Source: an uncultured Pseudomonadota bacterium | Lineage (GTDB): Bacteria > Pseudomonadota > Alphaproteobacteria > RF32 > CAG-239 | Assembly: GCA_902763905.1 (NCBI GenBank) | Contig: CACWUA010000001.1 | Location: 66,291-130,290, forward strand | Direction: 5' to 3' | Length of the DNA stretch: 64,000 bases | In this document: piece after piece, positions 1 through 64,000 of the stretch | Position numbering within the stretch: position 1 is the stretch's first letter | Layout: each line of letters starts with the position of its first letter | Made by a program: the position numbers and the translations under genes | Notes under the pieces: generated by a model | What the model saw: the letters and a program-made list of their open reading frames with translations, nothing else | Databases searched by the model: none | Told to the model about the DNA's origin: nothing

Positions 1-2106
1 TGGGATATAATCGGTAGTCTGAGTGAAGATTTTTTCAGCGGTATCGGGCAGCGTGACATTAATCGTACCCTGTTTGTGGTTGGTGATCGCAAACAATCCA
101 TTTATAGTTTTCAGGGAGCGGATCCGGATAAATTCGATATAATGTCCCAAAAATTTGCCGATAAATCAAAGCAAGCCGATAAACCGTTTGAACGAGTAAA
201 TTTGGAAATTTCGTTTCGTTCTGCGCCGGCGATTTTGGATTCGGTAAATCAAATTTTTGCTACCGAACAAGCTGCCGATGGTGTGGTAATTGAAAATCAT
301 AAAGTTGCGCATAAACCGTATCGCGTCGGACAGTTTGCCCAAGTTACGATAATGCCGCTACTTGAGCCGGAAAAAAACGAAAAGGTGCATATTGAAAACG
401 AATATTTGCGGCCGCCGGTAGAACGAGTTTATCAAACTGCATTAGTAACACAGATGGCTGAAAAAACTGCTCACAAAATACGGCAGATGATAGATGAAAG
501 TGCAGATTCTTCAAAACCTTTGCACTACCGCGATATTATGGTTTTGGTTCGTACCAGAAACGATTTTGTTGAAGAATTTATCCGCGCTTGCGAAAAGGAA
601 CATATAAATATATCAGGCGCAGATAAAATGATTCTTTCGGAACATATTGCTATTCAGGATTTAATATCCCTTGGCAAGTTTTTATTATTTCCGCAAGACA
701 GTCTTTCATTAGCCGAGGTTCTGACTTCTCCTCTTTTTTCCATAAATGAAGAATTGTTGGAGGATTTGTGTTACGGACGCGAGTACGGAGAGGAATTATG
801 GGACAGAATGCGGACAGAGCCGCGCTGTGCTGAAATATATAGTCAGTTGACAACTCTCTTAAATAATTTGGACTATGTACGACCGTATGAACTATTTAAT
901 TTTGTGTTATCGCAGATGGGAGGAAGACGCAAATTTATCGAGAGGATGGGACACGAAGTCGAAGATGCACTCGATGAATTTATGAATTTAACCATTGATT
1001 ATGAACAGAATCAAATACCGTGTTTACAGGGGTTTATTGCGTGGTTTGGAGAATATAAGCGTGAAATAAAACGTGAAAGCGATGATCAGGAAACCGATGC
1101 CGTGCGCTTATTGACGGTACACCACTCTAAAGGCTTGCAATCTCCTATAGTCTTTCTGCCGGATACCGGAACCGTACCGCAAAATGATAGATCCAATGAT
1201 TTTTTGCAAGATGATGATTTAGGTTATTATCCGCTTAATTCAGGATATTATGATGATATATGTACTGAAATCAACCGAAAAAATCAGCAAAAGTCGATGA
1301 AAGAATATCATCGATTGCTATATGTGGCCTTAACTCGTGCCGAAGATCAGCTCATTATTGGAGCATACGGCAAGAAAAATGCCGAATCATGGTATGAATT
1401 GTGCCGCAGCGCCCTTGCTTCGGCTGATGCTGCGGATAATGATGAAATTGTAAAAATATCTAAAGAATATATGCCGAAAAAACAAAAACACAAAAAAACA
1501 ATCGCCAACAGTGAAACTCCGTTGGAATCTTGGATTTTTGCAAACATGGAACCGGAAAAAACTTTGGCTAAACCATATACTCCGTCTAAAGAAGACAATG
1601 AGGAAGAACCGGATTCGTCATCTCCTTTAGCTTCAGGGCAAAATTTTTATCGTCGCGGAACACTTATTCACCGTCTGCTGCAGTTTTTACCGCAAAACAC
1701 CGGAGATCGCGAAAAGGCCGTTGATTTATATTTGCAAAAATATGGCGCTGATTTCAGCATACCGGAATGTCGGCAAATAAAAACTGAAGTTATGGCTCTG
1801 ATTGGTAATCCGGAATTTTCTGCGCTGTTTGGCAAATATTCAAGAGCTGAAGTGCCGATTATGGGCGAAGTTGATGGTAAGATTATCTCGGCGCAGCTCG
1901 ATCGTTTGGTGGTGCTGCCTGATAGAATAATGATTGTCGATTTTAAAACCAATCGTCCGGCCGGTCAATCAATCGAAGATACGCCTCGAGTATATATAAA
2001 TCAGCTCAAAACTTATGCAAAGCTGACGGCAGAAATATATCCGCACAAGCCGGTAGAAACTTATATATTATGGACCAATGAAACCAGATTAATGCGGGTT
2101 ACGTAA
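1..2106 (+). CDS. addA: AddA-type double-strand-break repair helicase/nuclease, 5'-truncated by window edge
   Basis: Frame is open from nt 1 (RTLFVVGDRKQSIYSFQGA = UvrD/Rep helicase motif III). Later LLTVHHSKGLQSPIVFLP and RLLYVALTRAEDQLII match motifs V/VI. C-terminal DRLVVLPDRIMIVDFKTN fits a PD-(D/E)XK nuclease core. trxA lies directly downstream, as in alphaproteobacterial addA-trxA loci. Confidence 0.85.
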   Translation, partial: WDIIGSLSEDFFSGIGQRDINRTLFVVGDRKQSIYSFQGADPDKFDIMSQKFADKSKQADKPFERVNLEISFRSAPAILDSVNQIFATEQAADGVVIENHKVAHKPYRVGQFAQVTIMPLLEPEKNEKVHIENEYLRPPVERVYQTALVTQMAEKTAHKIRQMIDESADSSKPLHYRDIMVLVRTRNDFVEEFIRACEKEHINISGADKMILSEHIAIQDLISLGKFLLFPQDSLSLAEVLTSPLFSINEELLEDLCYGREYGEELWDRMRTEPRCAEIYSQLTTLLNNLDYVRPYELFNFVLSQMGGRRKFIERMGHEVEDALDEFMNLTIDYEQNQIPCLQGFIAWFGEYKREIKRESDDQETDAVRLLTVHHSKGLQSPIVFLPDTGTVPQNDRSNDFLQDDDLGYYPLNSGYYDDICTEINRKNQQKSMKEYHRLLYVALTRAEDQLIIGAYGKKNAESWYELCRSALASADAADNDEIVKISKEYMPKKQKHKKTIANSETPLESWIFANMEPEKTLAKPYTPSKEDNEEEPDSSSPLASGQNFYRRGTLIHRLLQFLPQNTGDREKAVDLYLQKYGADFSIPECRQIKTEVMALIGNPEFSALFGKYSRAEVPIMGEVDGKIISAQLDRLVVLPDRIMIVDFKTNRPAGQSIEDTPRVYINQLKTYAKLTAEIYPHKPVETYILWTNETRLMRVT

Positions 2107-2194
2107 AAAATTGTTGTAATTATTTCGATTATATTTAATATAATAGAAATACGAACTATATATATTGCAAAATTAATCACATAAGGAGAAAAAA

Positions 2195-2512
2195 ATGACA
2201 CAACCTTTAACAGACAGCCAGTTCAGCGAAAATGTATTGAATGCAAAGGGATTGGTTTTAGTGGACTTTTGGGCGGAATGGTGTGGACCATGCCGTCAGC
2301 TCGGTCCGATTTTGGAAGCAATAGATAATGAGATTGGTAAAGATGTCAAAATCTATAAAATGAACGTGGATGATTCGCCGGAAATCGCAGGACAACTGGG
2401 GATTCGCAGTATTCCGACTATGTATCTGTTTAAGGATGGCAAACAGATAGATGTTAAAGTAGGCTTAAATACTCAATCTGCCATTCAGGATTGGGTTCAA
2501 TCATATAAATAA
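2195..2512 (+). CDS. trxA: Thioredoxin
   Basis: 105 aa with WCGPC active site and typical thioredoxin length. AAGGAG RBS upstream of the ATG. Confidence 0.95.
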   Translation: MTQPLTDSQFSENVLNAKGLVLVDFWAEWCGPCRQLGPILEAIDNEIGKDVKIYKMNVDDSPEIAGQLGIRSIPTMYLFKDGKQIDVKVGLNTQSAIQDWVQSYK

Positions 2513-2557
2513 AAATACTTGCAATTTTCAGCAGGTGTATTGATACAAACTCCGTAG

Positions 2558-2706
2558 GCAAGAGAAGAAAATTGCTTGCGGAGTTTCATTGTCTCTCTTA
2601 AAAAAATAACTCCTCGGTTATGGGGGCCGATTCGATATATGATCGGACTGATTGTATGCAGTTGTGAACTTTCCGTATTGAAAGATTAAAGGCGGTTTTG
2701 TTTTTT
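2558..2706 (+). ncRNA. Decayed fourth copy of the pseudoknotted RNA element family (see 18064-18439 and 21618-21762)
   Basis: Same order of blocks as the intact copies: hairpin GCAAG...CTTGC, GGAGT, AAAAATAACTCCTC, GGGGG, hairpin CCGAT...ATCGG, GACTG, GCAGTT, GAACTTTCC, then a T-run. The pseudoknot arms and the GGGGAG/CTCCC helix no longer pair. Confidence 0.4.
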
Positions 2707-2961
2707 AATTGCAACAAAAGGACGTTCCGGCAATAAAAATAAAAGCCTGTCGCATAGATAAACAAAGCATACGATAAATAGGTCGATAATTATGCCAGAT
2801 ACGCCAAGAGAGTAGAATGTATTTGCATAATGCTGCTTTTCGAATACATATTTCTGAAAAAGTTACAAAAGAAATGGAAATCTGCAAATTTATAAATATG
2901 TTTCGTTTTGCTGCGCAGTTGAATTTTACGGTAAATCCATGCGGATTATACTTGAGCAATT

Positions 2962-2996
2962 AAAAAACGCCGCATAAATTGAAGCGGCGTTTTTAT
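2962..2996. terminator. Bidirectional intrinsic terminator between convergent trxA region and rplQ
   Basis: AAAAAA-ACGCCGC-ataaattgaa-GCGGCGT-TTTTTA: a 7-bp GC-rich stem flanked by an A-run and a T-run, 18 nt past the rplQ stop. Confidence 0.75.
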
Positions 2997-3013
2997 ACCT
3001 TTGTTTCAGAAAA

Positions 3014-3472
3014 CTATTTGCTTTCCGTAACTTCGCTCTCTGCTTTTTCAGCTTCGGCAGCGGCAGCTTTTTCAGCGGCAACGCGAGCCAAATCTTTAGC
3101 ACCTTTAGCGTTAATATCACGATCAACCAATTCAATGATTGCCATCGGAGCGCAGTCACCATAACGGAAACCGGACTTCAACACGCGGGTATAACCGCCG
3201 TTGCGTTCCTTATAGCGTTCGGCTAAAGTAGAGAAAAGTTTGGAAACAACTTCATCATTGCGCAAGAAACCTGCAGCCAAACGGCGACTGTTTAAATCAC
3301 CTTTTTTGGCATAAGTAATCATTTTATCGGCAAAAGTACGAAGTTCCTTTGCACGGGTTAAAGTAATGGTAATTTGTTCGTGCGTCAACAATGCACCGGT
3401 CAAATTAGAGAACAAAGCTCTTCTTTGACTTTTCGGCATATTAAATTTTCTATGTGCATCACCATGTCTCAT
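3014..3472 (-). CDS. rplQ: 50S ribosomal protein L17
   Basis: N-terminus [24 protein letters not shown] and ...[24 protein letters not shown]... are characteristic of L17. Lys/Ala/Glu-rich C-terminal tail. Confidence 0.93.
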
Positions 3473-3682
3473 GGGTGTTTTCCTTTCATTTTCTCTGTGC
3501 TTTGCTGGGCAAAGCGGATTAATCCAGCGCTTTTACTACGGTTGCCCGAAGGCTCATACATAAAAGCGATTCGTTTTTCGAGAGATTCACTAACATATAA
3601 TTTTTTGAAATGCAAGCAGAATCTGTAAAAACAGGCATAAAAAAAGCCCGCCGCAGCGGACTTAAATTTAATTTTTTGATAA

Positions 3683-4150
3683 TTACGCGGAGCGAGCACG
3701 GTCCTTATTGATTTTCAGCGGTTCCAACTTAGCCACCTTTGTATTATCCAAAACTTTGGCTTCGTTTTGCTCGTTGATGATAAGCGGATTGTTAAAGCCG
3801 CGTTCAATAGCCTCCACCAGCGGATTTTGTAAAGACGGAACATTTTCTGCTTCCTGCATCGGCACCATCGGCTGAGCAAAAATCTTTTTGAACGTATCCA
3901 AACTTGCACCGGAATACTGTTCAACCGCTTGCGCATAATCTTTCATCGGCGTCAACGGCATCTTAAAATCACTTTCCAGCGATTCTTTGGATGCACCGGA
4001 ATGTTCACGAACAGCGTAAGAAGTGTTCATTTCCAGTAGTTTTGCTCCGCCGATGGAGAATTTATCTGCCTTTCTTTCCATATCTCTCATTCCTAAATTA
4101 TAAGCCAACATTTGATGAATTTTCTTCATCCTTTTGTCTAACTGTAACAT
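3683..4150 (-). CDS. Hypothetical protein (155 aa), no recognisable domain
   Basis: Only long ORF in this interval. Followed by a short GC hairpin plus T7 run (about 3650-3670, minus sense). Start codon uncertain. Confidence 0.45.
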   Translation of the reverse strand: MLQLDKRMKKIHQMLAYNLGMRDMERKADKFSIGGAKLLEMNTSYAVREHSGASKESLESDFKMPLTPMKDYAQAVEQYSGASLDTFKKIFAQPMVPMQEAENVPSLQNPLVEAIERGFNNPLIINEQNEAKVLDNTKVAKLEPLKINKDRARSA

Positions 4151-4270
4151 GTATAAAATATTTTGTCAAGAGAAATCGAAAAAAAATTACAATTTGTTAT
4201 AAAAGTAACTATTTTGTTACGAAATATGCGTAAAATCTGCGTAAAATGAACTGATAAAAGGAACGACAAA

Positions 4271-5842
4271 ATGTCTTTATTCAAATCAATTGCAACTTTC
4301 GGCGGATTTACTCTTGTCAGCCGTGTGACCGGTTTTGTACGCGATATGGTGTTGGCGTATTTTATGGGGGCAGGGGCAATGGCAGATGCTTTTGTGGTGG
4401 CGTTTAAATTGCCTAATTTGTTCCGCAGTCTGTTTGCCGAAGGTGCCTTTACCAGTGCGTTTGTGCCGCTGTTTTCCCAAAAGTTGGTGGGAGAAGGCAA
4501 GAAAAGAGCAGTGTTTTTTGCCGCGCAAGCGATGATGATTTTGGCGGTAATTGTCGGACTTTTGGTTCTGTTGTTTGAATTGTTTATGCCATACGTAGTA
4601 GCTGTTTTGGCCCCCGGATTTCATGATGATGCCGGCAAAATAGAGTTGGCGGTCGAACTTTGCCGTATCACGTTTCCGTTTTTGTTGTTGATTTCCATTG
4701 TATCTTTTCAGGGAGGAATACTTAACTCGTTTGAAAAATTTGCGGCACCGGCGGTGGCACCGGTGATTCTGAACATAACAATGATTTTATCGGCGTTTGT
4801 GTTTGTGCCTTTTATGCCGACTGCAGCACACGGATTCGCACTCGGTATAACGGTTGCCGGTGTTTTTGAAATGCTGTGGCTCTATCTTAATTTACGACAC
4901 ATCGGAGTAACTTTGCCCCCATATTTGCATTTGATTAAAATTGTGCGTAATCCGGAAATTAAAACACTATTCAAGCGCATAGCACCCGGAGTTGTCGGTG
5001 CGGGTATATATCAAATCAATATGGCGGTTGATACGATTTTGGTATCGCTTGCCGGAACCGGAGCAATTTCTTGGCTGTACTATGCCAACCGCTTGCAACA
5101 GTTGCCGCTCGGAGTGGTTGGTGCCGCCATCAGTGTCGCACTTTTGCCGATTCTCTCAAAGTATTTGAAAACGGATGATTTAGAAAATGCGCGCGCCACT
5201 CAAAACCAAGCGATCGAATACGGCTTGTTGCTGTCATTGCCGGCGGCTGTGCTGCTGATTGTGTTGGCTCATCCGGTGGTAAAATTTTTGTTTCAGCACG
5301 GAGCGTTTGCTGCGCATGATGCAAAAATGACGGCGTACGCGGTAATAGCTTATTCCATAGGGTTGCCGTGTTATGTTTTGGCCAAAGCCATGATGCCTAA
5401 CTTTTTTGCCAGAGGCGACACGGTAACACCGGTTAAATATAGTTTTTGGGTATTTGTTACCAATTTAGTGTTCAACATTATTTTGATGCAGTGGTTCGGA
5501 CATGTCGGGATTGCCATGGCAACGACGATTGCGGCCTTTGTTTCGCTCGGACAATATATTGTCGGACTTAAAAAACGCGGTTACTGGCATTTTACGGCAC
5601 CGCTTATCAAGCAAACAGTAAAAATTATTGTTGCATCGTTTGTCATGGGAGCAGTGGTTTGGCTGTTAAATTCCTTATTATTGCAGCACTTTCCGTTGTT
5701 TCTTAAGAGCAAAATGCATCTTTTCTGCGGTTTGGCGGTTGACGGCATAATTGCACTTGCAATTTTGCTGATAATGGTTAAAATATTGCATATTATAGAT
5801 TTTCGGCAGTTGCTGAATATGGCAAGGAGAAAGCATGGCTAA
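4271..5842 (+). CDS. murJ: Lipid II flippase MurJ (MviN family)
   Basis: N-terminus FGGFTLVSRVTGFVRDMVLAYFMGAGAMADAFVVAFKLPNLFRSLFAEGAFTSAFVPLFS is the conserved MurJ signature. Polytopic membrane protein of 523 aa. Confidence 0.93.
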   Translation: MSLFKSIATFGGFTLVSRVTGFVRDMVLAYFMGAGAMADAFVVAFKLPNLFRSLFAEGAFTSAFVPLFSQKLVGEGKKRAVFFAAQAMMILAVIVGLLVLLFELFMPYVVAVLAPGFHDDAGKIELAVELCRITFPFLLLISIVSFQGGILNSFEKFAAPAVAPVILNITMILSAFVFVPFMPTAAHGFALGITVAGVFEMLWLYLNLRHIGVTLPPYLHLIKIVRNPEIKTLFKRIAPGVVGAGIYQINMAVDTILVSLAGTGAISWLYYANRLQQLPLGVVGAAISVALLPILSKYLKTDDLENARATQNQAIEYGLLLSLPAAVLLIVLAHPVVKFLFQHGAFAAHDAKMTAYAVIAYSIGLPCYVLAKAMMPNFFARGDTVTPVKYSFWVFVTNLVFNIILMQWFGHVGIAMATTIAAFVSLGQYIVGLKKRGYWHFTAPLIKQTVKIIVASFVMGAVVWLLNSLLLQHFPLFLKSKMHLFCGLAVDGIIALAILLIMVKILHIIDFRQLLNMARRKHG

Positions 5843-6971
5843 AGCAACAAAACGCGATAATAATAAAAATATTGCGACGTGGAAAGACGGGTTTGATACT
5901 TTTTTCGCGGCCGTAAAGACGCTGTCTTTTGCCAAAGTTCGGCGAAAATTTATTGATTTCAGTAAAAAATTTCGGCGAGACTATTGGCCAAATGCGGTTA
6001 ATTCTGTTCGAAAGTATTACAGCAAAATAAAGCCAAAATTTCTAAGCGCTGAAAAATGGTTGCTTAAACTGATCCGCCATTGGCGATTCTTAACGATATT
6101 TTTGCCGTCATTTATATTTTTCTACTACTTAATGGGAAGTATGATTGCCGAAAAGATAGATGTTTCTACCGAATATAAACCGCAATCCAAGCATTTGCCA
6201 ATGTTTGAAACGGCAGAAGCTATGTCATTTTTACTTAAACGAGAAGTTGATGATAAGATGTGGACTCCGAATTTGCCGTTTATCTTTCCGGCTTATGTAC
6301 TGGATAATATGCCTAATTTCCAAATCGGAGTTGTCCGCGGAGTAAAAGAAATAATTCCTGCAGTTCGCAATTTTGAGCGCAATACCGATGCCCAGAACAA
6401 AGATATAAAGTCTGCTTATAAATTGCTCGCTTATCCACCCGATATATGGCTAATGTCACGCAAAGGCAATTTTAATCTGGCTCCGTCATCTAATGCGCAG
6501 TACCGCAAAGCTGCAGCGGAGTTACATCGTTTCGGTAAAGATGGGGCATTTTTTTCGATGAAAAAAGATTTAGATATTTTGTTACAAAAAATCAGTAAAA
6601 ATTTGCAAAATATAGTGACTCGCAATGAAGAACAACAACGTGAAAAGTCATCAGACTGGATTGATACCACTTCGGACGATTTATTTTATTTTGGTAAAGG
6701 ATATGCCTTTGCGCTGTGGCAAATCTCTAAAACGGCAGGTGCGGATTTTAAGGATATAATTTTGAAGAATAATCTTTATACCGAGTGGACATATTTGGTT
6801 AATTCTCTAAAAAAAGCTGCGGAACTTAATCCTTTGGTGGTACGTAACGGAACTTCTGACAGTACATTTGTACCGAATCATTTGTTGATGCAGAATTTTT
6901 ATTTGCAGCGGGCGATAATCTCTGCCGAGAGAATTCGCCTCGGATTAGCGGAAGAAACAAATGCAGATTAA
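5835..6971 (+). CDS. Membrane-anchored protein, probably DUF2333 family
   Basis: One N-terminal TM segment (WRFLTIFLPSFIFFYYLMGSMI). The YVLDNMPNFQIGVVRGVKE block resembles the LDNMPN-W/F-E/Q-xGV motif I recall for DUF2333. Overlaps the murJ stop (operon). Confidence 0.5.
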   Translation: MAKATKRDNNKNIATWKDGFDTFFAAVKTLSFAKVRRKFIDFSKKFRRDYWPNAVNSVRKYYSKIKPKFLSAEKWLLKLIRHWRFLTIFLPSFIFFYYLMGSMIAEKIDVSTEYKPQSKHLPMFETAEAMSFLLKREVDDKMWTPNLPFIFPAYVLDNMPNFQIGVVRGVKEIIPAVRNFERNTDAQNKDIKSAYKLLAYPPDIWLMSRKGNFNLAPSSNAQYRKAAAELHRFGKDGAFFSMKKDLDILLQKISKNLQNIVTRNEEQQREKSSDWIDTTSDDLFYFGKGYAFALWQISKTAGADFKDIILKNNLYTEWTYLVNSLKKAAELNPLVVRNGTSDSTFVPNHLLMQNFYLQRAIISAERIRLGLAEETNAD

Positions 6972-7482
6972 AGTAGAAGAACTTAGTGATATCATAAATT
7001 TCTATCCGCAGCAGACAATTGATGTTGATAGCAGAATTTTGGTGGCGAATAAAGATACTATACCATCTGCCGCATTGTGCCGCAATATTTTGGAACTGGA
7101 TGCGGCAATGCGGATTTTGCTGACATCGGATTTAATTTCCGTAAAACATAGCGCAACGGATATTGAAACTTTTAAGATGCTGATTATGGCGGAAATTGAT
7201 GACTATTTTACCATTCCATATTGTATATCGGGTTCTGCGGATAATTTGCCCCTAAAAGATTATGCCGAAGCTTTGGCCGATGCCATAATTCGTCCCACTT
7301 TAAAGCGCGATAAGGGTGATATCATCATTCACAATATCGATAATGGAACAATGGAAATGTCTTTTGCCGGGCACTGTGCCGGCTGCCCTTACGCACAAAA
7401 CACATTGCATAATGTGGTTGCAAAAACTTTTATGCGCTACTTGCCGCAGATAACAGAAATAAAATTACGGGAGAAAAAATGA
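6961..7482 (+). CDS. NifU/Nfu-type Fe-S cluster assembly protein
   Basis: C-terminal MEMSFAGHCAGCPYAQNTLHNVVAKTFMRYLPQITEI matches the NifU C-terminal CxxC domain. The N-terminal part fits an Nfu_N-like scaffold domain. Confidence 0.75.
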   Translation: MQIKVEELSDIINFYPQQTIDVDSRILVANKDTIPSAALCRNILELDAAMRILLTSDLISVKHSATDIETFKMLIMAEIDDYFTIPYCISGSADNLPLKDYAEALADAIIRPTLKRDKGDIIIHNIDNGTMEMSFAGHCAGCPYAQNTLHNVVAKTFMRYLPQITEIKLREKK

Positions 7483-8381
7483 AAACAGTAATCATAAGTT
7501 TGCTTTCTTTCTTTTTTATAATCGGAACCGCTTCGGCAGAAATGATTACGGAATATGAAGACGGCGCTTTGATTATAAAGAAAGCGTCGACAAATGAAGT
7601 CAAAGATTTTTTTCGGCGCCACCCTTATGAATACGCAGTACAACAGGCGGAAATACCCAAAATTTATTTTAAGCGGTTGCCGTACGACTGGAATCGAACA
7701 CCGGAAAATGCAGCTAAAAACCGTACTTTTATCCGAATTCTGCTGCCGCTCGTCTTAAAAGTAAATGAAGAAATATTGCAAGACAGAAATAAAATTATTG
7801 AACTTTATGGCAAGCTCGATATAGAAGGCCAACTTTCTAAGCAAGATGAGGAATATATTCAAAAACTTGCTGCGTTGTATGATGCTTATACACCTATGAA
7901 AGGCACCGAAGGATTGAAAATTCTAATAAAGCAACTGATAAATAAAGTAGATGCCGTGCCTCCTTCAATTATGATTTCGACTGCTGTAATTTATTCAAAT
8001 TGGGGAACTTCAAAATTAGCTGTGGAAGATAATTCTCTTTATAAAGAGGAGGTTTGGTACACCAATCAAGGGCGCAAACCACAGGATGACGATGACGGTG
8101 ATTACCGCTATAAAATTTATACCGATTTGGAAGATGGTATCAGAGCGCGTGCTTTGAAAATAAATTCTCATATCAATTATGATTATTTTCGCCATACGCG
8201 TTTACATCAGCGGAAAATGGGAAAAGACCCCAACGGTGTAAGCTTGGCTGCACAGATGATGTTTGACAGCAACATAAAAAACATCGGCGGTATGATTGAT
8301 TACACGCTTTCGTTTTATAAATTGCAATATACGGATTCATCTCCGCGATTGGTTGATTTTATCATCGATGAGCAACCGTAG
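7479..8381 (+). CDS. Secreted glucosaminidase-domain (Bax-like) protein
   Basis: Signal peptide MKTVIISLLSFFFIIGTASA. AVIYSNWGTSKLAVEDNSLYKEE resembles the ESGWGTS...NNLFG core of mannosyl-glycoprotein endo-beta-N-acetylglucosaminidase domains. Confidence 0.6.
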   Translation: MKTVIISLLSFFFIIGTASAEMITEYEDGALIIKKASTNEVKDFFRRHPYEYAVQQAEIPKIYFKRLPYDWNRTPENAAKNRTFIRILLPLVLKVNEEILQDRNKIIELYGKLDIEGQLSKQDEEYIQKLAALYDAYTPMKGTEGLKILIKQLINKVDAVPPSIMISTAVIYSNWGTSKLAVEDNSLYKEEVWYTNQGRKPQDDDDGDYRYKIYTDLEDGIRARALKINSHINYDYFRHTRLHQRKMGKDPNGVSLAAQMMFDSNIKNIGGMIDYTLSFYKLQYTDSSPRLVDFIIDEQP

Positions 8382-8398
8382 AACACAAGGAATATACA

Positions 8399-10063
8399 AT
8401 GTTTATCAGTTTGAATAAAAAAATTTTATACAGTTTATTTATTTTTACGGTTTTATTGATAATAGTATTTTTTGCCATCTTCATAAACTTCTATAATCAA
8501 AAAATGCAAGATAGCCGAAATTCGGTATATTTACGCAACCAATACGTGGTTGAGTTGCTGATGGACAATATTCAGATGCAAAGCATTATTTCCGAAATTG
8601 CGCAGCGCAATCCGCGCCTGATGCAAAACAAATATTATAATATCAGCGGTGAAAAAATTGATTTGGCTCAGCGTGAGCTGACAAACGAACAAAAATTAAG
8701 TGAAGAATTGCGCAAAAATTATAGCAGCAATCAAGAAGCCGTGACAGTCGGAGCAAAAATCGTCGTAATCGGTTTATCGGTGGTATTATTATTGGTTCTG
8801 ATCATTTTAATATTTCTGGATCGTTGGGTAATACATCCTTTAACCGGACTTATCAATATCAGTAACGAAGTTTCTTCAGGAATTTTCTCGAGCCGTTTGC
8901 CGGAGCATAAACGCCGCCTGTTTCAAGACGAATTTGATATACTTTATAAAACCTTTAACCAAATGTTGGACAGTATTGAAAATAATATTGAAGAAACCAA
9001 AATACGTGAAAGATTTTTGCAGCAGCTTATTGATGCCATCCCCGATGGTATTCGTGTGATAGATACAAATTATAATGTAGTTATGGCCAATGCGGCATTT
9101 TATAAATTGCTTGAATTGAGACAATCCTGCATTGGGCAAAAATGCCATATCGCCTACGGTTATAAATGTGATACTTGTCCGCAAAGCCATTATGATTGCC
9201 CAATAAAATATACCAAGGATAAAGAAGAAGCATTTCATGCTATTCATGAAGTTGGTAAGATGCCGTTGTATGTTAATGCGGCAAAATTGCATTTCGGTAA
9301 AAAGAACAATGAGTACTATATTATTGAAGCTATACACGATTTAAGCCGTGATGTAAGTTTTTCGCATCAGCAGAAAATATCTTCTTTGGCGTTTCTCTCC
9401 ACTTCTTTGGCGCATGAGATGAAAAACAATTTAGGGGCAATTCGCTTGATTTTAGAGGCTGTTTTAAGTGAAGATGAAAACAAAGATATAATTAATGCTG
9501 ACTATAAAAAGTATCTGCAAATGGCTCATAAACAGATGGATGAAGCTATTCAAATACCGGAGAGGTTATTAAAACTTGCACGATATTCGGATAAAGAAAT
9601 AGATACCATAGATGTTGCTGCGGCCGTTAAGGATATTCTTTTGATGGTTGATTATGAAGCTAAACGCTGCGGTATCGAATGTGTGCAAAAAATAGAAAAC
9701 GGTTTAATATTCAGCGGCAATGAAACTGATTTTAAGATGATGCTCTTAAATTTAATTCAGAACGCATTGAAAGCAATGCCTGACGGAGGTATACTTACTG
9801 TTACCGCGGCAAATCAACGCAATAATGCCGTAATCACCATTAGCGATACGGGTATTGGAATCGAGCCGCAAAAATTAAACCGTATTTTTGAGCCTTTTTA
9901 TTCGGCAAACAGCAAAATAAAAAGCTCAGGTTTGGGATTAGCTATTGTCAATAACTTAGTTTCCAAGGCTCATGGTAAGATCACGGTAAAAAGCAACGTC
10001 GGTAAAGGTACGGAGTTTAAAATAAGAATACCGCTTCGCCATGGTAAGCACAAAAAATCATAA
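8399..10063 (+). CDS. Sensor histidine kinase (TM-HAMP-PAS-HisKA-HATPase), no adjacent response regulator
   Basis: Two TM segments and a HAMP-like linker. PAS-like LIDAIPDGIRVIDTNYNVVMANAAF is followed by the Cys cluster CIGQKCHIAYGYKCDTCPQSHYDCP. H-box SLAHEMKNNLGAI. ATPase boxes LIQNALKAMP, DTGIGI, GLGLAIV. Confidence 0.9.
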   Translation: MFISLNKKILYSLFIFTVLLIIVFFAIFINFYNQKMQDSRNSVYLRNQYVVELLMDNIQMQSIISEIAQRNPRLMQNKYYNISGEKIDLAQRELTNEQKLSEELRKNYSSNQEAVTVGAKIVVIGLSVVLLLVLIILIFLDRWVIHPLTGLINISNEVSSGIFSSRLPEHKRRLFQDEFDILYKTFNQMLDSIENNIEETKIRERFLQQLIDAIPDGIRVIDTNYNVVMANAAFYKLLELRQSCIGQKCHIAYGYKCDTCPQSHYDCPIKYTKDKEEAFHAIHEVGKMPLYVNAAKLHFGKKNNEYYIIEAIHDLSRDVSFSHQQKISSLAFLSTSLAHEMKNNLGAIRLILEAVLSEDENKDIINADYKKYLQMAHKQMDEAIQIPERLLKLARYSDKEIDTIDVAAAVKDILLMVDYEAKRCGIECVQKIENGLIFSGNETDFKMMLLNLIQNALKAMPDGGILTVTAANQRNNAVITISDTGIGIEPQKLNRIFEPFYSANSKIKSSGLGLAIVNNLVSKAHGKITVKSNVGKGTEFKIRIPLRHGKHKKS

Positions 10064-11017
10064 AGCACATGGGCCGATAATGTCATTGTCTATGCGTTTT
10101 TCTTCAATTCCGTAAGGGTCTTGATGGATAATGATTTGAGCATTCGGATACATTTGGACTATTTTATGTTCGGCATGTTCGGCTATTTCGTGTGTTTTTA
10201 ACAGTGAAAGCTCGCCGTCAAATTCCAAATGAATCTCAAAAAACAACCTGGAACCGGAAATGCGGGAACGCAAATCATGATATCCTTTTATCCCGTCTAT
10301 CTTAAGAACTTCACGTACGATTACGGCTTTTATTGAATTATCGACTTCTTTGTCGGTAATTTCAGCCAAAGCTTTTTCGGCAATTTTGAAAGCGGTAAAA
10401 ATCAAATAGCACGACACAAGCACGGCAGCCAATATATCAAACCATGTCCAACCTAACCAATGCACTGCCGATAATGAAAATAAAACGGTAATGTTAGCAG
10501 CCAAATCTATAACATAATGAGAACTGTCGGCCTCAATCGCCTGCGAATGAATGCGTCGAATAACATATTTTTGAAACATAATCAAAAGTAGGGTTATCAA
10601 CAAACTTACGGTCATAGTACACACACCGACAAAAGTGTCCGTAAGAATAACCGGATGAAAAAAACGATAGAAGGCATCATATAAAATAAAACAAGCTGAG
10701 CCGCTGATAAAAGCCGCCTGAATAAGTGCACTCACGGATTCCGCTTTGCCGTAACCATAACGATGATCACAGGTCAAAGGCCTGTCCGAATACATTACGG
10801 CTATGAAAGTAATAACGGAAGAAAGTACATCAGCCAAACTGTCCGCCGTTGAAGAAAGTATTGACAGAGAACCGGTGGTAAAAGCTGCCGCGGCTTTTAT
10901 TATGGTTAATAAACAAGCTGTGGCAACACTGGCAGCTGCCGCTGCATGCTTATACTGCGATTCGCTTAAATTTTTATTTGATGATTTCAAGAAGCATCTC
11001 CATTTTATCATTATCAA
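10058..11017 (-). CDS. Cation diffusion facilitator (CDF) family metal efflux transporter
   Basis: Six predicted TM helices plus a cytoplasmic C-domain. TM2 DSLAD and TM5 HYVID (D/HxxxD metal-site motifs). Start may be a few codons downstream, since the ORF overlaps the upstream gene. Confidence 0.8.
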   Translation of the reverse strand: MIMIKWRCFLKSSNKNLSESQYKHAAAAASVATACLLTIIKAAAAFTTGSLSILSSTADSLADVLSSVITFIAVMYSDRPLTCDHRYGYGKAESVSALIQAAFISGSACFILYDAFYRFFHPVILTDTFVGVCTMTVSLLITLLLIMFQKYVIRRIHSQAIEADSSHYVIDLAANITVLFSLSAVHWLGWTWFDILAAVLVSCYLIFTAFKIAEKALAEITDKEVDNSIKAVIVREVLKIDGIKGYHDLRSRISGSRLFFEIHLEFDGELSLLKTHEIAEHAEHKIVQMYPNAQIIIHQDPYGIEEKRIDNDIIGPCAL

Positions 11018-14000
11018 CTACAGCAGCTTTATTACCTAAAAATTGCGCCAACAGTTTCAAGTGCTTATTCGGGTTATTTTTATCAAGGCGATAAGCCACA
11101 TAAGATTTATCCGATGTTTTATAAAATTCAATATCAGCATAATTTCCGCCTTCGATATCTAAATGCAGCGTTTTTTGCGGTGCTATATTCGGCTTATCGG
11201 TTATTTCGGTAAACGGCACATTGAGCAAAACCTTCATCAAATTGGTTAAGTACATATCATCTTCCGGATTTTGGCTGCGATCATAAGGCCTGCCATAACG
11301 CAAATCCCACACATTGGAATAAGTCCATTTATGCCAATCCAAATCCATATCTACAAAATCGGCACTTATTTCCCAAACCTGAAATTGATTGTCAAAACGC
11401 ATATATGCCGCTTTGGCACTGCGCCCGATATCAATATTGATATCTCCGAGCAAAAAGCTGAGAATCAAATCATCACCGTTTTGCAGATTTACGGAAATAA
11501 CGCCGGAATTTTCATCTTCAAGCGGCAACAGATTGAAAAGTGCCAGATTTTCCGCTTTGTTGCTTTTACGTGCAAAATAACGCGCATCTACAAGTGTGGT
11601 CAATAAACGACGAATACGTTCCTGATATACCGGTAAATTAGGCATGCTATCGAGTGTCCAAGCACCGTTATCATAACGAAAACTCAATTCGGTTTTGTTT
11701 GTTTTTAGCACAATATGGTTTACGTTATTCAAATTTTTTGACAGTTCCGGAAATACCTGTTTATTTTCATAAGCATCTATACTGCTGCGATTAACCGCAT
11801 AAATCGAAAGCAATGCCCCTGCAAAAATCAGCAGGCAGATACCGCTCAAAATCAGTAATTGCCGATTAATCTTAAGAGTAAATGAATAAGTTGATTTGTG
11901 TTGCAGCAAACGAACAATCAAAAACAATAGCAAAATAATACCGCCGATTGAAGGCAATAGCCAGATATTGATAAAATTGACACGGGCCGCCACGGTACGG
12001 ATACTCTCATAAGCTCTGGTACGTGCTTCGCTCAACTGTTTTTTATAGTCATTAAGCTGGTTTCTTATTTTGGAGATGGCAGCCATCTCGTCTGCCGTGA
12101 AATTATCACGCCCTTCAAATTCTTTTTTGCCCCAAACTTCCTGAATAGCTTTTTTGGCTGCGTCAATTTGCTCGAAAATTTTTTCTTCTTGCTGTTTGTA
12201 TTGCAATGAATCCAAGCGTCGAATCAGCTCAATATCTTCAAATCTTCGCGCCAGAACACGTTTGCCGCGAAGACCGATAAGTGATTTATCTCCGGTCAGA
12301 TAGTCAAGAGCATTGAGCAAGATATTGGCATTATCAAACACAGATGTAACATATTCGCTGTCAAGCAAATATATTTTATCCATCCAAAATCTGTCGTATA
12401 AAAAATCAGAATCGGTAAAAACAATTACATCGTAAGGATTATCCGGCTCCAGACCGATAATTTCCGCCGCCATAAATTTATTGTTATTATCGGGCTGAAA
12501 ATCTTTCAGCACTTCCTGCGGATTCAAGCCGTCTATAACAACACTTGATGATACCATTGCCGAGATATCTCCGGCTTTGAGCAACGGATAAAAGGCAATT
12601 TTCCCGTCTTTGTATTTTTGTAAATCAGGCATAATTGCCGAAGCGGAAGCCAACATAACCTCTTGCAGATTTTTAGTAATCGGGTGTTTTGGATTCATGG
12701 AGTCCCGATGCAGGCGGAATTGGATTACGTCTTGTGAAAATACAGGATTTTGAGTATAATCCGTCGTAGCATCAACCGTAATTGAATTTTGCAAATCTGC
12801 GACCACAAAATCTTTATAAAATTTAAAATTCCATATTTTTTCAAAAAAGTCGGAGTGCGATGCGGAAAGAAACTGTTGAATCGGAGCATATAATCGAGAG
12901 GCCTCGTTTGCCGGATCAAGTACCAAAACAATTTTTCCTCCCTGATTGGCATAGATTTTAACTTTTTCTAATGTTTCTTCGGTTAAAAATTTCGGATAAA
13001 AAATCAACACGGCGTCAAATTGGTATTTTTCAAAATCCTGAGGTGCGGTGATATGGTGAATACGGTAATCTTTATCCAAAATATTTATAATTTCCCAAGC
13101 GCCGTCCAGCATAATGTTCGGATCATCGGAATTTTTACCGAAAATCGGCAAACTTGTCAATATTCCTAAATTCTTCTTAACTTTGCCGAGCTGATGAATT
13201 TTGGTTGAAATATCCTGTTCCAGACGACCGAATTGATCGGTTGCGAAAAATGCAATAACCTCTTTATTTTGTAAACTATCCTCAAGAGTCATACCGAATA
13301 AGGCGCTCTGATTCAAATCTATCAGCGGAATTGATTGTAAACCATCGGCAATGGCAAGATCTTCTTCTTTGCTTAAGAATTCCGGATAATAAACTTTATA
13401 ATCAAATTTACCGTTGCTGTTACTTTTATATTTATGCAGCAAAATGCGTATATTGTCGAATTGTTCTCGTAAATCTGGGTTGCGTTGTCCTAAAATCGGA
13501 GAAAAATACAGTCTGGCTATAATCGGTTCTTTTATGTTTTGCAAAATATCCACGGTGCTTTGCGTTAAGGTGTAGTTTTTTTCGGCGGTGCCGTCATATT
13601 GAAAGTTTGTTGTAAGATTATTGGCAAGAATATTAATGCCAAAAAATGCAATCAACAGCATCAACCATGCCGAAACCGTATAAATATGGCTGCTCGATTT
13701 GAGCCAGCCTGAAGTGCCGGCGGTTTTGAAATTGATAATCAGTATGGTTGTATAATTACCGAAGATAATCAGCGATAAAAAGAAAATAATATCACGCAGT
13801 TCAAGTAAACCGTGAGTAAGCGTGTCAAAATGCGTTATAAAACTGAAAGAAGCCACAACATCAATCATTGAATCCGGCAGAAACATTCTGAAAAACGACA
13901 ACACGTATTCCATTCCGCTCCAAAAGAACATCAGGTTTGCAATAACCGAAAGTACCAGAGCAATTATCTGATTTTTAGTCAGAGCCGACATAATCTGTGA

Positions 14001-14450
14001 AATTGCCAACATACATCCGGCCAAGATAAAAGCGGCGCAATATCCCATGAAAATTACAAAATTATCGGGAGTACCGAGAGCATTAACCGTAATCCAAAAC
14101 GGAAAAGTGAGTAACAATGCCAAACCGCAAAAAATCCACGCGGCAAGAAATTTGCCCAATACCAAAGCCGTAATTGATATCGGCATTGTTGCAATTTGCA
14201 CAATGGTTTTGGAGTGAAATTCTTCTGACCATAAGCGCATGGAAATACCAGGAATAAACAACAAATACAGCCATGGTATAAAAGCAAACATTGCCAACAA
14301 ATCAGCTTGTCCCCGATTGAAAAAATCACCGAAATAAGTTGTAAAAGATGCGTTCAGCAAAACAAAACAAAACAAATAAACATAAGCGAGAGGCGAAACA
14401 AAATAACGGATAAGCTCATTTTTGGTAACTGTCATAATTTTACTAAGCAT
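10974..14450 (-). CDS. Fusion protein: ABC-2 permease (GldF-like) + GldG-like ABC auxiliary domain + DUF4340-like C-terminus (1158 aa)
   Basis: The N-terminal roughly 240 aa is polytopic and ABC-2-like. The middle carries YTLTQSTVDILQNIKEPIIARLYFSP, typical of the GldG/ABC_transp_aux family, with a second TM anchor (WLLPSIGGIILLLFLIV). The C-terminal third is DUF4340-like. Translationally coupled to the upstream ATPase. Confidence 0.75.
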   Translation of the reverse strand: MLSKIMTVTKNELIRYFVSPLAYVYLFCFVLLNASFTTYFGDFFNRGQADLLAMFAFIPWLYLLFIPGISMRLWSEEFHSKTIVQIATMPISITALVLGKFLAAWIFCGLALLLTFPFWITVNALGTPDNFVIFMGYCAAFILAGCMLAISQIMSALTKNQIIALVLSVIANLMFFWSGMEYVLSFFRMFLPDSMIDVVASFSFITHFDTLTHGLLELRDIIFFLSLIIFGNYTTILIINFKTAGTSGWLKSSSHIYTVSAWLMLLIAFFGINILANNLTTNFQYDGTAEKNYTLTQSTVDILQNIKEPIIARLYFSPILGQRNPDLREQFDNIRILLHKYKSNSNGKFDYKVYYPEFLSKEEDLAIADGLQSIPLIDLNQSALFGMTLEDSLQNKEVIAFFATDQFGRLEQDISTKIHQLGKVKKNLGILTSLPIFGKNSDDPNIMLDGAWEIINILDKDYRIHHITAPQDFEKYQFDAVLIFYPKFLTEETLEKVKIYANQGGKIVLVLDPANEASRLYAPIQQFLSASHSDFFEKIWNFKFYKDFVVADLQNSITVDATTDYTQNPVFSQDVIQFRLHRDSMNPKHPITKNLQEVMLASASAIMPDLQKYKDGKIAFYPLLKAGDISAMVSSSVVIDGLNPQEVLKDFQPDNNNKFMAAEIIGLEPDNPYDVIVFTDSDFLYDRFWMDKIYLLDSEYVTSVFDNANILLNALDYLTGDKSLIGLRGKRVLARRFEDIELIRRLDSLQYKQQEEKIFEQIDAAKKAIQEVWGKKEFEGRDNFTADEMAAISKIRNQLNDYKKQLSEARTRAYESIRTVAARVNFINIWLLPSIGGIILLLFLIVRLLQHKSTYSFTLKINRQLLILSGICLLIFAGALLSIYAVNRSSIDAYENKQVFPELSKNLNNVNHIVLKTNKTELSFRYDNGAWTLDSMPNLPVYQERIRRLLTTLVDARYFARKSNKAENLALFNLLPLEDENSGVISVNLQNGDDLILSFLLGDINIDIGRSAKAAYMRFDNQFQVWEISADFVDMDLDWHKWTYSNVWDLRYGRPYDRSQNPEDDMYLTNLMKVLLNVPFTEITDKPNIAPQKTLHLDIEGGNYADIEFYKTSDKSYVAYRLDKNNPNKHLKLLAQFLGNKAAVVDNDKMEMLLEIIK

Positions 14451-15180
14451 CAGGGTTCTCCTTGTGAGTTAATTTGCGGAAAGCGGCAGCAATAGAACGA
14501 GTTTTTGTTTGTTTTAACAAATCGTTGAGAGTACCATCTGATTTGATTTTTCCCTTGTCCAAAACGATTATACGGTTGCAAATGGACTCCGCTTCTTCCA
14601 ACAGATGAGTAGAAATGATTATGGTTTTATCTTTAGCCATTTTTTTGATAAGAGAGCGGATATAATCTTTTTGGTTTGGATCAAGTCCGTCGGTAGGCTC
14701 GTCCAAAAGCAAAATCGGCGGGTTACTCAAAATACTCTGTGCAAAACCTACGCGGCGCTGATACCCTTTAGACAATGTTTCGATTTTTTGCGCGAATACA
14801 TCGGTTATATTGGCAATTTCTGCTGCTTTTTGCACTGCTTCTTTACCCAAGCCACGCAACTGTGCCATATACGTTAAAAAGCGCTTGACGGTAAGGTCGG
14901 CATAAAGGGGTGCTCCTTCCGGCAAAAAACCGATATGGGCTTTAGCAAAAATCGGATATTGTGCAATATTTTTTCCGAGTACCTTGATTGTACCCGAAGT
15001 CGGAGCCAAATAGCCCGCTATCATATTCATCAGAGTAGATTTACCGGCACCGTTAGGTCCGAGCAAAGCTATTACTTCGCCGACTTCGGCTTTGAAGTTC
15101 AGGTTATCGGAGGCTTGTATCACTCCGTAACTTTTGCACAAATCTTTAACAGTGATTGTCGATTTTTCAGATTTTTTCAT
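14443..15180 (-). CDS. ABC transporter ATP-binding protein (GldA-like)
   Basis: Walker A GPNGAGKST, signature LSKGYQRR, Walker B LLLDEPTDGLD. Overlaps both neighbours. Confidence 0.92.
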   Translation of the reverse strand: MKKSEKSTITVKDLCKSYGVIQASDNLNFKAEVGEVIALLGPNGAGKSTLMNMIAGYLAPTSGTIKVLGKNIAQYPIFAKAHIGFLPEGAPLYADLTVKRFLTYMAQLRGLGKEAVQKAAEIANITDVFAQKIETLSKGYQRRVGFAQSILSNPPILLLDEPTDGLDPNQKDYIRSLIKKMAKDKTIIISTHLLEEAESICNRIIVLDKGKIKSDGTLNDLLKQTKTRSIAAAFRKLTHKENPDA

Positions 15181-16270
15181 ATATTTCTCCTCCGCTCATC
15201 GGCTCAATTACGCCGGTTGTTGTTGGGTAAGTTAAAGACAATCCGTATATGCGTCGCACCGCATTGAAGGCTGTGGCCTGTGCTCCCGCGGCAGTCAATT
15301 CCGGTTCTATTTCAGTTATATTATGCAATGTTCGCGGTGCAAAATTTTGCCGTATCATGCGTAACAGCGTCGGATTTTTACAACCCTCGCCGCCGACATA
15401 GATATTGGAGGGAATTTTAGGCAGAAAGTCAAAAGCGGCCTGATAAATTGCTTCGGCAATAAAAGTGGTTGCGGTGGCAGCGCCATCCTCCAATGACAAA
15501 CCTTCCAGATGTTCTTTTTTGTCGGCAAAGCACATAATATCCAATGCTTTGGGAGGTAATGCTTTCAGTAATTTATGGTGCAATAATGTTTCTATAACAT
15601 GGACATCTGCTTTTCCGGTTATGGCGAGTTTTCCTCCGTAATCGGTCTGCATATTGGCATGACGAAAAGCCCAATCCTCAATCATGGCAACTCCCGGAGC
15701 GCAATCAAAAGCCGCAATTTCTCCGGATTGACCGAGATAAACCATACTGCAAACGGCATCAACTTCAATAAACAACGCAGGTCTTTCAACAGACTGTCCA
15801 AAACTGCTGATAAATGCCGGAATCAACGGAGAAGCCTGCCCTCCGGAAAGTAAATCCGCTCTGTGAAAGTGTGTGATAATCTCGCACTCGGAATTATCCG
15901 CTAAAATATGCCCATCTTCCAGCTGATACGAACATTTTTCTTCGGGATTGCTGAAGATTGTCAACCCGTCAACACCGCAGCAATCGACTTTGATATCGCC
16001 CGCGAAATCTTTTATGCAAGCAGCATAAAACAGACTTATGTCTTCTCGTATCTTCTGCACTTCGGGATTGTTTTTGAGCTCGCTGTAATTCCAACCACGG
16101 TGCGCCGTAAGCTCTCTGATTTTTATACATAATTCTTCCGGATAGTGCACGGTTTGTGTTTTTACAAATTGCTGCACATCGACACCATCGGTGGATATAA
16201 GTGCCAAATCCGCCGTATTCAATGAAGCATTGCCGTAAACACCGAGTGCATTTAAACTTTTTATTATCAT
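15167..16270 (-). CDS. anmK: Anhydro-N-acetylmuramic acid kinase
   Basis: 367 aa. N-terminal GVYGNASLNTADLALISTDG (compare GxMSGTSxDGxD) and C-terminal VGGEGCKNPTLLRMI (compare GGGxxN) fit the AnmK family. Confidence 0.75.
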   Translation of the reverse strand: MIIKSLNALGVYGNASLNTADLALISTDGVDVQQFVKTQTVHYPEELCIKIRELTAHRGWNYSELKNNPEVQKIREDISLFYAACIKDFAGDIKVDCCGVDGLTIFSNPEEKCSYQLEDGHILADNSECEIITHFHRADLLSGGQASPLIPAFISSFGQSVERPALFIEVDAVCSMVYLGQSGEIAAFDCAPGVAMIEDWAFRHANMQTDYGGKLAITGKADVHVIETLLHHKLLKALPPKALDIMCFADKKEHLEGLSLEDGAATATTFIAEAIYQAAFDFLPKIPSNIYVGGEGCKNPTLLRMIRQNFAPRTLHNITEIEPELTAAGAQATAFNAVRRIYGLSLTYPTTTGVIEPMSGGEIYEKI

Positions 16271-16357
16271 TAAAAATTAAATCCTGTTGCAATGGTAAAA
16301 TAATATGCTAGTATACGTTAAAAATTGGTATAAATACGAAAGGACAGAGGATAACCC

Positions 16358-17608
16358 ATGACAAAATTTAAATCGGAATTTTTGAATATTATGCAGGAGC
16401 GCGGTTTTTACAATCAATGCACCAATGAGGAGGGGTTTGATAGCTACCTTTATGAGTGTGAAAAAACAGGCAAACCGGCAGTGGGATATTTAGGTTCCGA
16501 TCCGACCGGCGACAGCTTGCATGTGGGGCATATTGTGCCGCTGATGATGTTGCGTTGGTTTCAAAAATGCGGGCATAAGCCTCTGACTTTGGTGGGCGGA
16601 GCAACCGCGCGTATCGGCGATCCGTCGGGCAAAGATAAGTTGCGCCCGTTTTTGGATGAAGCTACTTTGGCGCACAATGCACAGGGGCTTAAAAAGTCGT
16701 TTTCCAAATTTTTAAAATTCGGTGACGGCCCGACCGATGCTTTGATGGTTGATAACTGGGATTGGTTCAAAAACGTTAATTATCTCGAATTTTTGCGCGA
16801 CATCGGTACTTGTTATTCGGTCAACCGTATGCTGACCATGGATAGTGTAAAAAGCCGCTTGGAACGCGAACAGCCGATGTCGTTTTTGGAATTTAATTAT
16901 ATGCTGTTGCAAGGTTACGACTTCTGCGTTTTGTTGCAAAAATATAATTGTCGCGCGCAAATTGCCGGTGCCGATCAATGGGGCAATATAACCTCCGGAA
17001 CAGAATTGGGACGCCGTCGCTATGATACGGAATTGTTCGGCTTTACCAGCCCGATTATTACCGATTCTGCCGGCAAAAAAATGGGTAAATCCGAAGGTAA
17101 TGCCGTATGGATTAATGAAGATAAACTGCCGTCGTATGACTATTATCAATACTTCCGCAACATCGGTGATGCCGAAGTCGGAAAATGCCTGAGAATATAC
17201 ACCGATTTGCCGATGGATGAAGTTTATCGCTTGGAAAAATTACAGGATAAAGAAATCAACGAAGCCAAAAAGATTCTGGCCTTTGAAGCTACCAAAATTT
17301 GTCGTGGCGAAGCAGAGGCCAAATCGGCGCAGGAAACGGCAATCAAAACTTTTGAACAAGGCACGGCCGGCGATGATTTGCCGACCATCAGTGTGGACTT
17401 AAATGCCGGTATCGGGGTTTTGGATGCCTTTTTGCAAATCGGTTTTGTGGAGAGCAAAGGTGAGGCTCGTCGTCTGATTAAGCAGGCCGGATTAAAGATT
17501 AACGGCAAACCGGTAAGCGATGAGAACTACGTTATTACCGCCGCCGATATGGTTGACGGTGCGGTTAAAATCGCTCAAGGCAAAAAGAAATTCGGACTGA
17601 TTAAATAA
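16358..17608 (+). CDS. tyrS: Tyrosine--tRNA ligase
   Basis: HIGH motif as HVGH, KMSKS motif as KMGKS, GADQWGN block, C-terminal S4-like domain (GEARRLIKQAGLKINGK). Confidence 0.93.
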   Translation: MTKFKSEFLNIMQERGFYNQCTNEEGFDSYLYECEKTGKPAVGYLGSDPTGDSLHVGHIVPLMMLRWFQKCGHKPLTLVGGATARIGDPSGKDKLRPFLDEATLAHNAQGLKKSFSKFLKFGDGPTDALMVDNWDWFKNVNYLEFLRDIGTCYSVNRMLTMDSVKSRLEREQPMSFLEFNYMLLQGYDFCVLLQKYNCRAQIAGADQWGNITSGTELGRRRYDTELFGFTSPIITDSAGKKMGKSEGNAVWINEDKLPSYDYYQYFRNIGDAEVGKCLRIYTDLPMDEVYRLEKLQDKEINEAKKILAFEATKICRGEAEAKSAQETAIKTFEQGTAGDDLPTISVDLNAGIGVLDAFLQIGFVESKGEARRLIKQAGLKINGKPVSDENYVITAADMVDGAVKIAQGKKKFGLIK

Positions 17609-17658
17609 ACGGATTACTATTAAAAATACGCTCGATTAAAAAAAGTGTTGTTTTCCCC

Positions 17659-17770
17659 GTCATACTGAGCCGACAGGCGAAGTATCCGGCAACGCCATCA
17701 GGCGTTGTTTCGTTCTGTCGGAACGAAATGGATTCTTCACGATGACACTAAGTGTCCGTTCAGAATGACG
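17659..17770. repeat. Compound palindromic element (nested inverted repeats) between convergent tyrS and HTH gene
   Basis: Outer arms CGTCATaCTGA / TCAGaATGACG, inner arms CCGACAG / CTGTCGG, internal hairpins AACGCC-atca-GGCGTT and GACACT-a-AGTGTC. No flanking T-run typical of a simple terminator. Confidence 0.55.
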
Positions 17771-17804
17771 TAAAAAAATGCGTTATCCGAGTTTTTTTAT
17801 GACT

Positions 17805-18029
17805 TTATTCAATTACAACTCGAGCTTTTTTACCATAAAATTCCAGCAAACGTCGATAATATCTGAAAGGCATACATTTGCCGTTTTCCATGCGTTTTAA
17901 TACTTTGAGGCTAAGGTTTGTGGCGACTTGCAATTCCTCGATACTGAGTTGATGTTCAATCCTTAACTGTTTAAATTGTGCGCAAATTTCCGTTAAAACT
18001 TCTTTGCTGAGCAGATTATGCGTACTCAT
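17805..18029 (-). CDS. Small XRE-family helix-turn-helix protein (74 aa), paralog 1
   Basis: FKQLRIEHQLSIEELQVATNLSLKVLKRMENGKCMP fits the HTH_3/XRE pattern. AAGGAG RBS 8 nt upstream. 56 of 74 residues identical to ORF 21366..21590 by manual alignment. Confidence 0.85.
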   Translation of the reverse strand: MSTHNLLSKEVLTEICAQFKQLRIEHQLSIEELQVATNLSLKVLKRMENGKCMPFRYYRRLLEFYGKKARVVIE

Positions 18030-18063
18030 TTTTCAGAACTCCTTTTTTTGCAGTTATCAAAAC

Positions 18064-18210
18064 AAAAAGACCACTCAAAAAAGTGGTCGGGAGTTCCTAA
18101 CTGCAAGAAGACAGTCCGGCTTATTCAATATATTCAGCCGGCTCCCCACCAGCGAGGAGTTATTTTCTTCTTGGGAGTTAGGATACTCCGCAGACAATCT
18201 CTTATCTGCG
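18064..18210 (-). ncRNA. Pseudoknotted structured RNA element, copy A (unclassified family), ending in an intrinsic terminator
   Basis: Minus sense: hairpin GCAGA-taagagattg-TCTGC, then a GGAGT...ACTCC helix whose loop (CCTAACT..CAAGAAG) pairs with downstream CTTCTTG..AGTTAGG. GGGGAG...CTCCC encloses hairpin CCGGC-tgaatatattgaataa-GCCGG. Terminator GACCAC-ttttttga-GTGGTC-TTTT. Helices covary with copies B and C. Confidence 0.8.
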
Positions 18211-18216
18211 ACTCCC

Positions 18217-18244
18217 ATATTACAGAAAATATAACAAAAAGCAA
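18217..18244 (-). promoter_or_regulatory. Sigma70-like promoter of RNA copy A
   Basis: Minus sense TTGCTT-N16-TAATAT, with the -10 box 6-7 nt upstream of the first RNA hairpin. Same -35 box and spacing as copy B. Confidence 0.6.
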
Positions 18245-18292
18245 CGAAAATATTTAAGGTATCACCTTTGTTAGACGTTCTGTAATCAAAAC

Positions 18293-18439
18293 AAAAGACC
18301 ACTCAAAAAAGTGGTCGGGAGTTCGAAACTGCCAATAGTCAGTCCGGTCTATTCAATATATTCAACCGGCTCCCCACCAGCGAGGAGTTATTTTCTATTG
18401 GTGAAGCTTCGACACTCCGCAAACAATCTCTTATTTGCA
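18293..18439 (-). ncRNA. Pseudoknotted structured RNA element, copy B (tandem to copy A)
   Basis: Same architecture as copy A with compensatory changes: GCAAA/TTTGC, CCGGT/ACCGG, CGAAGCT/AGTTTCG, CCAATAG/CTATTGG. Identical terminator GACCAC...GTGGTC-TTTT. Confidence 0.8.
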
Positions 18440-18445
18440 ACAGTC

Positions 18446-18473
18446 ATTGTAATCAGTTTGCTTAAAAAAGCAA
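18446..18473 (-). promoter_or_regulatory. Sigma70-like promoter of RNA copy B (divergent from uvrA)
   Basis: Minus sense TTGCTT-N16-TACAAT immediately upstream of the RNA 5' hairpin. Confidence 0.6.
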
Positions 18474-18539
18474 GTTTTATTTATTAAACAGTTGCGAAAT
18501 GCGGTTGATTGGTATATATCGGATACAACGGAGAAAAAA

Positions 18540-21359
18540 ATGGCAGAAAGTAAATATATCGAAATCAAAGGCGCACGACAGCACAATCTTAAAAACGTTA
18601 ATGTAAACATTCCGAAAAACAAACTGACGGTAATTACCGGCTTATCCGGTTCGGGCAAATCGTCATTGGCATTTGATACGATTTATGCCGAGGGGCAGCG
18701 GCGCTATGTGGAAAGTCTGTCGGTATATGCGCGGCAGTTTCTCGATTTAATGAACAAGCCGGATGTCGATTCGATAGAGGGTTTATCGCCGGCTATTTCG
18801 ATTGAGCAAAAAACCGTTTCCCATAATCCGCGTTCTACCGTCGGCACTATTACCGAAATCTATGATTATATGCGTTTGTTGTGGGCGCGTGCCGGCACTC
18901 CGTATTCGCCGGCCACCGGTTTGCCGATTGAAGCTCAGTCTTTAACCCAAATGGTTGATAAAATTTTGGAATACCCGCAGGGCTCAAAACTGATTTTGCT
19001 TTCGCCGATAGCACGCGGCAAAAAAGGCGAATTTAAAAAAGAATTTGCCGAGTTGCAAAAAAAAGGTTTTCAGCGTTTGGATATCGATGGCGAGATTTAT
19101 AACATTGAAGAACTGCCGAATTTAAATAAAAATATCAAACATAATATTGAAGTGGTAGTTGACCGCATTGTGATAAAAGAGGGGATTCAAACCCGTGTGG
19201 CACAATCGGTGGAAACTGCGCTGAAATTGAGTGACGGACTTTTGTATGTAGAGAACATCGGCGATAAATCGCGCACTACGTTTTCTTCTAAATTTGCTTG
19301 TCCGGTGTCGGGATTTACCATAGAAGAAATCGAACCGCGGTTGTTTTCGTTCAACAATCCGCAGGGAGCTTGTCCGCATTGCGGTGGTTTGGGCGCCAGT
19401 TTATATATGGATCCGGAGTTGGTGGTGCCGAATGAAAATCTGAGTCTGGCCGGCGGCGCGATTGCCCCGTGGTCGGTCAGCAGCCATTCGATTTTTTATC
19501 GCCAAACCTTAAATTCTTTGTGTGAATATTTGGATATTTCCAACAAAACCCCGTGGAAAGATTTACCGGCCTATGCACAGGAGACAATTCTCTACGGTTC
19601 CGGCAATCGCTGTGTGCCGATGGTTTTCTCCAAATGGGTATCGGATAAACCGTTTGAGGGCGTGATTCCGAATTTGGAGCGGCGCTTTGTGGAAACCGAT
19701 TCGGCGGCGGTGCGTGATGAACTTTCGCATTATCAATCGGCCGCACCGTGTGAAGTGTGCCACGGCAAGCGCCTCAAACAAGAGGCTTTGGCTGTTAAAA
19801 TTGCCGGACTTGATATTATGGATGCCAGTAATATGTCGGTAAAACAGGCTTTGGCTTGGTTTAGTGGTGTGGAAGAACAATTAACCCCGCAAAAACGTGA
19901 AATTGCCCGCAAAATACTAAAAGAAATCCGCGAAAGATTAAGCTTTTTAAATAATGTCGGACTGGATTATTTAACCTTGTCGCGCCAATCAGGAACGCTC
20001 TCCGGCGGAGAGGCACAGCGGATTCGCTTAGCTTCGCAAATCGGTACGGGATTAACCGGAGTGATGTATGTTTTGGACGAGCCGTCAATCGGTTTGCACC
20101 AACGCGATAACGATAAACTTCTCGACAGTTTGCGCCGTTTGCGCGATATCGGTAATACAGTGATTGTGGTGGAGCACGATGAAGATGCCATGCGTGCTGC
20201 CGATTATCTGGTGGATATGGGGCCTTTGGCAGGTACCAAAGGAGGCGAAGTCACAGCTTGCGGCACGGTGGATGAAGTTTTGCATAATCCAAACAGCCTG
20301 ACTGCCAAATATTTGAACGGCGAAAAAGAAATTACCCTACCGCTTAAGCGCCGTAAAGGTAACGGCAAATTTTTGGAACTTAAAGGCGCACGTACCAATA
20401 ATTTGAAAAACGTTGATTTAAAAATCCCGCTCGGCACTTTTACCTGTGTTACCGGTATTTCCGGCAGCGGTAAATCTTCGCTGATTTTGGAAACGCTGTT
20501 TAAGGCAGTTGATAAAGAAATGAATGGTAGCCGCGTACCACCGGGGCCGTATGATAAACTCATCGGCTTGGAAAATATTGATAAAGTGATAGATATTGAT
20601 CAATCACCGATTGGCAGGACTCCGCGTTCCAATCCGGCCACTTATACCGGTGTGTTTACCAATATTCGCGATTGGTTTGCCGAGTTGCCGGAAGCCAAAG
20701 CACGCGGCTATACTTCGGGCTATTTTTCGTTTAATGTTGCCGGCGGTCGTTGCGAGGCTTGCAAAGGCGACGGCGTGATGAAAATCGAGATGAACTTTTT
20801 GCCGGACGTATATGTTCCGTGCGATGCCTGCCACGGCACGCGTTATAACCGCGAAACACTGGAAGTTAAGTTTAAGGACAAATCGATTGCCGATGTTTTG
20901 GATATGACCATTGACGACGCTTACAAGTTTTTTGAGAACATTCCGGCGATTAAGCGGCGGTTGGATTTGTTGCGCCGTGTGGGTTTGGGATATGTCAAAC
21001 TCGGACAGCCGGCACCGACACTTTCCGGCGGCGAGGCACAACGCATTAAACTTTCCAAAGAGTTGAGCAAAAAAGCCACCGGTAAGACATTATATATCTT
21101 GGATGAGCCTACAACCGGTCTGCATTTTGAGGATATTCAGCACCTGCTTGACGTTTTGGAAATGCTGGTGGATCAGGGCAACACCGTGGTGGTTATCGAA
21201 CATAATCTCGATGTGATAAAAATGGCGGATTATATTGTTGACGTGGGGCCGGAGGGCGGCGACGGCGGCGGCACGATTGTGGCTCAAGGCACACCGGAGG
21301 AAGTAGTGAAAAACAAAAAGAGCTTTACCGGTAAATATCTGAAAGGCAAGTTGAAATAA
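18540..21359 (+). CDS. uvrA: Excinuclease ABC subunit A
   Basis: Canonical start [19 protein letters not shown] preceded by GGAGAAAAAAA. Two ABC modules (GLSGSGKSS and GISGSGKSS Walker A; LSGGEAQRI twice). Zn-finger CxxC pairs ([30 protein letters not shown]). Confidence 0.95.
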
Positions 21360-21365
21360 ATGGCT

Positions 21366-21590
21366 TTATTCAATCACGATTCGTATTTCTTTGCCGTAAA
21401 AATCGAGTAAAAGCCGGTAATATCGGAAAGGTAAGCACTTACCATTTTCCATACGTTTTAATGTTTTGAGTTTAAGGTGGGTGGCGGCTTGCAAATCCTC
21501 TATGCTGAGTTGACGCTCAAGACGCAACTGCTTAAGCTGCGAACAAATATCTGTTAAAACTTTTTTACTAAGCAAATTATGTGAACTCAT
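21366..21590 (-). CDS. Small XRE-family helix-turn-helix protein (74 aa), paralog 2
   Basis: LKQLRLERQLSIEDLQAATHLKLKTLKRMENGKCLP. AAGGAG RBS. Stop codon only 6 nt from the uvrA stop (convergent). Confidence 0.85.
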   Translation of the reverse strand: MSSHNLLSKKVLTDICSQLKQLRLERQLSIEDLQAATHLKLKTLKRMENGKCLPFRYYRLLLDFYGKEIRIVIE

Positions 21591-21617
21591 ATTTTTTAAC
21601 TCCTTTTTGTTATATTA

Positions 21618-21762
21618 AAAAACCACCCTAAATTCCTTTAAGGTGGGGAGTTCGTAACTGTAAGAGAACAGTCTGATTTATTCAATATATTCATCAGCTC
21701 CCCATAATAGAGGAGTTATTTTCTCTTAAGGAGCTACGACACTCCGCAGACAATCTCTTGGC
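21618..21762 (-). ncRNA. Pseudoknotted structured RNA element, copy C
   Basis: Same block order. Compensatory helices CTGAT/ATCAG, CGTAGCT/AGTTACG, TAAGAGAA/TTCTCTTA. Terminator CCACC-ttaaaggaatttag-GGTGG-TTTTTT. Perfect TATAAT (plus 21769-21774) just upstream of the 5' hairpin. Confidence 0.75.
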
Positions 21763-21850
21763 TGCAAGATTATACTAAACAATTTGCAATAAAAGGGCAA
21801 GCAAAAAATTTTGAGCTTGCATTTTTTGCTTATTTTTATATGTTTGAATT

Positions 21851-22408
21851 ATGACTGATAAAACCGAAAAAATATTGCTGCTTTCTTGCTGTGCGCCGTG
21901 TTCGTGCGCCGTGATTAAAACGCTAGCCGAAGCGGGGCGTGATTTTGCGGTGATGTTTTATAATCCCAACATTCGCCCTTATGCCGAATATGTTAAGCGC
22001 CGCGATGAAAATGAGCGCGTGTGCAAACTTTATGATGTGCCGTTTATTGAGTTGGAATACGATAACAAACGATGGTGTGAATTAACCCGCGGCTTGGAAA
22101 ACGAGCCGGAGCGCGGCAAACGTTGTTCAATTTGCTTTTATATGCGCCTGAAAAGAGCAATGGAATATGCCAAAGCCAGCGGTTATACAGCGGTGGCATC
22201 GGTTTTAGGCGTGTCGCGCTGGAAAAATCTGGCACAGGTTAATGAGGCGGCATATAAAGCGGCGGCGGAAACGGATTTCCCGTATTTGGAAATTGAGGGG
22301 CGCAAACACGGTATGCAGGAACTTCGCGCCGCTCTTATCAAAGAATTGAATTTATATAATCAAAACTATTGCGGTTGCAAGCCGCTTATCAAACAGGAGG
22401 AAAAATAG
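21851..22408 (+). CDS. queH: Epoxyqueuosine reductase QueH (DUF208)
   Basis: LLLSCCAPCSCAV near the N-terminus, KRCSICF, and C-terminal NYCGC: the Cys pattern of QueH. 185 aa. Confidence 0.8.
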   Translation: MTDKTEKILLLSCCAPCSCAVIKTLAEAGRDFAVMFYNPNIRPYAEYVKRRDENERVCKLYDVPFIELEYDNKRWCELTRGLENEPERGKRCSICFYMRLKRAMEYAKASGYTAVASVLGVSRWKNLAQVNEAAYKAAAETDFPYLEIEGRKHGMQELRAALIKELNLYNQNYCGCKPLIKQEEK

Positions 22409-23389
22409 ATGCAAAAAATTATTCCGGAGAAGTTGCAAAAAGGCGATAAAATAATGATAATTGCGCCGTCACGCGGGCTGAAACTCATCGGGCAGGATTG
22501 TCGGGAAATTGCCGTCAAACGTTTTAATGATATGGGATTAACTGTCGAATTTGCCCCGAATACCACTGATGAAAATTGGAATATGCAAGGCTGCGGTTCT
22601 ATTGAACAACGTGCCGCGGATATTATGACCGCCTTTAAGGATAAGTCGGTTAAGGCGATTTTTACGGTTATCGGCGGCTTTAACAGCAATCAGATTTTGT
22701 CGCATTTGAATTATGATGTGATTAAAGCTAACCCGAAGATTATTTGCGGCTTTTCGGATATTACGGCGGTTTTGGGCGCTATTTCCGCCCGCACCGGATT
22801 AGAAACCTATTACGGACCGCATTTTAGCTCAATCGGTATGAAAAAAGGTTGCGAATACACACTTGACTATTTGCAAAAAATGCTGTTTGCCGATTCGCCG
22901 GTGGAAGTAAGTCCGTCTGCCGAATGGAGCGATGATTTGTGGTTTTTGGATCAAGAAAAGCGCGAATTTATCAAAAATGAAGGCTTTTGGAATATTCACA
23001 ACGGCAAGGCCGAGGGTACGATTGTCGGCGGCAATTTGGGAACGTATAATTTGTTGCTCGGCACGTCGTATCGACCGGAATTTCCTAAAGATACGATTTT
23101 GATGATTGAGGATGCTTGCGATTCAAGCGATGTGGTATTTGACCGCAATTTGCAGGCGCTTTGCCATCAACCGGATTTTAAAAATGTTAAAGGCATTGTT
23201 ATCGGACGCTTTCAAAAAGGCTCGAAAATGTCGCGTGAAATGCTGGAGTTTATTATCAACAATAAGCCGGAGTTGAAAAATATTCCGGTGCTGGCGAATG
23301 TCGACTACGGGCACACCACGCCGATTATCACCATTCCGCTCGGCGGCACGGCCACGCTTGATAACGGCAAACTGACGATAGAAAAATAA
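22409..23389 (+). CDS. LD-carboxypeptidase (peptidase S66, LdcA/MccF-like)
   Basis: GFSDITAV (nucleophile Ser motif), later IEDA and VDYGHTTP (catalytic Glu/His region). 326 aa. Confidence 0.8.
   Translation: MQKIIPEKLQKGDKIMIIAPSRGLKLIGQDCREIAVKRFNDMGLTVEFAPNTTDENWNMQGCGSIEQRAADIMTAFKDKSVKAIFTVIGGFNSNQILSHLNYDVIKANPKIICGFSDITAVLGAISARTGLETYYGPHFSSIGMKKGCEYTLDYLQKMLFADSPVEVSPSAEWSDDLWFLDQEKREFIKNEGFWNIHNGKAEGTIVGGNLGTYNLLLGTSYRPEFPKDTILMIEDACDSSDVVFDRNLQALCHQPDFKNVKGIVIGRFQKGSKMSREMLEFIINNKPELKNIPVLANVDYGHTTPIITIPLGGTATLDNGKLTIEK
23360..23389. repeat. Left copy of a 30-bp perfect direct repeat (3' end of the LD-carboxypeptidase gene)
   Basis: GATAACGGCAAACTGACGATAGAAAAATAA is identical to 27109..27138. 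Confidence 0.9.
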
Positions 23390-23460
23390 GTGTTGCCGGA
23401 TAGGCAGAATAAAACCAAAAACGCCACCGTTTGACGATGGCGCTTTTTTGGGGCTGAAAA

Positions 23461-24564
23461 TTACCTCCCTCGTCCGATTTGTTTTACATGTTGCTGACCG
23501 TCGCGGGTTGTAGTTACGATATAGGTGTCGGTAACGGTTTTGTGATAGCGGTGACCGATGCCGTAATTTTTGCGGCGGCTTTTATGTATGATTTGTGTAG
23601 CGATTTCTTCCGGCGCCAAATATTTTTCATGCGGTTCGCGCAACATTAATTTAGCCGCAACAGCCGGATGTACGGCATAAGGATTGACCGCCGTGGTGTC
23701 TTTGCTGCCGTCTTCATTGGTGGTAATTTCCATACCGGCCGGAAATTCGCTGCCATAGCCGCCGACAATCCATATTTGTTCGCCGTTTTCGTTTTGATGA
23801 ACGTCTTTACCTATATAAACGTAACCCAAAGCGGCTCTCATTTCCTTACCGTAGGTTTCTGTCAGTTGAATATAAGTTTCTTTAACCTGAGTTGCAAATT
23901 TATTCAATTCGGAATTACCGCGTTTGCGTGATGCATCACACGTCGGCTCATTAAATTTACGCATCAACGCCTCCCATTCCGGTTCGCCACGATTCAGTCT
24001 GGCTTTAACCATATCTATGGCACTGATGTCGCGCTTGTTTTCAATTTGGGTGCGGATACTCGGTTCGCCCAACAGGTACATGGCAATTTCATACGCTTTT
24101 GAAGTAGGGTTGCAATATTCAACCACATTCATCAACGCGGTGTTTCCTGATTTATCGCCCTGAGCGTTAACATCAGCGCCGTTTTCGAGCGCTGTTTTTA
24201 CGCCTTCCAAATCACCGCAGGCCGCCGCTTGCAACAAGGTTGCATCAACTTCGCTTTGCATTTGCTTTAAGCTGTCGAGTGCTTGCTGATATTGCATCAG
24301 GCGAAATTGATATTTTTCTCTAATCAGTTTTATTTTGGTTGAATCCGTAAAGCGCTCGGCATATTCTTGTTTTATGCACATATTTTCATAAGGCGAGGCC
24401 ATAATTGAATCCGCGGTCGGGTTACGTTTTTGCACCAAATCTTTACCTTCCTGTTCCGGTTTTTTCAATATTTCATCACAACTTGTCATAGTCGAGCCTG
24501 CGGTGAACAATCCTCCTATAACGATGGTGGCTTGTAACATTTTATTTTTCAATTCTTTAAACAT
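23461..24564 (-). CDS. Ankyrin-repeat lipoprotein
   Basis: Signal with lipobox-like TMTSC. LQAAACGDLEGVKTALENGADVNAQGDKSGNTALMNVV plus a following repeat are ankyrin-repeat consensus. Confidence 0.75.
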   Translation of the reverse strand: MFKELKNKMLQATIVIGGLFTAGSTMTSCDEILKKPEQEGKDLVQKRNPTADSIMASPYENMCIKQEYAERFTDSTKIKLIREKYQFRLMQYQQALDSLKQMQSEVDATLLQAAACGDLEGVKTALENGADVNAQGDKSGNTALMNVVEYCNPTSKAYEIAMYLLGEPSIRTQIENKRDISAIDMVKARLNRGEPEWEALMRKFNEPTCDASRKRGNSELNKFATQVKETYIQLTETYGKEMRAALGYVYIGKDVHQNENGEQIWIVGGYGSEFPAGMEITTNEDGSKDTTAVNPYAVHPAVAAKLMLREPHEKYLAPEEIATQIIHKSRRKNYGIGHRYHKTVTDTYIVTTTRDGQQHVKQIGRGR

Positions 24565-24584
24565 AATTTTTCTCCTTTATATAC

Positions 24585-25574
24585 TTATTTATGGCCGCTG
24601 ATGGTATGTGAACGAGCCAGATTGGTGGCCACCGTAAAGTTGACATGGCTCGGTTGTTCGTGCGGTTTATTGTATTCTACCGCAAACTGCATTCCGCCTT
24701 TTCCGATACCGCCGCGGACCGATAAGTCTCTGTCCTGAGTGATGACGGTTTCGACAATGGATTTCCAGCCGCGGCGCAAGTCGTACCACGCGCGCGCCCC
24801 CAAGTTGCCGTAATGTTGTTTGGCATCGTAGTGGCCGAAGATTTTAGCGCCGTATGCTTTGCTGCGGATACCGATTGAACCGAGCAGTTGGCGATGTTCA
24901 CCACCCATACGCATGGCAGCGGTCATATCGAGTTTTACACCGCTGTTTTCCAAGAGGGTTAAGCCGCATTTGGCCCAAAAGTCGGACTTTTTCGGATTAG
25001 GCACCACATAAAAACCGTCACCGGCGCTGCCTATCATACCGAGCTCAATGAACTGCCCGCCTTTTTCGTAGCCGAAGACGATACGGTCGCTGGCATTGCC
25101 GAAACGGCCGATGTCATAAGCGTCGGCATAATAACTGAGCGGGTTATCAAATACAGCTCCGGCCTCGGTAGCCTCACGACCGGCCTTAAAGGTAATTACG
25201 GCACCGTTGCCGAGTTGCTTACCCAATTCAAGCATAAATTTAATGGTAATCGCCGACCATGCTTCGTTGCTGTAAATAATGCCTTCCTGACCGGAAAGTT
25301 GCGCATAATCACCGCGGCTGTTTGCGGCTCTTGCCATAAATGACGGGGCAAAGTCGTTATAAAAAGTTGTCTTGCCTTCTTCCACGGTTAAGCCGGAAAT
25401 GTCGGCGGCATTAAGGGTTAAAGATATACGGTCAATGTTGCGGTCTGAAACCGGTTGCGTAGCCTTTTGCTCTTGGGCAACGGCAGTGGCTGCGGTTAAA
25501 AGCAGAGTGTTTATAACAAAGTTGCGCAAGTTGAATTGTTCCATAACGCTGTTTGATTTAGATTGTTCTCTCAT
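24585..25574 (-). CDS. Secreted/outer-membrane protein of unknown function, paralog 1
   Basis: Signal peptide ...NTLLLTAATAVA-QEQK. Collinear similarity to ORF 25624..26610 along the full length (FMLELGKQLGNGAVITFKAGREATE vs FMLELGRLTGNGGVITFKAGREKTE). Confidence 0.7.
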   Translation of the reverse strand: MREQSKSNSVMEQFNLRNFVINTLLLTAATAVAQEQKATQPVSDRNIDRISLTLNAADISGLTVEEGKTTFYNDFAPSFMARAANSRGDYAQLSGQEGIIYSNEAWSAITIKFMLELGKQLGNGAVITFKAGREATEAGAVFDNPLSYYADAYDIGRFGNASDRIVFGYEKGGQFIELGMIGSAGDGFYVVPNPKKSDFWAKCGLTLLENSGVKLDMTAAMRMGGEHRQLLGSIGIRSKAYGAKIFGHYDAKQHYGNLGARAWYDLRRGWKSIVETVITQDRDLSVRGGIGKGGMQFAVEYNKPHEQPSHVNFTVATNLARSHTISGHK

Positions 25575-25623
25575 TTTTCTTCTCCATTTAGAAATGTAAA
25601 TTTAATTAAAAACCATATTATTT

Positions 25624-26610
25624 TCATACCAAGCTTGAGTGTGCAAAACGCGTAGCCACCGTTATATTGGCGTATGACGATTGGCCCTTCGGTTTGCCGT
25701 ATTCCACGGAAAACTGCATACCTGATTTGCCGATGCCGCTGCGGATATATAAATCGCGATTTTGGTTGAATATGGTTTCGGCAATTATCTGCCAACCGTT
25801 TTTAAAATCTTTCCATGCGCGCAGACCGATATTGCCTTTTTTCTCGGCAAAATCGTAGTTACCCAAAAATCCGGCACCGAAACCTGAACGTTCGGATATG
25901 CCGATGGAACTTAACAGCTGTTTGTGTTTGCTACCAAAGCGCACCGCTCCGCTCATATTGAGTTTGACACTGCTTTTTTCTAAGAGAGTTAAACCGCTCT
26001 TGGCCCAAAAATCGGCATGTTTCGGATTCGGTATAACGAAAAATCCGTCGCCGTTTTTGCCGATGATGCCGAGTTCGATAAAACGATTGCCTTTTTGATA
26101 TCCGAAAACCAGCCTTTCCGCGCTGTTGGCCATCTGGTAGGCATCGCGGGAGTCGGCATAATATTCGAGGGCGTGGTCAAACAAGGCCGCACCTTCGGTT
26201 TTTTCGCGGCCGGCTTTGAAAGTGATTACGCCGCCGTTACCGGTTAATCTGCCGAGTTCCAGCATAAATTTGGATGTAATCGGAGTAAAGTTTTTATCTT
26301 CCAGAATTAAGACTTCCATTGCCTTAAGCTGAGCATAATCGCCGTGCGTGTTTTGAACACGCGCCGTCAAATTCGGTCTTAAATCGTTGTAAAATACGGT
26401 TTTATCCTGTTTAAGCGTCAATGCGGCAATATTTTCCGCACCGAGCGTCAAGGTCAGCTTGTCCGGCCGAACGTCGGAATATGTTTGCGGAACTTTTTGT
26501 TCCTGGGCAAAGGCCGCAGTAGTAGCGGTCAAAAGTAAAGTTTTTAAAATAAGTTTACATATATCAAAATTTTTTGTTTCCTGCGTACAGGGGTGGGGGT
26601 CATCACTCAT
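25624..26610 (-). CDS. Secreted/outer-membrane protein of unknown function, paralog 2
   Basis: AGGAGG RBS. MSDDPHPC n-region, then the signal peptide KTLLLTATTAAFA-QEQK. Tandem paralog of 24585..25574. Confidence 0.7.
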   Translation of the reverse strand: MSDDPHPCTQETKNFDICKLILKTLLLTATTAAFAQEQKVPQTYSDVRPDKLTLTLGAENIAALTLKQDKTVFYNDLRPNLTARVQNTHGDYAQLKAMEVLILEDKNFTPITSKFMLELGRLTGNGGVITFKAGREKTEGAALFDHALEYYADSRDAYQMANSAERLVFGYQKGNRFIELGIIGKNGDGFFVIPNPKHADFWAKSGLTLLEKSSVKLNMSGAVRFGSKHKQLLSSIGISERSGFGAGFLGNYDFAEKKGNIGLRAWKDFKNGWQIIAETIFNQNRDLYIRSGIGKSGMQFSVEYGKPKGQSSYANITVATRFAHSSLV

Positions 26611-26715
26611 TTTTTCCTCCTAATTTGTGTTGAATGACATTTTTAACGAGAATAATCGCTATCTGAATAGTTATGATTCGTCGGTAATCGGACGTGCGTT
26701 AAAGCAATGCGATTT

Positions 26716-27015
26716 TCAAATTAAAGAAAATCGTCTGTTTTGGAGTCTTTGTTTCCAAACAGCTGTGCGCATCCGTTGCACCTTTTTTGCGGGCGCAACC
26801 AAAAACGGTCTTAAATCATCAGAAAAGATTATCTTGTTTTGATTAAGAGTAAAAACGGCGATATTAACCGTATTTAAAACAGATGAACCGCAATGTTCAT
26901 CGGATATAATCTGCGGAACATTTTGTTCCTGAATATGAACCGCCGCAGCGGACATTTTAATAAAATTGCGAATGTGGCTCGTCACCTTCATACAGGGGTG
27001 GGGGTCATCACTCAT
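26716..27015 (-). pseudogene. Truncated third copy of the secreted-protein paralog family
   Basis: The 5' end is nearly identical at nucleotide level to paralog 2 (ACAGGGGTGGGGGTCATCACTCAT plus RBS). Translation MSDDPHPC...QEQNVPQIISD...FSDDLRP follows the family, then diverges and stops. Only about 400 nt of space remains for a roughly 990-nt gene. Confidence 0.6.
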
Positions 27016-27108
27016 TATTTGCCTCCATAGTTGTTAATGACAAGGTCAATATAACTTATTTCTTCTAATTTGTCAATATATATCCGAAAATTATTTTTTT
27101 GTCCTGTC

Positions 27109-27138
27109 GATAACGGCAAACTGACGATAGAAAAATAA
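27109..27138. repeat. Right copy of the 30-bp perfect direct repeat (orphan copy of the LD-carboxypeptidase 3' end)
   Basis: Identical to 23360..23389 but not attached to any ORF. Followed by a bidirectional terminator. Confidence 0.9.
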
Positions 27139-27150
27139 AGGGTTATAAGT

Positions 27151-27186
27151 AAAAAAAGCCTTGCATTTGAGTGTAAGGCTTTTTTG
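27151..27186. terminator. Bidirectional intrinsic terminator
   Basis: AAAAAAA-GCCTT-gcatttgagtgt-AAGGC-TTTTTTG between the orphan repeat and the stop of the minus-strand glycosyltransferase gene. Confidence 0.65.
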
Positions 27187-27194
27187 CTTTTTAG

Positions 27195-29411
27195 TTATTG
27201 TTTATTGGGGCAAATTTCTTCCAATTTTTCTATCAGTTGTTCGCGGATATTTTCTTTTGTGTAAAAGAATGAATCATAAATTTCGCGCGTGCGTTCATCT
27301 ATTTTGAAATCATTTTCGCAATATTCAATTACTCGATTAACAACCGCGTCTTCATCAAAAAACACATCGGGAAGAATATATTGTTTATAATTAAATCTAA
27401 CTAAGTCTTTGGCATCAAAGCGATTTAAAGCGCGGTCATCTTTATCTAAAATATAGAAAACAACCGGCTTATATTGAAACATAAAATCAAACGCCACCGA
27501 TGATAAATCTGTTAATAAACAGGAGCATTGTCTGATATATTGAGAAACCTTTCCGCCGTCAACTATCTTAATATTTTTTTCTTCGGATAAATTAAAGTTA
27601 ATGTGGGCGTTTCCCGAAAGTGCATGGTGCGGTGCAAAATATAAAGTAATATTATTTTGCGATAAATATTTATTTAATTTAGTGTTATGTAGCAGGCTTA
27701 ATAAATTCTTTTTATACAAAGAGTTTTCAAAAGTAACACCGTTTAAGCCGCGCCATGTCAACATCATTAGAATACTTTTTTCTTTAGGTTGCGGCATATT
27801 TTTAAGTAAATCCCATCTCGGCAAGCCTGCTTTTATAAGCTTTTCTTTGGGAAAATTATATTTCTGCCAAAGATTTTCTTCGCGGTCGGAACATACAAGA
27901 AATTTATCAAACTTTTCCGGATACAAATAGCCGTTATACAACACACTTTCTTTCATAAAAGTCGGTCCGTGTTGAATAAAGACGTATTGCCATGAGGGTT
28001 GTTTTTTGAAAAACATATCAGCCGTGCCGGAATTTTCACCGAATGAGGTTAAAATACACTTGGTTCGGTATAAAACTTGGTGTATTTTTTGCATAAATTC
28101 ATTAGGATGAGTGCGAGTTGAAAAATTCAAAACAATTATATTTTCCAATTTATTTTCGGCCACCAACTTTTGATAAAGCGCAGTTTGTTTACGCACCACA
28201 TAATATGCAGGAATATCTTTTTTCCGCATTTTTTCAAACAATGAATAAGCGTCAATTGCTTCTGCCGTTTCATCATGTAGACAATCAAACAATAAATAGG
28301 TATCTTTCGGATATTTTTTATAGTTTTTGCGAACCAAGTTTATATAATGTTGCTCCGCACCCAAACGCCCGCAACGACGCTTTATTTTAAATTTTACACT
28401 TCCAATTTTTATAACGGTATGTCGTGGCTGTTTATAAACAGAAATATATTTTTCAAATAATTTTTTAATTTTATCCTTAAAGCGAATACGACAATATTTC
28501 TTCATTTCGTAAAATTCTTTAGCGGTTAAAAATTTTTTTATATATTTGATAAATCTATGCCTGATTTCTGCCGAAAGATTATTATATGTCCAAGCACAAT
28601 TCATTGTTTTAAAATAATGCATATTTAACGACATTTTTTCTGTAAGTCTTTGGGAAGCAATAAACTCACTCAAATTATCTGCTATCTTGCAAAAATCAAT
28701 ATATCTCATATCATAGGCTCGCAAAATAGAAGTCTTGCGCAAACGATAAATATATCCGGCATAATCAATATAAGAAACAGCTTGAGCTAATATATGACTT
28801 TTTATAATAAAAGGACAATCCTCAAAGCACATATTATCGGTGAAAATAATATTATTTTTTTGTAAAAATTCACGGCGATAGATTCTATTCCACGAATAGC
28901 AAGGAGAAACCAACAATGTATCCAATAATGTCTCACGGTCAATGTTTTCGTCTGAAGGAATATCAACTGGTTCGGCTTTAATATATTTTACGGCTTTTTC
29001 AAAGAAATGCTGCGGAATAATACGGCTAGTCCATTCTTGATAGCGCACATAATCACAAATCACAATATCAGAATCCAAAGTTTTTGCCTGATTATACATT
29101 TTTTCATACATATCTTCTTTAACCCAATCATCTGGGTCAACAAAGCCGATATATTCTCCGCTTGCCGCTTGCATACCGTTGTTGCGAGCCACTCCCGGTC
29201 CGCTGTTTTCTTGGTCAATGACTTTAATGCGTTTATCTTGAAAAGCAAAATATTTTAAAACAGCCAATGAATCATCGGTAGAGCCGTCGTTGACGCAAAT
29301 GATTTCAATATCTTTTAAGGTTTGATTTATCAAAGAATCCAAACACTTTCCCAAATATCCTTGCACATTATATACCGGAACAATTATACTTATTTTAGGT
29401 TTGGTCGTCAT
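27195..29411 (-). CDS. Bifunctional GT2 glycosyltransferase / CDP-glycerol glycerophosphotransferase (TagF-like) protein
   Basis: N-terminus ISIIVPVYNVQGYLGKCLDSLINQTLKDIEIICVNDGSTDDS plus DPDD (GT2). C-terminus VFIQHGPTFMK and LLTDLSSVAFDFMFQYKPVVFYILDKDD match the TagF/TagB Glyphos_transf signature (xxTDYSSxxFDfxxxxKPxxfY). Confidence 0.8.
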   Translation of the reverse strand: MTTKPKISIIVPVYNVQGYLGKCLDSLINQTLKDIEIICVNDGSTDDSLAVLKYFAFQDKRIKVIDQENSGPGVARNNGMQAASGEYIGFVDPDDWVKEDMYEKMYNQAKTLDSDIVICDYVRYQEWTSRIIPQHFFEKAVKYIKAEPVDIPSDENIDRETLLDTLLVSPCYSWNRIYRREFLQKNNIIFTDNMCFEDCPFIIKSHILAQAVSYIDYAGYIYRLRKTSILRAYDMRYIDFCKIADNLSEFIASQRLTEKMSLNMHYFKTMNCAWTYNNLSAEIRHRFIKYIKKFLTAKEFYEMKKYCRIRFKDKIKKLFEKYISVYKQPRHTVIKIGSVKFKIKRRCGRLGAEQHYINLVRKNYKKYPKDTYLLFDCLHDETAEAIDAYSLFEKMRKKDIPAYYVVRKQTALYQKLVAENKLENIIVLNFSTRTHPNEFMQKIHQVLYRTKCILTSFGENSGTADMFFKKQPSWQYVFIQHGPTFMKESVLYNGYLYPEKFDKFLVCSDREENLWQKYNFPKEKLIKAGLPRWDLLKNMPQPKEKSILMMLTWRGLNGVTFENSLYKKNLLSLLHNTKLNKYLSQNNITLYFAPHHALSGNAHINFNLSEEKNIKIVDGGKVSQYIRQCSCLLTDLSSVAFDFMFQYKPVVFYILDKDDRALNRFDAKDLVRFNYKQYILPDVFFDEDAVVNRVIEYCENDFKIDERTREIYDSFFYTKENIREQLIEKLEEICPNKQ

Positions 29412-30370
29412 TTTCTTCTCCTATTTCTGAACCAAATTTTCAAAATTCGCATTATAACTTTCAATGAAAGTTCGTTATAATAAAAACATTCCGCTTGTCG
29501 CAGCTGATAAAGCATAGAAAGTAAAAAATCGTCGAGTACAGGCTGATTTTGCCGTTCATGATATACGGCATTTACCATATGCTTGATTGAAACTGAAATC
29601 CGCTTTTTACGCACCATCGGCCACAAATGTTTTCTTGTCTCGTCCGAAAAGTAGTGCCATACCGCCCGAATACCGATAATAAAATGCCCGACTTTGCTAA
29701 TATCAAATGTGCTGCGTATAGTTGATACATTGTCTGTGTTATAGGCATATAAACCGTAGGGAACTTCGGCATAAGCATCAATATCGGCAAATAGGCAGGT
29801 AATCCACGGCCAATCTTCAAAATAAATGCCCTTAATGAATTTACGGTTGCGAACTAAATCGGCACGATATAATTTATTCCACACAACCGAGCCGGATTCT
29901 TCATTTTGCAGAATATTCAACAATGCCGGTTTTTTAATAACATATTGTAAATTACTAATATCAATCGGATTCGCATCATAAATTTTTGTCTGTTTGGTTG
30001 CGACTACGGCGCATTCGGATTCTTTCAATGCTCTATATAAAATCTCTAAAGTCTGCGGATGAATAAAGTCATCAGAGTCCAAAAAATATACATATTTCCC
30101 TTTAACATTGCTTAACGCAACGTTTCGCGCTTCTGATTGCCCCATATTTTGCTGAAATATAACCTGAATACGACTGTCTTCGGCGGCATATTGCTTCAAA
30201 ATCTCGCCGCTTAAATCAGTCGAACCGTCATCAACACATATAATCTCAAAGTTTTGATATGTCTGTGCCAAAACACTGTTTAAGCACTTTTGCAAATACG
30301 CCTCTGTGTTATATATCGGAATTATGACTGATATCTTATCTACCGATATACTATGTGCATTTTTTTTCAT
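29408..30370 (-). CDS. GT2 family glycosyltransferase
   Basis: ISVIIPIYNTEAYLQKCLNSVLAQTYQNFEIICVDDGSTD and DSDD. Start set at MKKNAHS (ATG 30370), 7 nt after an AAGGAAG RBS, rather than the ORF-track start at 30397. Confidence 0.85.
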   Translation of the reverse strand: MKKNAHSISVDKISVIIPIYNTEAYLQKCLNSVLAQTYQNFEIICVDDGSTDLSGEILKQYAAEDSRIQVIFQQNMGQSEARNVALSNVKGKYVYFLDSDDFIHPQTLEILYRALKESECAVVATKQTKIYDANPIDISNLQYVIKKPALLNILQNEESGSVVWNKLYRADLVRNRKFIKGIYFEDWPWITCLFADIDAYAEVPYGLYAYNTDNVSTIRSTFDISKVGHFIIGIRAVWHYFSDETRKHLWPMVRKKRISVSIKHMVNAVYHERQNQPVLDDFLLSMLYQLRQAECFYYNELSLKVIMRILKIWFRNRRRK

Positions 30371-30398
30371 CACAACTTCCTTTAGTTCAAGCCACAAA

Positions 30399-30631
30399 CA
30401 AAAAGCCGCTTAAAAAAGCGACTGGAAGTTGGTAACAATGCAATAGGATTGTGCGACATATTAGCCATAACCGGCATACATCTCGCGAATAATATATGTA
30501 GTTTTAAAACGGCGTATTTTGCCGCCTTCCAGTCATATACCATATATACATGACCGGTAGACGCGCAACCTTACGTCTTTATATACTTTCTATTGCAGAG
30601 GCTACCACACCCCGAACAGGCCTCCCTGTCT
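30399..30631 (-). ncRNA. Structured leader or small RNA upstream of the glycosyltransferase/TagF operon (unclassified)
   Basis: Minus sense: several hairpins (GAGGC...GCCTC, AGACG...CGTCT, CCGGTCAT...ATGACTGG). A 9-bp long-range helix GACTGGAAG/CTTCCAGTC (plus 30526-30534 with 30420-30428). Terminal hairpin GTCGCTT-tttt-AAGCGGC-TTTTT ends about 25 nt before the RBS of the next gene. Confidence 0.45.
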
Positions 30632-30637
30632 GCCGAT

Positions 30638-30666
30638 ATCATAAAACAGATATTTAAAAGTGTCTA
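30638..30666 (-). promoter_or_regulatory. Candidate sigma70-like promoter for the structured leader
   Basis: Minus sense TAGACA-N17-TATGAT directly downstream of the ABC exporter stop codon. Confidence 0.35.
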
Positions 30667-30699
30667 GCAAAAATTAGCGGATATCAATAAAAACACCTA

Positions 30700-32655
30700 T
30701 TAAGCTATTTGAGTTTTGTAAAGCGCGGCATATTCGCCGTCTTTGGCGAGCAGTTCTTCATGAGTGCCGCGTTCAACAATTTCTCCGTTGTTAATCACGG
30801 CAATACAATCGGCATTGCGAACTGTAGAAAGCCTGTGTGCTATAACCAACACGGTGCGGTTTTTCATCAAATTATCAATTGCTTGCTGCACGATTTTTTC
30901 CGATTTGTTATCAAGCGCCGACGTAGCCTCGTCCAAAATCAGAATCGGTGCATTTTTTATAAATGCCCGTGCAATGGCGATTCGCTGCTTTTGCCCGCCC
31001 GAAACCAGAACGCCGCGCTCGCCGATTTCGGTATCCAGCCCTTTATCCAGCGAAGCGATAAATTCCTCCAAGCAAGCCGCCTTAATCACCTCGTTCAGGC
31101 GTTCTTCCGAAACATCGGTGCGGCCGAGCAAAATATTTTCTCTGATTGTGCCGCCGAACAGAAAATTATCTTGGAATACAATGGCGATATTGTCGCGCAG
31201 ACTTTCCAAACTTATTTTTCTGATATCCGTGCCGTCAATGGTTATGGCGCCGCCGGTAACGTCATAAAAACGCGGCAACAATACGGAAATGGTGGATTTT
31301 CCTCCGCCGGAATTACCTACCAAGGCAATAGTTTCTCCGGCTTTTATCTCGAGATTAATGTGGCGCAAAACCGGTTTATTTTTAACATAGGCAAAAGAAA
31401 CATCTTGGTAACTGATTTCACCGCGGCATTTTTTCAGCTCCACGGCATCAGGTTTGTTTTTGATTTTATCAACAGCGCTCAATTGATCTGACACACGGTC
31501 TACAGCCATTAAAGAAACAGCGATATTACTTGCATTGTTACCGATGGATTTGAGCGGATTGTACAGCATTACCAGTGAGGTAACAAACGAGGCAAAATTA
31601 CCGACGGTAATCTGATGAGAAACTATTAAATAGCTGCCGAACCATATAACAAAAGCAATGCCGAATGAAGATATGACGTGCATTGACGGAGAAATTATTC
31701 CGGTTTTTTTCTTCATTTGCAGAGTCATATCAAAGGCGTTATTTATATTGTTCGCAAATTTCTGTTTACAAAAATCAAATAAATTATAGGCGGTAACGAT
31801 ACGATTACCACTGAAAATTTCATTGTAATCGCGATAAATTTTTGCCATCAAATCCGTATCTTTTGAAACCACGGCATTGAGTCTCTTTTTGACTTTAGTC
31901 AGTGGCAGCAATGCTCCGAATAACACGATAGTTGCTACAATAGCCAATTTCCATGAGTTATAAAAAAGCACAACCAAGAGCGACAGCGAGGAAAAGAAAC
32001 GCGTTGAAAACAGGCGCATACTGTTTAAGAGACCGCCGCATGCCGATTCGGCATCTTGATTGAAACGCATCAAGACAAAGCCGGAATCATTTTTATCAAA
32101 AAAAGTAGCATCGCGATGCAGTAAAGTATTGAACAGCTTGCGCTTTAAATCCAAAGATATTCGGCTTCCTACCCAAGTATTCAGATAAGTTGCGATATAA
32201 GTGAAAACGGCCTGCAAAATGCTGAAAACCACAATCATCAGCGGAATATACATTGTCCAACCGGCTTGTTTTTCTATCAAGACTACATCCATAAAAGGTT
32301 TGAGTGACCAAGCAATAACTGCGTCCATAGTACCGATAGGGATGGTAATAACAATGGCCAGTAGGGTGCGGACCCAATACGGTTTGGCATAAGGCAATAT
32401 AAACATATAGCTGTGCAAGGCTTTTTGTGCGGATAATTTATTGTAAATTTTGTGTCGTGCCGAATAGATAATGGCAGCGATTCCCCAGAACAAAACATAA
32501 AAACCGACAATAATGCATAAAATATCAATCTTTACCGCATCAATAACGAATTCAAGCGGAAACTTAATCGGCGCAACATACCATAAAGAGCGGCTCAATA
32601 CTGCAATCAGCAATAAACCGATAATAAAGATTGCAAAAAAGCGTACGGCTTTCAT
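30700..32655 (-). CDS. ABC exporter, fused permease/ATPase (MsbA-like)
   Basis: N-terminal multi-TM domain. Walker A GNSGGGKST, signature VSGGQKQRIAIARA, Walker B ILILDEATSALD, H-loop VIAHRLS. Confidence 0.88.
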   Translation of the reverse strand: MKAVRFFAIFIIGLLLIAVLSRSLWYVAPIKFPLEFVIDAVKIDILCIIVGFYVLFWGIAAIIYSARHKIYNKLSAQKALHSYMFILPYAKPYWVRTLLAIVITIPIGTMDAVIAWSLKPFMDVVLIEKQAGWTMYIPLMIVVFSILQAVFTYIATYLNTWVGSRISLDLKRKLFNTLLHRDATFFDKNDSGFVLMRFNQDAESACGGLLNSMRLFSTRFFSSLSLLVVLFYNSWKLAIVATIVLFGALLPLTKVKKRLNAVVSKDTDLMAKIYRDYNEIFSGNRIVTAYNLFDFCKQKFANNINNAFDMTLQMKKKTGIISPSMHVISSFGIAFVIWFGSYLIVSHQITVGNFASFVTSLVMLYNPLKSIGNNASNIAVSLMAVDRVSDQLSAVDKIKNKPDAVELKKCRGEISYQDVSFAYVKNKPVLRHINLEIKAGETIALVGNSGGGKSTISVLLPRFYDVTGGAITIDGTDIRKISLESLRDNIAIVFQDNFLFGGTIRENILLGRTDVSEERLNEVIKAACLEEFIASLDKGLDTEIGERGVLVSGGQKQRIAIARAFIKNAPILILDEATSALDNKSEKIVQQAIDNLMKNRTVLVIAHRLSTVRNADCIAVINNGEIVERGTHEELLAKDGEYAALYKTQIA

Positions 32656-32810
32656 CCTGTTTTTTTTACCCTGTTTTTTGATTCCATTTAATTATAACAA
32701 GCAATATAAAATATTTTTTATGCGCTGACAATAAGAATATTAATTTTTTGCTTTTTAATAGACATTTTATAAAATACAATCTATACTGCACAACAAACAA
32801 GGAGAAAAAA

Positions 32811-33776
32811 ATGGCACGTATTAATGATGAATTTTATTCAGATATATACATCACACCTGATAAACAAGTATTTGTTCCGGATCCGCGCACGGAAAACGGC
32901 TTAAAACAAATAATGCCGGATGATTTTGACGTTTTTTATGATTTATTGGAACGCTCATTTACCGGCCGTTCCAGCTATTCCATAACTTATGAAGACTTTT
33001 TCTTCCGTGTGGAGCGTACCGTTTCAATGTATGGCGTTTTGTTTTGTATGCGTAAAATGCCGAAAAAGGTGCCGGATTTGACGGCTTTGGGCTATCCTCC
33101 GGCATTGATTAATTATTTGGCTACGCTCGGCAATGCTTCGGGGCTTATTTTGCTTGGCGGAGCTACCGGTTCCGGTAAAACCACGACCGTATCCAGTTTG
33201 TTGCGTGAATATTTAATCCGCAACGGAGGATTTGCATACACCATTGAAGACCCGTTTGAAATGCCGCTTGATGGCGAATATAGAGCGATGAACGGTTCTA
33301 TCGGAATGTGTAAACAAACTCAGCCGATAAACGATGACTGGGGAGCTTCGTTGCGCTCGGCATTGCGCTCGCGTCCGCGTTATATTTTGGTGGGCGAAAT
33401 TCGTACTCCGGCAACCGCCAGTGAATGTTTGCGTGCCGCTACTTCCGGACACTTGGTGTTATCTACAATTCACGCCAACAACGTTGCCGATGCCATTGAT
33501 GCCATAGTTAAGCATGCTTCCGCCGGAGAAATGAGTGAGGAATTAGCCTTCGACTTACTCTCACGCGGTATTTTGGGCGTTTTACACCAGCAACTCATAG
33601 GAGCAGGTAAAAAGCGTCCGGTGGTGCAATTCCTTTTTGCCAATCCGATTACTACTCAAGGCGATCAAACACGTAATATTATCAAAACCGGTAAAATTAA
33701 TTTGGCCACCACTATTGAAATGCAGATGACGCGTATGAGACAAGGTCGTCCATTGTTCGACGCTCCGGAAAATTAA
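32811..33776 (+). CDS. PilT/PilU-family hexameric ATPase (possible pilus retraction ATPase)
   Basis: Start at MARINDEF after AAGGAGAAAAAAA. FRVERTVSMYGVLFCMRKMPKKVPDLTALGYP, Walker A GGATGSGKTTT, IEDPFE, Walker B/Asp box ILVGEIR, His box SGHLVLSTIHANN. Confidence 0.8.
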   Translation: MARINDEFYSDIYITPDKQVFVPDPRTENGLKQIMPDDFDVFYDLLERSFTGRSSYSITYEDFFFRVERTVSMYGVLFCMRKMPKKVPDLTALGYPPALINYLATLGNASGLILLGGATGSGKTTTVSSLLREYLIRNGGFAYTIEDPFEMPLDGEYRAMNGSIGMCKQTQPINDDWGASLRSALRSRPRYILVGEIRTPATASECLRAATSGHLVLSTIHANNVADAIDAIVKHASAGEMSEELAFDLLSRGILGVLHQQLIGAGKKRPVVQFLFANPITTQGDQTRNIIKTGKINLATTIEMQMTRMRQGRPLFDAPEN

Positions 33777-33810
33777 ATGTTATCTTGGAGATATGTAATA
33801 CTACCGGTTT

Positions 33811-34362
33811 TTACCGAAAAGTCCATATAACAGTGTTGCTGCCGGATATACATTTATTGCGAGTGGCATAACTTGCTATCGGCAGCGGATTTTTCTCGTC
33901 TCCCCAAGCAAATTCGGTGCGTCCTTCATCATTGACAATAGTGATTTTCTGCAGTCCCAACTGCTGTTTCTTATCTATCGGCAATTCACTTAAATTGATG
34001 CAAGCCGACTTGCTTAGTCTATTTAGAGCAATGTCAAAACTGTTATCGTTGGGCATGGAAACATCACCTTGAGTACCTTGACCTACATGCCACGTATAAT
34101 CGGTACATTTCAGCAATACTTTATCAATCAGCGAGGCTTCTTTTGCCAGATTATCGGATAATTTCCAATAACTCGGCTGATCACGATAATAGTTGCGAAT
34201 ATTGTCGGCGGTGCGGCAAATTGCTGCGTGCAAATCTCGATGCGGGTTATGAAATAAAACATAACTCAAAGTGATGATGGCAAACAACAGACACAAGGCA
34301 ATTATCACACCGTTAAAGCCTTGTTTTCGAAGTTTATTAAAGTTTAAATATATCTTATCCAT
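33811..34362 (-). CDS. Pilin-like protein in the prepilin (R64 PilS / BfpA / TcpA) position
   Basis: Start set at MDKIYLNFNKLRKQG-FNGVIIALCLLFAIITLSYVLF (ATG 34362, 1 nt after the upstream stop). It has a charged leader ending in Gly, a roughly 22-aa hydrophobic helix, and a C-terminal Cys pair. No Glu at +5. Confidence 0.45.
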   Translation of the reverse strand: MDKIYLNFNKLRKQGFNGVIIALCLLFAIITLSYVLFHNPHRDLHAAICRTADNIRNYYRDQPSYWKLSDNLAKEASLIDKVLLKCTDYTWHVGQGTQGDVSMPNDNSFDIALNRLSKSACINLSELPIDKKQQLGLQKITIVNDEGRTEFAWGDEKNPLPIASYATRNKCISGSNTVIWTFR

Positions 34363-34363
34363 C

Positions 34364-35488
34364 TTAAGATTTACCCATAGAACTGGTAATTTGATCCTGC
34401 ATGTCGAATGTACCGAACACCGCCCAAGCAATAATACCCGAAACAAACAACATAGCAATAATGTTCATCACCTCGGCTTTTTGCTCAATTAAATATACGG
34501 ATTCCTCCAGCCATTCATTAGCCAATTTATCCAAAGCTTCTTCAAAATTATCCAATTCGGAATAAACTTTCAAATCGGAAATAATTTGTTTATCCGGAAA
34601 TTCGTGCTTTGCTTTAGACAATGCTTGTCCTAGGTTGTCACCGTTTTTAATATGAAACAATGCACCGTCAATGCGTTCGCGCAAATAACGGCTGGCATCT
34701 TTACGCAGAGACGTAAGCGCGACCGACACCGGAACTCCGCCTTTAACCAGTGCGGAAAGTGCTAACAACCATGTAATACCGGTAAATATTTTATATAGCG
34801 ACCATGGCGGAAATCTATCAAATTTTACTCTGATTTTACCGGTCCAGACTCCGATGGTAAAATAAATGGTTGCGCCGATTATCGGCAAAATTGCGAATGC
34901 AAGTACCCAGTTTTTCTGAATCCATTCCGAAAGATTGACGAGTGAACGCGCCGTACCTGTCCATATAGTATTCGGAGCGGCACTCAGCATCGGCGGCACC
35001 ATATATACACCGATAGCATACAAAATCAGCACAGCCATCATCATTAAAAATGAAGGGTAGGCAATAGCGCTGACAATCGGACGAATCATGCGCGAGGAAC
35101 CTTCTGATACTTTAATAAGGTTGAGCAATGCACTTTCCAAATCGGAAACATCACCAACCGAAAGCATCAAACGCTCACGATCCGGAGCCCAACCTTTGAG
35201 GGCATCTGAAAACGGATGACCTTCTTGCAATGAGCGCCCCCAAGAGCTGATGGCGATTGCCATCGGATCATTTGGGTGTGAACCTTCCTCGGAAACACCG
35301 CTGTAAATCATATCAAGCGAGTTCATCAATGAAAACCGGTTGCGTAAAAGAGCTGCTAATTTACGATATATTTTAAGCCTGCCTTTATTTGACATATTGC
35401 ACATAAATTTTGCATATGTCAGCATCCACTTGTTTGTGGTTCCCATAGCGGCTCGACTGAAAGCACTTCTCTTTTTAATCTCCGGCAT
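34364..35488 (-). CDS. Type II/IV secretion platform protein (T2SS-F / PilC family; R64 PilR-like)
   Basis: 374 aa, three TM segments, duplicated T2SS-F-like helical modules (LRNRFSLMNSLDMIY... and HIKNGDNLGQALSKA...). Confidence 0.75.
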   Translation of the reverse strand: MPEIKKRSAFSRAAMGTTNKWMLTYAKFMCNMSNKGRLKIYRKLAALLRNRFSLMNSLDMIYSGVSEEGSHPNDPMAIAISSWGRSLQEGHPFSDALKGWAPDRERLMLSVGDVSDLESALLNLIKVSEGSSRMIRPIVSAIAYPSFLMMMAVLILYAIGVYMVPPMLSAAPNTIWTGTARSLVNLSEWIQKNWVLAFAILPIIGATIYFTIGVWTGKIRVKFDRFPPWSLYKIFTGITWLLALSALVKGGVPVSVALTSLRKDASRYLRERIDGALFHIKNGDNLGQALSKAKHEFPDKQIISDLKVYSELDNFEEALDKLANEWLEESVYLIEQKAEVMNIIAMLFVSGIIAWAVFGTFDMQDQITSSMGKS

Positions 35489-35501
35489 TTTACACTATCT
35501 C

Positions 35502-37256
35502 CTAATAAATCGGCCGTTGATCCAACAATCCGCACCAACGCTCAACCTCGTCCAAATCGATATACCCTTTAAGCATTCGTTCGATTGCTGCCTCACGTAG
35601 CGGCCGTCCGTTTAATTCGCTTACCCAATAATCAATGGCATCTTTGGTTTCACCTTTTATCATCAGCTGCAAAAAATGCGCATCAGGCAAAATAATCTCC
35701 GGCACCGACATGCGACCTATAACTCCTTTATGATCACAGAATTTGCATCCCGGACCGCGTACAAAAGTATTATCAACGCCATATTCACCCAACGCTGTTT
35801 CCAAACGTTTAAATGACGGATCAGACATTCTTTTTTTCACCGGTACGCGGCAATGCGGACATATTTTACGGAACAAACGCTGTGAAATAAGACCTTTCAT
35901 AATCTCCGGATCTTCCAACATATAAGATTGTACGCCCATATCACGCAAACGCGTAATAATTGCCGGAGCGGAGTTCGCATGCAATGTAGACCACACACTG
36001 TGGCCGGAAAGTGCACCTCTGAACACAAGTGTCGCGGCAGAAAGCGTACGAATTTCGCCGACCATAATCACGTCCGGATCAGAACGCAATGCCGCCGATA
36101 GCGCTTTGTTGAAAGCATCATCTTTTTCTTCTTCGGTGCTGGCATTGGTAACCGGCATTTGTCTTGCCCCCGGGATCGGGTACTCCGGCGGATCTTCCAC
36201 CGTGATAACGTTTATTTCATTATTGTGCTCTTGCAGCAGCTTAATCATATTGCGTTGCAGCGTAGTAGACTTACCGGAACCTGTCGGACCGGCAATAATC
36301 TTCAGACCGGTTGCACTGGCACGGAGACGATAGAATAAATCTATTTCTCTATCTCCCAAACCAAGCGAACGTAAGTCACCGTCACCATTAGGATTGTCAT
36401 CGGCGTATAACAGACGCATAACCAAATATTGTGAACCGAATGCCACCGGATTAAATTGTAAACGAATAGCCAGAATATTGTGTGGTAAGCGTAGCTTTCC
36501 ATTGGTACCGCGCAAAGGCGTTGAACCTAATTTTTGCGCGCCTTGGAACTCATTTTGCGCATAGTTTGCGTCGGAAATATCCGCTGAAGCGAATGCCGCA
36601 CGCACAAAAGCCTCTCCCCATTCTTTAGAATATTCCAGTTCTCGTTCCATCATACCGCTTGAGCGAAAATAAACAATGGTCGAATTACCTACAATAACAT
36701 GAATATCCGATACTTTGTGGATGGCTGCGCGGCTTATCACACTCAAGAAGTCAATCTGCATCTGGTAATCGGATGTTTCTTCCGCCGAAATATTGACTTG
36801 GCCTGTTCCGCGTTCGGCAAACGCATAAATTGCCGAAAGCTCGGCAGTTGAAATATAACGAGGATCCGATATAGGTATTTTGCGGCGACGTGCGGTTGCC
36901 GTAAAGTTCAATACTTTACCGTCAAAACGGTGTGATTCGTCAACAAGATAAGTTCCGTCCGAAAACAATGCCAACATACGGCGTGTTTCGGAATCTACAA
37001 CGATTTCGCCATTTTCAAGCGTCAGCAACCGGTTGTCATTTGCAAACAGGTGGCGGAACGAAGTTTGGGCATCTTCGGTATTATCTTTGCCGGATACACT
37101 GCTGTCTTCAATATCAGACAGCGCTTGAGAAACTTCATTTTTCTCTTCATTTGATTTTGTTAGGGGTTCCGATGATTTGCCGACAGGAAGCTTATCGACA
37201 GTAATAACTGCCGATAAGTCATCTTTTTTATTCATTGTCTGAACATCATCTGCCAT
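35502..37256 (-). CDS. Type IV pilus assembly ATPase (GspE/PilB family; R64 PilQ / BfpD / TcpT-like)
   Basis: Walker A GPTGSGKST, ITVEDPPEY, Walker B PDVIMVGEIR, His box GHSVWSTLHAN, tetracysteine CPHC...CKFC. Confidence 0.9.
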   Translation of the reverse strand: MADDVQTMNKKDDLSAVITVDKLPVGKSSEPLTKSNEEKNEVSQALSDIEDSSVSGKDNTEDAQTSFRHLFANDNRLLTLENGEIVVDSETRRMLALFSDGTYLVDESHRFDGKVLNFTATARRRKIPISDPRYISTAELSAIYAFAERGTGQVNISAEETSDYQMQIDFLSVISRAAIHKVSDIHVIVGNSTIVYFRSSGMMERELEYSKEWGEAFVRAAFASADISDANYAQNEFQGAQKLGSTPLRGTNGKLRLPHNILAIRLQFNPVAFGSQYLVMRLLYADDNPNGDGDLRSLGLGDREIDLFYRLRASATGLKIIAGPTGSGKSTTLQRNMIKLLQEHNNEINVITVEDPPEYPIPGARQMPVTNASTEEEKDDAFNKALSAALRSDPDVIMVGEIRTLSAATLVFRGALSGHSVWSTLHANSAPAIITRLRDMGVQSYMLEDPEIMKGLISQRLFRKICPHCRVPVKKRMSDPSFKRLETALGEYGVDNTFVRGPGCKFCDHKGVIGRMSVPEIILPDAHFLQLMIKGETKDAIDYWVSELNGRPLREAAIERMLKGYIDLDEVERWCGLLDQRPIY

Positions 37257-37289
37257 GGTGTTTATCCGCCATTTACAAAATATTTGTTT

Positions 37290-39011
37290 TTATCTTACAA
37301 ACATTCCGCGGCCGAATGAAGGAGCCCCTACGTGAGGTGATGTCGGAGTGGAAGAACCTTGCGGTTGATCATCTTTTTTCGACTGTTTTTTACTCTTACT
37401 GTCTGCCTTAGGTTTTGTTTGTTTTCTGATTTTTTTTGACTTCTTGACCGGTTCTCCGTTTACGGTAGTTTCTTCATAAACAACTTCGGTAGAATCTTCT
37501 TTCGAAGCCGTCGATAAGAGCTCTCCTGTACCTCCGAAAGTAGCTTCAGGCTCAAATTCCATAACGGTATTACCTGTATACAGATAACTGTTCACACCTT
37601 TATTTTCAAACAAAATGTACTGATCGGTGATATCGATTACTTCTTCACCGTTTTTCAATTTGGAACCCTTATGAACGATAAATACTTTGCCCTCGGTGTT
37701 GATAATCTTGGCAACAATATCATCGCCTTGTCCGGTAATATCCATAATGGCATACTGCTTAGACATATCAACATCGCTCTTATCCGGTCCGTTTTTGATA
37801 TCACCTTCCTTAAACGGATTGGTGTTCTGGGCTTCTTTGGCTTCTTTGAGCTTCTTACGACTTTCGAGAAGAGCACGGTTCAAATCATTGATTGTTCCTT
37901 CCAACTCTTCTATTTTTTTCTTAAAGTCAGATATGACTTTCTCATGAGCCTTAACTACGGCAACTGCATGTTCACGAGTCTTTTGAATTTCACTGTCAAT
38001 ACTTGTCATCTTGGTTTTAAAGGTTTCAATCAAGTCAACACGCTCGTTTTCAAGTTCTTTGATTCTGCCTTGCAGTTTAGCGCTTTTTTCAACCCACTTT
38101 TGATTCATCATCAACATTTCGTTCATATAATCGTTGATGACTTTTCCTTGTCTGAGTTTTTCAAGCTCCATTTCTTTTTCTTTAAGTTTACGCTCTTCTT
38201 CCAAAATTTTGGCTTTACGCTCGGCTTCGGCTTTTAATCTTTCTTCTTCCAACTGCATTTTGGCTCGTCGTGTAGCTTCAATAATAGCCAAACTCTTCTG
38301 GCGTTCTTCCAACACCTTGGTTCTCAATTCCTCACGTTTCTTTTCAAGTTGCAAGAGAGTTGCTTCTTTTTCGATATGCGACATTTGATTGAACAGGTTG
38401 TTGTCAACCTTAGATAAAATGGCATTACCAAACTTTTCCAGCGGCGATTTCGGCGCATCAGCTTCAGGTAACGACGGATCTAATTCCTTAAGTTCATCGA
38501 AGCCGGCATCCAAAGCCGCATCACTCAGCGGATTTTCTTCTCCGGAATCATCAGTCGGCAATTTCAAACCGGCCGGATCCGCCCCCTCGGCTGATTGTGC
38601 CGACATATCGGCAGCATCAATCAACGGCTTGTCATTACTTAAGAAATCTTCAGGAGATTGCTCATTTAAAAATTCCAAATTATCATTGGTAGCTTCCGGA
38701 GCTGTAACCTGTAATTCGCCGGTCTGTGCATCAGGATTGGCAATTACATCCTGCACTGTTTCGGCCGCATTCTGAACATTTTGCACTGTATCATCTATTG
38801 TCTCTACAGTCTGATTGACATTATCGGCAACATCTTTCGCTGCAGTCGAAACACTTTCAGTGGCACTTGCTAGCGGTTGAATCATTCCATCAACCGGATT
38901 CGCCGGAACGGCATTTTCTTCCGCGGCATAACCTGCATGACTGATTGCCAGCGTAAACATAAAAGCTAACGCAATAACCGCTACGGCTCTGTTTTTAAGA
39001 TTATAATTCAT
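37290..39011 (-). CDS. PilP-like pilus biogenesis protein with long coiled-coil/acidic extension
   Basis: Signal peptide ...ISHAGYA. Acidic region, then a Lys/Glu coiled coil of about 200 aa. YAIMDITGQGDDIVAKIINTEGKVFIVHKGSKLKNGEEVIDITDQYILFE resembles the PilP beta-domain. Basic tail. Confidence 0.45.
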   Translation of the reverse strand: MNYNLKNRAVAVIALAFMFTLAISHAGYAAEENAVPANPVDGMIQPLASATESVSTAAKDVADNVNQTVETIDDTVQNVQNAAETVQDVIANPDAQTGELQVTAPEATNDNLEFLNEQSPEDFLSNDKPLIDAADMSAQSAEGADPAGLKLPTDDSGEENPLSDAALDAGFDELKELDPSLPEADAPKSPLEKFGNAILSKVDNNLFNQMSHIEKEATLLQLEKKREELRTKVLEERQKSLAIIEATRRAKMQLEEERLKAEAERKAKILEEERKLKEKEMELEKLRQGKVINDYMNEMLMMNQKWVEKSAKLQGRIKELENERVDLIETFKTKMTSIDSEIQKTREHAVAVVKAHEKVISDFKKKIEELEGTINDLNRALLESRKKLKEAKEAQNTNPFKEGDIKNGPDKSDVDMSKQYAIMDITGQGDDIVAKIINTEGKVFIVHKGSKLKNGEEVIDITDQYILFENKGVNSYLYTGNTVMEFEPEATFGGTGELLSTASKEDSTEVVYEETTVNGEPVKKSKKIRKQTKPKADSKSKKQSKKDDQPQGSSTPTSPHVGAPSFGRGMFVR

Positions 39012-40266
39012 AAATTTCTCCTTTATAAGTCCACTTTGCGTCGTTAGAGTGAATATTGTATATTATACTTTTAATCGATAAGCCTGAAAATTTCATTAAC
39101 AATCCGATCCATTCCAACGGATCATTATTCGAAGTAATGGTAAATTCCAACAGCTGATATTTAGTACCGCGCGGCGACACCCAAGATATCGGATTAAGCA
39201 TAATCTGCGAATTGAATTGTTGCAAGTCCAAAGCCTGATTGATATCGTTAATGGTATTAATTAAGTCGTCTTCCGTATATTCCGGCGGTGAATTAAATGT
39301 TTTTGGCTTTTCAATCGGGGTGGTTACAATAATCTCATTGCCATCTTTTCCTAAAGCACGAGATGTAAATTCTACACCGGAAACGTCAAGAGCCTGCTCA
39401 ATCCAAGTCAGACGGCCGTGTACACGTGTCCACGAAGTAACAATACCTGAATTCGGATTGCAAGCAATTTGCCCCAACACCCATCCCGGAGTAACCACTT
39501 GAACCACTTTTTGAACACCGGCATAGCAGCTGCGCATTACATCTACCGGATTATTCATATCCTCCCATGGTTTAGGCTCCGGCGGCAATTCCGCCTGCTC
39601 GGCCTGTTCAATCGGAGCGATAATCGGTGCACTTGGCGCAGAGAAGAATAAATCTTTCAACGTGGAATATGCAAACCACAAAATAATGGCAAAACAAACC
39701 ACGATAACCGCCAACATAATAGTATCATTGCTGGCATCAATCTTGTCTAACTTAACCTGCAAACCTCGATTTAACAGCGGTTCTATTTCTGCCGATTTGG
39801 TATCTTCTATTGCCCATTCTGCCGGAGCAAAGATAGCATCCCAATCAGGTACTGCCAACATTGAAATAAACTGATTTTTGGCATCACGCTCACTTATAAA
39901 CAAAGTATCGCCGTCGGAAAGGATAACATCGTTTCTGTAACAAATATACCACCAACCGGTATCAACCTTAAATACTCCCAGAAACGATGTAACGTTTCCA
40001 AGTCCGGAAATCAAGGCAATGGCAGCCGAAGGCAGCCCTTTGGTAAAGCCTTGTGAAGAGGCCGCCAAACCGAATTGTGCGGATTTTCCTTTACGCGTAA
40101 CATAAAGATCCGCTCCTTCCATAATATTCTCGGCCGCTTCTTTTACTTCCGGCAAAGGCTTGTCTTCATTCAACAACGGCTGCCAGAACAGGCTTGCTGC
40201 ATAAGTAGTGCCTCCGCTGTTGAATGTCGCTTTCCATGCCTTTTCTTCAGTTTGCGTATCGTCCAC
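39001..40266 (-). CDS. Bitopic membrane protein in the R64 PilO / BfpC-like position
   Basis: 421 aa with a single central TM (IMLAVIVVCFAIILWFAYSTL). Assigned from size and position between the secretin and the PilP-like gene only. Confidence 0.4.
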   Translation of the reverse strand: MDDTQTEEKAWKATFNSGGTTYAASLFWQPLLNEDKPLPEVKEAAENIMEGADLYVTRKGKSAQFGLAASSQGFTKGLPSAAIALISGLGNVTSFLGVFKVDTGWWYICYRNDVILSDGDTLFISERDAKNQFISMLAVPDWDAIFAPAEWAIEDTKSAEIEPLLNRGLQVKLDKIDASNDTIMLAVIVVCFAIILWFAYSTLKDLFFSAPSAPIIAPIEQAEQAELPPEPKPWEDMNNPVDVMRSCYAGVQKVVQVVTPGWVLGQIACNPNSGIVTSWTRVHGRLTWIEQALDVSGVEFTSRALGKDGNEIIVTTPIEKPKTFNSPPEYTEDDLINTINDINQALDLQQFNSQIMLNPISWVSPRGTKYQLLEFTITSNNDPLEWIGLLMKFSGLSIKSIIYNIHSNDAKWTYKGEIYEL

Positions 40267-40285
40267 TGGTTTTCTCCCTCAAAAA

Positions 40286-41902
40286 TTAATCGCTCATTCT
40301 GGATTCCGGAGATAATGGCGTTTCCAAAACCACAGGGGTTAACATAATAACGAATACCGAACGACCTTTTTGCGATTCGTTTTTTCCGCCCAGCAACATG
40401 TTGTCAGCAGTTCCGGTTCCTTGCTTCTCAACCGTATCTTGCAATTTTTCGTATCCGGTAAGCACCATCGTTTGTCCTGATTTAAGAGCGATTTCTTGTG
40501 TGAAACCGCGTGTTTCGATTACCGGCATCATCAACGGCGGTTGATTGAATGCGTACTGAATAGGCTCATCATCTACCTTTTCAGACAAAGTAAGATTAAA
40601 GAACACCATCAAACGCCCATGATCCAAAATCCTTGGTAAAACACTCATCATAAAGCCGGTTGTATAGCTTTCTACGTCAGTAGAACTGTCATTATTGTCG
40701 CTACCGGTGGAAGTTGAAGTGGTTGACATATTTTTATTATAGTACCCAACGCGCGTAACCTGAATCGGTGCCGGCTTGTTGTTCATAGTGGTTACTGTAC
40801 CGCTGGTTACGAGTTTTCCCTTGGAATCTTCTGAAATAGCTCTGATTGCAGCATCTATATTCCAATCTTTTGAAGATATCAGCATCGACAGTCCGCCGCC
40901 GCTGATACCTGAGGTATTCTCGATTGCGGAAATACTTTCGATGGAGCCTCTGCCATTTTTACCACCGAAACGCAACTTATTTAAGTCAAAGCCATATTTA
41001 TCACTACTGCCGAGGTCAACCATAAATACTTTAACGCTAATGGCAACTTGCTTTGATAAACGGACATTTTGTTCGTTAATAAATTTGGAAATGCGGCGAA
41101 TGTTAGCCGGTGTGTCGGTAACCGTAATCGTACCGCTGGCGCGATTGATACTGACTGTGCCGTCTCCGGTAGTCATAGTACTTAAAGTTTCTTCAATTTG
41201 CGACCATAAATCAATATTATCAACGGTGTTTTGTTGCTGAATTGAAGAGTTGCCGCTGGCTCCATCGCCATCGCCGCCTTCACCGGAAACATCAATCGTA
41301 ACGTTTAGTGTCGGATTGGTTGGTAGGCTATATAATACAAAGGTCTTAGTGGTGTAGCGGTAGAAATAAATTTCATTCTTTTCATATTTCCACCATACCC
41401 CGAAACGATTGGCTACCTCATCCAACAAGCCGCTGATAGGGCCTTTGTAGTTCACGAGCATTTTGGTTGAATCTGTCCATTGTACACCGATATCCTCCAA
41501 TGACGGCTCATTTTCATCGGCCGCATCTTTAATCCCATCTTCTTCCAATTCCGGAGCATAACGCACGGATAAAGAGGTGATTTTGTTAATCATGGAACCG
41601 ATTTCGAACAATGTAATCGGACGATTGCTGATAAGCGTGATACCGTCTTTGGCTTCCAAATACGCCGGAATCGGCTCTCCTTCAAATTCTACATTGGAAG
41701 AATCTCCGAGCCAGATATCGTTCTTAACCCGCACCACATCGTCAGGTACCGGAGTGTCTGGTACCGAAGCCTGTTGATGCAGGGCAGTGGCATCATGAGC
41801 TGCTTGTGTTATATCTTCGTCCATTTGCGGCGAGAAAGAACAGGCCACCGTAATTCCCAAAATACCAAGAGCAGTTATCTTAAACAAATTAGTCATACGC
41901 AT
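40286..41902 (-). CDS. Lipoprotein secretin of type IVb pilus systems (R64 PilN / BfpB / TcpC-like)
   Basis: Lipobox GITVAC. C-terminal secretin core (...SVLPRILDHGRLMVFFNLTLSE...PVIETRGFTQEIALKSGQTMVLTGYE...LLGGKNESQKGRSVFVIMLTPVVL). Start among M 41923/41902/41896 is uncertain. Confidence 0.85.
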   Translation of the reverse strand: MRMTNLFKITALGILGITVACSFSPQMDEDITQAAHDATALHQQASVPDTPVPDDVVRVKNDIWLGDSSNVEFEGEPIPAYLEAKDGITLISNRPITLFEIGSMINKITSLSVRYAPELEEDGIKDAADENEPSLEDIGVQWTDSTKMLVNYKGPISGLLDEVANRFGVWWKYEKNEIYFYRYTTKTFVLYSLPTNPTLNVTIDVSGEGGDGDGASGNSSIQQQNTVDNIDLWSQIEETLSTMTTGDGTVSINRASGTITVTDTPANIRRISKFINEQNVRLSKQVAISVKVFMVDLGSSDKYGFDLNKLRFGGKNGRGSIESISAIENTSGISGGGLSMLISSKDWNIDAAIRAISEDSKGKLVTSGTVTTMNNKPAPIQVTRVGYYNKNMSTTSTSTGSDNNDSSTDVESYTTGFMMSVLPRILDHGRLMVFFNLTLSEKVDDEPIQYAFNQPPLMMPVIETRGFTQEIALKSGQTMVLTGYEKLQDTVEKQGTGTADNMLLGGKNESQKGRSVFVIMLTPVVLETPLSPESRMSD

Positions 41903-42617
41903 TTTCGTCCTCCATTGTTTCAATTACCAGAACACGATTACCTTTATAAAAAGTTGCAACCGGTGCCGGCTTTGCGCGAGCAAAAGCTCTGACCAACGCA
42001 GATGCCACATCGGCAAAATTGCCGCGGAACATTGCGCCTGCGTTCAGCGTATAATTACGATTTGTTTTCCAAATCAGCCGCCAACCGGCTTCTTCGCTCC
42101 ACTGAACCAATAAATCTTTCAAACTTTGACCTTCCTCGGCCAACCAATCCTTATTCGGGTTGTCATCCTGCGGCTCTTCCGGTACTTCTGTGATTTCCGG
42201 CATTTCTTGTGCAATTGCGGCCGGCGGTGTACCCGTTACTTCCGCTTCATATTCAATCACTTCGTCATTGATACTCGGCATAATTGTTGCAGAAATGTTA
42301 TTACCGGCTGCGGCCTGCGTAATACGATGATCGCGCGGGGATCTTTCTCCGTAAGCGCGGAAATCGGCTTGAGTTCGAGTGTAATTTACGTTTGTATTGT
42401 CTGTGCATTCGCTGTATCCGGCAGCATTTTCCACGCACACCGCCGTATATTCATTATTGCTGGTGCAAATACCATCGCGGCACTGTTCTTCCGGATAGTT
42501 CTGAATATTGCCTTGCGGTGCCGAGCTGATACAACCGACTGTGCTTAAAATACAACATACCAAGCCGGTAATCATAAATTTATTAATCATTGTTTTTCTC
42601 TCAATATTTTGTTTCAT
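41889..42617 (-). CDS. Lipoprotein with PilL/TcpQ-like C-terminal domain
   Basis: Lipobox STVGC. C-terminus GQSLKDLLVQWSEEAGWRLIWKTNRNYTLNAGAMFRGNFADVASALVRAF resembles the TcpQ/PilL domain. Lies immediately upstream of the secretin, as in R64 and ICE pil clusters. Confidence 0.5.
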   Translation of the reverse strand: MKQNIERKTMINKFMITGLVCCILSTVGCISSAPQGNIQNYPEEQCRDGICTSNNEYTAVCVENAAGYSECTDNTNVNYTRTQADFRAYGERSPRDHRITQAAAGNNISATIMPSINDEVIEYEAEVTGTPPAAIAQEMPEITEVPEEPQDDNPNKDWLAEEGQSLKDLLVQWSEEAGWRLIWKTNRNYTLNAGAMFRGNFADVASALVRAFARAKPAPVATFYKGNRVLVIETMEDENAYD

Positions 42618-42656
42618 CGTATTTTCCTATAATACAGGTTAAAACAGGATAGCACC

Positions 42657-44315
42657 TCAATTCCAAGGGTTATCGAAGTGTTTTGTCGCTTCTACCCGTT
42701 GTTCGTCGGTGACATATCGTACATTCCTAATAATAAAAGAGTTTGGCTCTCTGTCAGTAAACATTATATTAACTTTTTGCGGTTCTACACCGTTGTCGGC
42801 CAATATTTTGTACAGCAGCTTTAATCTTTTCTGCTGCACTTCGTATGATGCCGAACGATCAACCCGAATTTCTACCACAATGTTCTCATCGCTGACGGCA
42901 TTGTCGGCAAAAGCGTGCAACCAATCCAGCGTCTGTCCCGAAATTTCGGCGCGATTCGGCTGAAAAGATAATTTAAGTTCGGTCGGTACAATATTTTTAT
43001 CATCGCTGTTGCCAAGCAATCGCTGAAAAATAGAACTGTGTTTTTCTTTTGAGCCTTTTTTCGCTTTCGGAGCTGATTTTTTCTCATCGGATCCGGTTAC
43101 TTTGCTGCGCACACCATCAAACCATGCAGCTACATTATCCGAAAGTTTTTTGGAGGTCTCAGCATCTTCTTCGGAAGTTTCGGAATTTGCGTCGCTGTCA
43201 AAATCTTTTTCATCATCAATGCTTTGAATAGTGCTTTCGGTGCGTTTGTTCTGCTTGACAGGCTTATTGGAAATTCTTTCTTCCGGCTTTAATTCCGGCA
43301 GTTGACGCTCATCACGCAGTCTTTGCTCCAACTCCAGATTCTTTTTAGATGTGGAAAACTGCGGTGTCAGATTATCGTCATTCAAAATATCTTCCGGAAT
43401 CGGAATAAGGATATTCGGCTGCAATTTATATGCCACTTGTTTATCATCTGAAGTTTCGGCATCCGGCAGTGTAACATCTTGCTGCAACGGTTCGCTTTTA
43501 ACCCCGTAGGTATTTTTGTTAATGTGTTTGTTGGCGGTTTCGGCCACATTCCACGGATCATCGGTAGTATTTTGTGATATTTCCGTATTACTTTTATTAC
43601 TTTCCGCCTGATTCTCGGCAACTTCTTCCACGCTGCCTGCTGCCAGCGGTTCGGTAACGTCTGCCGTGCTTTCTGTTCCCAAATTATAAATACTGACATT
43701 CTGCGAAGCCAAAGCTATCCTGCCGTTATCAGCCTCGTCCGAAACCGAAACAACACCGTTTTCAATCTTATAGTTATGTTTTAGTGGAATAGCAAAATCG
43801 ACAGCTGTCGCGGCATCGGCAATTTGCAATTCTTCATCTTGATTGTTTCCGCTGTCGGCAATTTGCAACTGTGTATCGGCAACAGCAGTACTTTCGGTAA
43901 GAGCCGATGCCAAAATTTCATCTTCGGCACTTCCGGCATAATTTTCATCACCTTTTATCCAATTGCCGGAATCATCAGAAGCATACAAGATTTCATCAGA
44001 ACCGGCAGCAACATCACCTGAGGCTGTGTCTGCAACGGTAATCTTTGGTTGAATTGCGGCGCTTGCACCGAGAGGAGCCTCGGCGGCTGATAACTTTTTA
44101 TATTTTTCATAAATCGGGTCATTTTCTTCGTTGGCCGCAAATAATTCAATATTTTTGGCGGCAACATTCTGCACACTTAATTCCTCTTGCTGTCTAGCCA
44201 TCGACAGTACCAAATACGCTTTCGTTGCAATAAACACCGCTACCAACGAAAGAAAGAAACTACCGATAAAATATTTCAAATTCAATCTTTGCATTTTAAA
44301 ATCCTGTAGAATCAA
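42657..44315 (-). CDS. Membrane-anchored protein with degenerate OmpA/MotB-like C-terminal domain; first gene of the pilus operon
   Basis: N-terminal TM (YFIGSFFLSLVAVFIATKAYLVL) and a long acidic/low-complexity middle. The C-terminal LKLSFQPNRAEISGQTLDWLHAF...VVEIRVDRSASYEVQQKRLKLLYKILADNGVEPQKVNI follows the OmpA_C spacing pattern. Confidence 0.45.
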   Translation of the reverse strand: MILQDFKMQRLNLKYFIGSFFLSLVAVFIATKAYLVLSMARQQEELSVQNVAAKNIELFAANEENDPIYEKYKKLSAAEAPLGASAAIQPKITVADTASGDVAAGSDEILYASDDSGNWIKGDENYAGSAEDEILASALTESTAVADTQLQIADSGNNQDEELQIADAATAVDFAIPLKHNYKIENGVVSVSDEADNGRIALASQNVSIYNLGTESTADVTEPLAAGSVEEVAENQAESNKSNTEISQNTTDDPWNVAETANKHINKNTYGVKSEPLQQDVTLPDAETSDDKQVAYKLQPNILIPIPEDILNDDNLTPQFSTSKKNLELEQRLRDERQLPELKPEERISNKPVKQNKRTESTIQSIDDEKDFDSDANSETSEEDAETSKKLSDNVAAWFDGVRSKVTGSDEKKSAPKAKKGSKEKHSSIFQRLLGNSDDKNIVPTELKLSFQPNRAEISGQTLDWLHAFADNAVSDENIVVEIRVDRSASYEVQQKRLKLLYKILADNGVEPQKVNIMFTDREPNSFIIRNVRYVTDEQRVEATKHFDNPWN

Positions 44316-44748
44316 CGAATAAAGCCGTTTTCAGGCGGCAATTATCCCACTCTTTTGGTTGAAGATACAACAAATAACGTTAAAATACAGTTAATGTGCA
44401 AAATAAATAATAATCCGCATTATTTTGCCGCAAGGATGCATGGAGACGTGCAAGATTATCATCTGTGCAAGAATGGCAGCACAGAAAACAATTTCGGCAA
44501 AGTCGTTTACCGGTGCTAAATAAAATCGCAAATGACGGCATTGGTTCATAAAAATAAGTCTTTACGATTTATTTACAAATATAGAATATTATAGATTGCG
44601 TATATTTATAATACACACAATGCATATGCAGAATAAAGGTCGATTGCCGACTTAAAGATTGTAACAAAAAATTCATAAAAAACTTGTACGATTTTGAAAA
44701 AAAGTGTGTTATTATAAAAGTGTGGATAATAGAAATAGGAGAAAAAAC

Positions 44749-45093
44749 ATGAAATTCTTGAAAAATAATATTTGCACCATCTTGGCAATGACTTTTATTT
44801 TTTCAGCGGCTATGATAGGTGATGCTTCAGCGGCTTCTTCGGTGTTCGATACCGCTATCAGTAAATTATCTAAGTTGTTTAAGGATACGAAAAGTGTTTT
44901 GTTCGTAATCGGCGGTTTTGGTTTGGTGGCATTGGCCTTCCAAGCTATTTTCGGCAAGCTGAAATGGGCATGGTTTGCCGCTTTGGCTCTGGGTTTGGCA
45001 GTTGTGGCCGCAGCCGGTAAAGTTGTTGACTATGCGGTTTCTTCAAACGACGGTGGCACAGTTACCAGTACTAACTACGACGACTCATTGTAA
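44749..45093 (+). CDS. virB2: VirB2/TrbC-type T4SS pilin, paralog 1
   Basis: AGGAGAAAAAAC RBS. Signal peptide ...MIGDASA-AS. Two hydrophobic helices separated by FGKLKW, roughly 85-aa mature length. First gene of the plus-strand operon. Confidence 0.75.
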   Translation: MKFLKNNICTILAMTFIFSAAMIGDASAASSVFDTAISKLSKLFKDTKSVLFVIGGFGLVALAFQAIFGKLKWAWFAALALGLAVVAAAGKVVDYAVSSNDGGTVTSTNYDDSL

Positions 45094-45173
45094 TATATTG
45101 CTGCCAAAAGTATAATTCAATCGCAAGGGAGAGAGAAATTTCTTTCTCCCTCGGGTTGAAGAAAGGAGGAATT

Positions 45174-45530
45174 ATGTTGTACAGAAAAATAAAGGATTTT
45201 CTTTATAAAAACCGCTATACAATAGCTATGGTGCTTTCTTTATTTTTGTATACAACGGAAACATTTGCCGCTACCGGCGATACCGGCAATTTCAGCGCTT
45301 TGATTATATCCGGTAAAACAATGTTCTCCGGTTTGCGCAAAGTTATTTATCCGGCGGCTACCATCGGTATAGCCAGTGTTTGCATCGGTGGTATGTTTGG
45401 CAGTTTTAACTGGAAGTGGCTGATTGCAATCATGCTCGGAGTTTTTGTTATTGCTTTTGCCGAGCAGGTGGGTGCACTCGCCACCGGTTCTGAAATGGAC
45501 ATGGAAGCCAATATGAATGGTAACGGTTAG
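45174..45530 (+). CDS. virB2: VirB2/TrbC-type T4SS pilin, paralog 2
   Basis: AAAGGAGGA RBS before ATG 45174. Signal ...TTETFA-AT. Two hydrophobic helices separated by FGSFNWKW. Confidence 0.7.
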   Translation: MLYRKIKDFLYKNRYTIAMVLSLFLYTTETFAATGDTGNFSALIISGKTMFSGLRKVIYPAATIGIASVCIGGMFGSFNWKWLIAIMLGVFVIAFAEQVGALATGSEMDMEANMNGNG

Positions 45531-45539
45531 GAGATGAAA

Positions 45540-45914
45540 ATGTTGCAGATGCGTTTTTTTGCTTTACTTTTCTTAGTGGTTTGCGGTGGCGTTTCCGATG
45601 CCTTTGCCGACAGCGATATATTTGTGCAATTGGCCGATAAAGCCACCACTATCGGTTTAGGGCTGCGCAACAGCGGATATATGATTGCCGGAATGGGCTT
45701 GGTTGTATTTTCTGTTATGGCCATTTTTAACAAAATATCGTGGAAAAATCTGGCATATATTATGTTGAGCTGCTTTTTGCTCAGTATTATGTTTGCGGCC
45801 GTTAACTATGTTGCCGAGGGAGGAAAAAACATTCCTGAACTGCAATATGACAGCTCGGGTTCCGAAGCCGGTAGTGTGCCGGGTGATGCCACCAAGGTTC
45901 CGGTAACAAAATAA
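45540..45914 (+). CDS. virB2: VirB2/TrbC-type T4SS pilin, paralog 3
   Basis: Signal ...GGVSDAFA-DS. Two hydrophobic helices separated by FNKISWKN. Same architecture as the two preceding genes. Confidence 0.7.
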   Translation: MLQMRFFALLFLVVCGGVSDAFADSDIFVQLADKATTIGLGLRNSGYMIAGMGLVVFSVMAIFNKISWKNLAYIMLSCFLLSIMFAAVNYVAEGGKNIPELQYDSSGSEAGSVPGDATKVPVTK

Positions 45915-45933
45915 CAATCGGAGATATCGCTGA

Positions 45934-46377
45934 ATGAAAATTATTATCCTTATCTTTCTTTTCGGTTTTATAATTATGCCGGCACAGGCATATATGGAAG
46001 ATAATCGTGCCGGAGAAACTCAACTCACCGCCGGCGAACAAAACAGCAATTTGCATAAACTCAGCAGTCGCGGCAATGAAATATTGAAAAAACTGAAACA
46101 AGCAGATGCGTATGTTGAACGGGCACAAGCTGCCGGAAAACGGGTTAATGCCTCTGCATTGGAAGATTTATTGAATTCAGACCAAAAAGATAAGGCAGAA
46201 CAGGAAATGGAAAGATTTGCGGCAACCGTTAAAAAACAGACTGCAGATCCGTCGCACTTAAAAGTATCTCCCGAAAACGAATTGTTTACACTATTTGTTA
46301 AACTCGGTAACGAGCAGCAAAGAGACAGTGAGACGGCACGTCAGCTTGTTGCCGATTTGAAACGGAGGGCAAGATGA
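45934..46377 (+). CDS. Small secreted helical protein, unknown function
   Basis: Signal peptide MKIIILIFLFGFIIMPAQA. Charged helical remainder. Stop overlaps the virB3 start. Confidence 0.6.
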   Translation: MKIIILIFLFGFIIMPAQAYMEDNRAGETQLTAGEQNSNLHKLSSRGNEILKKLKQADAYVERAQAAGKRVNASALEDLLNSDQKDKAEQEMERFAATVKKQTADPSHLKVSPENELFTLFVKLGNEQQRDSETARQLVADLKRRAR

Positions 46378-46664
46378 GAGAAGAAATCTTAAAAGCCGTG
46401 GCTCAGCCGCCAAAAGTATTGTGGGCACCAATGGTGCCGGCCATTATCAATTTGGGCATACAGTTTCCGATGATGTTTATGGCAATGGGCGTTGCCGACA
46501 TAAATCCGCTGTTTTTTATATTTTTGATTTTGGCGGGACATATCGCTTTGGTTTTTGCCGGTTTGAAAGAGCCTCACCTGTCGCAAATGCTTCGCGGCTA
46601 CGGCCAAACATATATAAAAACCACAAATTTGTATCCGGTCAAAGGGAGTAAGTTTGAACCATGA
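46374..46664 (+). CDS. virB3: VirB3/TrbD-family T4SS inner-membrane protein
   Basis: 96 aa. PPKVLWAPMVPAIINLG, two TM helices, then LKEPHLSQMLRGYGQ...LYPV (TrbD-like DPxxxxxxxR...YYP pattern). ATGA overlap with virB4. Confidence 0.75.
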   Translation: MREEILKAVAQPPKVLWAPMVPAIINLGIQFPMMFMAMGVADINPLFFIFLILAGHIALVFAGLKEPHLSQMLRGYGQTYIKTTNLYPVKGSKFEP

Positions 46665-47587
46665 ATGAATACGATTTTTTCAACCTGTTTGTGCGCGGAT
46701 TGAGCAATTTCGAAATTGTGGTTGCTCTTATTGGTATTTTAGCAGCAGCCTCGTTTGCCGTTTTGCTGGCAACAAAATTCGGTAATTGGGTTTTGCCGCA
46801 GCCGCGAGAATCACGAGTTTCTGACTTTCTGCCGTTTCAAAAACTTATGTCTGACGGTGTTACCATTCAGTGCCGCAACAATTCGTATGCCCGCGTTTTC
46901 CGTCTGGAAGGTGTTGATTTATCTTCTGCCACCGACGAAAAAGTCTATTCCATGATGGAAGCACGTAAATCATGGCTTGATGATTTATCGAACATGCAGG
47001 TAATTGCCCGAGTAATCACCACCCGCGATCATGATGCGCTGGAAAGTGAAAAGCGCGACTTTAATAACAAGTTATTGGATACGATTTCACAGGTTTGGTT
47101 TAACCAAATGGATAGAATTTATACCAATAAACACTACATTATATTGTCGGTTATCGACCGTAAAGATGCGTTAAAAGATTTGAACTATGCTTCGCAAAGC
47201 CTGATGTCTACTTTGGGAGAATACGGTGTCAGTCCGATGTATGAGACTGAAGGCAGTAATCCGATTGACAGCCCGTTTTATTTGTTTTCAAGGTTATGCA
47301 GTCCGGTTTCCAAACCAACTCCGAAAATTAACAATGCGGAAGGCGCTCGATTATGTGAACTATTGACCGGAGATCATATCCACTTTACTCAAGAAGAGGG
47401 GATTATTCACTTTTTTTCCGGCGATAATGATTTGTATGAAATTGCTTTTGGGATACGTTCTTGCGGTGAAGCATGGGATGAAAGTATGATTTATTCCTTA
47501 AACGCTATTGATAGTGAGCTTGTTATAGTTCACAACATTCGTCCGATGTTCAGAGCACAGGCCAGAGGTTTGCTTGGCTTCAATTGA
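46661..47587 (+). CDS. virB4: VirB4/TrbE-family ATPase, N-terminal fragment (frameshift-split)
   Basis: N-terminal TM, then SDFLPFQKLMSDGVTIQCRNNSYARVFRLEGVDLSSATDEK, typical of the CagE/TrbE/VirB4 N-domain. Terminates at TGA 47585-47587 while the +1 frame continues the protein. Confidence 0.8.
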   Translation: MNEYDFFNLFVRGLSNFEIVVALIGILAAASFAVLLATKFGNWVLPQPRESRVSDFLPFQKLMSDGVTIQCRNNSYARVFRLEGVDLSSATDEKVYSMMEARKSWLDDLSNMQVIARVITTRDHDALESEKRDFNNKLLDTISQVWFNQMDRIYTNKHYIILSVIDRKDALKDLNYASQSLMSTLGEYGVSPMYETEGSNPIDSPFYLFSRLCSPVSKPTPKINNAEGARLCELLTGDHIHFTQEEGIIHFFSGDNDLYEIAFGIRSCGEAWDESMIYSLNAIDSELVIVHNIRPMFRAQARGLLGFN

Positions 47588-49019
47588 TGACAGCGATAAT
47601 GACTATCAATCGCTGTCAGAATACGCGATGACTATTATTGCCAAAGGACATTCCAAAGAAGAATTGGATTTTGCCGAGTCTGAAATTCAACGTATCTGCC
47701 GTGCATTCGGTGTAACTCCGGTGCGTGAGGGTTGGGTAACACAGGCAGTGTTCTTTACACAATTCCCGACTTACGACACATATCCGCGGACGTATATGTT
47801 CTTGTCGCGGGCTATTGCTATGGGTATAACTCTTGATAAACCGGCGGAAGGCTTTAATAAAAGCGACTGGGGTAACGGAGCCATAACCGTTTTCCGCACA
47901 ATGTCGGGATCGGCTTATCGTTTTCAATTTCATGTCAGCAGTGAAGAATCTGCGGTGGCCCACTGTTGCATTATCGGACCTACCGGACAAGGTAAAACGA
48001 CATTGCTGACATTTTTGGCCGGACAAGCCATGCGTCACGCCGATTTGCGTGTATTTTTCTTCGATCGCCATCTCGGTGCACAGATTTTCACCCACGCGAT
48101 TAAGGGGGCTTATGTCGGCTTTGATGGTGATGAGAAAAACGTGTCGCTTAATCCGTTTGATTGTGCCAACACTTCTGAGAATCGTGCGTTTTTACGGCGC
48201 TGGTTGAAATCAATCACCATGGTTGACGATGCTTTGGCCGATCGTGAAGTGGCGCGAGCCGTTACCACGGCATTTGATTATCTGCGACCGGAAGAGCGTC
48301 TTTTATCAAATTTATATAAAAGTTGCTTTTCTCCGACCGGAAATATGCGCCGCGAGCTGTATCGCTGGGTAAATCCGGACCAGTACGGAGCAATATTCAA
48401 CGGACAGAATGATAGCTTGGACTTGAAAAGTCGTCGTTTTATGGCATTTGATTTTACTCACATTTTTGAAGATGAAAATTTGGCACCGGCGGTAATCAGT
48501 TATATTATGCACCGTATTCAATCCGAAACCGGAGAAACCGGCGTTCCGTCACTGATTATGATTGATGAAACCGCGCCGATGTTAAAGCATCCGATGTTTA
48601 GAGACTATTTTATTATCGGTTTGCAGGAAGGCCGCAAAAAGCGTCAGGCATATCTTTGTGCCTTCCAACAGCCGAATATTGTGGATAAGTTGGGTGTGGG
48701 CGAAGTGATTCGCGGTCAATGCCAAACCGTAATCTTTTTCCGCAACCCGCAAGCGCAGCCTGAAGATTATGCCAACTGGAATCTGACGCAAAGTGAAATG
48801 GACTTTATTTTCGGTAAAAGTTATCGTGATTTTCCTTATGCTATTTTGTTGTCGCGGCCGGTAACCGGTGAATCGGTTATTTTGGATGTTAACTTGGGTG
48901 GTTTGGGTAAATATCTGCGTATTTATAATTCCGGTCGCAAAAACGTGCTACTTGTCCAACAATTGATTAAAGAATACGGCGAAGACGGTTTCTTAACCAA
49001 ATATCTGGATATTTCATAG
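47574..49019 (+). CDS. virB4: VirB4/TrbE-family ATPase, C-terminal fragment with NTPase domain (frameshift-split)
   Basis: Walker A GPTGQGKTT, Walker B LIMIDETAPML, FQQPNI and VIFFRNPQA blocks. This frame is open only from 47529, so the shift lies within 47529-47587. 308+481 aa equals the normal VirB4 length. Confidence 0.85.
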   Translation: MASIDDSDNDYQSLSEYAMTIIAKGHSKEELDFAESEIQRICRAFGVTPVREGWVTQAVFFTQFPTYDTYPRTYMFLSRAIAMGITLDKPAEGFNKSDWGNGAITVFRTMSGSAYRFQFHVSSEESAVAHCCIIGPTGQGKTTLLTFLAGQAMRHADLRVFFFDRHLGAQIFTHAIKGAYVGFDGDEKNVSLNPFDCANTSENRAFLRRWLKSITMVDDALADREVARAVTTAFDYLRPEERLLSNLYKSCFSPTGNMRRELYRWVNPDQYGAIFNGQNDSLDLKSRRFMAFDFTHIFEDENLAPAVISYIMHRIQSETGETGVPSLIMIDETAPMLKHPMFRDYFIIGLQEGRKKRQAYLCAFQQPNIVDKLGVGEVIRGQCQTVIFFRNPQAQPEDYANWNLTQSEMDFIFGKSYRDFPYAILLSRPVTGESVILDVNLGGLGKYLRIYNSGRKNVLLVQQLIKEYGEDGFLTKYLDIS

Positions 49020-49100
49020 AACTTAAATTTAACAAAAATGTCATACAAAGCGGCGAAAAAATATGGTAGAATAAAGTAATAGGAATTATAGGAGGCAATC

Positions 49101-49808
49101 ATGATGGATAAATTAAAGAGGATAAGATATTTTGCTCTCTTAGCTGTTATGATGTTGTTCGGCGCGGGTATAACATGTGTTTATGCCGAAATGCCTACCG
49201 ATGATTCGTTGAAAAATTCCGAAAATAGCGAACAGGATAGTACGGAAAAGCACGACGAGAAAATAGAAGAAGATAAAAAAGAAGAACTTGATAAAGCACA
49301 AAAAGATCGCGGCTACGGTCCACTTAATTCGCTTGATTTATATATGAATGTAATCAATACGGTGGAAGGTGCCGTAACCGGCGATAGATTCGGCGAAAAT
49401 TTAGAAAAAATGCTCAAAAAATACGGTGCGGTTGTAGCCAGTGAACAAGCTATGCTGGCCGCCAAGAAAATGGAAAAATATGAACGGCAAAAAGCAGCGA
49501 GCAAACAGCTGCGCGAAGAAAAAGAAGCCAAAGATGAAGCGGTAAAAGATATAAAAAACGAGCGTCAGAAAAAGGATAAAAAAAGATCGTCATTGCTGAG
49601 TAAATCATATAATTGGTACAAAAACAATTCGCAAGCGCAGTCGACAGTTGAGGGAATTGTCAATTCGGTTGCAAACAATAATTATGAAGGAGCTGTCGAT
49701 CGTTTGGTTAATGATGCCGGCAGTGCGGCTATAGATGCGCAAGTTAAAAAATACGAGAATAACGAGGCGGCAAAGTCGGGTAACGCAGAAACCCCGACAA
49801 ATAAATAG
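49101..49808 (+). CDS. Secreted Lys/Glu-rich coiled-coil protein (T4SS-associated, unknown function) P1
   Basis: AGGAGG RBS. Signal peptide ...GITCVYA-EM. Shares GDRFGENLEK / NWYKNNSQAQS blocks with the next gene (WGRFGDDPFG / NWLKKNRSGVQ). Confidence 0.7.
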   Translation: MMDKLKRIRYFALLAVMMLFGAGITCVYAEMPTDDSLKNSENSEQDSTEKHDEKIEEDKKEELDKAQKDRGYGPLNSLDLYMNVINTVEGAVTGDRFGENLEKMLKKYGAVVASEQAMLAAKKMEKYERQKAASKQLREEKEAKDEAVKDIKNERQKKDKKRSSLLSKSYNWYKNNSQAQSTVEGIVNSVANNNYEGAVDRLVNDAGSAAIDAQVKKYENNEAAKSGNAETPTNK

Positions 49809-49828
49809 AATAACGGGAGACGGGACTG

Positions 49829-50617
49829 ATGATTGGAAAAACGCAAAAAATAATTCAAACGGTTGTCCTTGTTGTGGCGATAACTCTCTGTGCATGCAAT
49901 GCCAACGCACAGGGTATTCCGATATTTTTTAAAACATATATGGCCGACTATATGCGCTCATGGACTTTGAGTACCATTGAAAAAAATCAAAGTACAAAAG
50001 CACATAACAATCGCAAGCTGGTAGAAGAAAATGCCGAACGCGGCAACAGTCCGGAAGTGCGATCGACATATAATAAAATGCTTAATAAATTTGTAAATAA
50101 TATGAATTGGGGACGCTTCGGAGATGATCCGTTCGGAACGATATATGCTGCCGGTGAGAAAACTGTCGATACCCAATCACAAGAATTTATCGCCGAACAA
50201 AAACGCAAGGGCAGAGAGTATTTGCAAAAAAAACTCGATGAAGAGCTGAAAGAACAGCAAGAAGATAAAGCATGGGAAGAAGAGGATAAGGCCAATGCCG
50301 CCGGCGGCGGTTCTTCCGATACATTATCAGGAACGGCTTCCGGTTCAGGTACGGAGAATAATGTATCTTCACAACAAAACAACAGCGGAAAATATCAAAA
50401 ATACAAAGCACAGGTGTTTAATTGGCTCAAGAAAAATCGTTCAGGCGTGCAAAATGCCGCAAAAGCTGCGGTTTCCGGAGATGATGTCGGCGACAAAGTC
50501 GATAAGATGGCCACAGATACGATAGAAGATATTGCGGCATCAGGACAGCAAAAATTGAAGCAAAAATTGGAGCAGCAAAAGCAGCCTGCGGGAACTCAGA
50601 CACCTACGTATCAATAA
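49829..50617 (+). CDS. Secreted coiled-coil protein, distant paralog of P1 (P2)
   Basis: Signal peptide ...ITLCACNANA-QG, a Gly/Ser-rich middle, and shared blocks with P1. Confidence 0.7.
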   Translation: MIGKTQKIIQTVVLVVAITLCACNANAQGIPIFFKTYMADYMRSWTLSTIEKNQSTKAHNNRKLVEENAERGNSPEVRSTYNKMLNKFVNNMNWGRFGDDPFGTIYAAGEKTVDTQSQEFIAEQKRKGREYLQKKLDEELKEQQEDKAWEEEDKANAAGGGSSDTLSGTASGSGTENNVSSQQNNSGKYQKYKAQVFNWLKKNRSGVQNAAKAAVSGDDVGDKVDKMATDTIEDIAASGQQKLKQKLEQQKQPAGTQTPTYQ

Positions 50618-50645
50618 AATATCATAGTGGAAAAGGAAATGTACA

Positions 50646-52202
50646 ATGATAAAAGAAAATAGTTTACTGAAAATATTTATACTGAGTGCTTTTATAATGT
50701 TATATAACGCATCGGCGGCCTTTTCCGGCGATGAAGTTAAAAATGATACGACAACTTATAAAAACGGACAAGCAGACAAGGAAACAACATTCGGTTATGC
50801 CGCAGGCGGTTCAAACGGCAAATCTTCAGGCGGTTCCGCCAGTGCTTCCGCCGATGCTTCAAAGACAAATCCGGCAGAAGCAGATGCAACGGCAAAAGCT
50901 GATGAAGAGGCCAAAAAAGAAGCCGAAGATGTGAAATACAGCAATTTATATCATGATCGTCCGCTATTTCCGCAAAAAATGATGATGTATTGCAAAGTAA
51001 ATGCCGAAGACATTGCCAAAGATTTAAGTAAAATTGAGGAATGTATCAAAAAATACGTTAAAGCTATGAATAACGACAATTCCGCCATTAGAGAACAAGG
51101 GTTGAAAGATTATGATGAAATGCGTTATCAGGCACTTAATGATACGCTTACGGTAGCAACCGATAAATTAAAAAGTGTGATTAATTACAACGAAACGCAA
51201 AATGCTTATTCCACCGCTACGGCAAAATCCAACACTCAGCGAGATACTGAGGGAGCGCTTACCAATGCACACGCGTTTGCTACGGATATAATAAATAATT
51301 TGCGGGAATTGTATGCGGAAAACCTCAAATATATGGCAATTGATGCTATCAGAGACATAGATCCTTCGGCAATATTAAGCGATGTTGAGTACGCTACCAG
51401 TAAAACTGCGGTAAAAGGTTCTGCTTCAACCGAGACGGATTCCGGTGTTATCAGCAACGAAACCAGTATTACACCGGAAGCTACCGATGCTTCTGCAGAA
51501 GACAATGCTGAGAAAGATGAAGCGGAAGAATCAAATGAAGAAGGACAAATAGGTACTTCCGAAGAAGGAGATTACGGAGATGAAGGTACGGTTGCCGGCA
51601 CATTCCTTGGCAGCAACCAGTGTGAAATCAATGGTAAAACCGGCGTTTGCTCTGATGGAGTATATCGCGCCAAGACAGGTGAAACCTATGAGTGTTATGA
51701 GGGGGCCTGCGATTTGGTTGAGGAGAATGGCGGTACGGTTTTGAAAGAGGTTATAGTCAATGGCTCAAGCAAAATAGATGCGTATGAAAAAATGAGTGCC
51801 GAGGATTTCGCAGCGCATCAGGATGAGGTTGAACAATTGCGCCAAGATTTGACGGCAGCGATGAATGCACCCGATGCAACAGACAAAGAAATCTCCAATG
51901 CACAAAAAGCACTTGACCGTTTGGCTGAAGTCGAGCAAGCCAAGAAAAAAGAACAGCAAGACAGCCGCAATGAAAATTATTTGACTACAGCCAAAGGTAT
52001 GTCGCAAGAAACTTTTGTTGAGGCTTATAATCGTTATTCTTCATTGATAAACGATCCTGACACTGCGGCAAGTATCAAAGAAGATGCACAGTATTATCTC
52101 GATATATTGAACCAAGCGGCATCAAGCGTATTTTCGGGACAGGCCTGCGCACAGGTAAAACGCGACTACGGTTTATCCGTCAGTTGCAATGATTGGAATT
52201 AA
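50646..52202 (+). CDS. Secreted protein, unknown function (P3)
   Basis: Signal peptide ...LYNASAAFS. Helical module CIKKYVKAMNNDNS...LRELYAENLKYMAIDAI. Cys-rich patch CEINGKTGVCSDGVYRAKTGETYECYEGAC. Confidence 0.7.
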   Translation: MIKENSLLKIFILSAFIMLYNASAAFSGDEVKNDTTTYKNGQADKETTFGYAAGGSNGKSSGGSASASADASKTNPAEADATAKADEEAKKEAEDVKYSNLYHDRPLFPQKMMMYCKVNAEDIAKDLSKIEECIKKYVKAMNNDNSAIREQGLKDYDEMRYQALNDTLTVATDKLKSVINYNETQNAYSTATAKSNTQRDTEGALTNAHAFATDIINNLRELYAENLKYMAIDAIRDIDPSAILSDVEYATSKTAVKGSASTETDSGVISNETSITPEATDASAEDNAEKDEAEESNEEGQIGTSEEGDYGDEGTVAGTFLGSNQCEINGKTGVCSDGVYRAKTGETYECYEGACDLVEENGGTVLKEVIVNGSSKIDAYEKMSAEDFAAHQDEVEQLRQDLTAAMNAPDATDKEISNAQKALDRLAEVEQAKKKEQQDSRNENYLTTAKGMSQETFVEAYNRYSSLINDPDTAASIKEDAQYYLDILNQAASSVFSGQACAQVKRDYGLSVSCNDWN

Positions 52203-52232
52203 TGTATGGAACGGCAACGGAAGGAGGATAGG

Positions 52233-53378
52233 ATGAAAAAATATATGATTGCATTTATAATTGTCATCGGACTTCTGTTGCCGAAATACGCGGTCGCAGA
52301 ACTCGATTTCATTAAAGACTTCATTGGAGGTGTTGAAATCGGTGAGGAAAACGTATCCTTATATGTTAATGACAATGTTAAGGGACAGGTTAATTTGCAA
52401 GAAAAAACCACCGATACCAAAAATCAGAAAAAGGCCAAAAGTTTGGCTCGTACGGCAATACAAGTCTTGAATGGATCTCAAAAAGCCCGTAAATTTATCG
52501 ACACCGGTGATTATTCTGAATTTTTCAATACCAAAATAAGTAATTTGCAATGGCCGGGGATTGATGCCGCGACCGATTGCGGTGAATATACTTCGCCGAT
52601 GACCAAGCGTCAGGTACTTATGTCTTATTTTAAGAAAAAACACGTTGATAACGATGTTCAGGTATCGGTAGCCAAAGATGTGGCTATGAATAATCTGGCG
52701 ATTGAAAACTTGGCAATTGATTATGCCAATGCTTTAGTTACGCGTAGGCAATTGCAGGAAGAATCAAAGAAGCTTTCTACGCCTGATGAACAGAGAGGAG
52801 ATAAAGATGCTAAAAATTCGGGCAAAGACATTATGGAGTTGGAGTGGAACTACGGCGTGGTAATGCGGCGTGCCAATAATCGCTGGTTGAATATACTTTT
52901 GTTTGAATCTTCTCATATCTCCAATATTTTGAAAGAGCGCGCGAATAAGGTTCGTCTCGATGATACGGCCGATGTTCTCGGTGAAAAAACGGAAGAAACT
53001 GTTGAACAATTGAAAGAACACGGTGTGAGAACACCGCAATACGGTTCAAACGGTATAACTATAGGCAATGTGGAAAATTTGGTTAATAAAGGCATCGATG
53101 CCGTCAAACGCAAAGATTATTCTTCAGCCTTTAATTCCATGGCGGGTATTTATTCCGGAAGTCCGGCATACAACCCGGAGGTAGCCAAAACCATCAACAA
53201 AGTTTCGAGTAAAGTAGAAGCCGGGCAAAGAGCATACAATAATGCCGACAACAAAAATTATGACGCACTTTCGGAACAGGTATTTGTTGAAGGTCAAAAG
53301 TATTACAAACAGCAAAAAGATAAAAATAACAAGGAGAAAGCAGATGATAAAACCGATGCTAACAATGGTCAAAAATAG
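52233..53378 (+). CDS. Secreted protein, unknown function (P4)
   Basis: GGAGG RBS before ATG 52233. Signal peptide MKKYMIAFIIVIGLLLPKYAVA. Module MSYFKKKHVDNDV...WLNILLFESSHISNI. Confidence 0.7.
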   Translation: MKKYMIAFIIVIGLLLPKYAVAELDFIKDFIGGVEIGEENVSLYVNDNVKGQVNLQEKTTDTKNQKKAKSLARTAIQVLNGSQKARKFIDTGDYSEFFNTKISNLQWPGIDAATDCGEYTSPMTKRQVLMSYFKKKHVDNDVQVSVAKDVAMNNLAIENLAIDYANALVTRRQLQEESKKLSTPDEQRGDKDAKNSGKDIMELEWNYGVVMRRANNRWLNILLFESSHISNILKERANKVRLDDTADVLGEKTEETVEQLKEHGVRTPQYGSNGITIGNVENLVNKGIDAVKRKDYSSAFNSMAGIYSGSPAYNPEVAKTINKVSSKVEAGQRAYNNADNKNYDALSEQVFVEGQKYYKQQKDKNNKEKADDKTDANNGQK

Positions 53379-54648
53379 CGGAATATCAGTATTTCTGTTT
53401 GCTATATATCTTTGCTGTGCCTTGGGCTTTTATACACCACAGGTATATGCACTGGCTTATTTGGATTCCATTTCCGGAACTATAACCGATATCGGCACCA
53501 AAATAATGAAAGATATGCAAAATGACGAGGGCATGACGGCAAATATTTTGGAAAAACTGAACGGAAAAACCTTGCAAGCACAATACGGCAACCCACAAAA
53601 AAAAGAACCGGAGAGTGCGCAGTTATATAAAAAGATTTTGCAGGGATCTGCAGATATTATCGCAGACACGGCCAAGGGACAATATGCCGCCGGTGATTAT
53701 TCGGCAAAAGGTTTCATTGATGCGTTGACCGGACAATTGGGAGAACTGACTCAAGAATATAATGAGTGGGAAAAGAAAATGAATGATGCAATTGAAGCCG
53801 AAGAAAAAGAAAAATTAAATAAGAAAATGGCTATGCAAAAGCAGATGGTTCTTTTACAATCACAGCGGAGCGCCCTTGATTCCCTAATTGAACAAGAATC
53901 TACACCGGAAAGAGAGGCGCAATTGGATGCGTTGGATTTGGCTATTGCAGATATGGCATTGCAAATCAAACAAAACGATGAAAAAGATGTTATGACAACC
54001 AGTAATGTCAAAAAAACCAAACGCAAAATGAATAAATTGAAAAAGAAAATAGAAAAAGCAACTGCTGAACTGTCTGAAGATAAAATTCAAGAGAAGATGC
54101 AAACAGAATTAATGAAGTTGTTCGGTATAGAGCCAAATAAAGAAGAAGAGGAAATTTATGAAACAGCAATCAGTAAACTCTTTTTGCACGAAGATGAAAC
54201 AGATAATCCGCAAAATGTGCAGCGTGTTATAGATGAACGCAATCGCGAATATTATGATGCGATAAAAAATGCTTTGGAAACAGTGGTTATTACCAGAGAC
54301 AGCATAACAACTACCAATCAGCACAGTGTTGCTTGTACAGATGCCTCCACAAAAGAAGCAGACGGAGTATTCGGAGCAATGGGACTAAGGCAATGTGTTG
54401 AATTGCAAAATTCTATTGCCGCCGCCGGATATCTGGAAATTATGCTGGCAATGATGCAACTGCAAACCACAAGTGAAATGATAAATTGGAAAAATAAATA
54501 CAGACTTCGCGATTATGACAAAGATTTTACCAAGTTTAATCTCGATGATTATTTGCTGACTAAGGAAGACTTACTGTCAAAACTTAAAAATCAGTCCAAA
54601 GACAAATTTAAAGACGTGCTTAAAAACAAAGTAAAGGGCTTCTTTTAA
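53344..54648 (+). CDS. Secreted or membrane-anchored coiled-coil protein, unknown function (P5)
   Basis: AAGGAG RBS before ATG 53344 (overlaps the P4 end). Hydrophobic N-terminus ISVFLFAIYLCCALGFYTPQVYA. Module ISKLFLHEDETDN...YLEIMLAMMQLQTTSEMI. Confidence 0.65.
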   Translation: MIKPMLTMVKNSGISVFLFAIYLCCALGFYTPQVYALAYLDSISGTITDIGTKIMKDMQNDEGMTANILEKLNGKTLQAQYGNPQKKEPESAQLYKKILQGSADIIADTAKGQYAAGDYSAKGFIDALTGQLGELTQEYNEWEKKMNDAIEAEEKEKLNKKMAMQKQMVLLQSQRSALDSLIEQESTPEREAQLDALDLAIADMALQIKQNDEKDVMTTSNVKKTKRKMNKLKKKIEKATAELSEDKIQEKMQTELMKLFGIEPNKEEEEIYETAISKLFLHEDETDNPQNVQRVIDERNREYYDAIKNALETVVITRDSITTTNQHSVACTDASTKEADGVFGAMGLRQCVELQNSIAAAGYLEIMLAMMQLQTTSEMINWKNKYRLRDYDKDFTKFNLDDYLLTKEDLLSKLKNQSKDKFKDVLKNKVKGFF

Positions 54649-54661
54649 GGATTAGGAGGAA

Positions 54662-63288: not shown

Positions 63289-64000
63289 ATGAGTAAAGGT
63301 CCGTTAACAAGAGCCGACAGATATGTCAAAAAAACCGATAAGATTATCTTGATTATCGGCATAATAGCACTGTTGACTTTTCTCTTCACTCTTATGCTGG
63401 CAACAGCCGACACGCAAGAGGAAGAAAGAGCAACAATAGTCGAGGATAGCGGCATCGATGCAGAAACGGATATTAACATTAAAAATCAAGAAATTCCGAA
63501 TGAAATTGAGTTCGATAAAGTTGAAGATGATGAGCGTCCCATAACTTTGTCTCCGCTAGAGCTTAATATGGGCCAAATTATATTGGGTAACGAAGCTACA
63601 AATGTATTGACAATAGGCAGCAATGGCAAACGTGAAATACGTATTTTGTCGGTAGAATTGGAGGATGCTCCGTTTGATGGATTTTCTTATGATTCCAGCA
63701 ATTGTCAAAATAAGGAGTTGCGAGGCAATTTAACTTGTATGGTTACTACCAAATGGATTCCCAGTGTTGCCGGAAATGTACAAAGCAATTTTAAGATTGT
63801 ATGGCATGAAACAAATATATCCGCACAAAATGCCAAGCACGACGAAATAACCGTACGCGGCAGTGCGGTTACAAAAGAAAATTGTAATTTTTGCGAAACA
63901 GATATGGTTGCGGCCGTTCCGAGCAGCGGTGTTGCCATTGGCGGGTATCGTTATGCTATCGGTCCGGATGGAAAAGTTATAGGTGCCATTGATGAAAACG
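63289..64000 (+). CDS. Probable VirB10-position protein, 3'-truncated by window edge
   Basis: My own translation from ATG 63289, one nt after the virB9 stop, is open to nt 64000: MSKGPLTRADRYVKKTDKIILIIGIIALLTFLFTLMLA (short cytoplasmic tail plus TM, as in VirB10), an acidic linker, then a beta-rich segment. Identity rests on position and topology only. Confidence 0.5.
   Translation, partial: MSKGPLTRADRYVKKTDKIILIIGIIALLTFLFTLMLATADTQEEERATIVEDSGIDAETDINIKNQEIPNEIEFDKVEDDERPITLSPLELNMGQIILGNEATNVLTIGSNGKREIRILSVELEDAPFDGFSYDSSNCQNKELRGNLTCMVTTKWIPSVAGNVQSNFKIVWHETNISAQNAKHDEITVRGSAVTKENCNFCETDMVAAVPSSGVAIGGYRYAIGPDGKVIGAIDEN

Follow-up and report, generated by a model that had tools for sequence, protein, structure and literature searches.

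A structured RNA with its own promoter and terminator precedes small XRE-family genes in uncultured Alphaproteobacteria in a Brt/Trp-like design

In Bartonella henselae nine highly expressed sRNAs of 194-203 nt, Brt1-9, each directly precede an XRE gene whose transcription is poor, one of these partners being a pseudogene, and the family was reported as unique to the genus with nucleotide similarity as the authors' family criterion (Tu et al. 2016, PMC5387305). The partner trp genes sit about 15 nt behind the sRNA, and no promoter can be made out for them. Deletion of the Brt1 3' stem-loop leads to high transcription of trp1, temperature and pH are without effect, haem was suggested as a signal, and Trp1 binds the badA promoter (review PMC8070961). 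A second RNA to be considered is the widespread, functionally obscure sRNA-Xcc1 (RF02221). Its canonical members lie on the same strand upstream of small genes, namely symE, a toxin gene of integron cassettes in Xanthomonas, the gene of an ORF6N protein in the APSE phage and a CDS on pBGR3, and tandem arrays occur in Xylella. In type III toxin-antitoxin systems (ToxIN) the order is promoter, RNA, intrinsic terminator and protein gene, and the ratio of RNA to protein is set by the terminator.

The window analysed here, a 64-kb stretch of DNA, holds four RNA copies, of which three are intact and one is degenerate, together with two genes for helix-turn-helix (HTH) proteins and one HTH pseudogene (Table 1). 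The intact units all lie on the minus strand and each consists of a conserved promoter, a core and a canonical intrinsic terminator, which bears out a first-pass annotation of this DNA that had described tandem, autonomous units and the order RNA, terminator, HTH gene. The shared plan of these units of about 230 bp starts with an A/T-rich stretch and continues with a -35 box (C)TTGC(T/A/C)N and, after a spacer of 16-17 nt, a -10 element TAATAT, TACAAT or TAGTAT, followed by a conserved core of about 125 nt and finally a G+C-rich hairpin with a U-tract. A terminator scan found exactly three terminators, those of the three units. An 18-mer conserved among the copies occurs three times against 0.08 expected, so the repeat is not due to chance. 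Across the family the promoter (-35 CTTGCA, -10 TAATAT) is kept in nearly all of about 40 copies, and 41 of 41 have a terminator hairpin (-10 to -15 kcal/mol) with a U-tract behind it. Downstream of the unit B terminator comes the promoter of unit A, with no ORF in between. ORFs overlapping the RNA were considered as coding and rejected, conservation being at the level of nucleotides and pairing. A search around the promoters for a conserved operator of the HTH protein showed that TTGCAA-like boxes recur, but their spacing is inconsistent.

Table 1. RNA units, HTH genes and their parts in the window (R1 is the covariance model built from the family itself)
Feature	Position	Strand	Sequence, extent or evidence
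RNA copy, degenerate (fourth copy)	2552..2675	+	R1 57.9 bits, E 9e-12
HTH pseudogene, other subfamily	2716..2962	+	3' of degenerate RNA; two in-frame stops and a frameshift
HTH1, 74-aa XRE-family helix-turn-helix protein	17805..18029	-	ATG at 18029
Gap, unit A tail to HTH1 start	18030..18058	-	A-tract and SD AAGGAGUU (AAGGAG 18044-18039)
RNA unit A	18059..18244	-	RNA 18211-18059; R1 128.9 bits, terminator scan
Unit A U-tract	18068-18059	-	UUUUUGUUUU
Unit A terminator stem	18088-18069	-	GACCACUU/GAGUGGUC; terminator scan
Unit A core	18211-18087	-	P1, P2-P3-P4 long helix, P5, P6
Unit A promoter	-35 18244-18239; -10 18222-18217	-	-35 TTGCTT; -10 TAATAT
RNA unit B	18287..18473	-	RNA 18440-18287; R1 132 bits, terminator scan, alignment
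Unit B terminator	18316-18297; U-tract 18296-18287	-	Terminator scan
Unit B structured core	18440-18315	-	
Unit B promoter	-35 18473-18468; -10 18451-18446	-	-35 TTGCTT; -10 TACAAT
Gap behind unit C and HTH2	21366..21616	-	SD AAGGAG 21605-21600, ATG 21590
HTH2, 74 aa	21590-21366	-	76% identical to HTH1
RNA unit C	21617..21800	-	RNA 21767-21617; R1 130 bits, terminator scan
Unit C terminator	Stem 21646-21623; U6 run 21622-21617	-	Terminator scan
Unit C core	21767-21644	-	
Unit C promoter	-35 21800-21795; -10 21777-21772	-	-35 TTGCCC; -10 TAGTAT

Both intact HTH ORFs match the XRE-type models HTH_31, HTH_3 and HTH_25 with E-values of 1e-6 to 3e-4, some of these matches lying just below the Pfam cut-offs, in agreement with their earlier description as small XRE regulators. 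AlphaFold2 predicts a four-helix XRE domain of generic type (mean pLDDT 77), whose best PDB neighbours by Foldseek are HipB and restriction-modification controller proteins at weak E-values. PADLOC and NCBIfam scans gave no match at a curated cut-off and none to a specific family, and together with PDB sequence and Foldseek searches they returned generic XRE matches only (HipB, C-proteins, MBF1). We infer that the protein binds DNA. The start codon of HTH1 lies 34 nt behind the first U5 run of the unit A terminator (29 nt behind the end of the whole tail) and that of HTH2 lies 26 nt behind the U6 run of unit C. As had been noted before, these gaps hold an AAGGAG ribosome binding site and no promoter of their own, and when the minus strand of both was scanned for promoters no sigma-70-like site turned up.

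The HTH protein has few relatives. Among 5.8 billion proteins it has 10 close clusters, its genome matches are MAGs of rumen Alphaproteobacteria (RUG13901 at 100% and RGIG3536 at 99% identity), and a profile built from 25 diverse members retrieved 55 clusters only, all of 73-99 aa and all from metagenomes or MAGs, the sole named source being an alphaproteobacterial MAG and none coming from Bartonella. An RNA copy lies upstream of each HTH homologue that was fetched, except for a distant Rikenellaceae match (44% identity over 43 residues). Scanning metagenomes with the pattern of the invariant RNA loop gave 67 loci, about 35 of them with a real RNA copy, and almost all of these true copies are followed, downstream of the terminator, by an HTH relative of 71-80 aa (phmmer 1e-4 to 1e-48). 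The layout of RNA, terminator and HTH gene is thus present at about 35 metagenomic and MAG loci. The HTH relatives are often only 20-35% identical, with identity down to about 25% across loci, and have a C-terminal FYGKKxxIxxE motif in common. Measured in 36 modules, the U-tract and the start codon are a median of 31 nt apart, and all but one mis-parsed locus fall within 21-42 nt. Clustering of the neighbouring ORFs gave no conserved third gene besides the HTH.

The number of RNA copies is 1, 2 or 3 among otherwise near-identical loci, and some complete units (copy B of the window, L002a and L007a/b at other loci) have another RNA unit, and no ORF, directly behind them. The degenerate RNA copy of the window is followed by an HTH pseudogene that matches an L074-type HTH across two frames (tblastn E 3e-19), RNA and HTH having decayed jointly at 2552-2962. 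RNA and protein are gained and lost together. In mobile DNA the RNA gave only a terminator-like 36-nt match to Staphylococcus plasmids (blastn against plasmids), nothing in phages, and two chance matches and 0 true copies in viral contigs; the HTH gave one marginal match and no homologue in plasmids (tblastn).

This arrangement resembles that of Brt and Trp in several respects. The hosts are alphaproteobacterial in both cases, the sRNA genes are multicopy, each just 5' of a co-directional XRE HTH gene that has no promoter, and there is one pair of RNA and pseudogene per genome. The 3' stem-loop of Brt is a transcriptional attenuator, a role that we propose for the terminator here. The layout therefore has a precedent (PMC5387305), although the first-pass annotation had called a riboswitch-like element driving a transcription factor, in the form of tandem autonomous units, unusual. 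Brt is about 200 nt long with extra hairpins whereas the RNA described here has about 155 nt; the Brt 3' stem-loop has no U-tract and pairs with the SD whereas a textbook intrinsic terminator is found here; Trp proteins have 108-152 aa as compared with 74 aa; tandem RNA copies lacking an HTH gene occur in the family of the window, and its hosts are uncultured rumen and gut Alphaproteobacteria. In sequence comparisons the model R1 gave 10.1 bits (E = 1) against pBGR3, nhmmer found nothing between Brt and this RNA family in either direction, BLASTP of the HTH against Trp gave no alignment, and the homologues of Trp all come from Bartonella. The RNA of the window is therefore of a Brt/Trp-like design and not a member of the Brt family. 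Common descent is plausible, but the Bartonella result can be transferred by analogy only, since homology with Brt is not demonstrable.

The RNA also bears some likeness to sRNA-Xcc1. The three copies score 29.6, 29.4 and 29.3 bits with that model, the only Rfam match obtained in E-value mode (gathering threshold 53), their 3' half threading on it with GGUGGGGAG/CUCCCGACC as the closing helix around two internal hairpins and with a tail rich in U. The model spans only about 74 of about 155 nt, however, and in the covariation-supported fold long-range helices made by the 5' extension stand where Xcc1 has its second hairpin and its closing helix. An Rfam scan of the Brt region gave no sRNA-Xcc1 match, and at the gathering threshold the whole window gave 0 Rfam matches, known aptamers included. 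That we are dealing with a new structured RNA family, absent from Rfam 15, is well supported.

The covariation of this family is unusually rich. RNAalifold on 41 sequences yielded six helices, P1 to P6, with 27 of 38 pairs compensated. P1 is a 5' hairpin. P2 (GGAGU/ACUCC), P3 (for example UCCUAACU/AGUUAGGA) and the hypervariable P4 (for example CAAGAAGA/UCUUCUUG) form a long bipartite helix that links the 5' and 3' ends, and in the junction enclosed by it are the hairpins P5 (CUCCUC/GGGGAG) and P6 (CCGGC/GCCGG with the invariant loop GAAUAUAUUGAAUA). This loop, GACUG and AAGAGAU are invariant unpaired blocks. In a MAFFT alignment 92.2% of cells are paired, compared with 77% after shuffling and 36-48% with slid partners, and both sides have changed in 25 of 39 pairs. 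A model-fitted alignment, which leans towards its model, gives 97.4% paired cells and changes on both sides in 27 of 39 pairs, with all seven P4 pairs each represented by 4-6 pair types. Slid-partner controls are 33-48% paired across both alignments, and the observed pairing value was reached by at most 1 of 500 shuffles on any measure. The minimum free energy structures of units A and C are the P1-P6 fold plus the terminator (-67.8 kcal/mol, z -8.5 and -57.1 kcal/mol, z -6.4, respectively).

An earlier proposal held that the folded domain and the terminator may exclude each other. The P1-P6 fold speaks otherwise: P2 stops one or two nucleotides short of the terminator stem, so this dominant fold coexists with the terminator, and because the 3' CUCC pairs with the 5' GGAGU in P2 and GGGGAG pairs with the upstream CUCCUC in P5 the domain stacks on the terminator. 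The pairings on which the proposal was built are nevertheless present. The RNA contains five GGAG/CUCC segments, S1 (GGAGU), S2 (AACUCC), S3 (AACUCCUC), S4 (GGGGAG) and S5 (GAACUCCC), the SD AAGGAGUU being a sixth, and the closing helix of the first-pass annotation is S4:S5 (GGGGAG/CUCCC), which also closes the 3' half when threaded on sRNA-Xcc1. Its extended forms are GGU-G-GGGAG with CUCCC-G-ACC in copies A and B and UGGGGAG with CUCCCCA in copy C, where CC(A) is shared with the terminator arm CCACC.

Together with an S1:S2 hairpin and an ACUG/CAGU hairpin, S4:S5 makes up an alternative set that is 93.8% paired against 43-59% for slid controls, with both sides changed in 6 of 16 pairs. S3, S4 and S5 co-vary as a triplet in four sequence classes (GUGGAG/UCCAC/CUCCAC and GAGGGAG/CUCCUUCU/CUCCCUC are examples), UGGU upstream of S4 occurs exclusively with GACCAC terminators, and in each class S4:S5 would claim 2-4 nt at the base of the terminator 5' arm. 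Four divergent copies allow the S1:S2 hairpin in a shifted register, GGUG(U)/(A)CAUC, at -0.9 to -2.8 kcal/mol, and P2 has a U-U mismatch at that spot in the same four copies. The alternative fold probably exists, be it as an intermediate on the folding path or as a state that is regulated. The closing helix drawn earlier thus keeps some covariation in its favour, but it is the weaker partner: a structure forced to contain S4:S5 is 12-15 kcal/mol less stable and loses no more than the lowest 2-4 bp of the terminator, copy C retaining an 8-bp terminator. Complementarity of S5 to the SD is conserved as well; sequestration of the SD in the read-through RNA was considered and is not favoured by thermodynamic folding.

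We favour, with moderate confidence, the reading that each module combines an sRNA gene with a regulator expressed only by read-through of a terminator that works as an attenuator. Each unit would be a small-RNA gene with a strong sigma-70-type promoter, a structured core of about 125 nt and an intrinsic terminator. The dominant fold would free the terminator and stack on it so that most transcripts stop at the U-tract, and the terminated transcripts are predicted to accumulate as an sRNA of about 155 nt. The 74-aa XRE gene, which has an SD but no promoter, would owe its transcription entirely to polymerases that initiate at the RNA promoter and pass the terminator. The attenuator would in this way fix the ratio at high RNA and low regulator, and tandem copies lacking an HTH gene would push this ratio higher. 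Read-through might in addition be modulated if GGGGAG exchanges the upstream CUCCUC for the 3' CUCCC(C/G..), by which the bottom 2-4 bp of the terminator would be lost. The dependence of the HTH genes on read-through, already put forward in the first-pass annotation, is supported by the size of the gaps, by the recurrence of the layout at some 35 loci and, by analogy, by the Brt1/trp1 precedent. Promoter use, 3' ends and the level of read-through in this organism are predictions of the proposal. The terminators look strong, and the HTH might hardly ever be made, which would leave its conservation to be explained; a weak, non-consensus HTH promoter that overlaps the terminator may also exist, as far as sequence can tell.

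It is unlikely, in our view, that the RNA is a signal-responsive riboswitch or attenuator in which a ligand, a protein or a physical cue stabilises the sRNA-Xcc1-like fold (S1:S2 hairpin, closing helix GGGGAG/CUCCC extended by 2-4 nt, ACUG/CAGU hairpin), strips the terminator of its base and turns on the HTH gene. The pairing and two-sided changes of the alternative fold, the S3/S4/S5 triplet, the S1:S2 option in the four copies with a mismatched P2 and the restriction of UGGU to GACCAC terminators all argue for such a switch, and the invariant unpaired blocks would be a candidate binding site. The 1:2, 2:3 and 3:4 segments of a terminator/antiterminator riboswitch can be drawn as S3:S4, S4:S5 and the terminator, but here the overlap of 2:3 with the terminator is only 2-4 nt. 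Against a switch stand the energetic cost of the alternative fold and the persistence of the copy C terminator, and the order of transcription would favour formation of P4, P3 and P2 and then of the terminator. A riboswitch would always be a 5' leader; this RNA is not, because copy B, L002a and L007a/b precede another RNA unit, and such ORF-less tandem copies have every feature of the others. The controlled gene is moreover a transcription factor, with no metabolic or transport gene to hint at a ligand, and no Rfam aptamer matches. The proposal that Brt itself is a haem-responsive riboswitch (PMC8070961) speaks for a switch, but temperature and pH had no effect in Bartonella, and the haem evidence consists of reporter data known from the review alone. 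The ON switch suggested in the first-pass annotation is thus not demonstrated, and the ORF-less upstream copies speak against a pure leader.

We regard it as improbable that the RNA and the HTH lie side by side with no functional tie, the RNA being a trans-acting sRNA of the sRNA-Xcc1 type and the HTH being made from an unrecognised promoter of its own or from a processed transcript. Both sRNA-Xcc1 and Brt1 were described as trans-acting (PMC5387305), a likeness of 29.3-29.6 bits to sRNA-Xcc1 is seen in the 3' half, and the upstream tandem copies do without an HTH gene. A spacing of about 31 nt has however been kept together with the linkage in about 35 loci while the proteins drifted to about 25% identity, the gap holds no promoter-like site, and RNA and HTH decayed jointly. 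Very improbable is an addiction or toxin-antitoxin-like module of type III layout, in which the RNA neutralises the small DNA-binding protein or is neutralised by it: the order is that of toxI, terminator and toxN, the modules are small, occur in several copies at varying positions and include one pseudogene, the canonical sRNA-Xcc1 precedes a toxin gene and HipB antitoxins are among the closest structures, but the protein consists of a plain XRE fold and lacks any nuclease or toxin domain, where ToxIN has an endoribonuclease, the repeat unit is a gene of about 230 bp with its own promoter and not a short tandem RNA repeat for processing, there is no specific PADLOC match, the viral contigs gave 0 copies in a scan and the plasmid and phage collections no homologue (blastn/tblastn), and the loci are syntenic in related MAGs beside tyrS and uvrA.

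To return to the sRNA gene with a regulator behind its attenuator, this design, described as specific to Bartonella, is matched by a similar one in uncultured Alphaproteobacteria of rumen and gut. The nine Brt units and the present RNAs have an order of elements in common, as compared partly by eye. In Brt a 5' hairpin and a GGG..CCC hairpin, the loop of which pairs immediately 5' of ACUCCCGG, are followed by a variable 5' strand with a CUGA..UCAG hairpin loop as its partner, by a CCCGG-AAUU-CCGGGAG hairpin that is S3:S4-like, and by CCGGGAG/CUCCCGG, which is S4:S5-like and is picked by RNAalifold as the closing helix. The bipartite helix is copy-specific in both families, cognate duplexes having the better energies: -16.0 kcal/mol for cognate and -6.4 kcal/mol for non-cognate strands in this family, with the cognate partner best in 31 of 40 cases, and -17.0 versus -8.4 kcal/mol in Brt, with the cognate best in 9 of 9. 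The hypervariable P3 and P4 could plausibly keep paralogous or tandem copies from mispairing. These likenesses lead us to speculate, tentatively, that this family, Brt and sRNA-Xcc1 are one old superfamily of self-attenuating, bistable sRNA leaders with a P3/P4 address. Were this so, small DNA-binding proteins (XRE, SymE, ORF6N) would be gated in this way across Proteobacteria; the core of the leaders would alternate between a closed, Xcc1-like fold that erodes the terminator and a long-range fold that frees it, and the hypervariable P3/P4 would serve as a copy-specific address by which many paralogous switches, and tandem ones sharing a read-through transcript, fold without cross-talk. A testable link to sRNA-Xcc1 is thereby raised. 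The secondary structure tested here and its explicit competing helices can also guide mutagenesis in the tractable Bartonella, where riboswitch, thermometer and plain attenuator are the candidate mechanisms.

Adjacency to uvrA and tyrS is confined to close relatives, whose loci are syntenic among related MAGs, and since the uvrA neighbourhood is conserved among these only, the link to DNA damage drawn in the first-pass annotation is unsupported. The ORF upstream of the degenerate RNA copy of the window is thioredoxin-like, as judged by eye.

The 3' segment of the RNA domain, S5, with the sequence (G/U)AACUCC, is complementary to GGAGUU(C/A) in the ribosome-binding site (SD) of the downstream HTH gene, with 94% of cells paired in alignment A2. 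At the outer S5:SD pair G-C is swapped to U-A in 6 sequences, and the S5 base at this position also covaries with the 5' strand of P3, a part of the long bipartite RNA helix. The S5:SD pairing was not favoured in MFE folding of the read-through RNA. For the Bartonella Brt/trp system, an sRNA with an XRE gene, pairing is predicted between the SD region of trp and ACUCCC, the segment equivalent to S5. A second complementarity lies directly 5' of the SD, where in most of 36 related modules a (G)CAAAAA tract is complementary to the terminator tail UUUUUG(UUUU), and those modules that have no G in the tail mostly have no C in the A-tract either. Read-through transcripts could form a tail/A-tract hairpin.

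Features of the RNA-HTH modules and their surroundings in the window
Feature	Position	Strand	Remark
Degenerate fourth RNA copy, then HTH pseudogene	2552-2962	+	RNA 57.9 bits, family covariance model
Terminator tail to A-tract regions	18068-18045 and 21622-21606	-	compared with 36 related modules
S5 vs SD	18099-18093 vs 18042-18036	-	alignment A2 columns 131-137 / 201-207
uvrA	18541-21359	+	flanked by modules 18473-17805 and 21800-21366 (-)
Palindrome-like box AGCAAAAAATGCAAG	21829-21815	-	upstream of unit C

The two modules that bracket uvrA share one orientation, opposite to that of the gene, and this arrangement was observed in close relatives alone. The number of RNA copies upstream of the tyrS-side HTH gene differs among closely related MAGs: before the orthologous tyrS-adjoining gene we found one in locus L001, two in the window and in L002, and three in L007. 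Collapse of repeats during assembly may account for these differing tandem counts. In the copies L070:5195-5320 and L075:3120-3245 the two strands of P3 come from different variants, UCCUAACU on the 5' side and AGUUUCGA or AGUUACGA on the 3' side, which suggests either recombination between copies or assembly chimeras. The pseudogenised HTH that follows the degenerate fourth RNA belongs to a different subfamily, its nearest types being those of loci L074, L053 and L015; together they indicate that the genome formerly carried two paralogous module types.

The palindrome-like box upstream of unit C, the RNA preceding the second HTH gene, reads TGCAAAAAATTGCA in the orthologues of L005 and L058. 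The -35 box follows it at a distance of about 20-35 bp, which places the palindrome-like box at roughly -55 to -70 relative to the start of the RNA; it might be an operator or part of the divergent gene. Many promoters have TTGCAA-like boxes nearby, at a spacing that is not fixed.

On the Bartonella grahamii plasmid pBGR3 a near-threshold match to sRNA-Xcc1 (Rfam RF02221) was found at 25880-25967 (-), directly upstream of the CDS at 25171-25839; it scores 49.5 bits, where the cut-off is 53. It is about 500 nt from the Brt/trp unit of the plasmid and divergent to it; Xcc1-like and Brt RNAs thus share one replicon.

Follow-up and report, generated by a model that had tools for sequence, protein, structure and literature searches.

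A previously unclassified structured RNA family linked to a small XRE-type regulator gene in uncultured rumen Alphaproteobacteria

Described systems with a related layout

The Brt/Trp system of Bartonella comprises at least nine copies of a structured RNA of 194-203 nt with a terminator-like end, and each Brt is directly followed by an XRE HTH gene with little transcription, which encodes a Trp protein of 108-152 aa (PMC5387305). Brt1-9 are mutually 74-100% identical, share a common probe region and were reported to be confined to the genus Bartonella; RNA-seq and Northern blots showed a very high abundance of the RNA and little read-through to the HTH gene (PMC5387305). The RNA units analyzed here were found in a 64-kb stretch of DNA, the whole of which is referred to as the window. 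Like Brt, they are alphaproteobacterial, occur as multi-copy structured RNAs with a terminator-like end and vary in copy number among genomes, and the RNA is co-oriented with, and immediately upstream of, a short XRE HTH gene that apparently needs read-through. They differ from Brt in length (~146-155 nt compared with 194-203 nt) and in their hosts, which are uncultured rumen Alphaproteobacteria known from metagenome-assembled genomes (MAGs) and not Bartonella. The spacing is similar, with 27-55 nt between RNA end and HTH start here and 19 nt in B. grahamii pBGR3. The protein differs, with 74 aa here and 118 aa in the case of the pBGR3 Trp. Tandem arrays of complete units occur here and have not been described for Brt.

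Membership of the Brt/Trp family was rejected, since the Brt oligonucleotides, the real Brt loci and the Trp protein were all without similarity to the present family. The Brt probe and the BrtF oligonucleotides had no match within three mismatches in the window, covariance model R1 detected nothing at E ≤ 10 in the genuine Brt loci L057 and L058 from Bartonella plasmids, and BLASTP of the pBGR3 Trp against the 74-aa protein gave no alignment at E ≤ 100. Brt/Trp was kept as an analogue, and judged from these comparisons the resemblance is architectural and not familial. Read directly, the Brt sequence looks unrelated to the units.

Terminating riboswitch leaders share several features with the units, namely a position as 5' leader, several covarying helices in a domain whose junction and loop nucleotides are conserved, and an intrinsic terminator right after the closing stem and ahead of the ribosome binding site (RBS), with no intervening promoter. 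In contrast to such leaders, no convincing conserved antiterminator could be found here, the units occur as duplicates that each bring their own promoter, so that the upstream copies lead no gene, and no Rfam riboswitch model matches. A clue to a ligand is not available from the downstream gene, because this gene encodes a regulator. Type III toxin-antitoxin systems of the ToxIN type consist of a promoter, tandem RNA repeats, a terminator and a small protein gene, and the terminator sets the ratio of RNA to protein. Their processed repeats are 34-36 nt long and inhibit the protein, which is an endoribonuclease. The order of promoter, RNA unit(s), intrinsic terminator and small protein gene is the same here, but the units are ~215-230 bp long, each has its own promoter and terminator, and the protein is an XRE HTH protein.

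The sequence-only reading had been unable to match the RNA to any class and had proposed a comparison with Rfam. Rfam 15 at gathering score gave no match in the whole window, and the RNA is not assignable to an Rfam family; in related loci only tRNA and 6S RNA scored above threshold, both outside the units. sRNA-Xcc1 (RF02221) was considered and rejected, as its two matches reached 29.6 (E = 0.03) and 29.4 bits against a gathering score of 53 bits and count as one observation because they are near-identical copies. The outer stem and two hairpins of sRNA-Xcc1 can accommodate the 3' half of A/B-type units; the fold threaded in this way leaves the covarying arms unused. No sRNA-Xcc1 match was obtained at E ≤ 1 in 11 divergent loci.

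RNA units, promoters and terminators in the window

The three minus-strand units A, B and C (Table 1) that the sequence-only reading had described could be confirmed from sequence and alignment, and the sequence blocks that it had named as invariant are exact in all three copies. A 15-mer, TGAATATATTGAATA, has exactly three matches in the window, as has a 19-mer, AAGAGATTGTNTGCGGAGT, for which 0.06 matches are expected. Unit B is located in tandem with, and upstream of, unit A; both share the same architecture and differ in the sequences of arm 1, arm 2 and P4. A fourth copy, unit D, was picked up by a profile search and subsequently by the covariance model. This unit is a relic: the complementarity of arms 1 and 2 is lost, GGGGAG and the 3' CTCCC are mutated, the terminator is degraded, and no HTH gene was detected near it by tblastn.

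Table 1. Coordinates of the RNA units, promoter-like boxes and HTH genes in the window
Feature	Position	Strand	Description and evidence
RNA unit A	18064..18209	-	~146 nt; CM 95.8 bits; MFE fold is the nested fold, z = -9.06; terminator scan. P1 hairpin 18209-18190; three-way-junction domain 18189-18089; terminator hairpin 18088-18069 + U-tract
RNA unit B	18293..18438	-	CM 90.1 bits; alignment; terminator hairpin with T-run 18316-18297
RNA unit C	21617..21765	-	CM 82.8 bits; MFE fold is the nested fold, z = -6.72; terminator scan. Terminator 21646-21623, 10 bp + U-tract; fold as in A
RNA unit D, degenerate relic	2549..2705	+	nhmmer E = 1.3e-14; CM 39.2 bits; sequence
Unit A promoter-like boxes	18217..18244	-	TTGCTT 18244-18239, 16-nt spacer, TAATAT 18222-18217; -10 box ends 7 nt before P1
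Unit B promoter-like boxes	18446..18473	-	TTGCTT 18473-18468, 16-nt spacer, TACAAT 18451-18446
Unit C promoter-like boxes	21772..21800	-	TTGCCC 21800-21795, 17-nt spacer, TAGTAT 21777-21772
XRE-family HTH gene 1	17805..18029	-	74 aa; ORF; starts 34 nt past unit A; RBS AAGGAGTT 18044-18037
XRE-family HTH gene 2	21366..21590	-	74 aa; 76% identical to gene 1; 26 nt past the end of unit C

Each of the copies A and B had been claimed to possess its own TTGCTT-N16-TAnAAT promoter as well as a GC hairpin with T-run as terminator. The promoter boxes are present, but unit A has TAATAT as its -10 box, which does not conform to the motif given. In 39/39 distinct upstream regions, boxes of the form CTTG(C/A)-N16-19-TAnnnT occupy fixed positions, and the end of the -10 box is 4-7 nt away from P1. 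They were not listed by a strict scan for E. coli-type consensus promoters, because the -35 box is CTTGC-like. In unit C, a second -10-like sequence, TATAAT (21774-21769), overlaps TAGTAT. The terminator scan detected the hairpins with T-run at A and B, and also at C.

In the unit B promoter, a TTGCTT-N4-AAGCAA inverted repeat spans the -35 box and the spacer. Inverted repeats of the type TTGC-N6-10-GCAA over the -35 box and spacer were identified in 12 of 39 promoters, compared with 0.6 expected, a count in which the lineages are not independent; the A-type promoter is without this repeat. The TTGC...GCAA repeat, which occurs in about six partly related lineages, may be regarded as a candidate operator for the HTH protein.

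By its sequence motifs, each unit is a self-standing cassette of promoter, RNA and terminator. Promoter use, terminator efficiency, RNA abundance and read-through are predictions derived from these motifs.

Covariation and the nested fold

Homologs were collected with two pattern scans and by way of the HTH proteins, which also led to an array of three tandem units. For genomes the 5' block was used as pattern, so that conservation of this block is imposed on that set; true copies were found only in MAGs of uncultured Alphaproteobacteria from goat rumen, roe-deer reticulum and similar sources. For metagenomes an independent central pattern was used, which brought in more divergent units and imposed the invariance of GGGGAG, GAAUAU...GAAUA and ACUG on them. 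Independent evidence for conservation is consequently given only by blocks outside each scan's own pattern. The GG.G, CUCC, CAG and CUCCC blocks, which were not imposed on the metagenome set, are invariant in 42/42 units. Seven of the 13 genome loci and 10 of the 39 metagenome loci obtained by the scans were chance matches that contain no unit and were discarded. The set for structural analysis was composed of 42 non-redundant intact units from rumen Alphaproteobacteria MAGs and metagenomes.

Pair counts were made on alignment A3, which was anchor-parsed, padded with N and curated; anchor parsing resulted in identical segments in every unit. A raw MAFFT alignment was dropped for this use, as arm 2 was mis-registered in it. 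Under the nested model described below, 98.4% of the cells of the curated 42-unit alignment form pairs, which was matched by 0/500 shuffles, and slid controls gave 32-48%. Changes on both sides were observed at 26 pairs, and four helices covary heavily. The paired substitutions that had been listed for the 5' hairpin, the central hairpin and both arms are correct in the three-copy alignment, and the pairs keep covarying when the 42 units are aligned. The claim of a structured RNA family with compensatory base-pair changes is thereby supported.

Since the register of arm 2 had been chosen to maximise pairing, the pairing of cognate and non-cognate arms was also compared without an alignment. 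For arm 2, with 31 distinct 5' arms, cognate pairs gave -7.1 kcal/mol and non-cognate pairs -0.9 ± 1.8 kcal/mol. The corresponding values were -6.7 and -2.2 kcal/mol for arm 1, -6.9 and -3.0 kcal/mol for P4, and -9.4 and -4.8 kcal/mol for P1.

Unguided RNAalifold predicted a nested fold with 39 pairs, 25 of which carry compensatory changes, and for units A and C both the MFE and the centroid structure coincide exactly with it (z-scores in Table 1). P1 is an 8-bp hairpin with a GAGA/GAGG tetraloop, in place of which some lineages have other short loops. It is followed by a long interrupted stem that leads from GGAGU/ACUCC via arm 1 (8 bp) to arm 2 (7-8 bp) and ends in a three-way junction bearing the invariant CUCCUC/GGGGAG hairpin and P4 (6 bp, with the conserved 14-nt loop GAAUAUAUUGAAUA). 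Two details of the sequence-only reading had to be revised: what it described as the loop AAGAGATTG is actually AA-GAGA-TT, which extends the 5' hairpin to 8 bp with a tetraloop, and most of the invariant blocks that it regarded as unpaired (GGAGT, ACTCCTC, GGGGAG and AACTCCC) are invariant helices. A complement to the conserved 14-nt loop was sought in the window, and none was found above AT-rich chance matches. In the 42 units, more than 100 cells are G-U pairs (e.g., 19 G-U at pair 38-135 and 40 U-G at pair 72-83). As these would be A-C on the opposite strand, the transcribed strand is fixed and the constraint acts on the RNA.

The same reading had proposed an H-type pseudoknot, in which the stems P2 and P3 both form and have their loops connected by arms 1 and 2. 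Arms 1 and 2, which covary, nest with each other. For helices to cross, the 5' GGAGU would have to pair with the middle ACUCC (P2), and GGGGAG with the 3' CUCCC (P3); pairing of GGAGU with the 3' ACUCC and of CUCCUC with GGGGAG leads to a wholly nested three-way junction. Both topologies are ~98% paired, because the four GGAG/CUCC blocks barely vary. P2 and P3 are 97-100% pairable in 42/42 units, and the pairing of the arms is certain. The few informative changes in these blocks lean toward the nested fold. Not a single compensatory change is seen in P2 or P3, and the sole variable P2 pair breaks in six sequences; the nested alternative has four breaks and one compensatory change. In locus L050, GGAGA occurs together with a 3' UCUCC while the middle block is unchanged, which is compensatory in the nested model only. 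In L036 the change is confined to the middle block and is harmless in the nested model only. In the inner hairpin, U-G has changed to C-G five times and no pair is broken, which also favours the nested partners. In addition, steric demands would be high if the loops of two 5-bp stems were joined by a 15-bp bridge. As all covarying helices fit the nested fold, and MFE, centroid and RNAalifold predictions are all nested, a pseudoknot is unnecessary and less likely; the nested fold is preferred, and the H-type pseudoknot is considered very unlikely as the native fold. It is concluded that the units form a genuine structured RNA family, previously unclassified, with a nested fold.

The small XRE HTH gene and the role of the RNA

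Both 74-aa ORFs in the window were recognized only by general Pfam models of the XRE/Cro type (HTH_31/HTH_3/HTH_25), with scores at or just under the cut-offs. The HTH family comprises 10 clusters in 5.8 billion proteins, and a PDB sequence search resulted only in weak matches to HigA-like and MBF-like HTH proteins. An assignment of the protein to defence or toxin-antitoxin systems was rejected, since the PADLOC and NCBIfam matches are generic XRE matches and all sub-threshold.

Of 47 units, 32 are followed by an HTH homolog detectable by tblastn, 27-97 nt downstream, and 5 by another unit. Relic D apart, a further 9 are followed by a 69-74 aa ORF of like type, or by its start at the contig end, behind a conserved RBS, AAGGAGTT/GGGAGTT. 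Conversely, all four loci that were reached via HTH homologs have the RNA upstream. The gap between unit and gene is too short for a separate promoter, and the HTH gene would therefore be transcribed only via read-through. HTH identity falls to 27-37% where non-helix RNA positions keep 83-91%. This much better conservation of the RNA than of the linked protein points to a conserved cellular partner of the RNA, which may be a ligand, a protein or another RNA. The sequence-only reading did not mention that the RNA is obligately linked to the 74-aa HTH gene downstream of it.

On balance, and with moderate confidence, the units are read as small structured RNAs of a new family, which serve at the same time as 5' leader to the gene of a tiny XRE-type regulator. 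Transcription would start from the sigma-70-type promoter of each unit (CTTGC-N16-19-TAnnnT), and the RNA would fold into P1, the long interrupted stem and the three-way junction. The strong intrinsic terminator is predicted to end most transcripts as a free RNA of ~146 nt, and leaky termination would yield a small amount of HTH protein via read-through. If the HTH protein is expressed by read-through only, it follows that the terminator would set the ratio of RNA to regulator. The HTH protein may in turn feed back on the unit promoter through the TTGC-N-GCAA inverted repeats. The free RNA itself is probably functional, because the upstream tandem units, which do not touch the HTH gene, keep intact and independently compensated helices, and because the RNA core is better conserved than the protein.

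A possible but rather unlikely alternative is that the units are riboswitch-like leaders that sense a ligand or factor, with the three-way junction as aptamer and the GGAG/CUCC blocks toggling between two folds. The nested fold (blocks 1:4 and 2:3) would lead to termination, while in the alternative fold (1:2 and 3:4, equal to P2/P3) GGGGAG and the preceding bases would invade the 5' arm of the terminator and allow read-through into the HTH gene. The layout of promoter, structured domain, terminator, RBS and gene, with no promoter in between, is the classic one for such leaders. Furthermore, the blocks with two potential partners (GGAG, CUCCUC, GGGGAG, ACUG, CAGU and CUCCC) are all invariant and single-partner helices covary freely, and in A-type units GGU plus GGGGAG can pair with CUCCC plus GACC, a fold that is weakly recognized by the sRNA-Xcc1 model. 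The first pair of this extension is found in 15 of 20 distinct combinations, compared with 11.5 ± 1.4 in shuffles. However, further extension pairs occur in two sub-lineages only, the C-type extension would remove just 2-3 of the 10 terminator pairs, and at the decision point the alternative fold is 14 kcal/mol weaker than the nested one. The tandem upstream units, away from the gene, are intact with their own promoters, and the regulated gene encodes a small regulator that gives no hint of a ligand. As an antiterminator, the extended P3 was rejected as a finding and kept as a rival, its signal being marginal and lineage-limited and its fold energetically weak. More doubtful is a wider proposal, in which the units are bistable riboregulators of a new class. 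Here, the GGAG/CUCC quartet and ACUG/CAGU would switch folds on a ligand or factor and set the expression of the mini-regulator, the terminated RNA would also act in trans, and the RNA plus HTH would constitute a self-contained, duplicable circuit spreading through genomes.

That the locus is a selfish or defence module of the type III toxin-antitoxin kind, with mutual neutralisation or control of RNA and protein at a ratio set by the terminator, seems improbable. It would be consistent with the ToxIN-like order of promoter, RNA repeat(s), terminator and small protein gene, and the modules are indeed multi-copy and dispersed among unrelated housekeeping genes in divergent genomes, with one copy decaying, a fast-diverging protein and mosaic units. 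But the protein is a plain XRE HTH protein and not a nuclease, with only generic and sub-threshold PADLOC/NCBIfam matches, and the repeats of ~215-230 bp carry their own promoter and terminator and are not short processed repeats. Moreover, chromosomal positions are kept in close relatives, and the RNA is far better conserved than the protein, while cognate co-evolution predicts the opposite. A repeat that acts at the DNA level, such as a REP- or MITE-like element or an array of protein-binding sites, is hardly credible. The units are multi-copy, tandem and intergenic, and palindromic motifs are present in the promoter region; against this, pairing is kept via numerous G-U pairs, which read A-C on the other strand, the orientation relative to promoter boxes, terminator and downstream gene is fixed in all units, and terminal inverted repeats and target duplications are absent.

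With the reading as a small RNA and leader of the XRE-type regulator, the units represent a second, independent case of a Brt/Trp-type circuit, i.e., a terminated structured RNA ahead of a mini XRE regulator. This suggests that such a circuit design recurs in Alphaproteobacteria and is not a peculiarity of Bartonella. A well-defined, covariation-supported RNA family is hereby added to the poorly studied uncultured gut and rumen Alphaproteobacteria. The nested fold in place of a pseudoknot and the obligate partnership with the mini XRE regulator are new here. An Rfam family could be started from the curated alignment and model, which would also improve the annotation of rumen metagenomes.

Neighbouring genes were considered as a clue to function and discarded, as divergent modules have unrelated housekeeping genes on either side and are scattered among such genes in divergent genomes. 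Tandem arrays contain up to three intact units with differing arms, and units are mosaic. In the window, the modules of RNA and HTH gene flank a uvrA-like gene, with tyrS, anmK and queH close by, and modules were found at the uvrA/tyrS/queH positions in close relatives too.

Modules around the uvrA-like gene and in other carriers

Between positions 17805 and 21800 of the window, two modules in the same orientation, each consisting of the structured RNA and the gene for a small XRE-family regulator (HTH gene), flank a uvrA-like gene, and this arrangement is kept in the related MAGs L002, L004, L009, L015, L017 and L034. As direct repeats of ∼0.4 kb, the modules could drive deletion or duplication of the uvrA-like gene.

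In more divergent carriers, metagenome loci L019-L055, the module adjoins unrelated housekeeping genes, namely rplO, rplA/rplK, rpsD, gyrB, a murJ-like gene and the HU gene. The module behaves like a scattered, duplicable cassette that is not tied to one operon.

A 6S RNA gene was identified in MAG RGIG4780 (L001, 677-834, minus strand), where it directly follows the module's HTH gene, with a score of 55.3 bits, which is above the gathering score of 46.4 bits.

Features of the modules and their surroundings in the window
Feature	Position	Strand	Remark
Unit promoter regions listed for the TTGC-N6-10-GCAA repeat	18446-18473 and 21772-21800	-	
HTH ribosome-binding site	18037-18044 and 21597-21604	-	
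uvrA-like gene	18492-21359	+	
Thioredoxin-like ORF	2195-2512		upstream of unit D
Unit D, degenerate fourth RNA copy	2549-2705	+	downstream of thioredoxin-like ORF

Promoter repeat and HTH ribosome-binding site

An inverted repeat, TTGC-N6-10-GCAA, overlaps the -35 box and the spacer in many unit promoters. It was found in 12 of the 39 promoters compared with 0.6 expected, counted over lineages that are not independent; besides the window, L004, L005, L036, L040 and L056, among others, carry it upstream of units. The A-type promoter is without this repeat. The HTH protein encoded downstream could use the repeat as its operator.

The ribosome-binding site of the HTH gene, AAGGAGTT or GGGAGTT, is conserved across all linked HTH genes. 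This site is the exact complement of two invariant blocks of the RNA, AACUCCU and AACUCCC, and is similar to the RNA's 5' GGAGU block.

Mosaic and decayed units

Mosaic units were observed when locus L009 (2011-2452) was compared with window positions 18050-18490. In MAG RGIG3536, a body of the window-B type sits behind the promoter of window unit A, and the window-B promoter precedes a unit in which arm 1 of A is combined with a new arm 2 (the arms being two of the covarying helices of the RNA). These mosaics suggest that tandem units have recombined or undergone gene conversion with one another.

In unit D, pairing of the arms is lost, the terminator is degenerate and there is no HTH gene behind it. 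This copy seems to be the remnant of a module in decay.

Tandem paralogues in the window

Two tandem paralogous proteins of ∼328 amino acids each are encoded on the minus strand (24585-25574 and 25624-26610). The one scanned, 24585-25574, gave no Pfam match. An ankyrin-repeat protein (23461-24564) adjoins the pair, and a third, truncated copy (26716-27015, minus strand) has the N-terminus MSDDPHPC in common with them.

What the first reader, a model, noticed from the sequence alone, without database searches (positions are those of the whole stretch)
32811..44315. R64/Bfp/Tcp-style type IVb pilus operon placed back-to-back with a VirB-type (not Dot/Icm- or GI-type) T4SS
Minus-strand gene order:
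- OmpA-like anchored protein;
- PilL/TcpQ-like lipoprotein;
- lipoprotein secretin;
- PilO-sized bitopic protein;
- PilP-like protein;
- GspE-type ATPase;
- T2SS-F platform protein;
- pilin-like protein.

This reproduces the pilL-N-O-P-Q-R-S order of the IncI1 (R64) thin-pilus cluster and of ICE pil clusters. A convergent PilT-family ATPase (32811-33776) suggests a retractile pilus, as with BfpF.

In the systems I know, such thin-pilus clusters accompany IncI T4BSS (Tra/Trb, Dot/Icm-like) or genomic-island (MPF-G) conjugation systems. Here the partner is a VirB/Trb-like system, transcribed divergently from a shared 430-bp AT-rich control region.

No prepilin peptidase, PilV-type adhesin, shufflon recombinase or lytic transglycosylase is present in the window.
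Basis: partly seen in the sequence, partly recalled or inferred. Interest (0 to 1): 0.65.

Follow-up and report, generated by a model that had tools for sequence, protein, structure and literature searches.

The report
Chromosomal type IVb pilus beside T4SS
This is a real, intact type IVb pilus assembly operon fixed in the core chromosome of uncultured gut and rumen Alphaproteobacteria, back to back with a VirB-type secretion system. The pairing itself is not new, because IncI2 plasmids have it, but this lineage-wide, non-conjugative version with pilin genes scattered around the genome appears undescribed.

Summary
Eight co-directional minus-strand genes (33811-44294) encode a type IVb pilus (T4bP) machine:
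- a MotB/OmpA-like anchored protein;
- a TcpQ/BfpG-like lipoprotein;
- a PilN/BfpB secretin;
- PilO;
- a 573-aa protein with a PilP/GspC-HR fold;
- a BfpD-like ATPase;
- a GspF-type platform protein;
- a pilin-domain protein.

A PilT-type ATPase lies convergent to them.

1. T4bP with a VirB-type T4SS is already known. IncI2 plasmid R721 is typed MPF_T and interleaves pil and virB genes.
2. The operon's "pilin" has no prepilin signal. The genome holds eight canonical PilS/bundlin-type pilins, a 1390-aa pilin-headed protein and an A24 prepilin peptidase at other loci.
3. In distant relatives, canonical pilins and PilT sit inside the operon.

The locus is not a mobile element. Its flanks are housekeeping genes and the two relaxase families searched were not found in the genome. 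The secretin is present in 215 of 219 high-quality genomes of the order. VirB4 was present in all 91 sampled. Three independent genera lost both systems together.

Most likely this is a retractile adhesion pilus that works with the T4SS in cell contact. That coupling is inferred, not shown. It is a new variant of a known kind, of moderate interest.

The parts
32811..33776 (+). PilT-type (retraction-type) hexameric ATPase, 321 aa, convergent with the pil operon
   Evidence: TIGR01420 pilT_fam 5e-36. Best solved relatives are PilT (2gsz, 5.6e-22). It is 34% identical (8e-33) to the ATPase in the Thalassospira plasmid T4bP cluster, against 2e-7 to VirB11 proteins. It is co-directional after the pilins in loci L064-L078. 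The C-terminal QTRNIIKTGK resembles the PilT AIRNLIRE motif (read from the sequence; the motif is from memory). A 53%-identical paralogue lies at C40:13030-13986.
33811..34365 (-). Pilin-domain protein without a prepilin (class III) signal: basic N-terminus, one membrane helix, then a PilS-like globular domain
   Evidence: PilS PF08805 5e-4 over the C-terminal part. In 69 orthologues neither G(-1) nor E(+5) is conserved, while the motifs NIRxYYRxxPxYWxLS and C..NT..WTF are conserved. Its C-terminus aligns to the canonical pilin on contig C3 (E 0.002).
34364..35488 (-). PilR/BfpE-like inner-membrane platform protein (GspF family)
   Evidence: T2SSF PF00482 1.7e-25, two stretches. 67-100% identical across the 80 loci.
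35502..37256 (-). PilQ/BfpD-like assembly ATPase (GspE family) with a CxxC...CxxC zinc motif
   Evidence: T2SSE 9e-66. BfpD 8dze 2.2e-88 over residues 65-576, against GspE at 1e-49. CPHC and CKFC are read from the sequence. It is the only assembly-type ATPase in the genome.
37290..39011 (-). Giant PilP-like protein: signal peptide, acidic region, long coiled coil, C-terminal PilP/GspC-HR beta domain, lysine-rich tail
   Evidence: AF2 of residues 392-500 gives a core pLDDT of about 89-93. The top 16 Foldseek hits are all PilP, GspC-HR, GspB, LspC or a Dot/Icm core chain. Example: 3oss_C, TM 0.77, rmsd 1.6 over 60 columns; E-values run from 4e-3 to 0.3. hhalign places the same region on the C-terminus of R721 PilP at P 0.02. 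Pfam, NCBIfam and PDB sequence searches found nothing.
39001..40266 (-). PilO (type 4b PilO2-like) bitopic inner-membrane protein
   Evidence: PAP_PilO PF06864 2.4e-19 over the full length.
40286..41923 (-). PilN/BfpB-type lipoprotein secretin (outer-membrane pore)
   Evidence: TIGR02520 9e-78 at 262 bits (cut-off 287.65). MshL scores 110, GspD 47 and PilQ 45 bits. BfpB 9u5s_A 7.4e-53 over residues 61-537. Lipobox-like ITVAC is read from the sequence. It is the only PF00263 secretin in the genome.
41889..42617 (-). TcpQ/PilL/BfpG-like lipoprotein, partner of the secretin
   Evidence: TcpQ PF10671 3.2e-17. It matches the lipoprotein chain of the BfpB complex, 9u5s_R, at 1.4e-14. Lipobox-like STVGC is read from the sequence.
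42657..44294 (-). First gene of the operon: membrane-anchored protein with a long acidic linker and a C-terminal MotB/Pal/OmpA-like domain (probable peptidoglycan anchor)
   Evidence: AF2 of the last 121 residues gives pLDDT 81.8. Foldseek finds MotB, Pal, OmpA-C and OprF-C at E 7e-6 to 1e-3, probability 1.0. No sequence-level match in Pfam, NCBIfam or PDB. Conserved in 68 loci.
44295..44749 (.). Divergent 455-bp AT-rich spacer between the pil operon and the VirB-type T4SS operon
   Evidence: 31% GC against 41% for the window. One block near the pil side is conserved (ATTAACTGTATTTTAACGTTATT, unique in the genome). A separate block near the T4SS side is also conserved, and the middle is variable.
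44750..64000 (+). Partner VirB-type T4SS operon. It holds three VirB2/TrbC genes, a VirB3-like gene, VirB4 split in this assembly, large unassigned ORFs, two VirB8 genes and a VirB9-like gene. It runs off the contig.
   Evidence: VirB4 is 810-830 aa and intact in 89 of 91 relatives. VirB11 is present in all 15 same-genus relatives, roughly 35 kb from the pil operon where I checked.

Best explanation
The stretch encodes the machinery of a type IVb pilus that is a vertically inherited core trait of an order of uncultured gut and rumen Alphaproteobacteria with 1.2-2 Mb genomes. The record titles of relatives ('Azospirillum sp.', Candidatus Scatocola) suggest to me GTDB order RF32. That name is my inference; no tool gave it.

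**Proposed assembly (by analogy with Bfp, R64 Pil and PilP/GspC systems)**
- The PilR platform and the BfpD-like PilQ ATPase polymerise pilins in the inner membrane.
- PilO and the giant coiled-coil PilP-like protein bridge to the N-terminal domains of the PilN secretin.
- The secretin sits in the outer membrane together with the TcpQ/BfpG-like lipoprotein.
- The first gene product ties the complex to peptidoglycan through its MotB/OmpA-like domain.

**Subunits**
- The filament subunits are not the operon's own pilin-domain protein. That protein has no prepilin signal and probably stays in the membrane as a base or primer.
- The subunits are eight PilS/bundlin-family pilins with short leaders (MKxNxxG|RSMIEMLGVLAIIG). 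A 1390-aa pilin-headed protein is a likely tip or adhesin subunit.
- All of these lie at other loci and would be cut by an unlinked A24 peptidase.
- Two PilT-type ATPases make the pilus retractile.

**Role**
- The pilus most likely grips a partner cell or surface in the gut.
- By retracting, it would bring that partner within reach of the neighbouring enlarged VirB-type T4SS. This parallels the way the IncI2 thin pilus stabilises mating pairs for its VirB-type channel, but here without DNA-transfer genes.

**What is shown and what is inferred**
- Shown: gene identities, folds, conservation, co-occurrence.
- Inferred: filament assembly from the dispersed pilins, retraction, and functional coupling to the T4SS.
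For: **Type IVb class**
- T4b-specific matches for the secretin, its partner, PilO, the ATPase and the pilins.
- Folds of the two unassigned proteins.

**Sole machine of its kind**
- One assembly ATPase and one secretin in the genome.
- The A24 peptidase lies at C5:59683-60390.

**Pilins**
- Eight canonical pilins plus a giant one. PilS scores 3.4e-21 and Bundlin 1e-10.
- In 13 more distant species, 1-3 such pilins sit directly after the signal-less gene. In eight of them PilT follows on the same strand.

**Conservation**
- Operon order is kept in 80 of 80 loci. The divergent T4SS is present in most loci that reach far enough.
- The secretin is present in 271 of 283 genomes of the order: 215 of 219 high-quality genomes and 23 of 24 genera.
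- The same divergent layout occurs in two other alphaproteobacterial families.

**Core chromosome, not a mobile element**
- Housekeeping flanks, no tRNA, and no relaxase of the two families searched.

**Link to the T4SS**
- VirB4 is present in 91 of 91 sampled high-quality genomes.
- Three high-quality genomes from three genera lack PilN, PilQ and VirB4 together. One lacks only the pilus.
- Fisher exact test on [[91,0],[1,3]] gives p = 2.9e-5 (my arithmetic).

**Precedent**
- An IncI2 thin pilus is needed for transfer in the gut (PMC7508951).
Against: - No expression or imaging data.
- The pilins have short, T4a-like leaders and R at +1, which is atypical for T4b. Their assignment to this machine rests on exclusivity and on synteny in relatives.
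- Co-loss of the pilus and the T4SS can result from one deletion, because the two are adjacent.
- One genome keeps the T4SS without the pilus, so the T4SS does not strictly need the pilus.
- The spacer shows two separate conserved blocks, not one shared operator. No common promoter motif links the dispersed pilins, the PilT genes and the operon.
- In this assembly VirB4 is split. The partner may be defective here, or the MAG consensus may be wrong.
- The PilP-like fold match is modest (best E 4e-3).
Confidence: 0.62

Rival explanations
1. The pilus and the T4SS are functionally independent. Their adjacency is a frozen accident of an ancient acquisition. The pilus serves general adhesion, aggregation or twitching in the gut (as Bfp and Tcp do), with no role in T4SS targeting.
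For: - The two halves have different nearest plasmid relatives. VirB4 is closest to Microvirga pMVF16-3 (44%), whose conjugative module has no T4bP. The secretin is closest to a Thalassospira plasmid whose T4bP sits with DotD/TraH genes.
- About seven loci lack the T4SS within 3 kb upstream, and L080 has it rearranged.
- One genome keeps VirB4 without the pilus.
- The spacer holds separate conserved promoter blocks.
Against: - The divergent layout is kept across an order and in two further families, despite extensive sequence divergence.
- Co-occurrence is 91 of 91, with three independent double losses.
- IncI2 shows that such a pairing can be functional.
Confidence: 0.22
2. The machine is a DNA-uptake (competence) pilus. 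As the only type IV filament system in a reduced genome, it pulls in DNA that ComEC then imports.
For: - An intact ComEC gene at C3:48802-49638, 2.7e-64.
- PilT-type retraction ATPases are present.
- It is the sole T4P-like machine.
Against: - The same ComEC search hit 11 of the 14 well-known control genomes, E. coli among them, so its presence says little.
- To my knowledge, T4b pili of the Bfp/R64 type are not established DNA-uptake pili.
- ComEA, DprA and a DNA-binding minor pilin were not examined.
- A large repertoire of variable pilins and a 1390-aa pilin-headed protein fit adhesion better.
Confidence: 0.08
3. The pair is a still-active or recently immobilised conjugative element of the IncI2 kind. 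The thin pilus would stabilise mating pairs for DNA transfer.
For: - IncI2 R721 has the same combination of parts.
- The nearest VirB4 relatives sit in modules with a MobA/MobL relaxase and VirD4.
Against: - No PF03432 or PF03389 relaxase anywhere in the 95%-complete genome.
- No integrase or tRNA boundary was found, and the flanks are housekeeping genes.
- GC content is close to that of the rest of the window.
- The locus sits in the same place in about 80 species and in 96% of the order.
- No PilV, shufflon or Rci in the window.
Confidence: 0.05
4. The machine has been converted into a secretion device like a type II system. The signal-less pilin-domain protein would act as a membrane-bound piston or plug, and no long pilus would be made.
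For: - The operon's own pilin homologue has lost the processing signal in all 69 orthologues.
- Known T4b systems secrete proteins: TcpF by Tcp and CofJ by CFA/III (from memory).
Against: - Canonical, well-conserved pilins with an intact G(-1)/E(+5) signal are present, and they lie in-operon in distant relatives.
- A prepilin peptidase is retained.
- PilT-type ATPases are retained.
Confidence: 0.03

Closest known systems
IncI2 plasmid transfer region (R721, NC_002525; also TP114 and mcr-1 IncI2 plasmids)
   Same: A PilL/TcpQ-PilN-PilO-PilP-ATPase-platform-pilin T4bP sits physically joined to a VirB-type (MPF_T) T4SS. The thin pilus serves contact for the T4SS in the gut (PMC7508951).
   Different: - R721 is a plasmid with a MOBP relaxase, VirD4 in the cluster, a PilV adhesin with shufflon recombinase, a prepilin peptidase and lytic transglycosylases in the cluster. 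Its pil and virB genes are interleaved on one strand.
- Here the system is chromosomal. It has no detected relaxase and is arranged divergently. It adds a MotB-like first gene, a 573-aa PilP, PilT-type ATPases, a signal-less pilin paralogue and dispersed pilins.
- Protein identity to R721 is only about 26-34%.
Bundle-forming pilus of enteropathogenic E. coli (BfpB/BfpG secretin complex 9u5s, BfpD 8dze, BfpF, bundlin)
   Same: These are the best solved-structure relatives of the secretin (7e-53), its lipoprotein partner (1.4e-14) and the ATPase (2e-88). The dispersed pilins match Bundlin PF05307. A PilT-type second ATPase is present, as BfpF is in Bfp.
   Different: Bfp is a plasmid virulence operon headed by its pilin, with the peptidase and minor pilins inside the operon and, as far as I know, no T4SS partner. 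It has no MotB-like or giant PilP component that I know of.
IncI1 R64 thin pilus (pilI-pilV) and the PAPI-1/ICE pil clusters
   Same: The gene order L-N-O-P-Q-R-S, and the family assignments PilN (TIGR02520), PAP_PilO and PilS.
   Different: - Those clusters accompany I-type (Dot/Icm-like) or GI-type conjugation systems on mobile elements.
- R64 has no retraction ATPase; its PilT is a transglycosylase (from memory).
- R64 varies its adhesin by a shufflon. Here variety comes from multiple pilin genes.
Thalassospira xiamenensis plasmid NZ_CP004389 T4bP cluster
   Same: It holds the nearest plasmid secretin (28%). Its layout is ATPase, peptidase, TcpQ, PilN, PilO2, a hypothetical gene, ATPase, platform, pilin. 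It contains an orthologue of the PilT-type ATPase (34%, 8e-33).
   Different: It lies on a plasmid beside DotD/TraH-type (I-type) transfer genes. Its peptidase and pilin are in the cluster.

Membership tests
Type IVb pilus (T4bP) | PilN/BfpB/TcpC-type lipoprotein secretin | tested here: met
   TIGR02520 is the best match at 9e-78 (262 bits, slightly under the 287.65 cut-off; 25 relatives pass it). MshL scores 110 and GspD 47 bits. BfpB 7e-53.
Type IVb pilus (T4bP) | TcpQ/BfpG/PilL-type partner lipoprotein and PilO(2)-type bitopic protein | tested here: met
   PF10671 3e-17 and PF06864 2e-19, both above the Pfam cut-offs. 9u5s_R 1.4e-14.
Type IVb pilus (T4bP) | GspE-family assembly ATPase and GspF-family platform protein | tested here: met
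   PF00437 9e-66 and PF00482 1.7e-25. BfpD is the best solved relative at 2e-88.
Type IVb pilus (T4bP) | Type IVb pilin with a class III signal (long leader, large mature protein) next to the machinery | tested here: inconclusive
   The in-operon homologue lacks the signal. PilS/bundlin-family pilins with G(-1)/E(+5) exist at other loci, but their leaders are short at 7-9 aa. They are in-operon in distant relatives.
Type IVb pilus (T4bP) | Prepilin peptidase (A24) | tested here: met
   PF01478 3.7e-16 at C5:59683-60390, unlinked and next to groEL.
Type IVb pilus (T4bP) | A pilus fibre is actually made | not testable with these tools
   Needs EM, cryo-ET or proteomics. The organism is uncultured.
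Conjugative thin pilus of I-complex plasmids (R64 / R721 type) | Carried on a conjugative element with a relaxase and coupling protein | tested here: not met
   No PF03432 or PF03389 relaxase in the genome. Flanks are housekeeping genes with no tRNA. Other relaxase families were not searched.
Conjugative thin pilus of I-complex plasmids (R64 / R721 type) | PilV tip adhesin with shufflon and Rci recombinase | tested here: not met
   None was found among the window genes scanned. The rest of the genome was not searched for Rci. A 1390-aa pilin-headed protein on C3 may be an analogue.
Type II secretion system | GspD secretin with GspC/L/M and pseudopilins GspG-K | tested here: not met
   GspD profile scores 46.8 bits against 262 for PilN. 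No GspL/M or pseudopilin families were hit.
Tad/Flp pilus | CpaF/TadA ATPase, RcpA secretin, Flp pilin | tested here: not met
   The pil-operon proteins gave no Tad- or Flp-specific best hits: TadA TIGR03819 scored only 1e-9 for the assembly ATPase. CpaF structures matched the PilT-type ATPase only at about 1e-6. The regex search for Flp-like G/xxxxEY pilins gave no convincing hit.
MSHA pilus | MshL-type secretin as the best match | tested here: not met
   MshL TIGR02519 scores 110 bits against 262 for PilN.
PilT/PilU retraction ATPases | PilT-family core with a C-terminal AIRNLIRE-like motif, and no zinc-binding CxxC pairs | tested here: met
   TIGR01420 5e-36, though 124.6 bits is below the 319.1 cut-off. 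PilT structures are the best matches. QTRNIIKTGK and the absence of CxxC pairs are read from the sequence. Retraction itself is not testable here.

The most novel reading that the evidence does not exclude
An order-level clade (and some sister families) of reduced-genome gut and rumen Alphaproteobacteria may have domesticated a plasmid-type thin pilus and a VirB-type channel into one obligate contact apparatus. A retractile T4b pilus would display interchangeable pilins and a giant pilin-headed adhesin. It would capture a partner cell (a bacterium, a protist or host epithelium) and reel it onto an enlarged, relaxase-free T4SS that injects effectors. This would define the lifestyle of a common but uncultured gut lineage as contact-dependent: epibiotic, parasitic or predatory. 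The signal-less pilin paralogue would be a new kind of membrane-retained pilus base.
Probability: 0.3. Interest if true: 0.75.

Novelty: new variant of a known kind. Interest (0 to 1): 0.5.

Why it matters
These Alphaproteobacteria are frequent in human, ruminant and other animal gut metagenomes. From memory they have no cultured representative, and two literature searches found no paper describing their pili or secretion systems.

A small genome that keeps about 45 kb or more of linked pilus and T4SS genes in 96% of its species is investing heavily in cell contact. That points to a partner-dependent lifestyle and gives a concrete target for enrichment, imaging and metatranscriptomics.

For pilus biology, the system offers natural variants of known parts:
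- a 573-aa coiled-coil PilP;
- a MotB-like peptidoglycan anchor;
- a pilin paralogue without a prepilin signal;
- T4b-family pilins with T4a-like short leaders.

For plasmid biology, it is a candidate example of a thin pilus paired with a VirB-type channel outside conjugation.

Tried and rejected
1. **PilT-like ATPases replace a missing VirB11: rejected.**
   - This genome has only three T2SSE-family ATPases.
   - All 15 same-genus relatives have a fourth that matches the whole VirB11 model (about 1e-42). In the relatives I checked it lies about 35 kb from the pil ATPase.
   - Contig C1 ends 278 bp after the window, so the gene is simply unassembled here.
2. **A shared regulatory motif: none found.** I compared the regions upstream of the pil operon, the nine dispersed pilin genes, both PilT genes and the peptidase. 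The conserved pil block is unique in the genome.
3. **Sequence-level identification of the 552-aa and 573-aa proteins failed.** Pfam, NCBIfam and PDB profile searches gave nothing useful. Only structure prediction and fold search resolved them.
4. **A single plasmid ancestor for both halves: not supported.**
   - The nearest VirB4 relative (Microvirga) has no T4bP beside it.
   - The nearest secretin relative (Thalassospira) sits with I-type transfer genes.
   - R721 is no closer than the Thalassospira plasmid.
6. **Literature:** searches for RF32 or CAG-239 together with pili or type IV systems returned nothing relevant.
7. **Accession look-ups:** KP347127, AP002527 and MF521836 are not in the plasmid collection.

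Full report
**1. What is there**

The window is C1:66291-130290 of a 1.53-Mb, 71-contig, 95%-complete genome. Relatives found with the pilus ATPase are all uncultured gut or rumen Alphaproteobacteria MAGs: RUG, RGIG and UBA3307 bins, bins labelled 'Azospirillum sp.', and Candidatus Scatocola. From those names I infer GTDB order RF32. No tool gave that name.

Between 33811 and 44294, eight intact, tightly packed minus-strand ORFs form one operon. A ninth ORF (32811-33776, plus strand) converges on its end.

Profile searches assign six of the nine genes directly:
- TcpQ PF10671, 3e-17.
- A secretin whose best model is the type IVb PilN family. TIGR02520 scores 9e-78 at 262 bits; MshL scores 110 bits, GspD 47 and T4a PilQ 45.
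- PAP_PilO, 2e-19.
- T2SSE, 9e-66.
- T2SSF, 1.7e-25.
- PilT family, 5e-36.

Comparison with solved structures gives the same class:
- The secretin matches BfpB over nearly its full length (7e-53), against 7e-5 for T4a PilQ.
- Its neighbour matches the lipoprotein chain of the same complex, 9u5s (1.4e-14). I read that chain as BfpG.
- The ATPase matches BfpD (2e-88), against GspE at 1e-49.

The cluster is therefore a type IVb pilus machine. It is not a T2SS, Tad or MSH system.

**2. The two unassigned genes**

The first gene (42657-44294, 545 aa from the likely ATG start) and the fifth gene (37290-39011, 573 aa) have no Pfam, NCBIfam or PDB sequence match. I aligned orthologues from the related loci and predicted the conserved C-terminal domains.

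*First gene*
- The last 121 residues fold with pLDDT 81.8.
- The model matches MotB, Pal, OmpA-C and OprF-C peptidoglycan-binding domains at E 7e-6 to 1e-3, probability 1.0.

*Fifth gene*
- Residues 392-500 give a six-stranded beta domain with core pLDDT of about 89-93.
- Its 16 best fold matches are all PilP, GspC-HR, GspB, LspC or a Dot/Icm core chain. The best E is 4e-3. The match to 3oss_C has TM 0.77 and rmsd 1.6 over 60 columns.
- hhalign places the same segment on the C-terminus of R721 PilP at P 0.02.
- So it is PilP-like at the fold level. It is also about 3.5 times the size of R721 PilP (164 aa) and carries a long coiled coil and a lysine-rich tail.

**3. The pilin question**

The last operon gene (33811-34365) has only a weak PilS match in its C-terminal half. 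In an alignment of 69 orthologues, the N-terminus is a basic stretch followed by one membrane helix. Neither a glycine at -1 nor a glutamate at +5 is conserved. The following region (NIRxYYRxxPxYWxLS) and the C-terminal C..NT..WTF are conserved. It is a pilin-domain protein without a prepilin signal.

A genome-wide scan for G-x4-E followed by a hydrophobic stretch found:
- Eight genes with the leader MKxNxxG|RSMIEMLGVLAIIGVLSVGG, on contigs C3, C4 (two in tandem), C7, C8, C14, C26 and C33.
- A 1390-aa ORF beginning ...ERG|GLMIEALAMLGLIAVV, at C3:7591-11763.

Of the five pilins scanned against Pfam, four match the type IVb pilin families PilS and Bundlin; the best scores are 3.4e-21 and 1e-10. 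The fifth matched no family.

A 234-aa A24 prepilin peptidase lies at C5:59683-60390, beside groEL.

The genome has only one assembly-type ATPase and one secretin. These pilins therefore have no other machine to use.

Synteny in relatives supports the link:
- In 13 more distant species, one to three such pilin genes lie directly after the signal-less gene on the same strand.
- In eight of them, the PilT-type gene follows co-directionally.
- The likely ancestral operon is anchor - TcpQ - PilN - PilO - PilP - ATPase - platform - signal-less pilin - PilS(n) - PilT.
- In the window's genus, the pilins have been dispersed and PilT inverted.

**4. The PilT-type ATPase**

- Its best solved relatives are PilT proteins; DotB is close behind.
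- It is 34% identical (8e-33) to an ATPase inside the Thalassospira plasmid T4bP cluster.
- It is only weakly similar (2e-7) to R721 VirB11 and to the ATPase in the VirB11 position of Microvirga pMVF16-3.
- A 53%-identical paralogue sits at C40:13030-13986 in an unrelated context.

I considered that these ATPases might substitute for a missing VirB11, because this genome has no VirB11. That idea fails. All 15 same-genus relatives have a fourth ATPase that matches the VirB11 model end to end, about 35 kb from the pil ATPase where I checked. The window's contig simply stops short of it.

**5. Is it a mobile element?**

No.
- The 27 kb upstream of the glycosyltransferase genes, the MsbA-like gene and the pil genes encodes a UvrD-like helicase, MurJ, AnmK, TyrRS, UvrA and an LD-carboxypeptidase.
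- There is no tRNA in the window.
- GC content is close to that of the rest of the window.
- The whole genome has no PF03432 or PF03389 relaxase.
- The operon order is identical in all 80 species-level loci fetched, with ATPase identity from 68% to 98%.
- The PilN-type secretin is found, in single copy and intact, in 271 of 283 genomes of the order. That is 215 of 219 high-quality genomes and 23 of 24 genera.
- Outside the order, 11 of 69 sampled alphaproteobacterial families have such a secretin.
- Two of those families, both with small genomes, carry the same divergent layout: VirB4-B3-B2 | anchor-TcpQ-PilN-PilO-(PilP)-ATPase-platform. There the ATPase is about 60% identical and VirB4 68-69%.
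- The arrangement is therefore older than the order.

**6. The pairing with a VirB-type T4SS**

The plus-strand operon from 44750 begins with three VirB2/TrbC genes, followed by VirB3-like, VirB4, several large unassigned ORFs, two VirB8 genes and a VirB9-like gene.

- PLSDB types the IncI2 plasmid R721 as MPF_T.
- Its annotation shows a TcpQ-family gene and pilM, then virB1-like, VirB2, B3, B4, B8, B9, B10, B11 and the coupling protein, then PilN, PilO2, PilP, ATPase, platform, pilin, transglycosylase, peptidase and PilV. All lie on one strand.
- PMC13700708 names virB1, virB2, virB5, virD4 and pilV on IncI2 plasmids.
- PMC7508951 shows that the IncI2 thin pilus is needed for transfer in the mouse gut.

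What differs here is the context: chromosomal, without a detected relaxase, lineage-wide and divergent.

The two halves also have different nearest plasmid relatives:
- VirB4 is closest to Microvirga pMVF16-3 (44%). That module has a MobA/MobL relaxase, VirB2-B11 and VirD4, and no T4bP.
- The secretin is closest to a Thalassospira plasmid whose T4bP sits with DotD/TraH-type genes.
- R721 is no closer.
- No single donor element is evident.

**7. Evidence for a functional link**

- VirB4 is present in all 91 sampled high-quality genomes of the order. None of the four pilus-negative genomes was in that sample.
- Twelve genomes lack the secretin. Three of these are fragmented assemblies that still have the pilus ATPase and VirB4.
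- Of the four high-quality genomes that truly lack the pilus, three lack VirB4 as well. These are G241, G016 and G154, from three different genera.
- The fourth, G150, keeps VirB4.
- Fisher's exact test on [[91,0],[1,3]] gives p = 2.9e-5.
- This fits joint function. It is confounded by adjacency, since one deletion can remove both systems. G150 shows that the T4SS can persist alone.

The 455-bp spacer (31% GC) contains one block conserved near the pil start and another near the T4SS start, separated by variable sequence. That is an ordinary pair of divergent promoters, not a demonstrated common operator.

**8. Verdict**

The type IVb assignment and the retraction-type ATPase stand. The novelty of the T4bP/VirB pairing does not.
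- The remaining novelty is a chromosomally fixed, order-wide pilus-plus-T4SS locus in an uncultured gut lineage, with several unusual parts: a MotB-like anchor, a giant PilP, a signal-less pilin paralogue, and a dispersed repertoire of short-leader T4b pilins including a 1390-aa one.
- Two literature searches found no description of it.
- Other agents of this scan reached similar readings on sister genomes. I re-derived the main points here independently.

Noticed in passing
window 46661-49019: VirB4 is split into two overlapping ORFs (308 and 481 aa) in this assembly. In 89 of 91 relatives it is one intact ORF of 810-830 aa; only G199 shows a similar truncation. This is either a real frameshift in this organism's T4SS or a consensus error in the MAG.
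   Followed up: partly
genome contig C3:7591-11763 (locus L092:1592-5761): A 1390-aa ORF with a perfect prepilin signal (ERG|GLMIEALAMLGLIAVV) and no Pfam domain in the rest. It is preceded by a 369-aa ORF with an N-terminal membrane helix and no Pfam match. It is a candidate giant pilus-displayed adhesin.
   Followed up: partly
genome contig C40:13030-13986: A second PilT-type ATPase, 53% identical to the one in the window. It sits among unrelated genes: a very large N-terminally anchored protein and several metabolic-enzyme-like ORFs, none of which I scanned against profile libraries. Relatives also carry two such genes.
   Followed up: partly
window 23461-26610: Three adjacent minus-strand ORFs of similar size (367, 329 and 328 aa). 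The first has ankyrin repeats (PF13637, 8e-7). Ankyrin-repeat proteins are common T4SS substrates in host-associated bacteria, and this one lies about 20 kb from the T4SS. Not examined further.
   Followed up: no
window 27001-29500: A low-GC stretch (31-33% against 41%) covers a 738-aa fusion of a GT2 glycosyltransferase with a CDP-glycerol glycerophosphotransferase. Next to it lie a second GT2 gene and an MsbA-like ABC exporter. This looks like a variable surface-polysaccharide or teichoic-acid-like locus. The MsbA-like gene keeps its place beside PilT in many relatives.
   Followed up: no
window 44360-44385 (minus-strand reading ATTAACTGTATTTTAACGTTATT): A 23-nt block about 70-90 nt upstream of the pil operon start is conserved across species and unique in the genome. 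It contains TTAAC twice and the palindrome AACGTT. The regulator is unknown.
   Followed up: partly
genome contig C3:48802-49638: An intact ComEC-family gene (680-aa ORF, 2.7e-64) in this reduced genome. This keeps a DNA-uptake role for the only pilus machine formally open.
   Followed up: no
locus L096 (Microvirga sp. VF16 plasmid pMVF16-3, 671-686 kb): This is the closest plasmid relative of the window's VirB4 (44%). It is a compact module of MobA/MobL, VirB2-B3-B4, VirB8-B9-B10, an ATPase and VirD4, with unusually large VirB9 (550 aa) and VirB10 (590 aa) genes. PLSDB types it as non-mobilizable.
   Followed up: no
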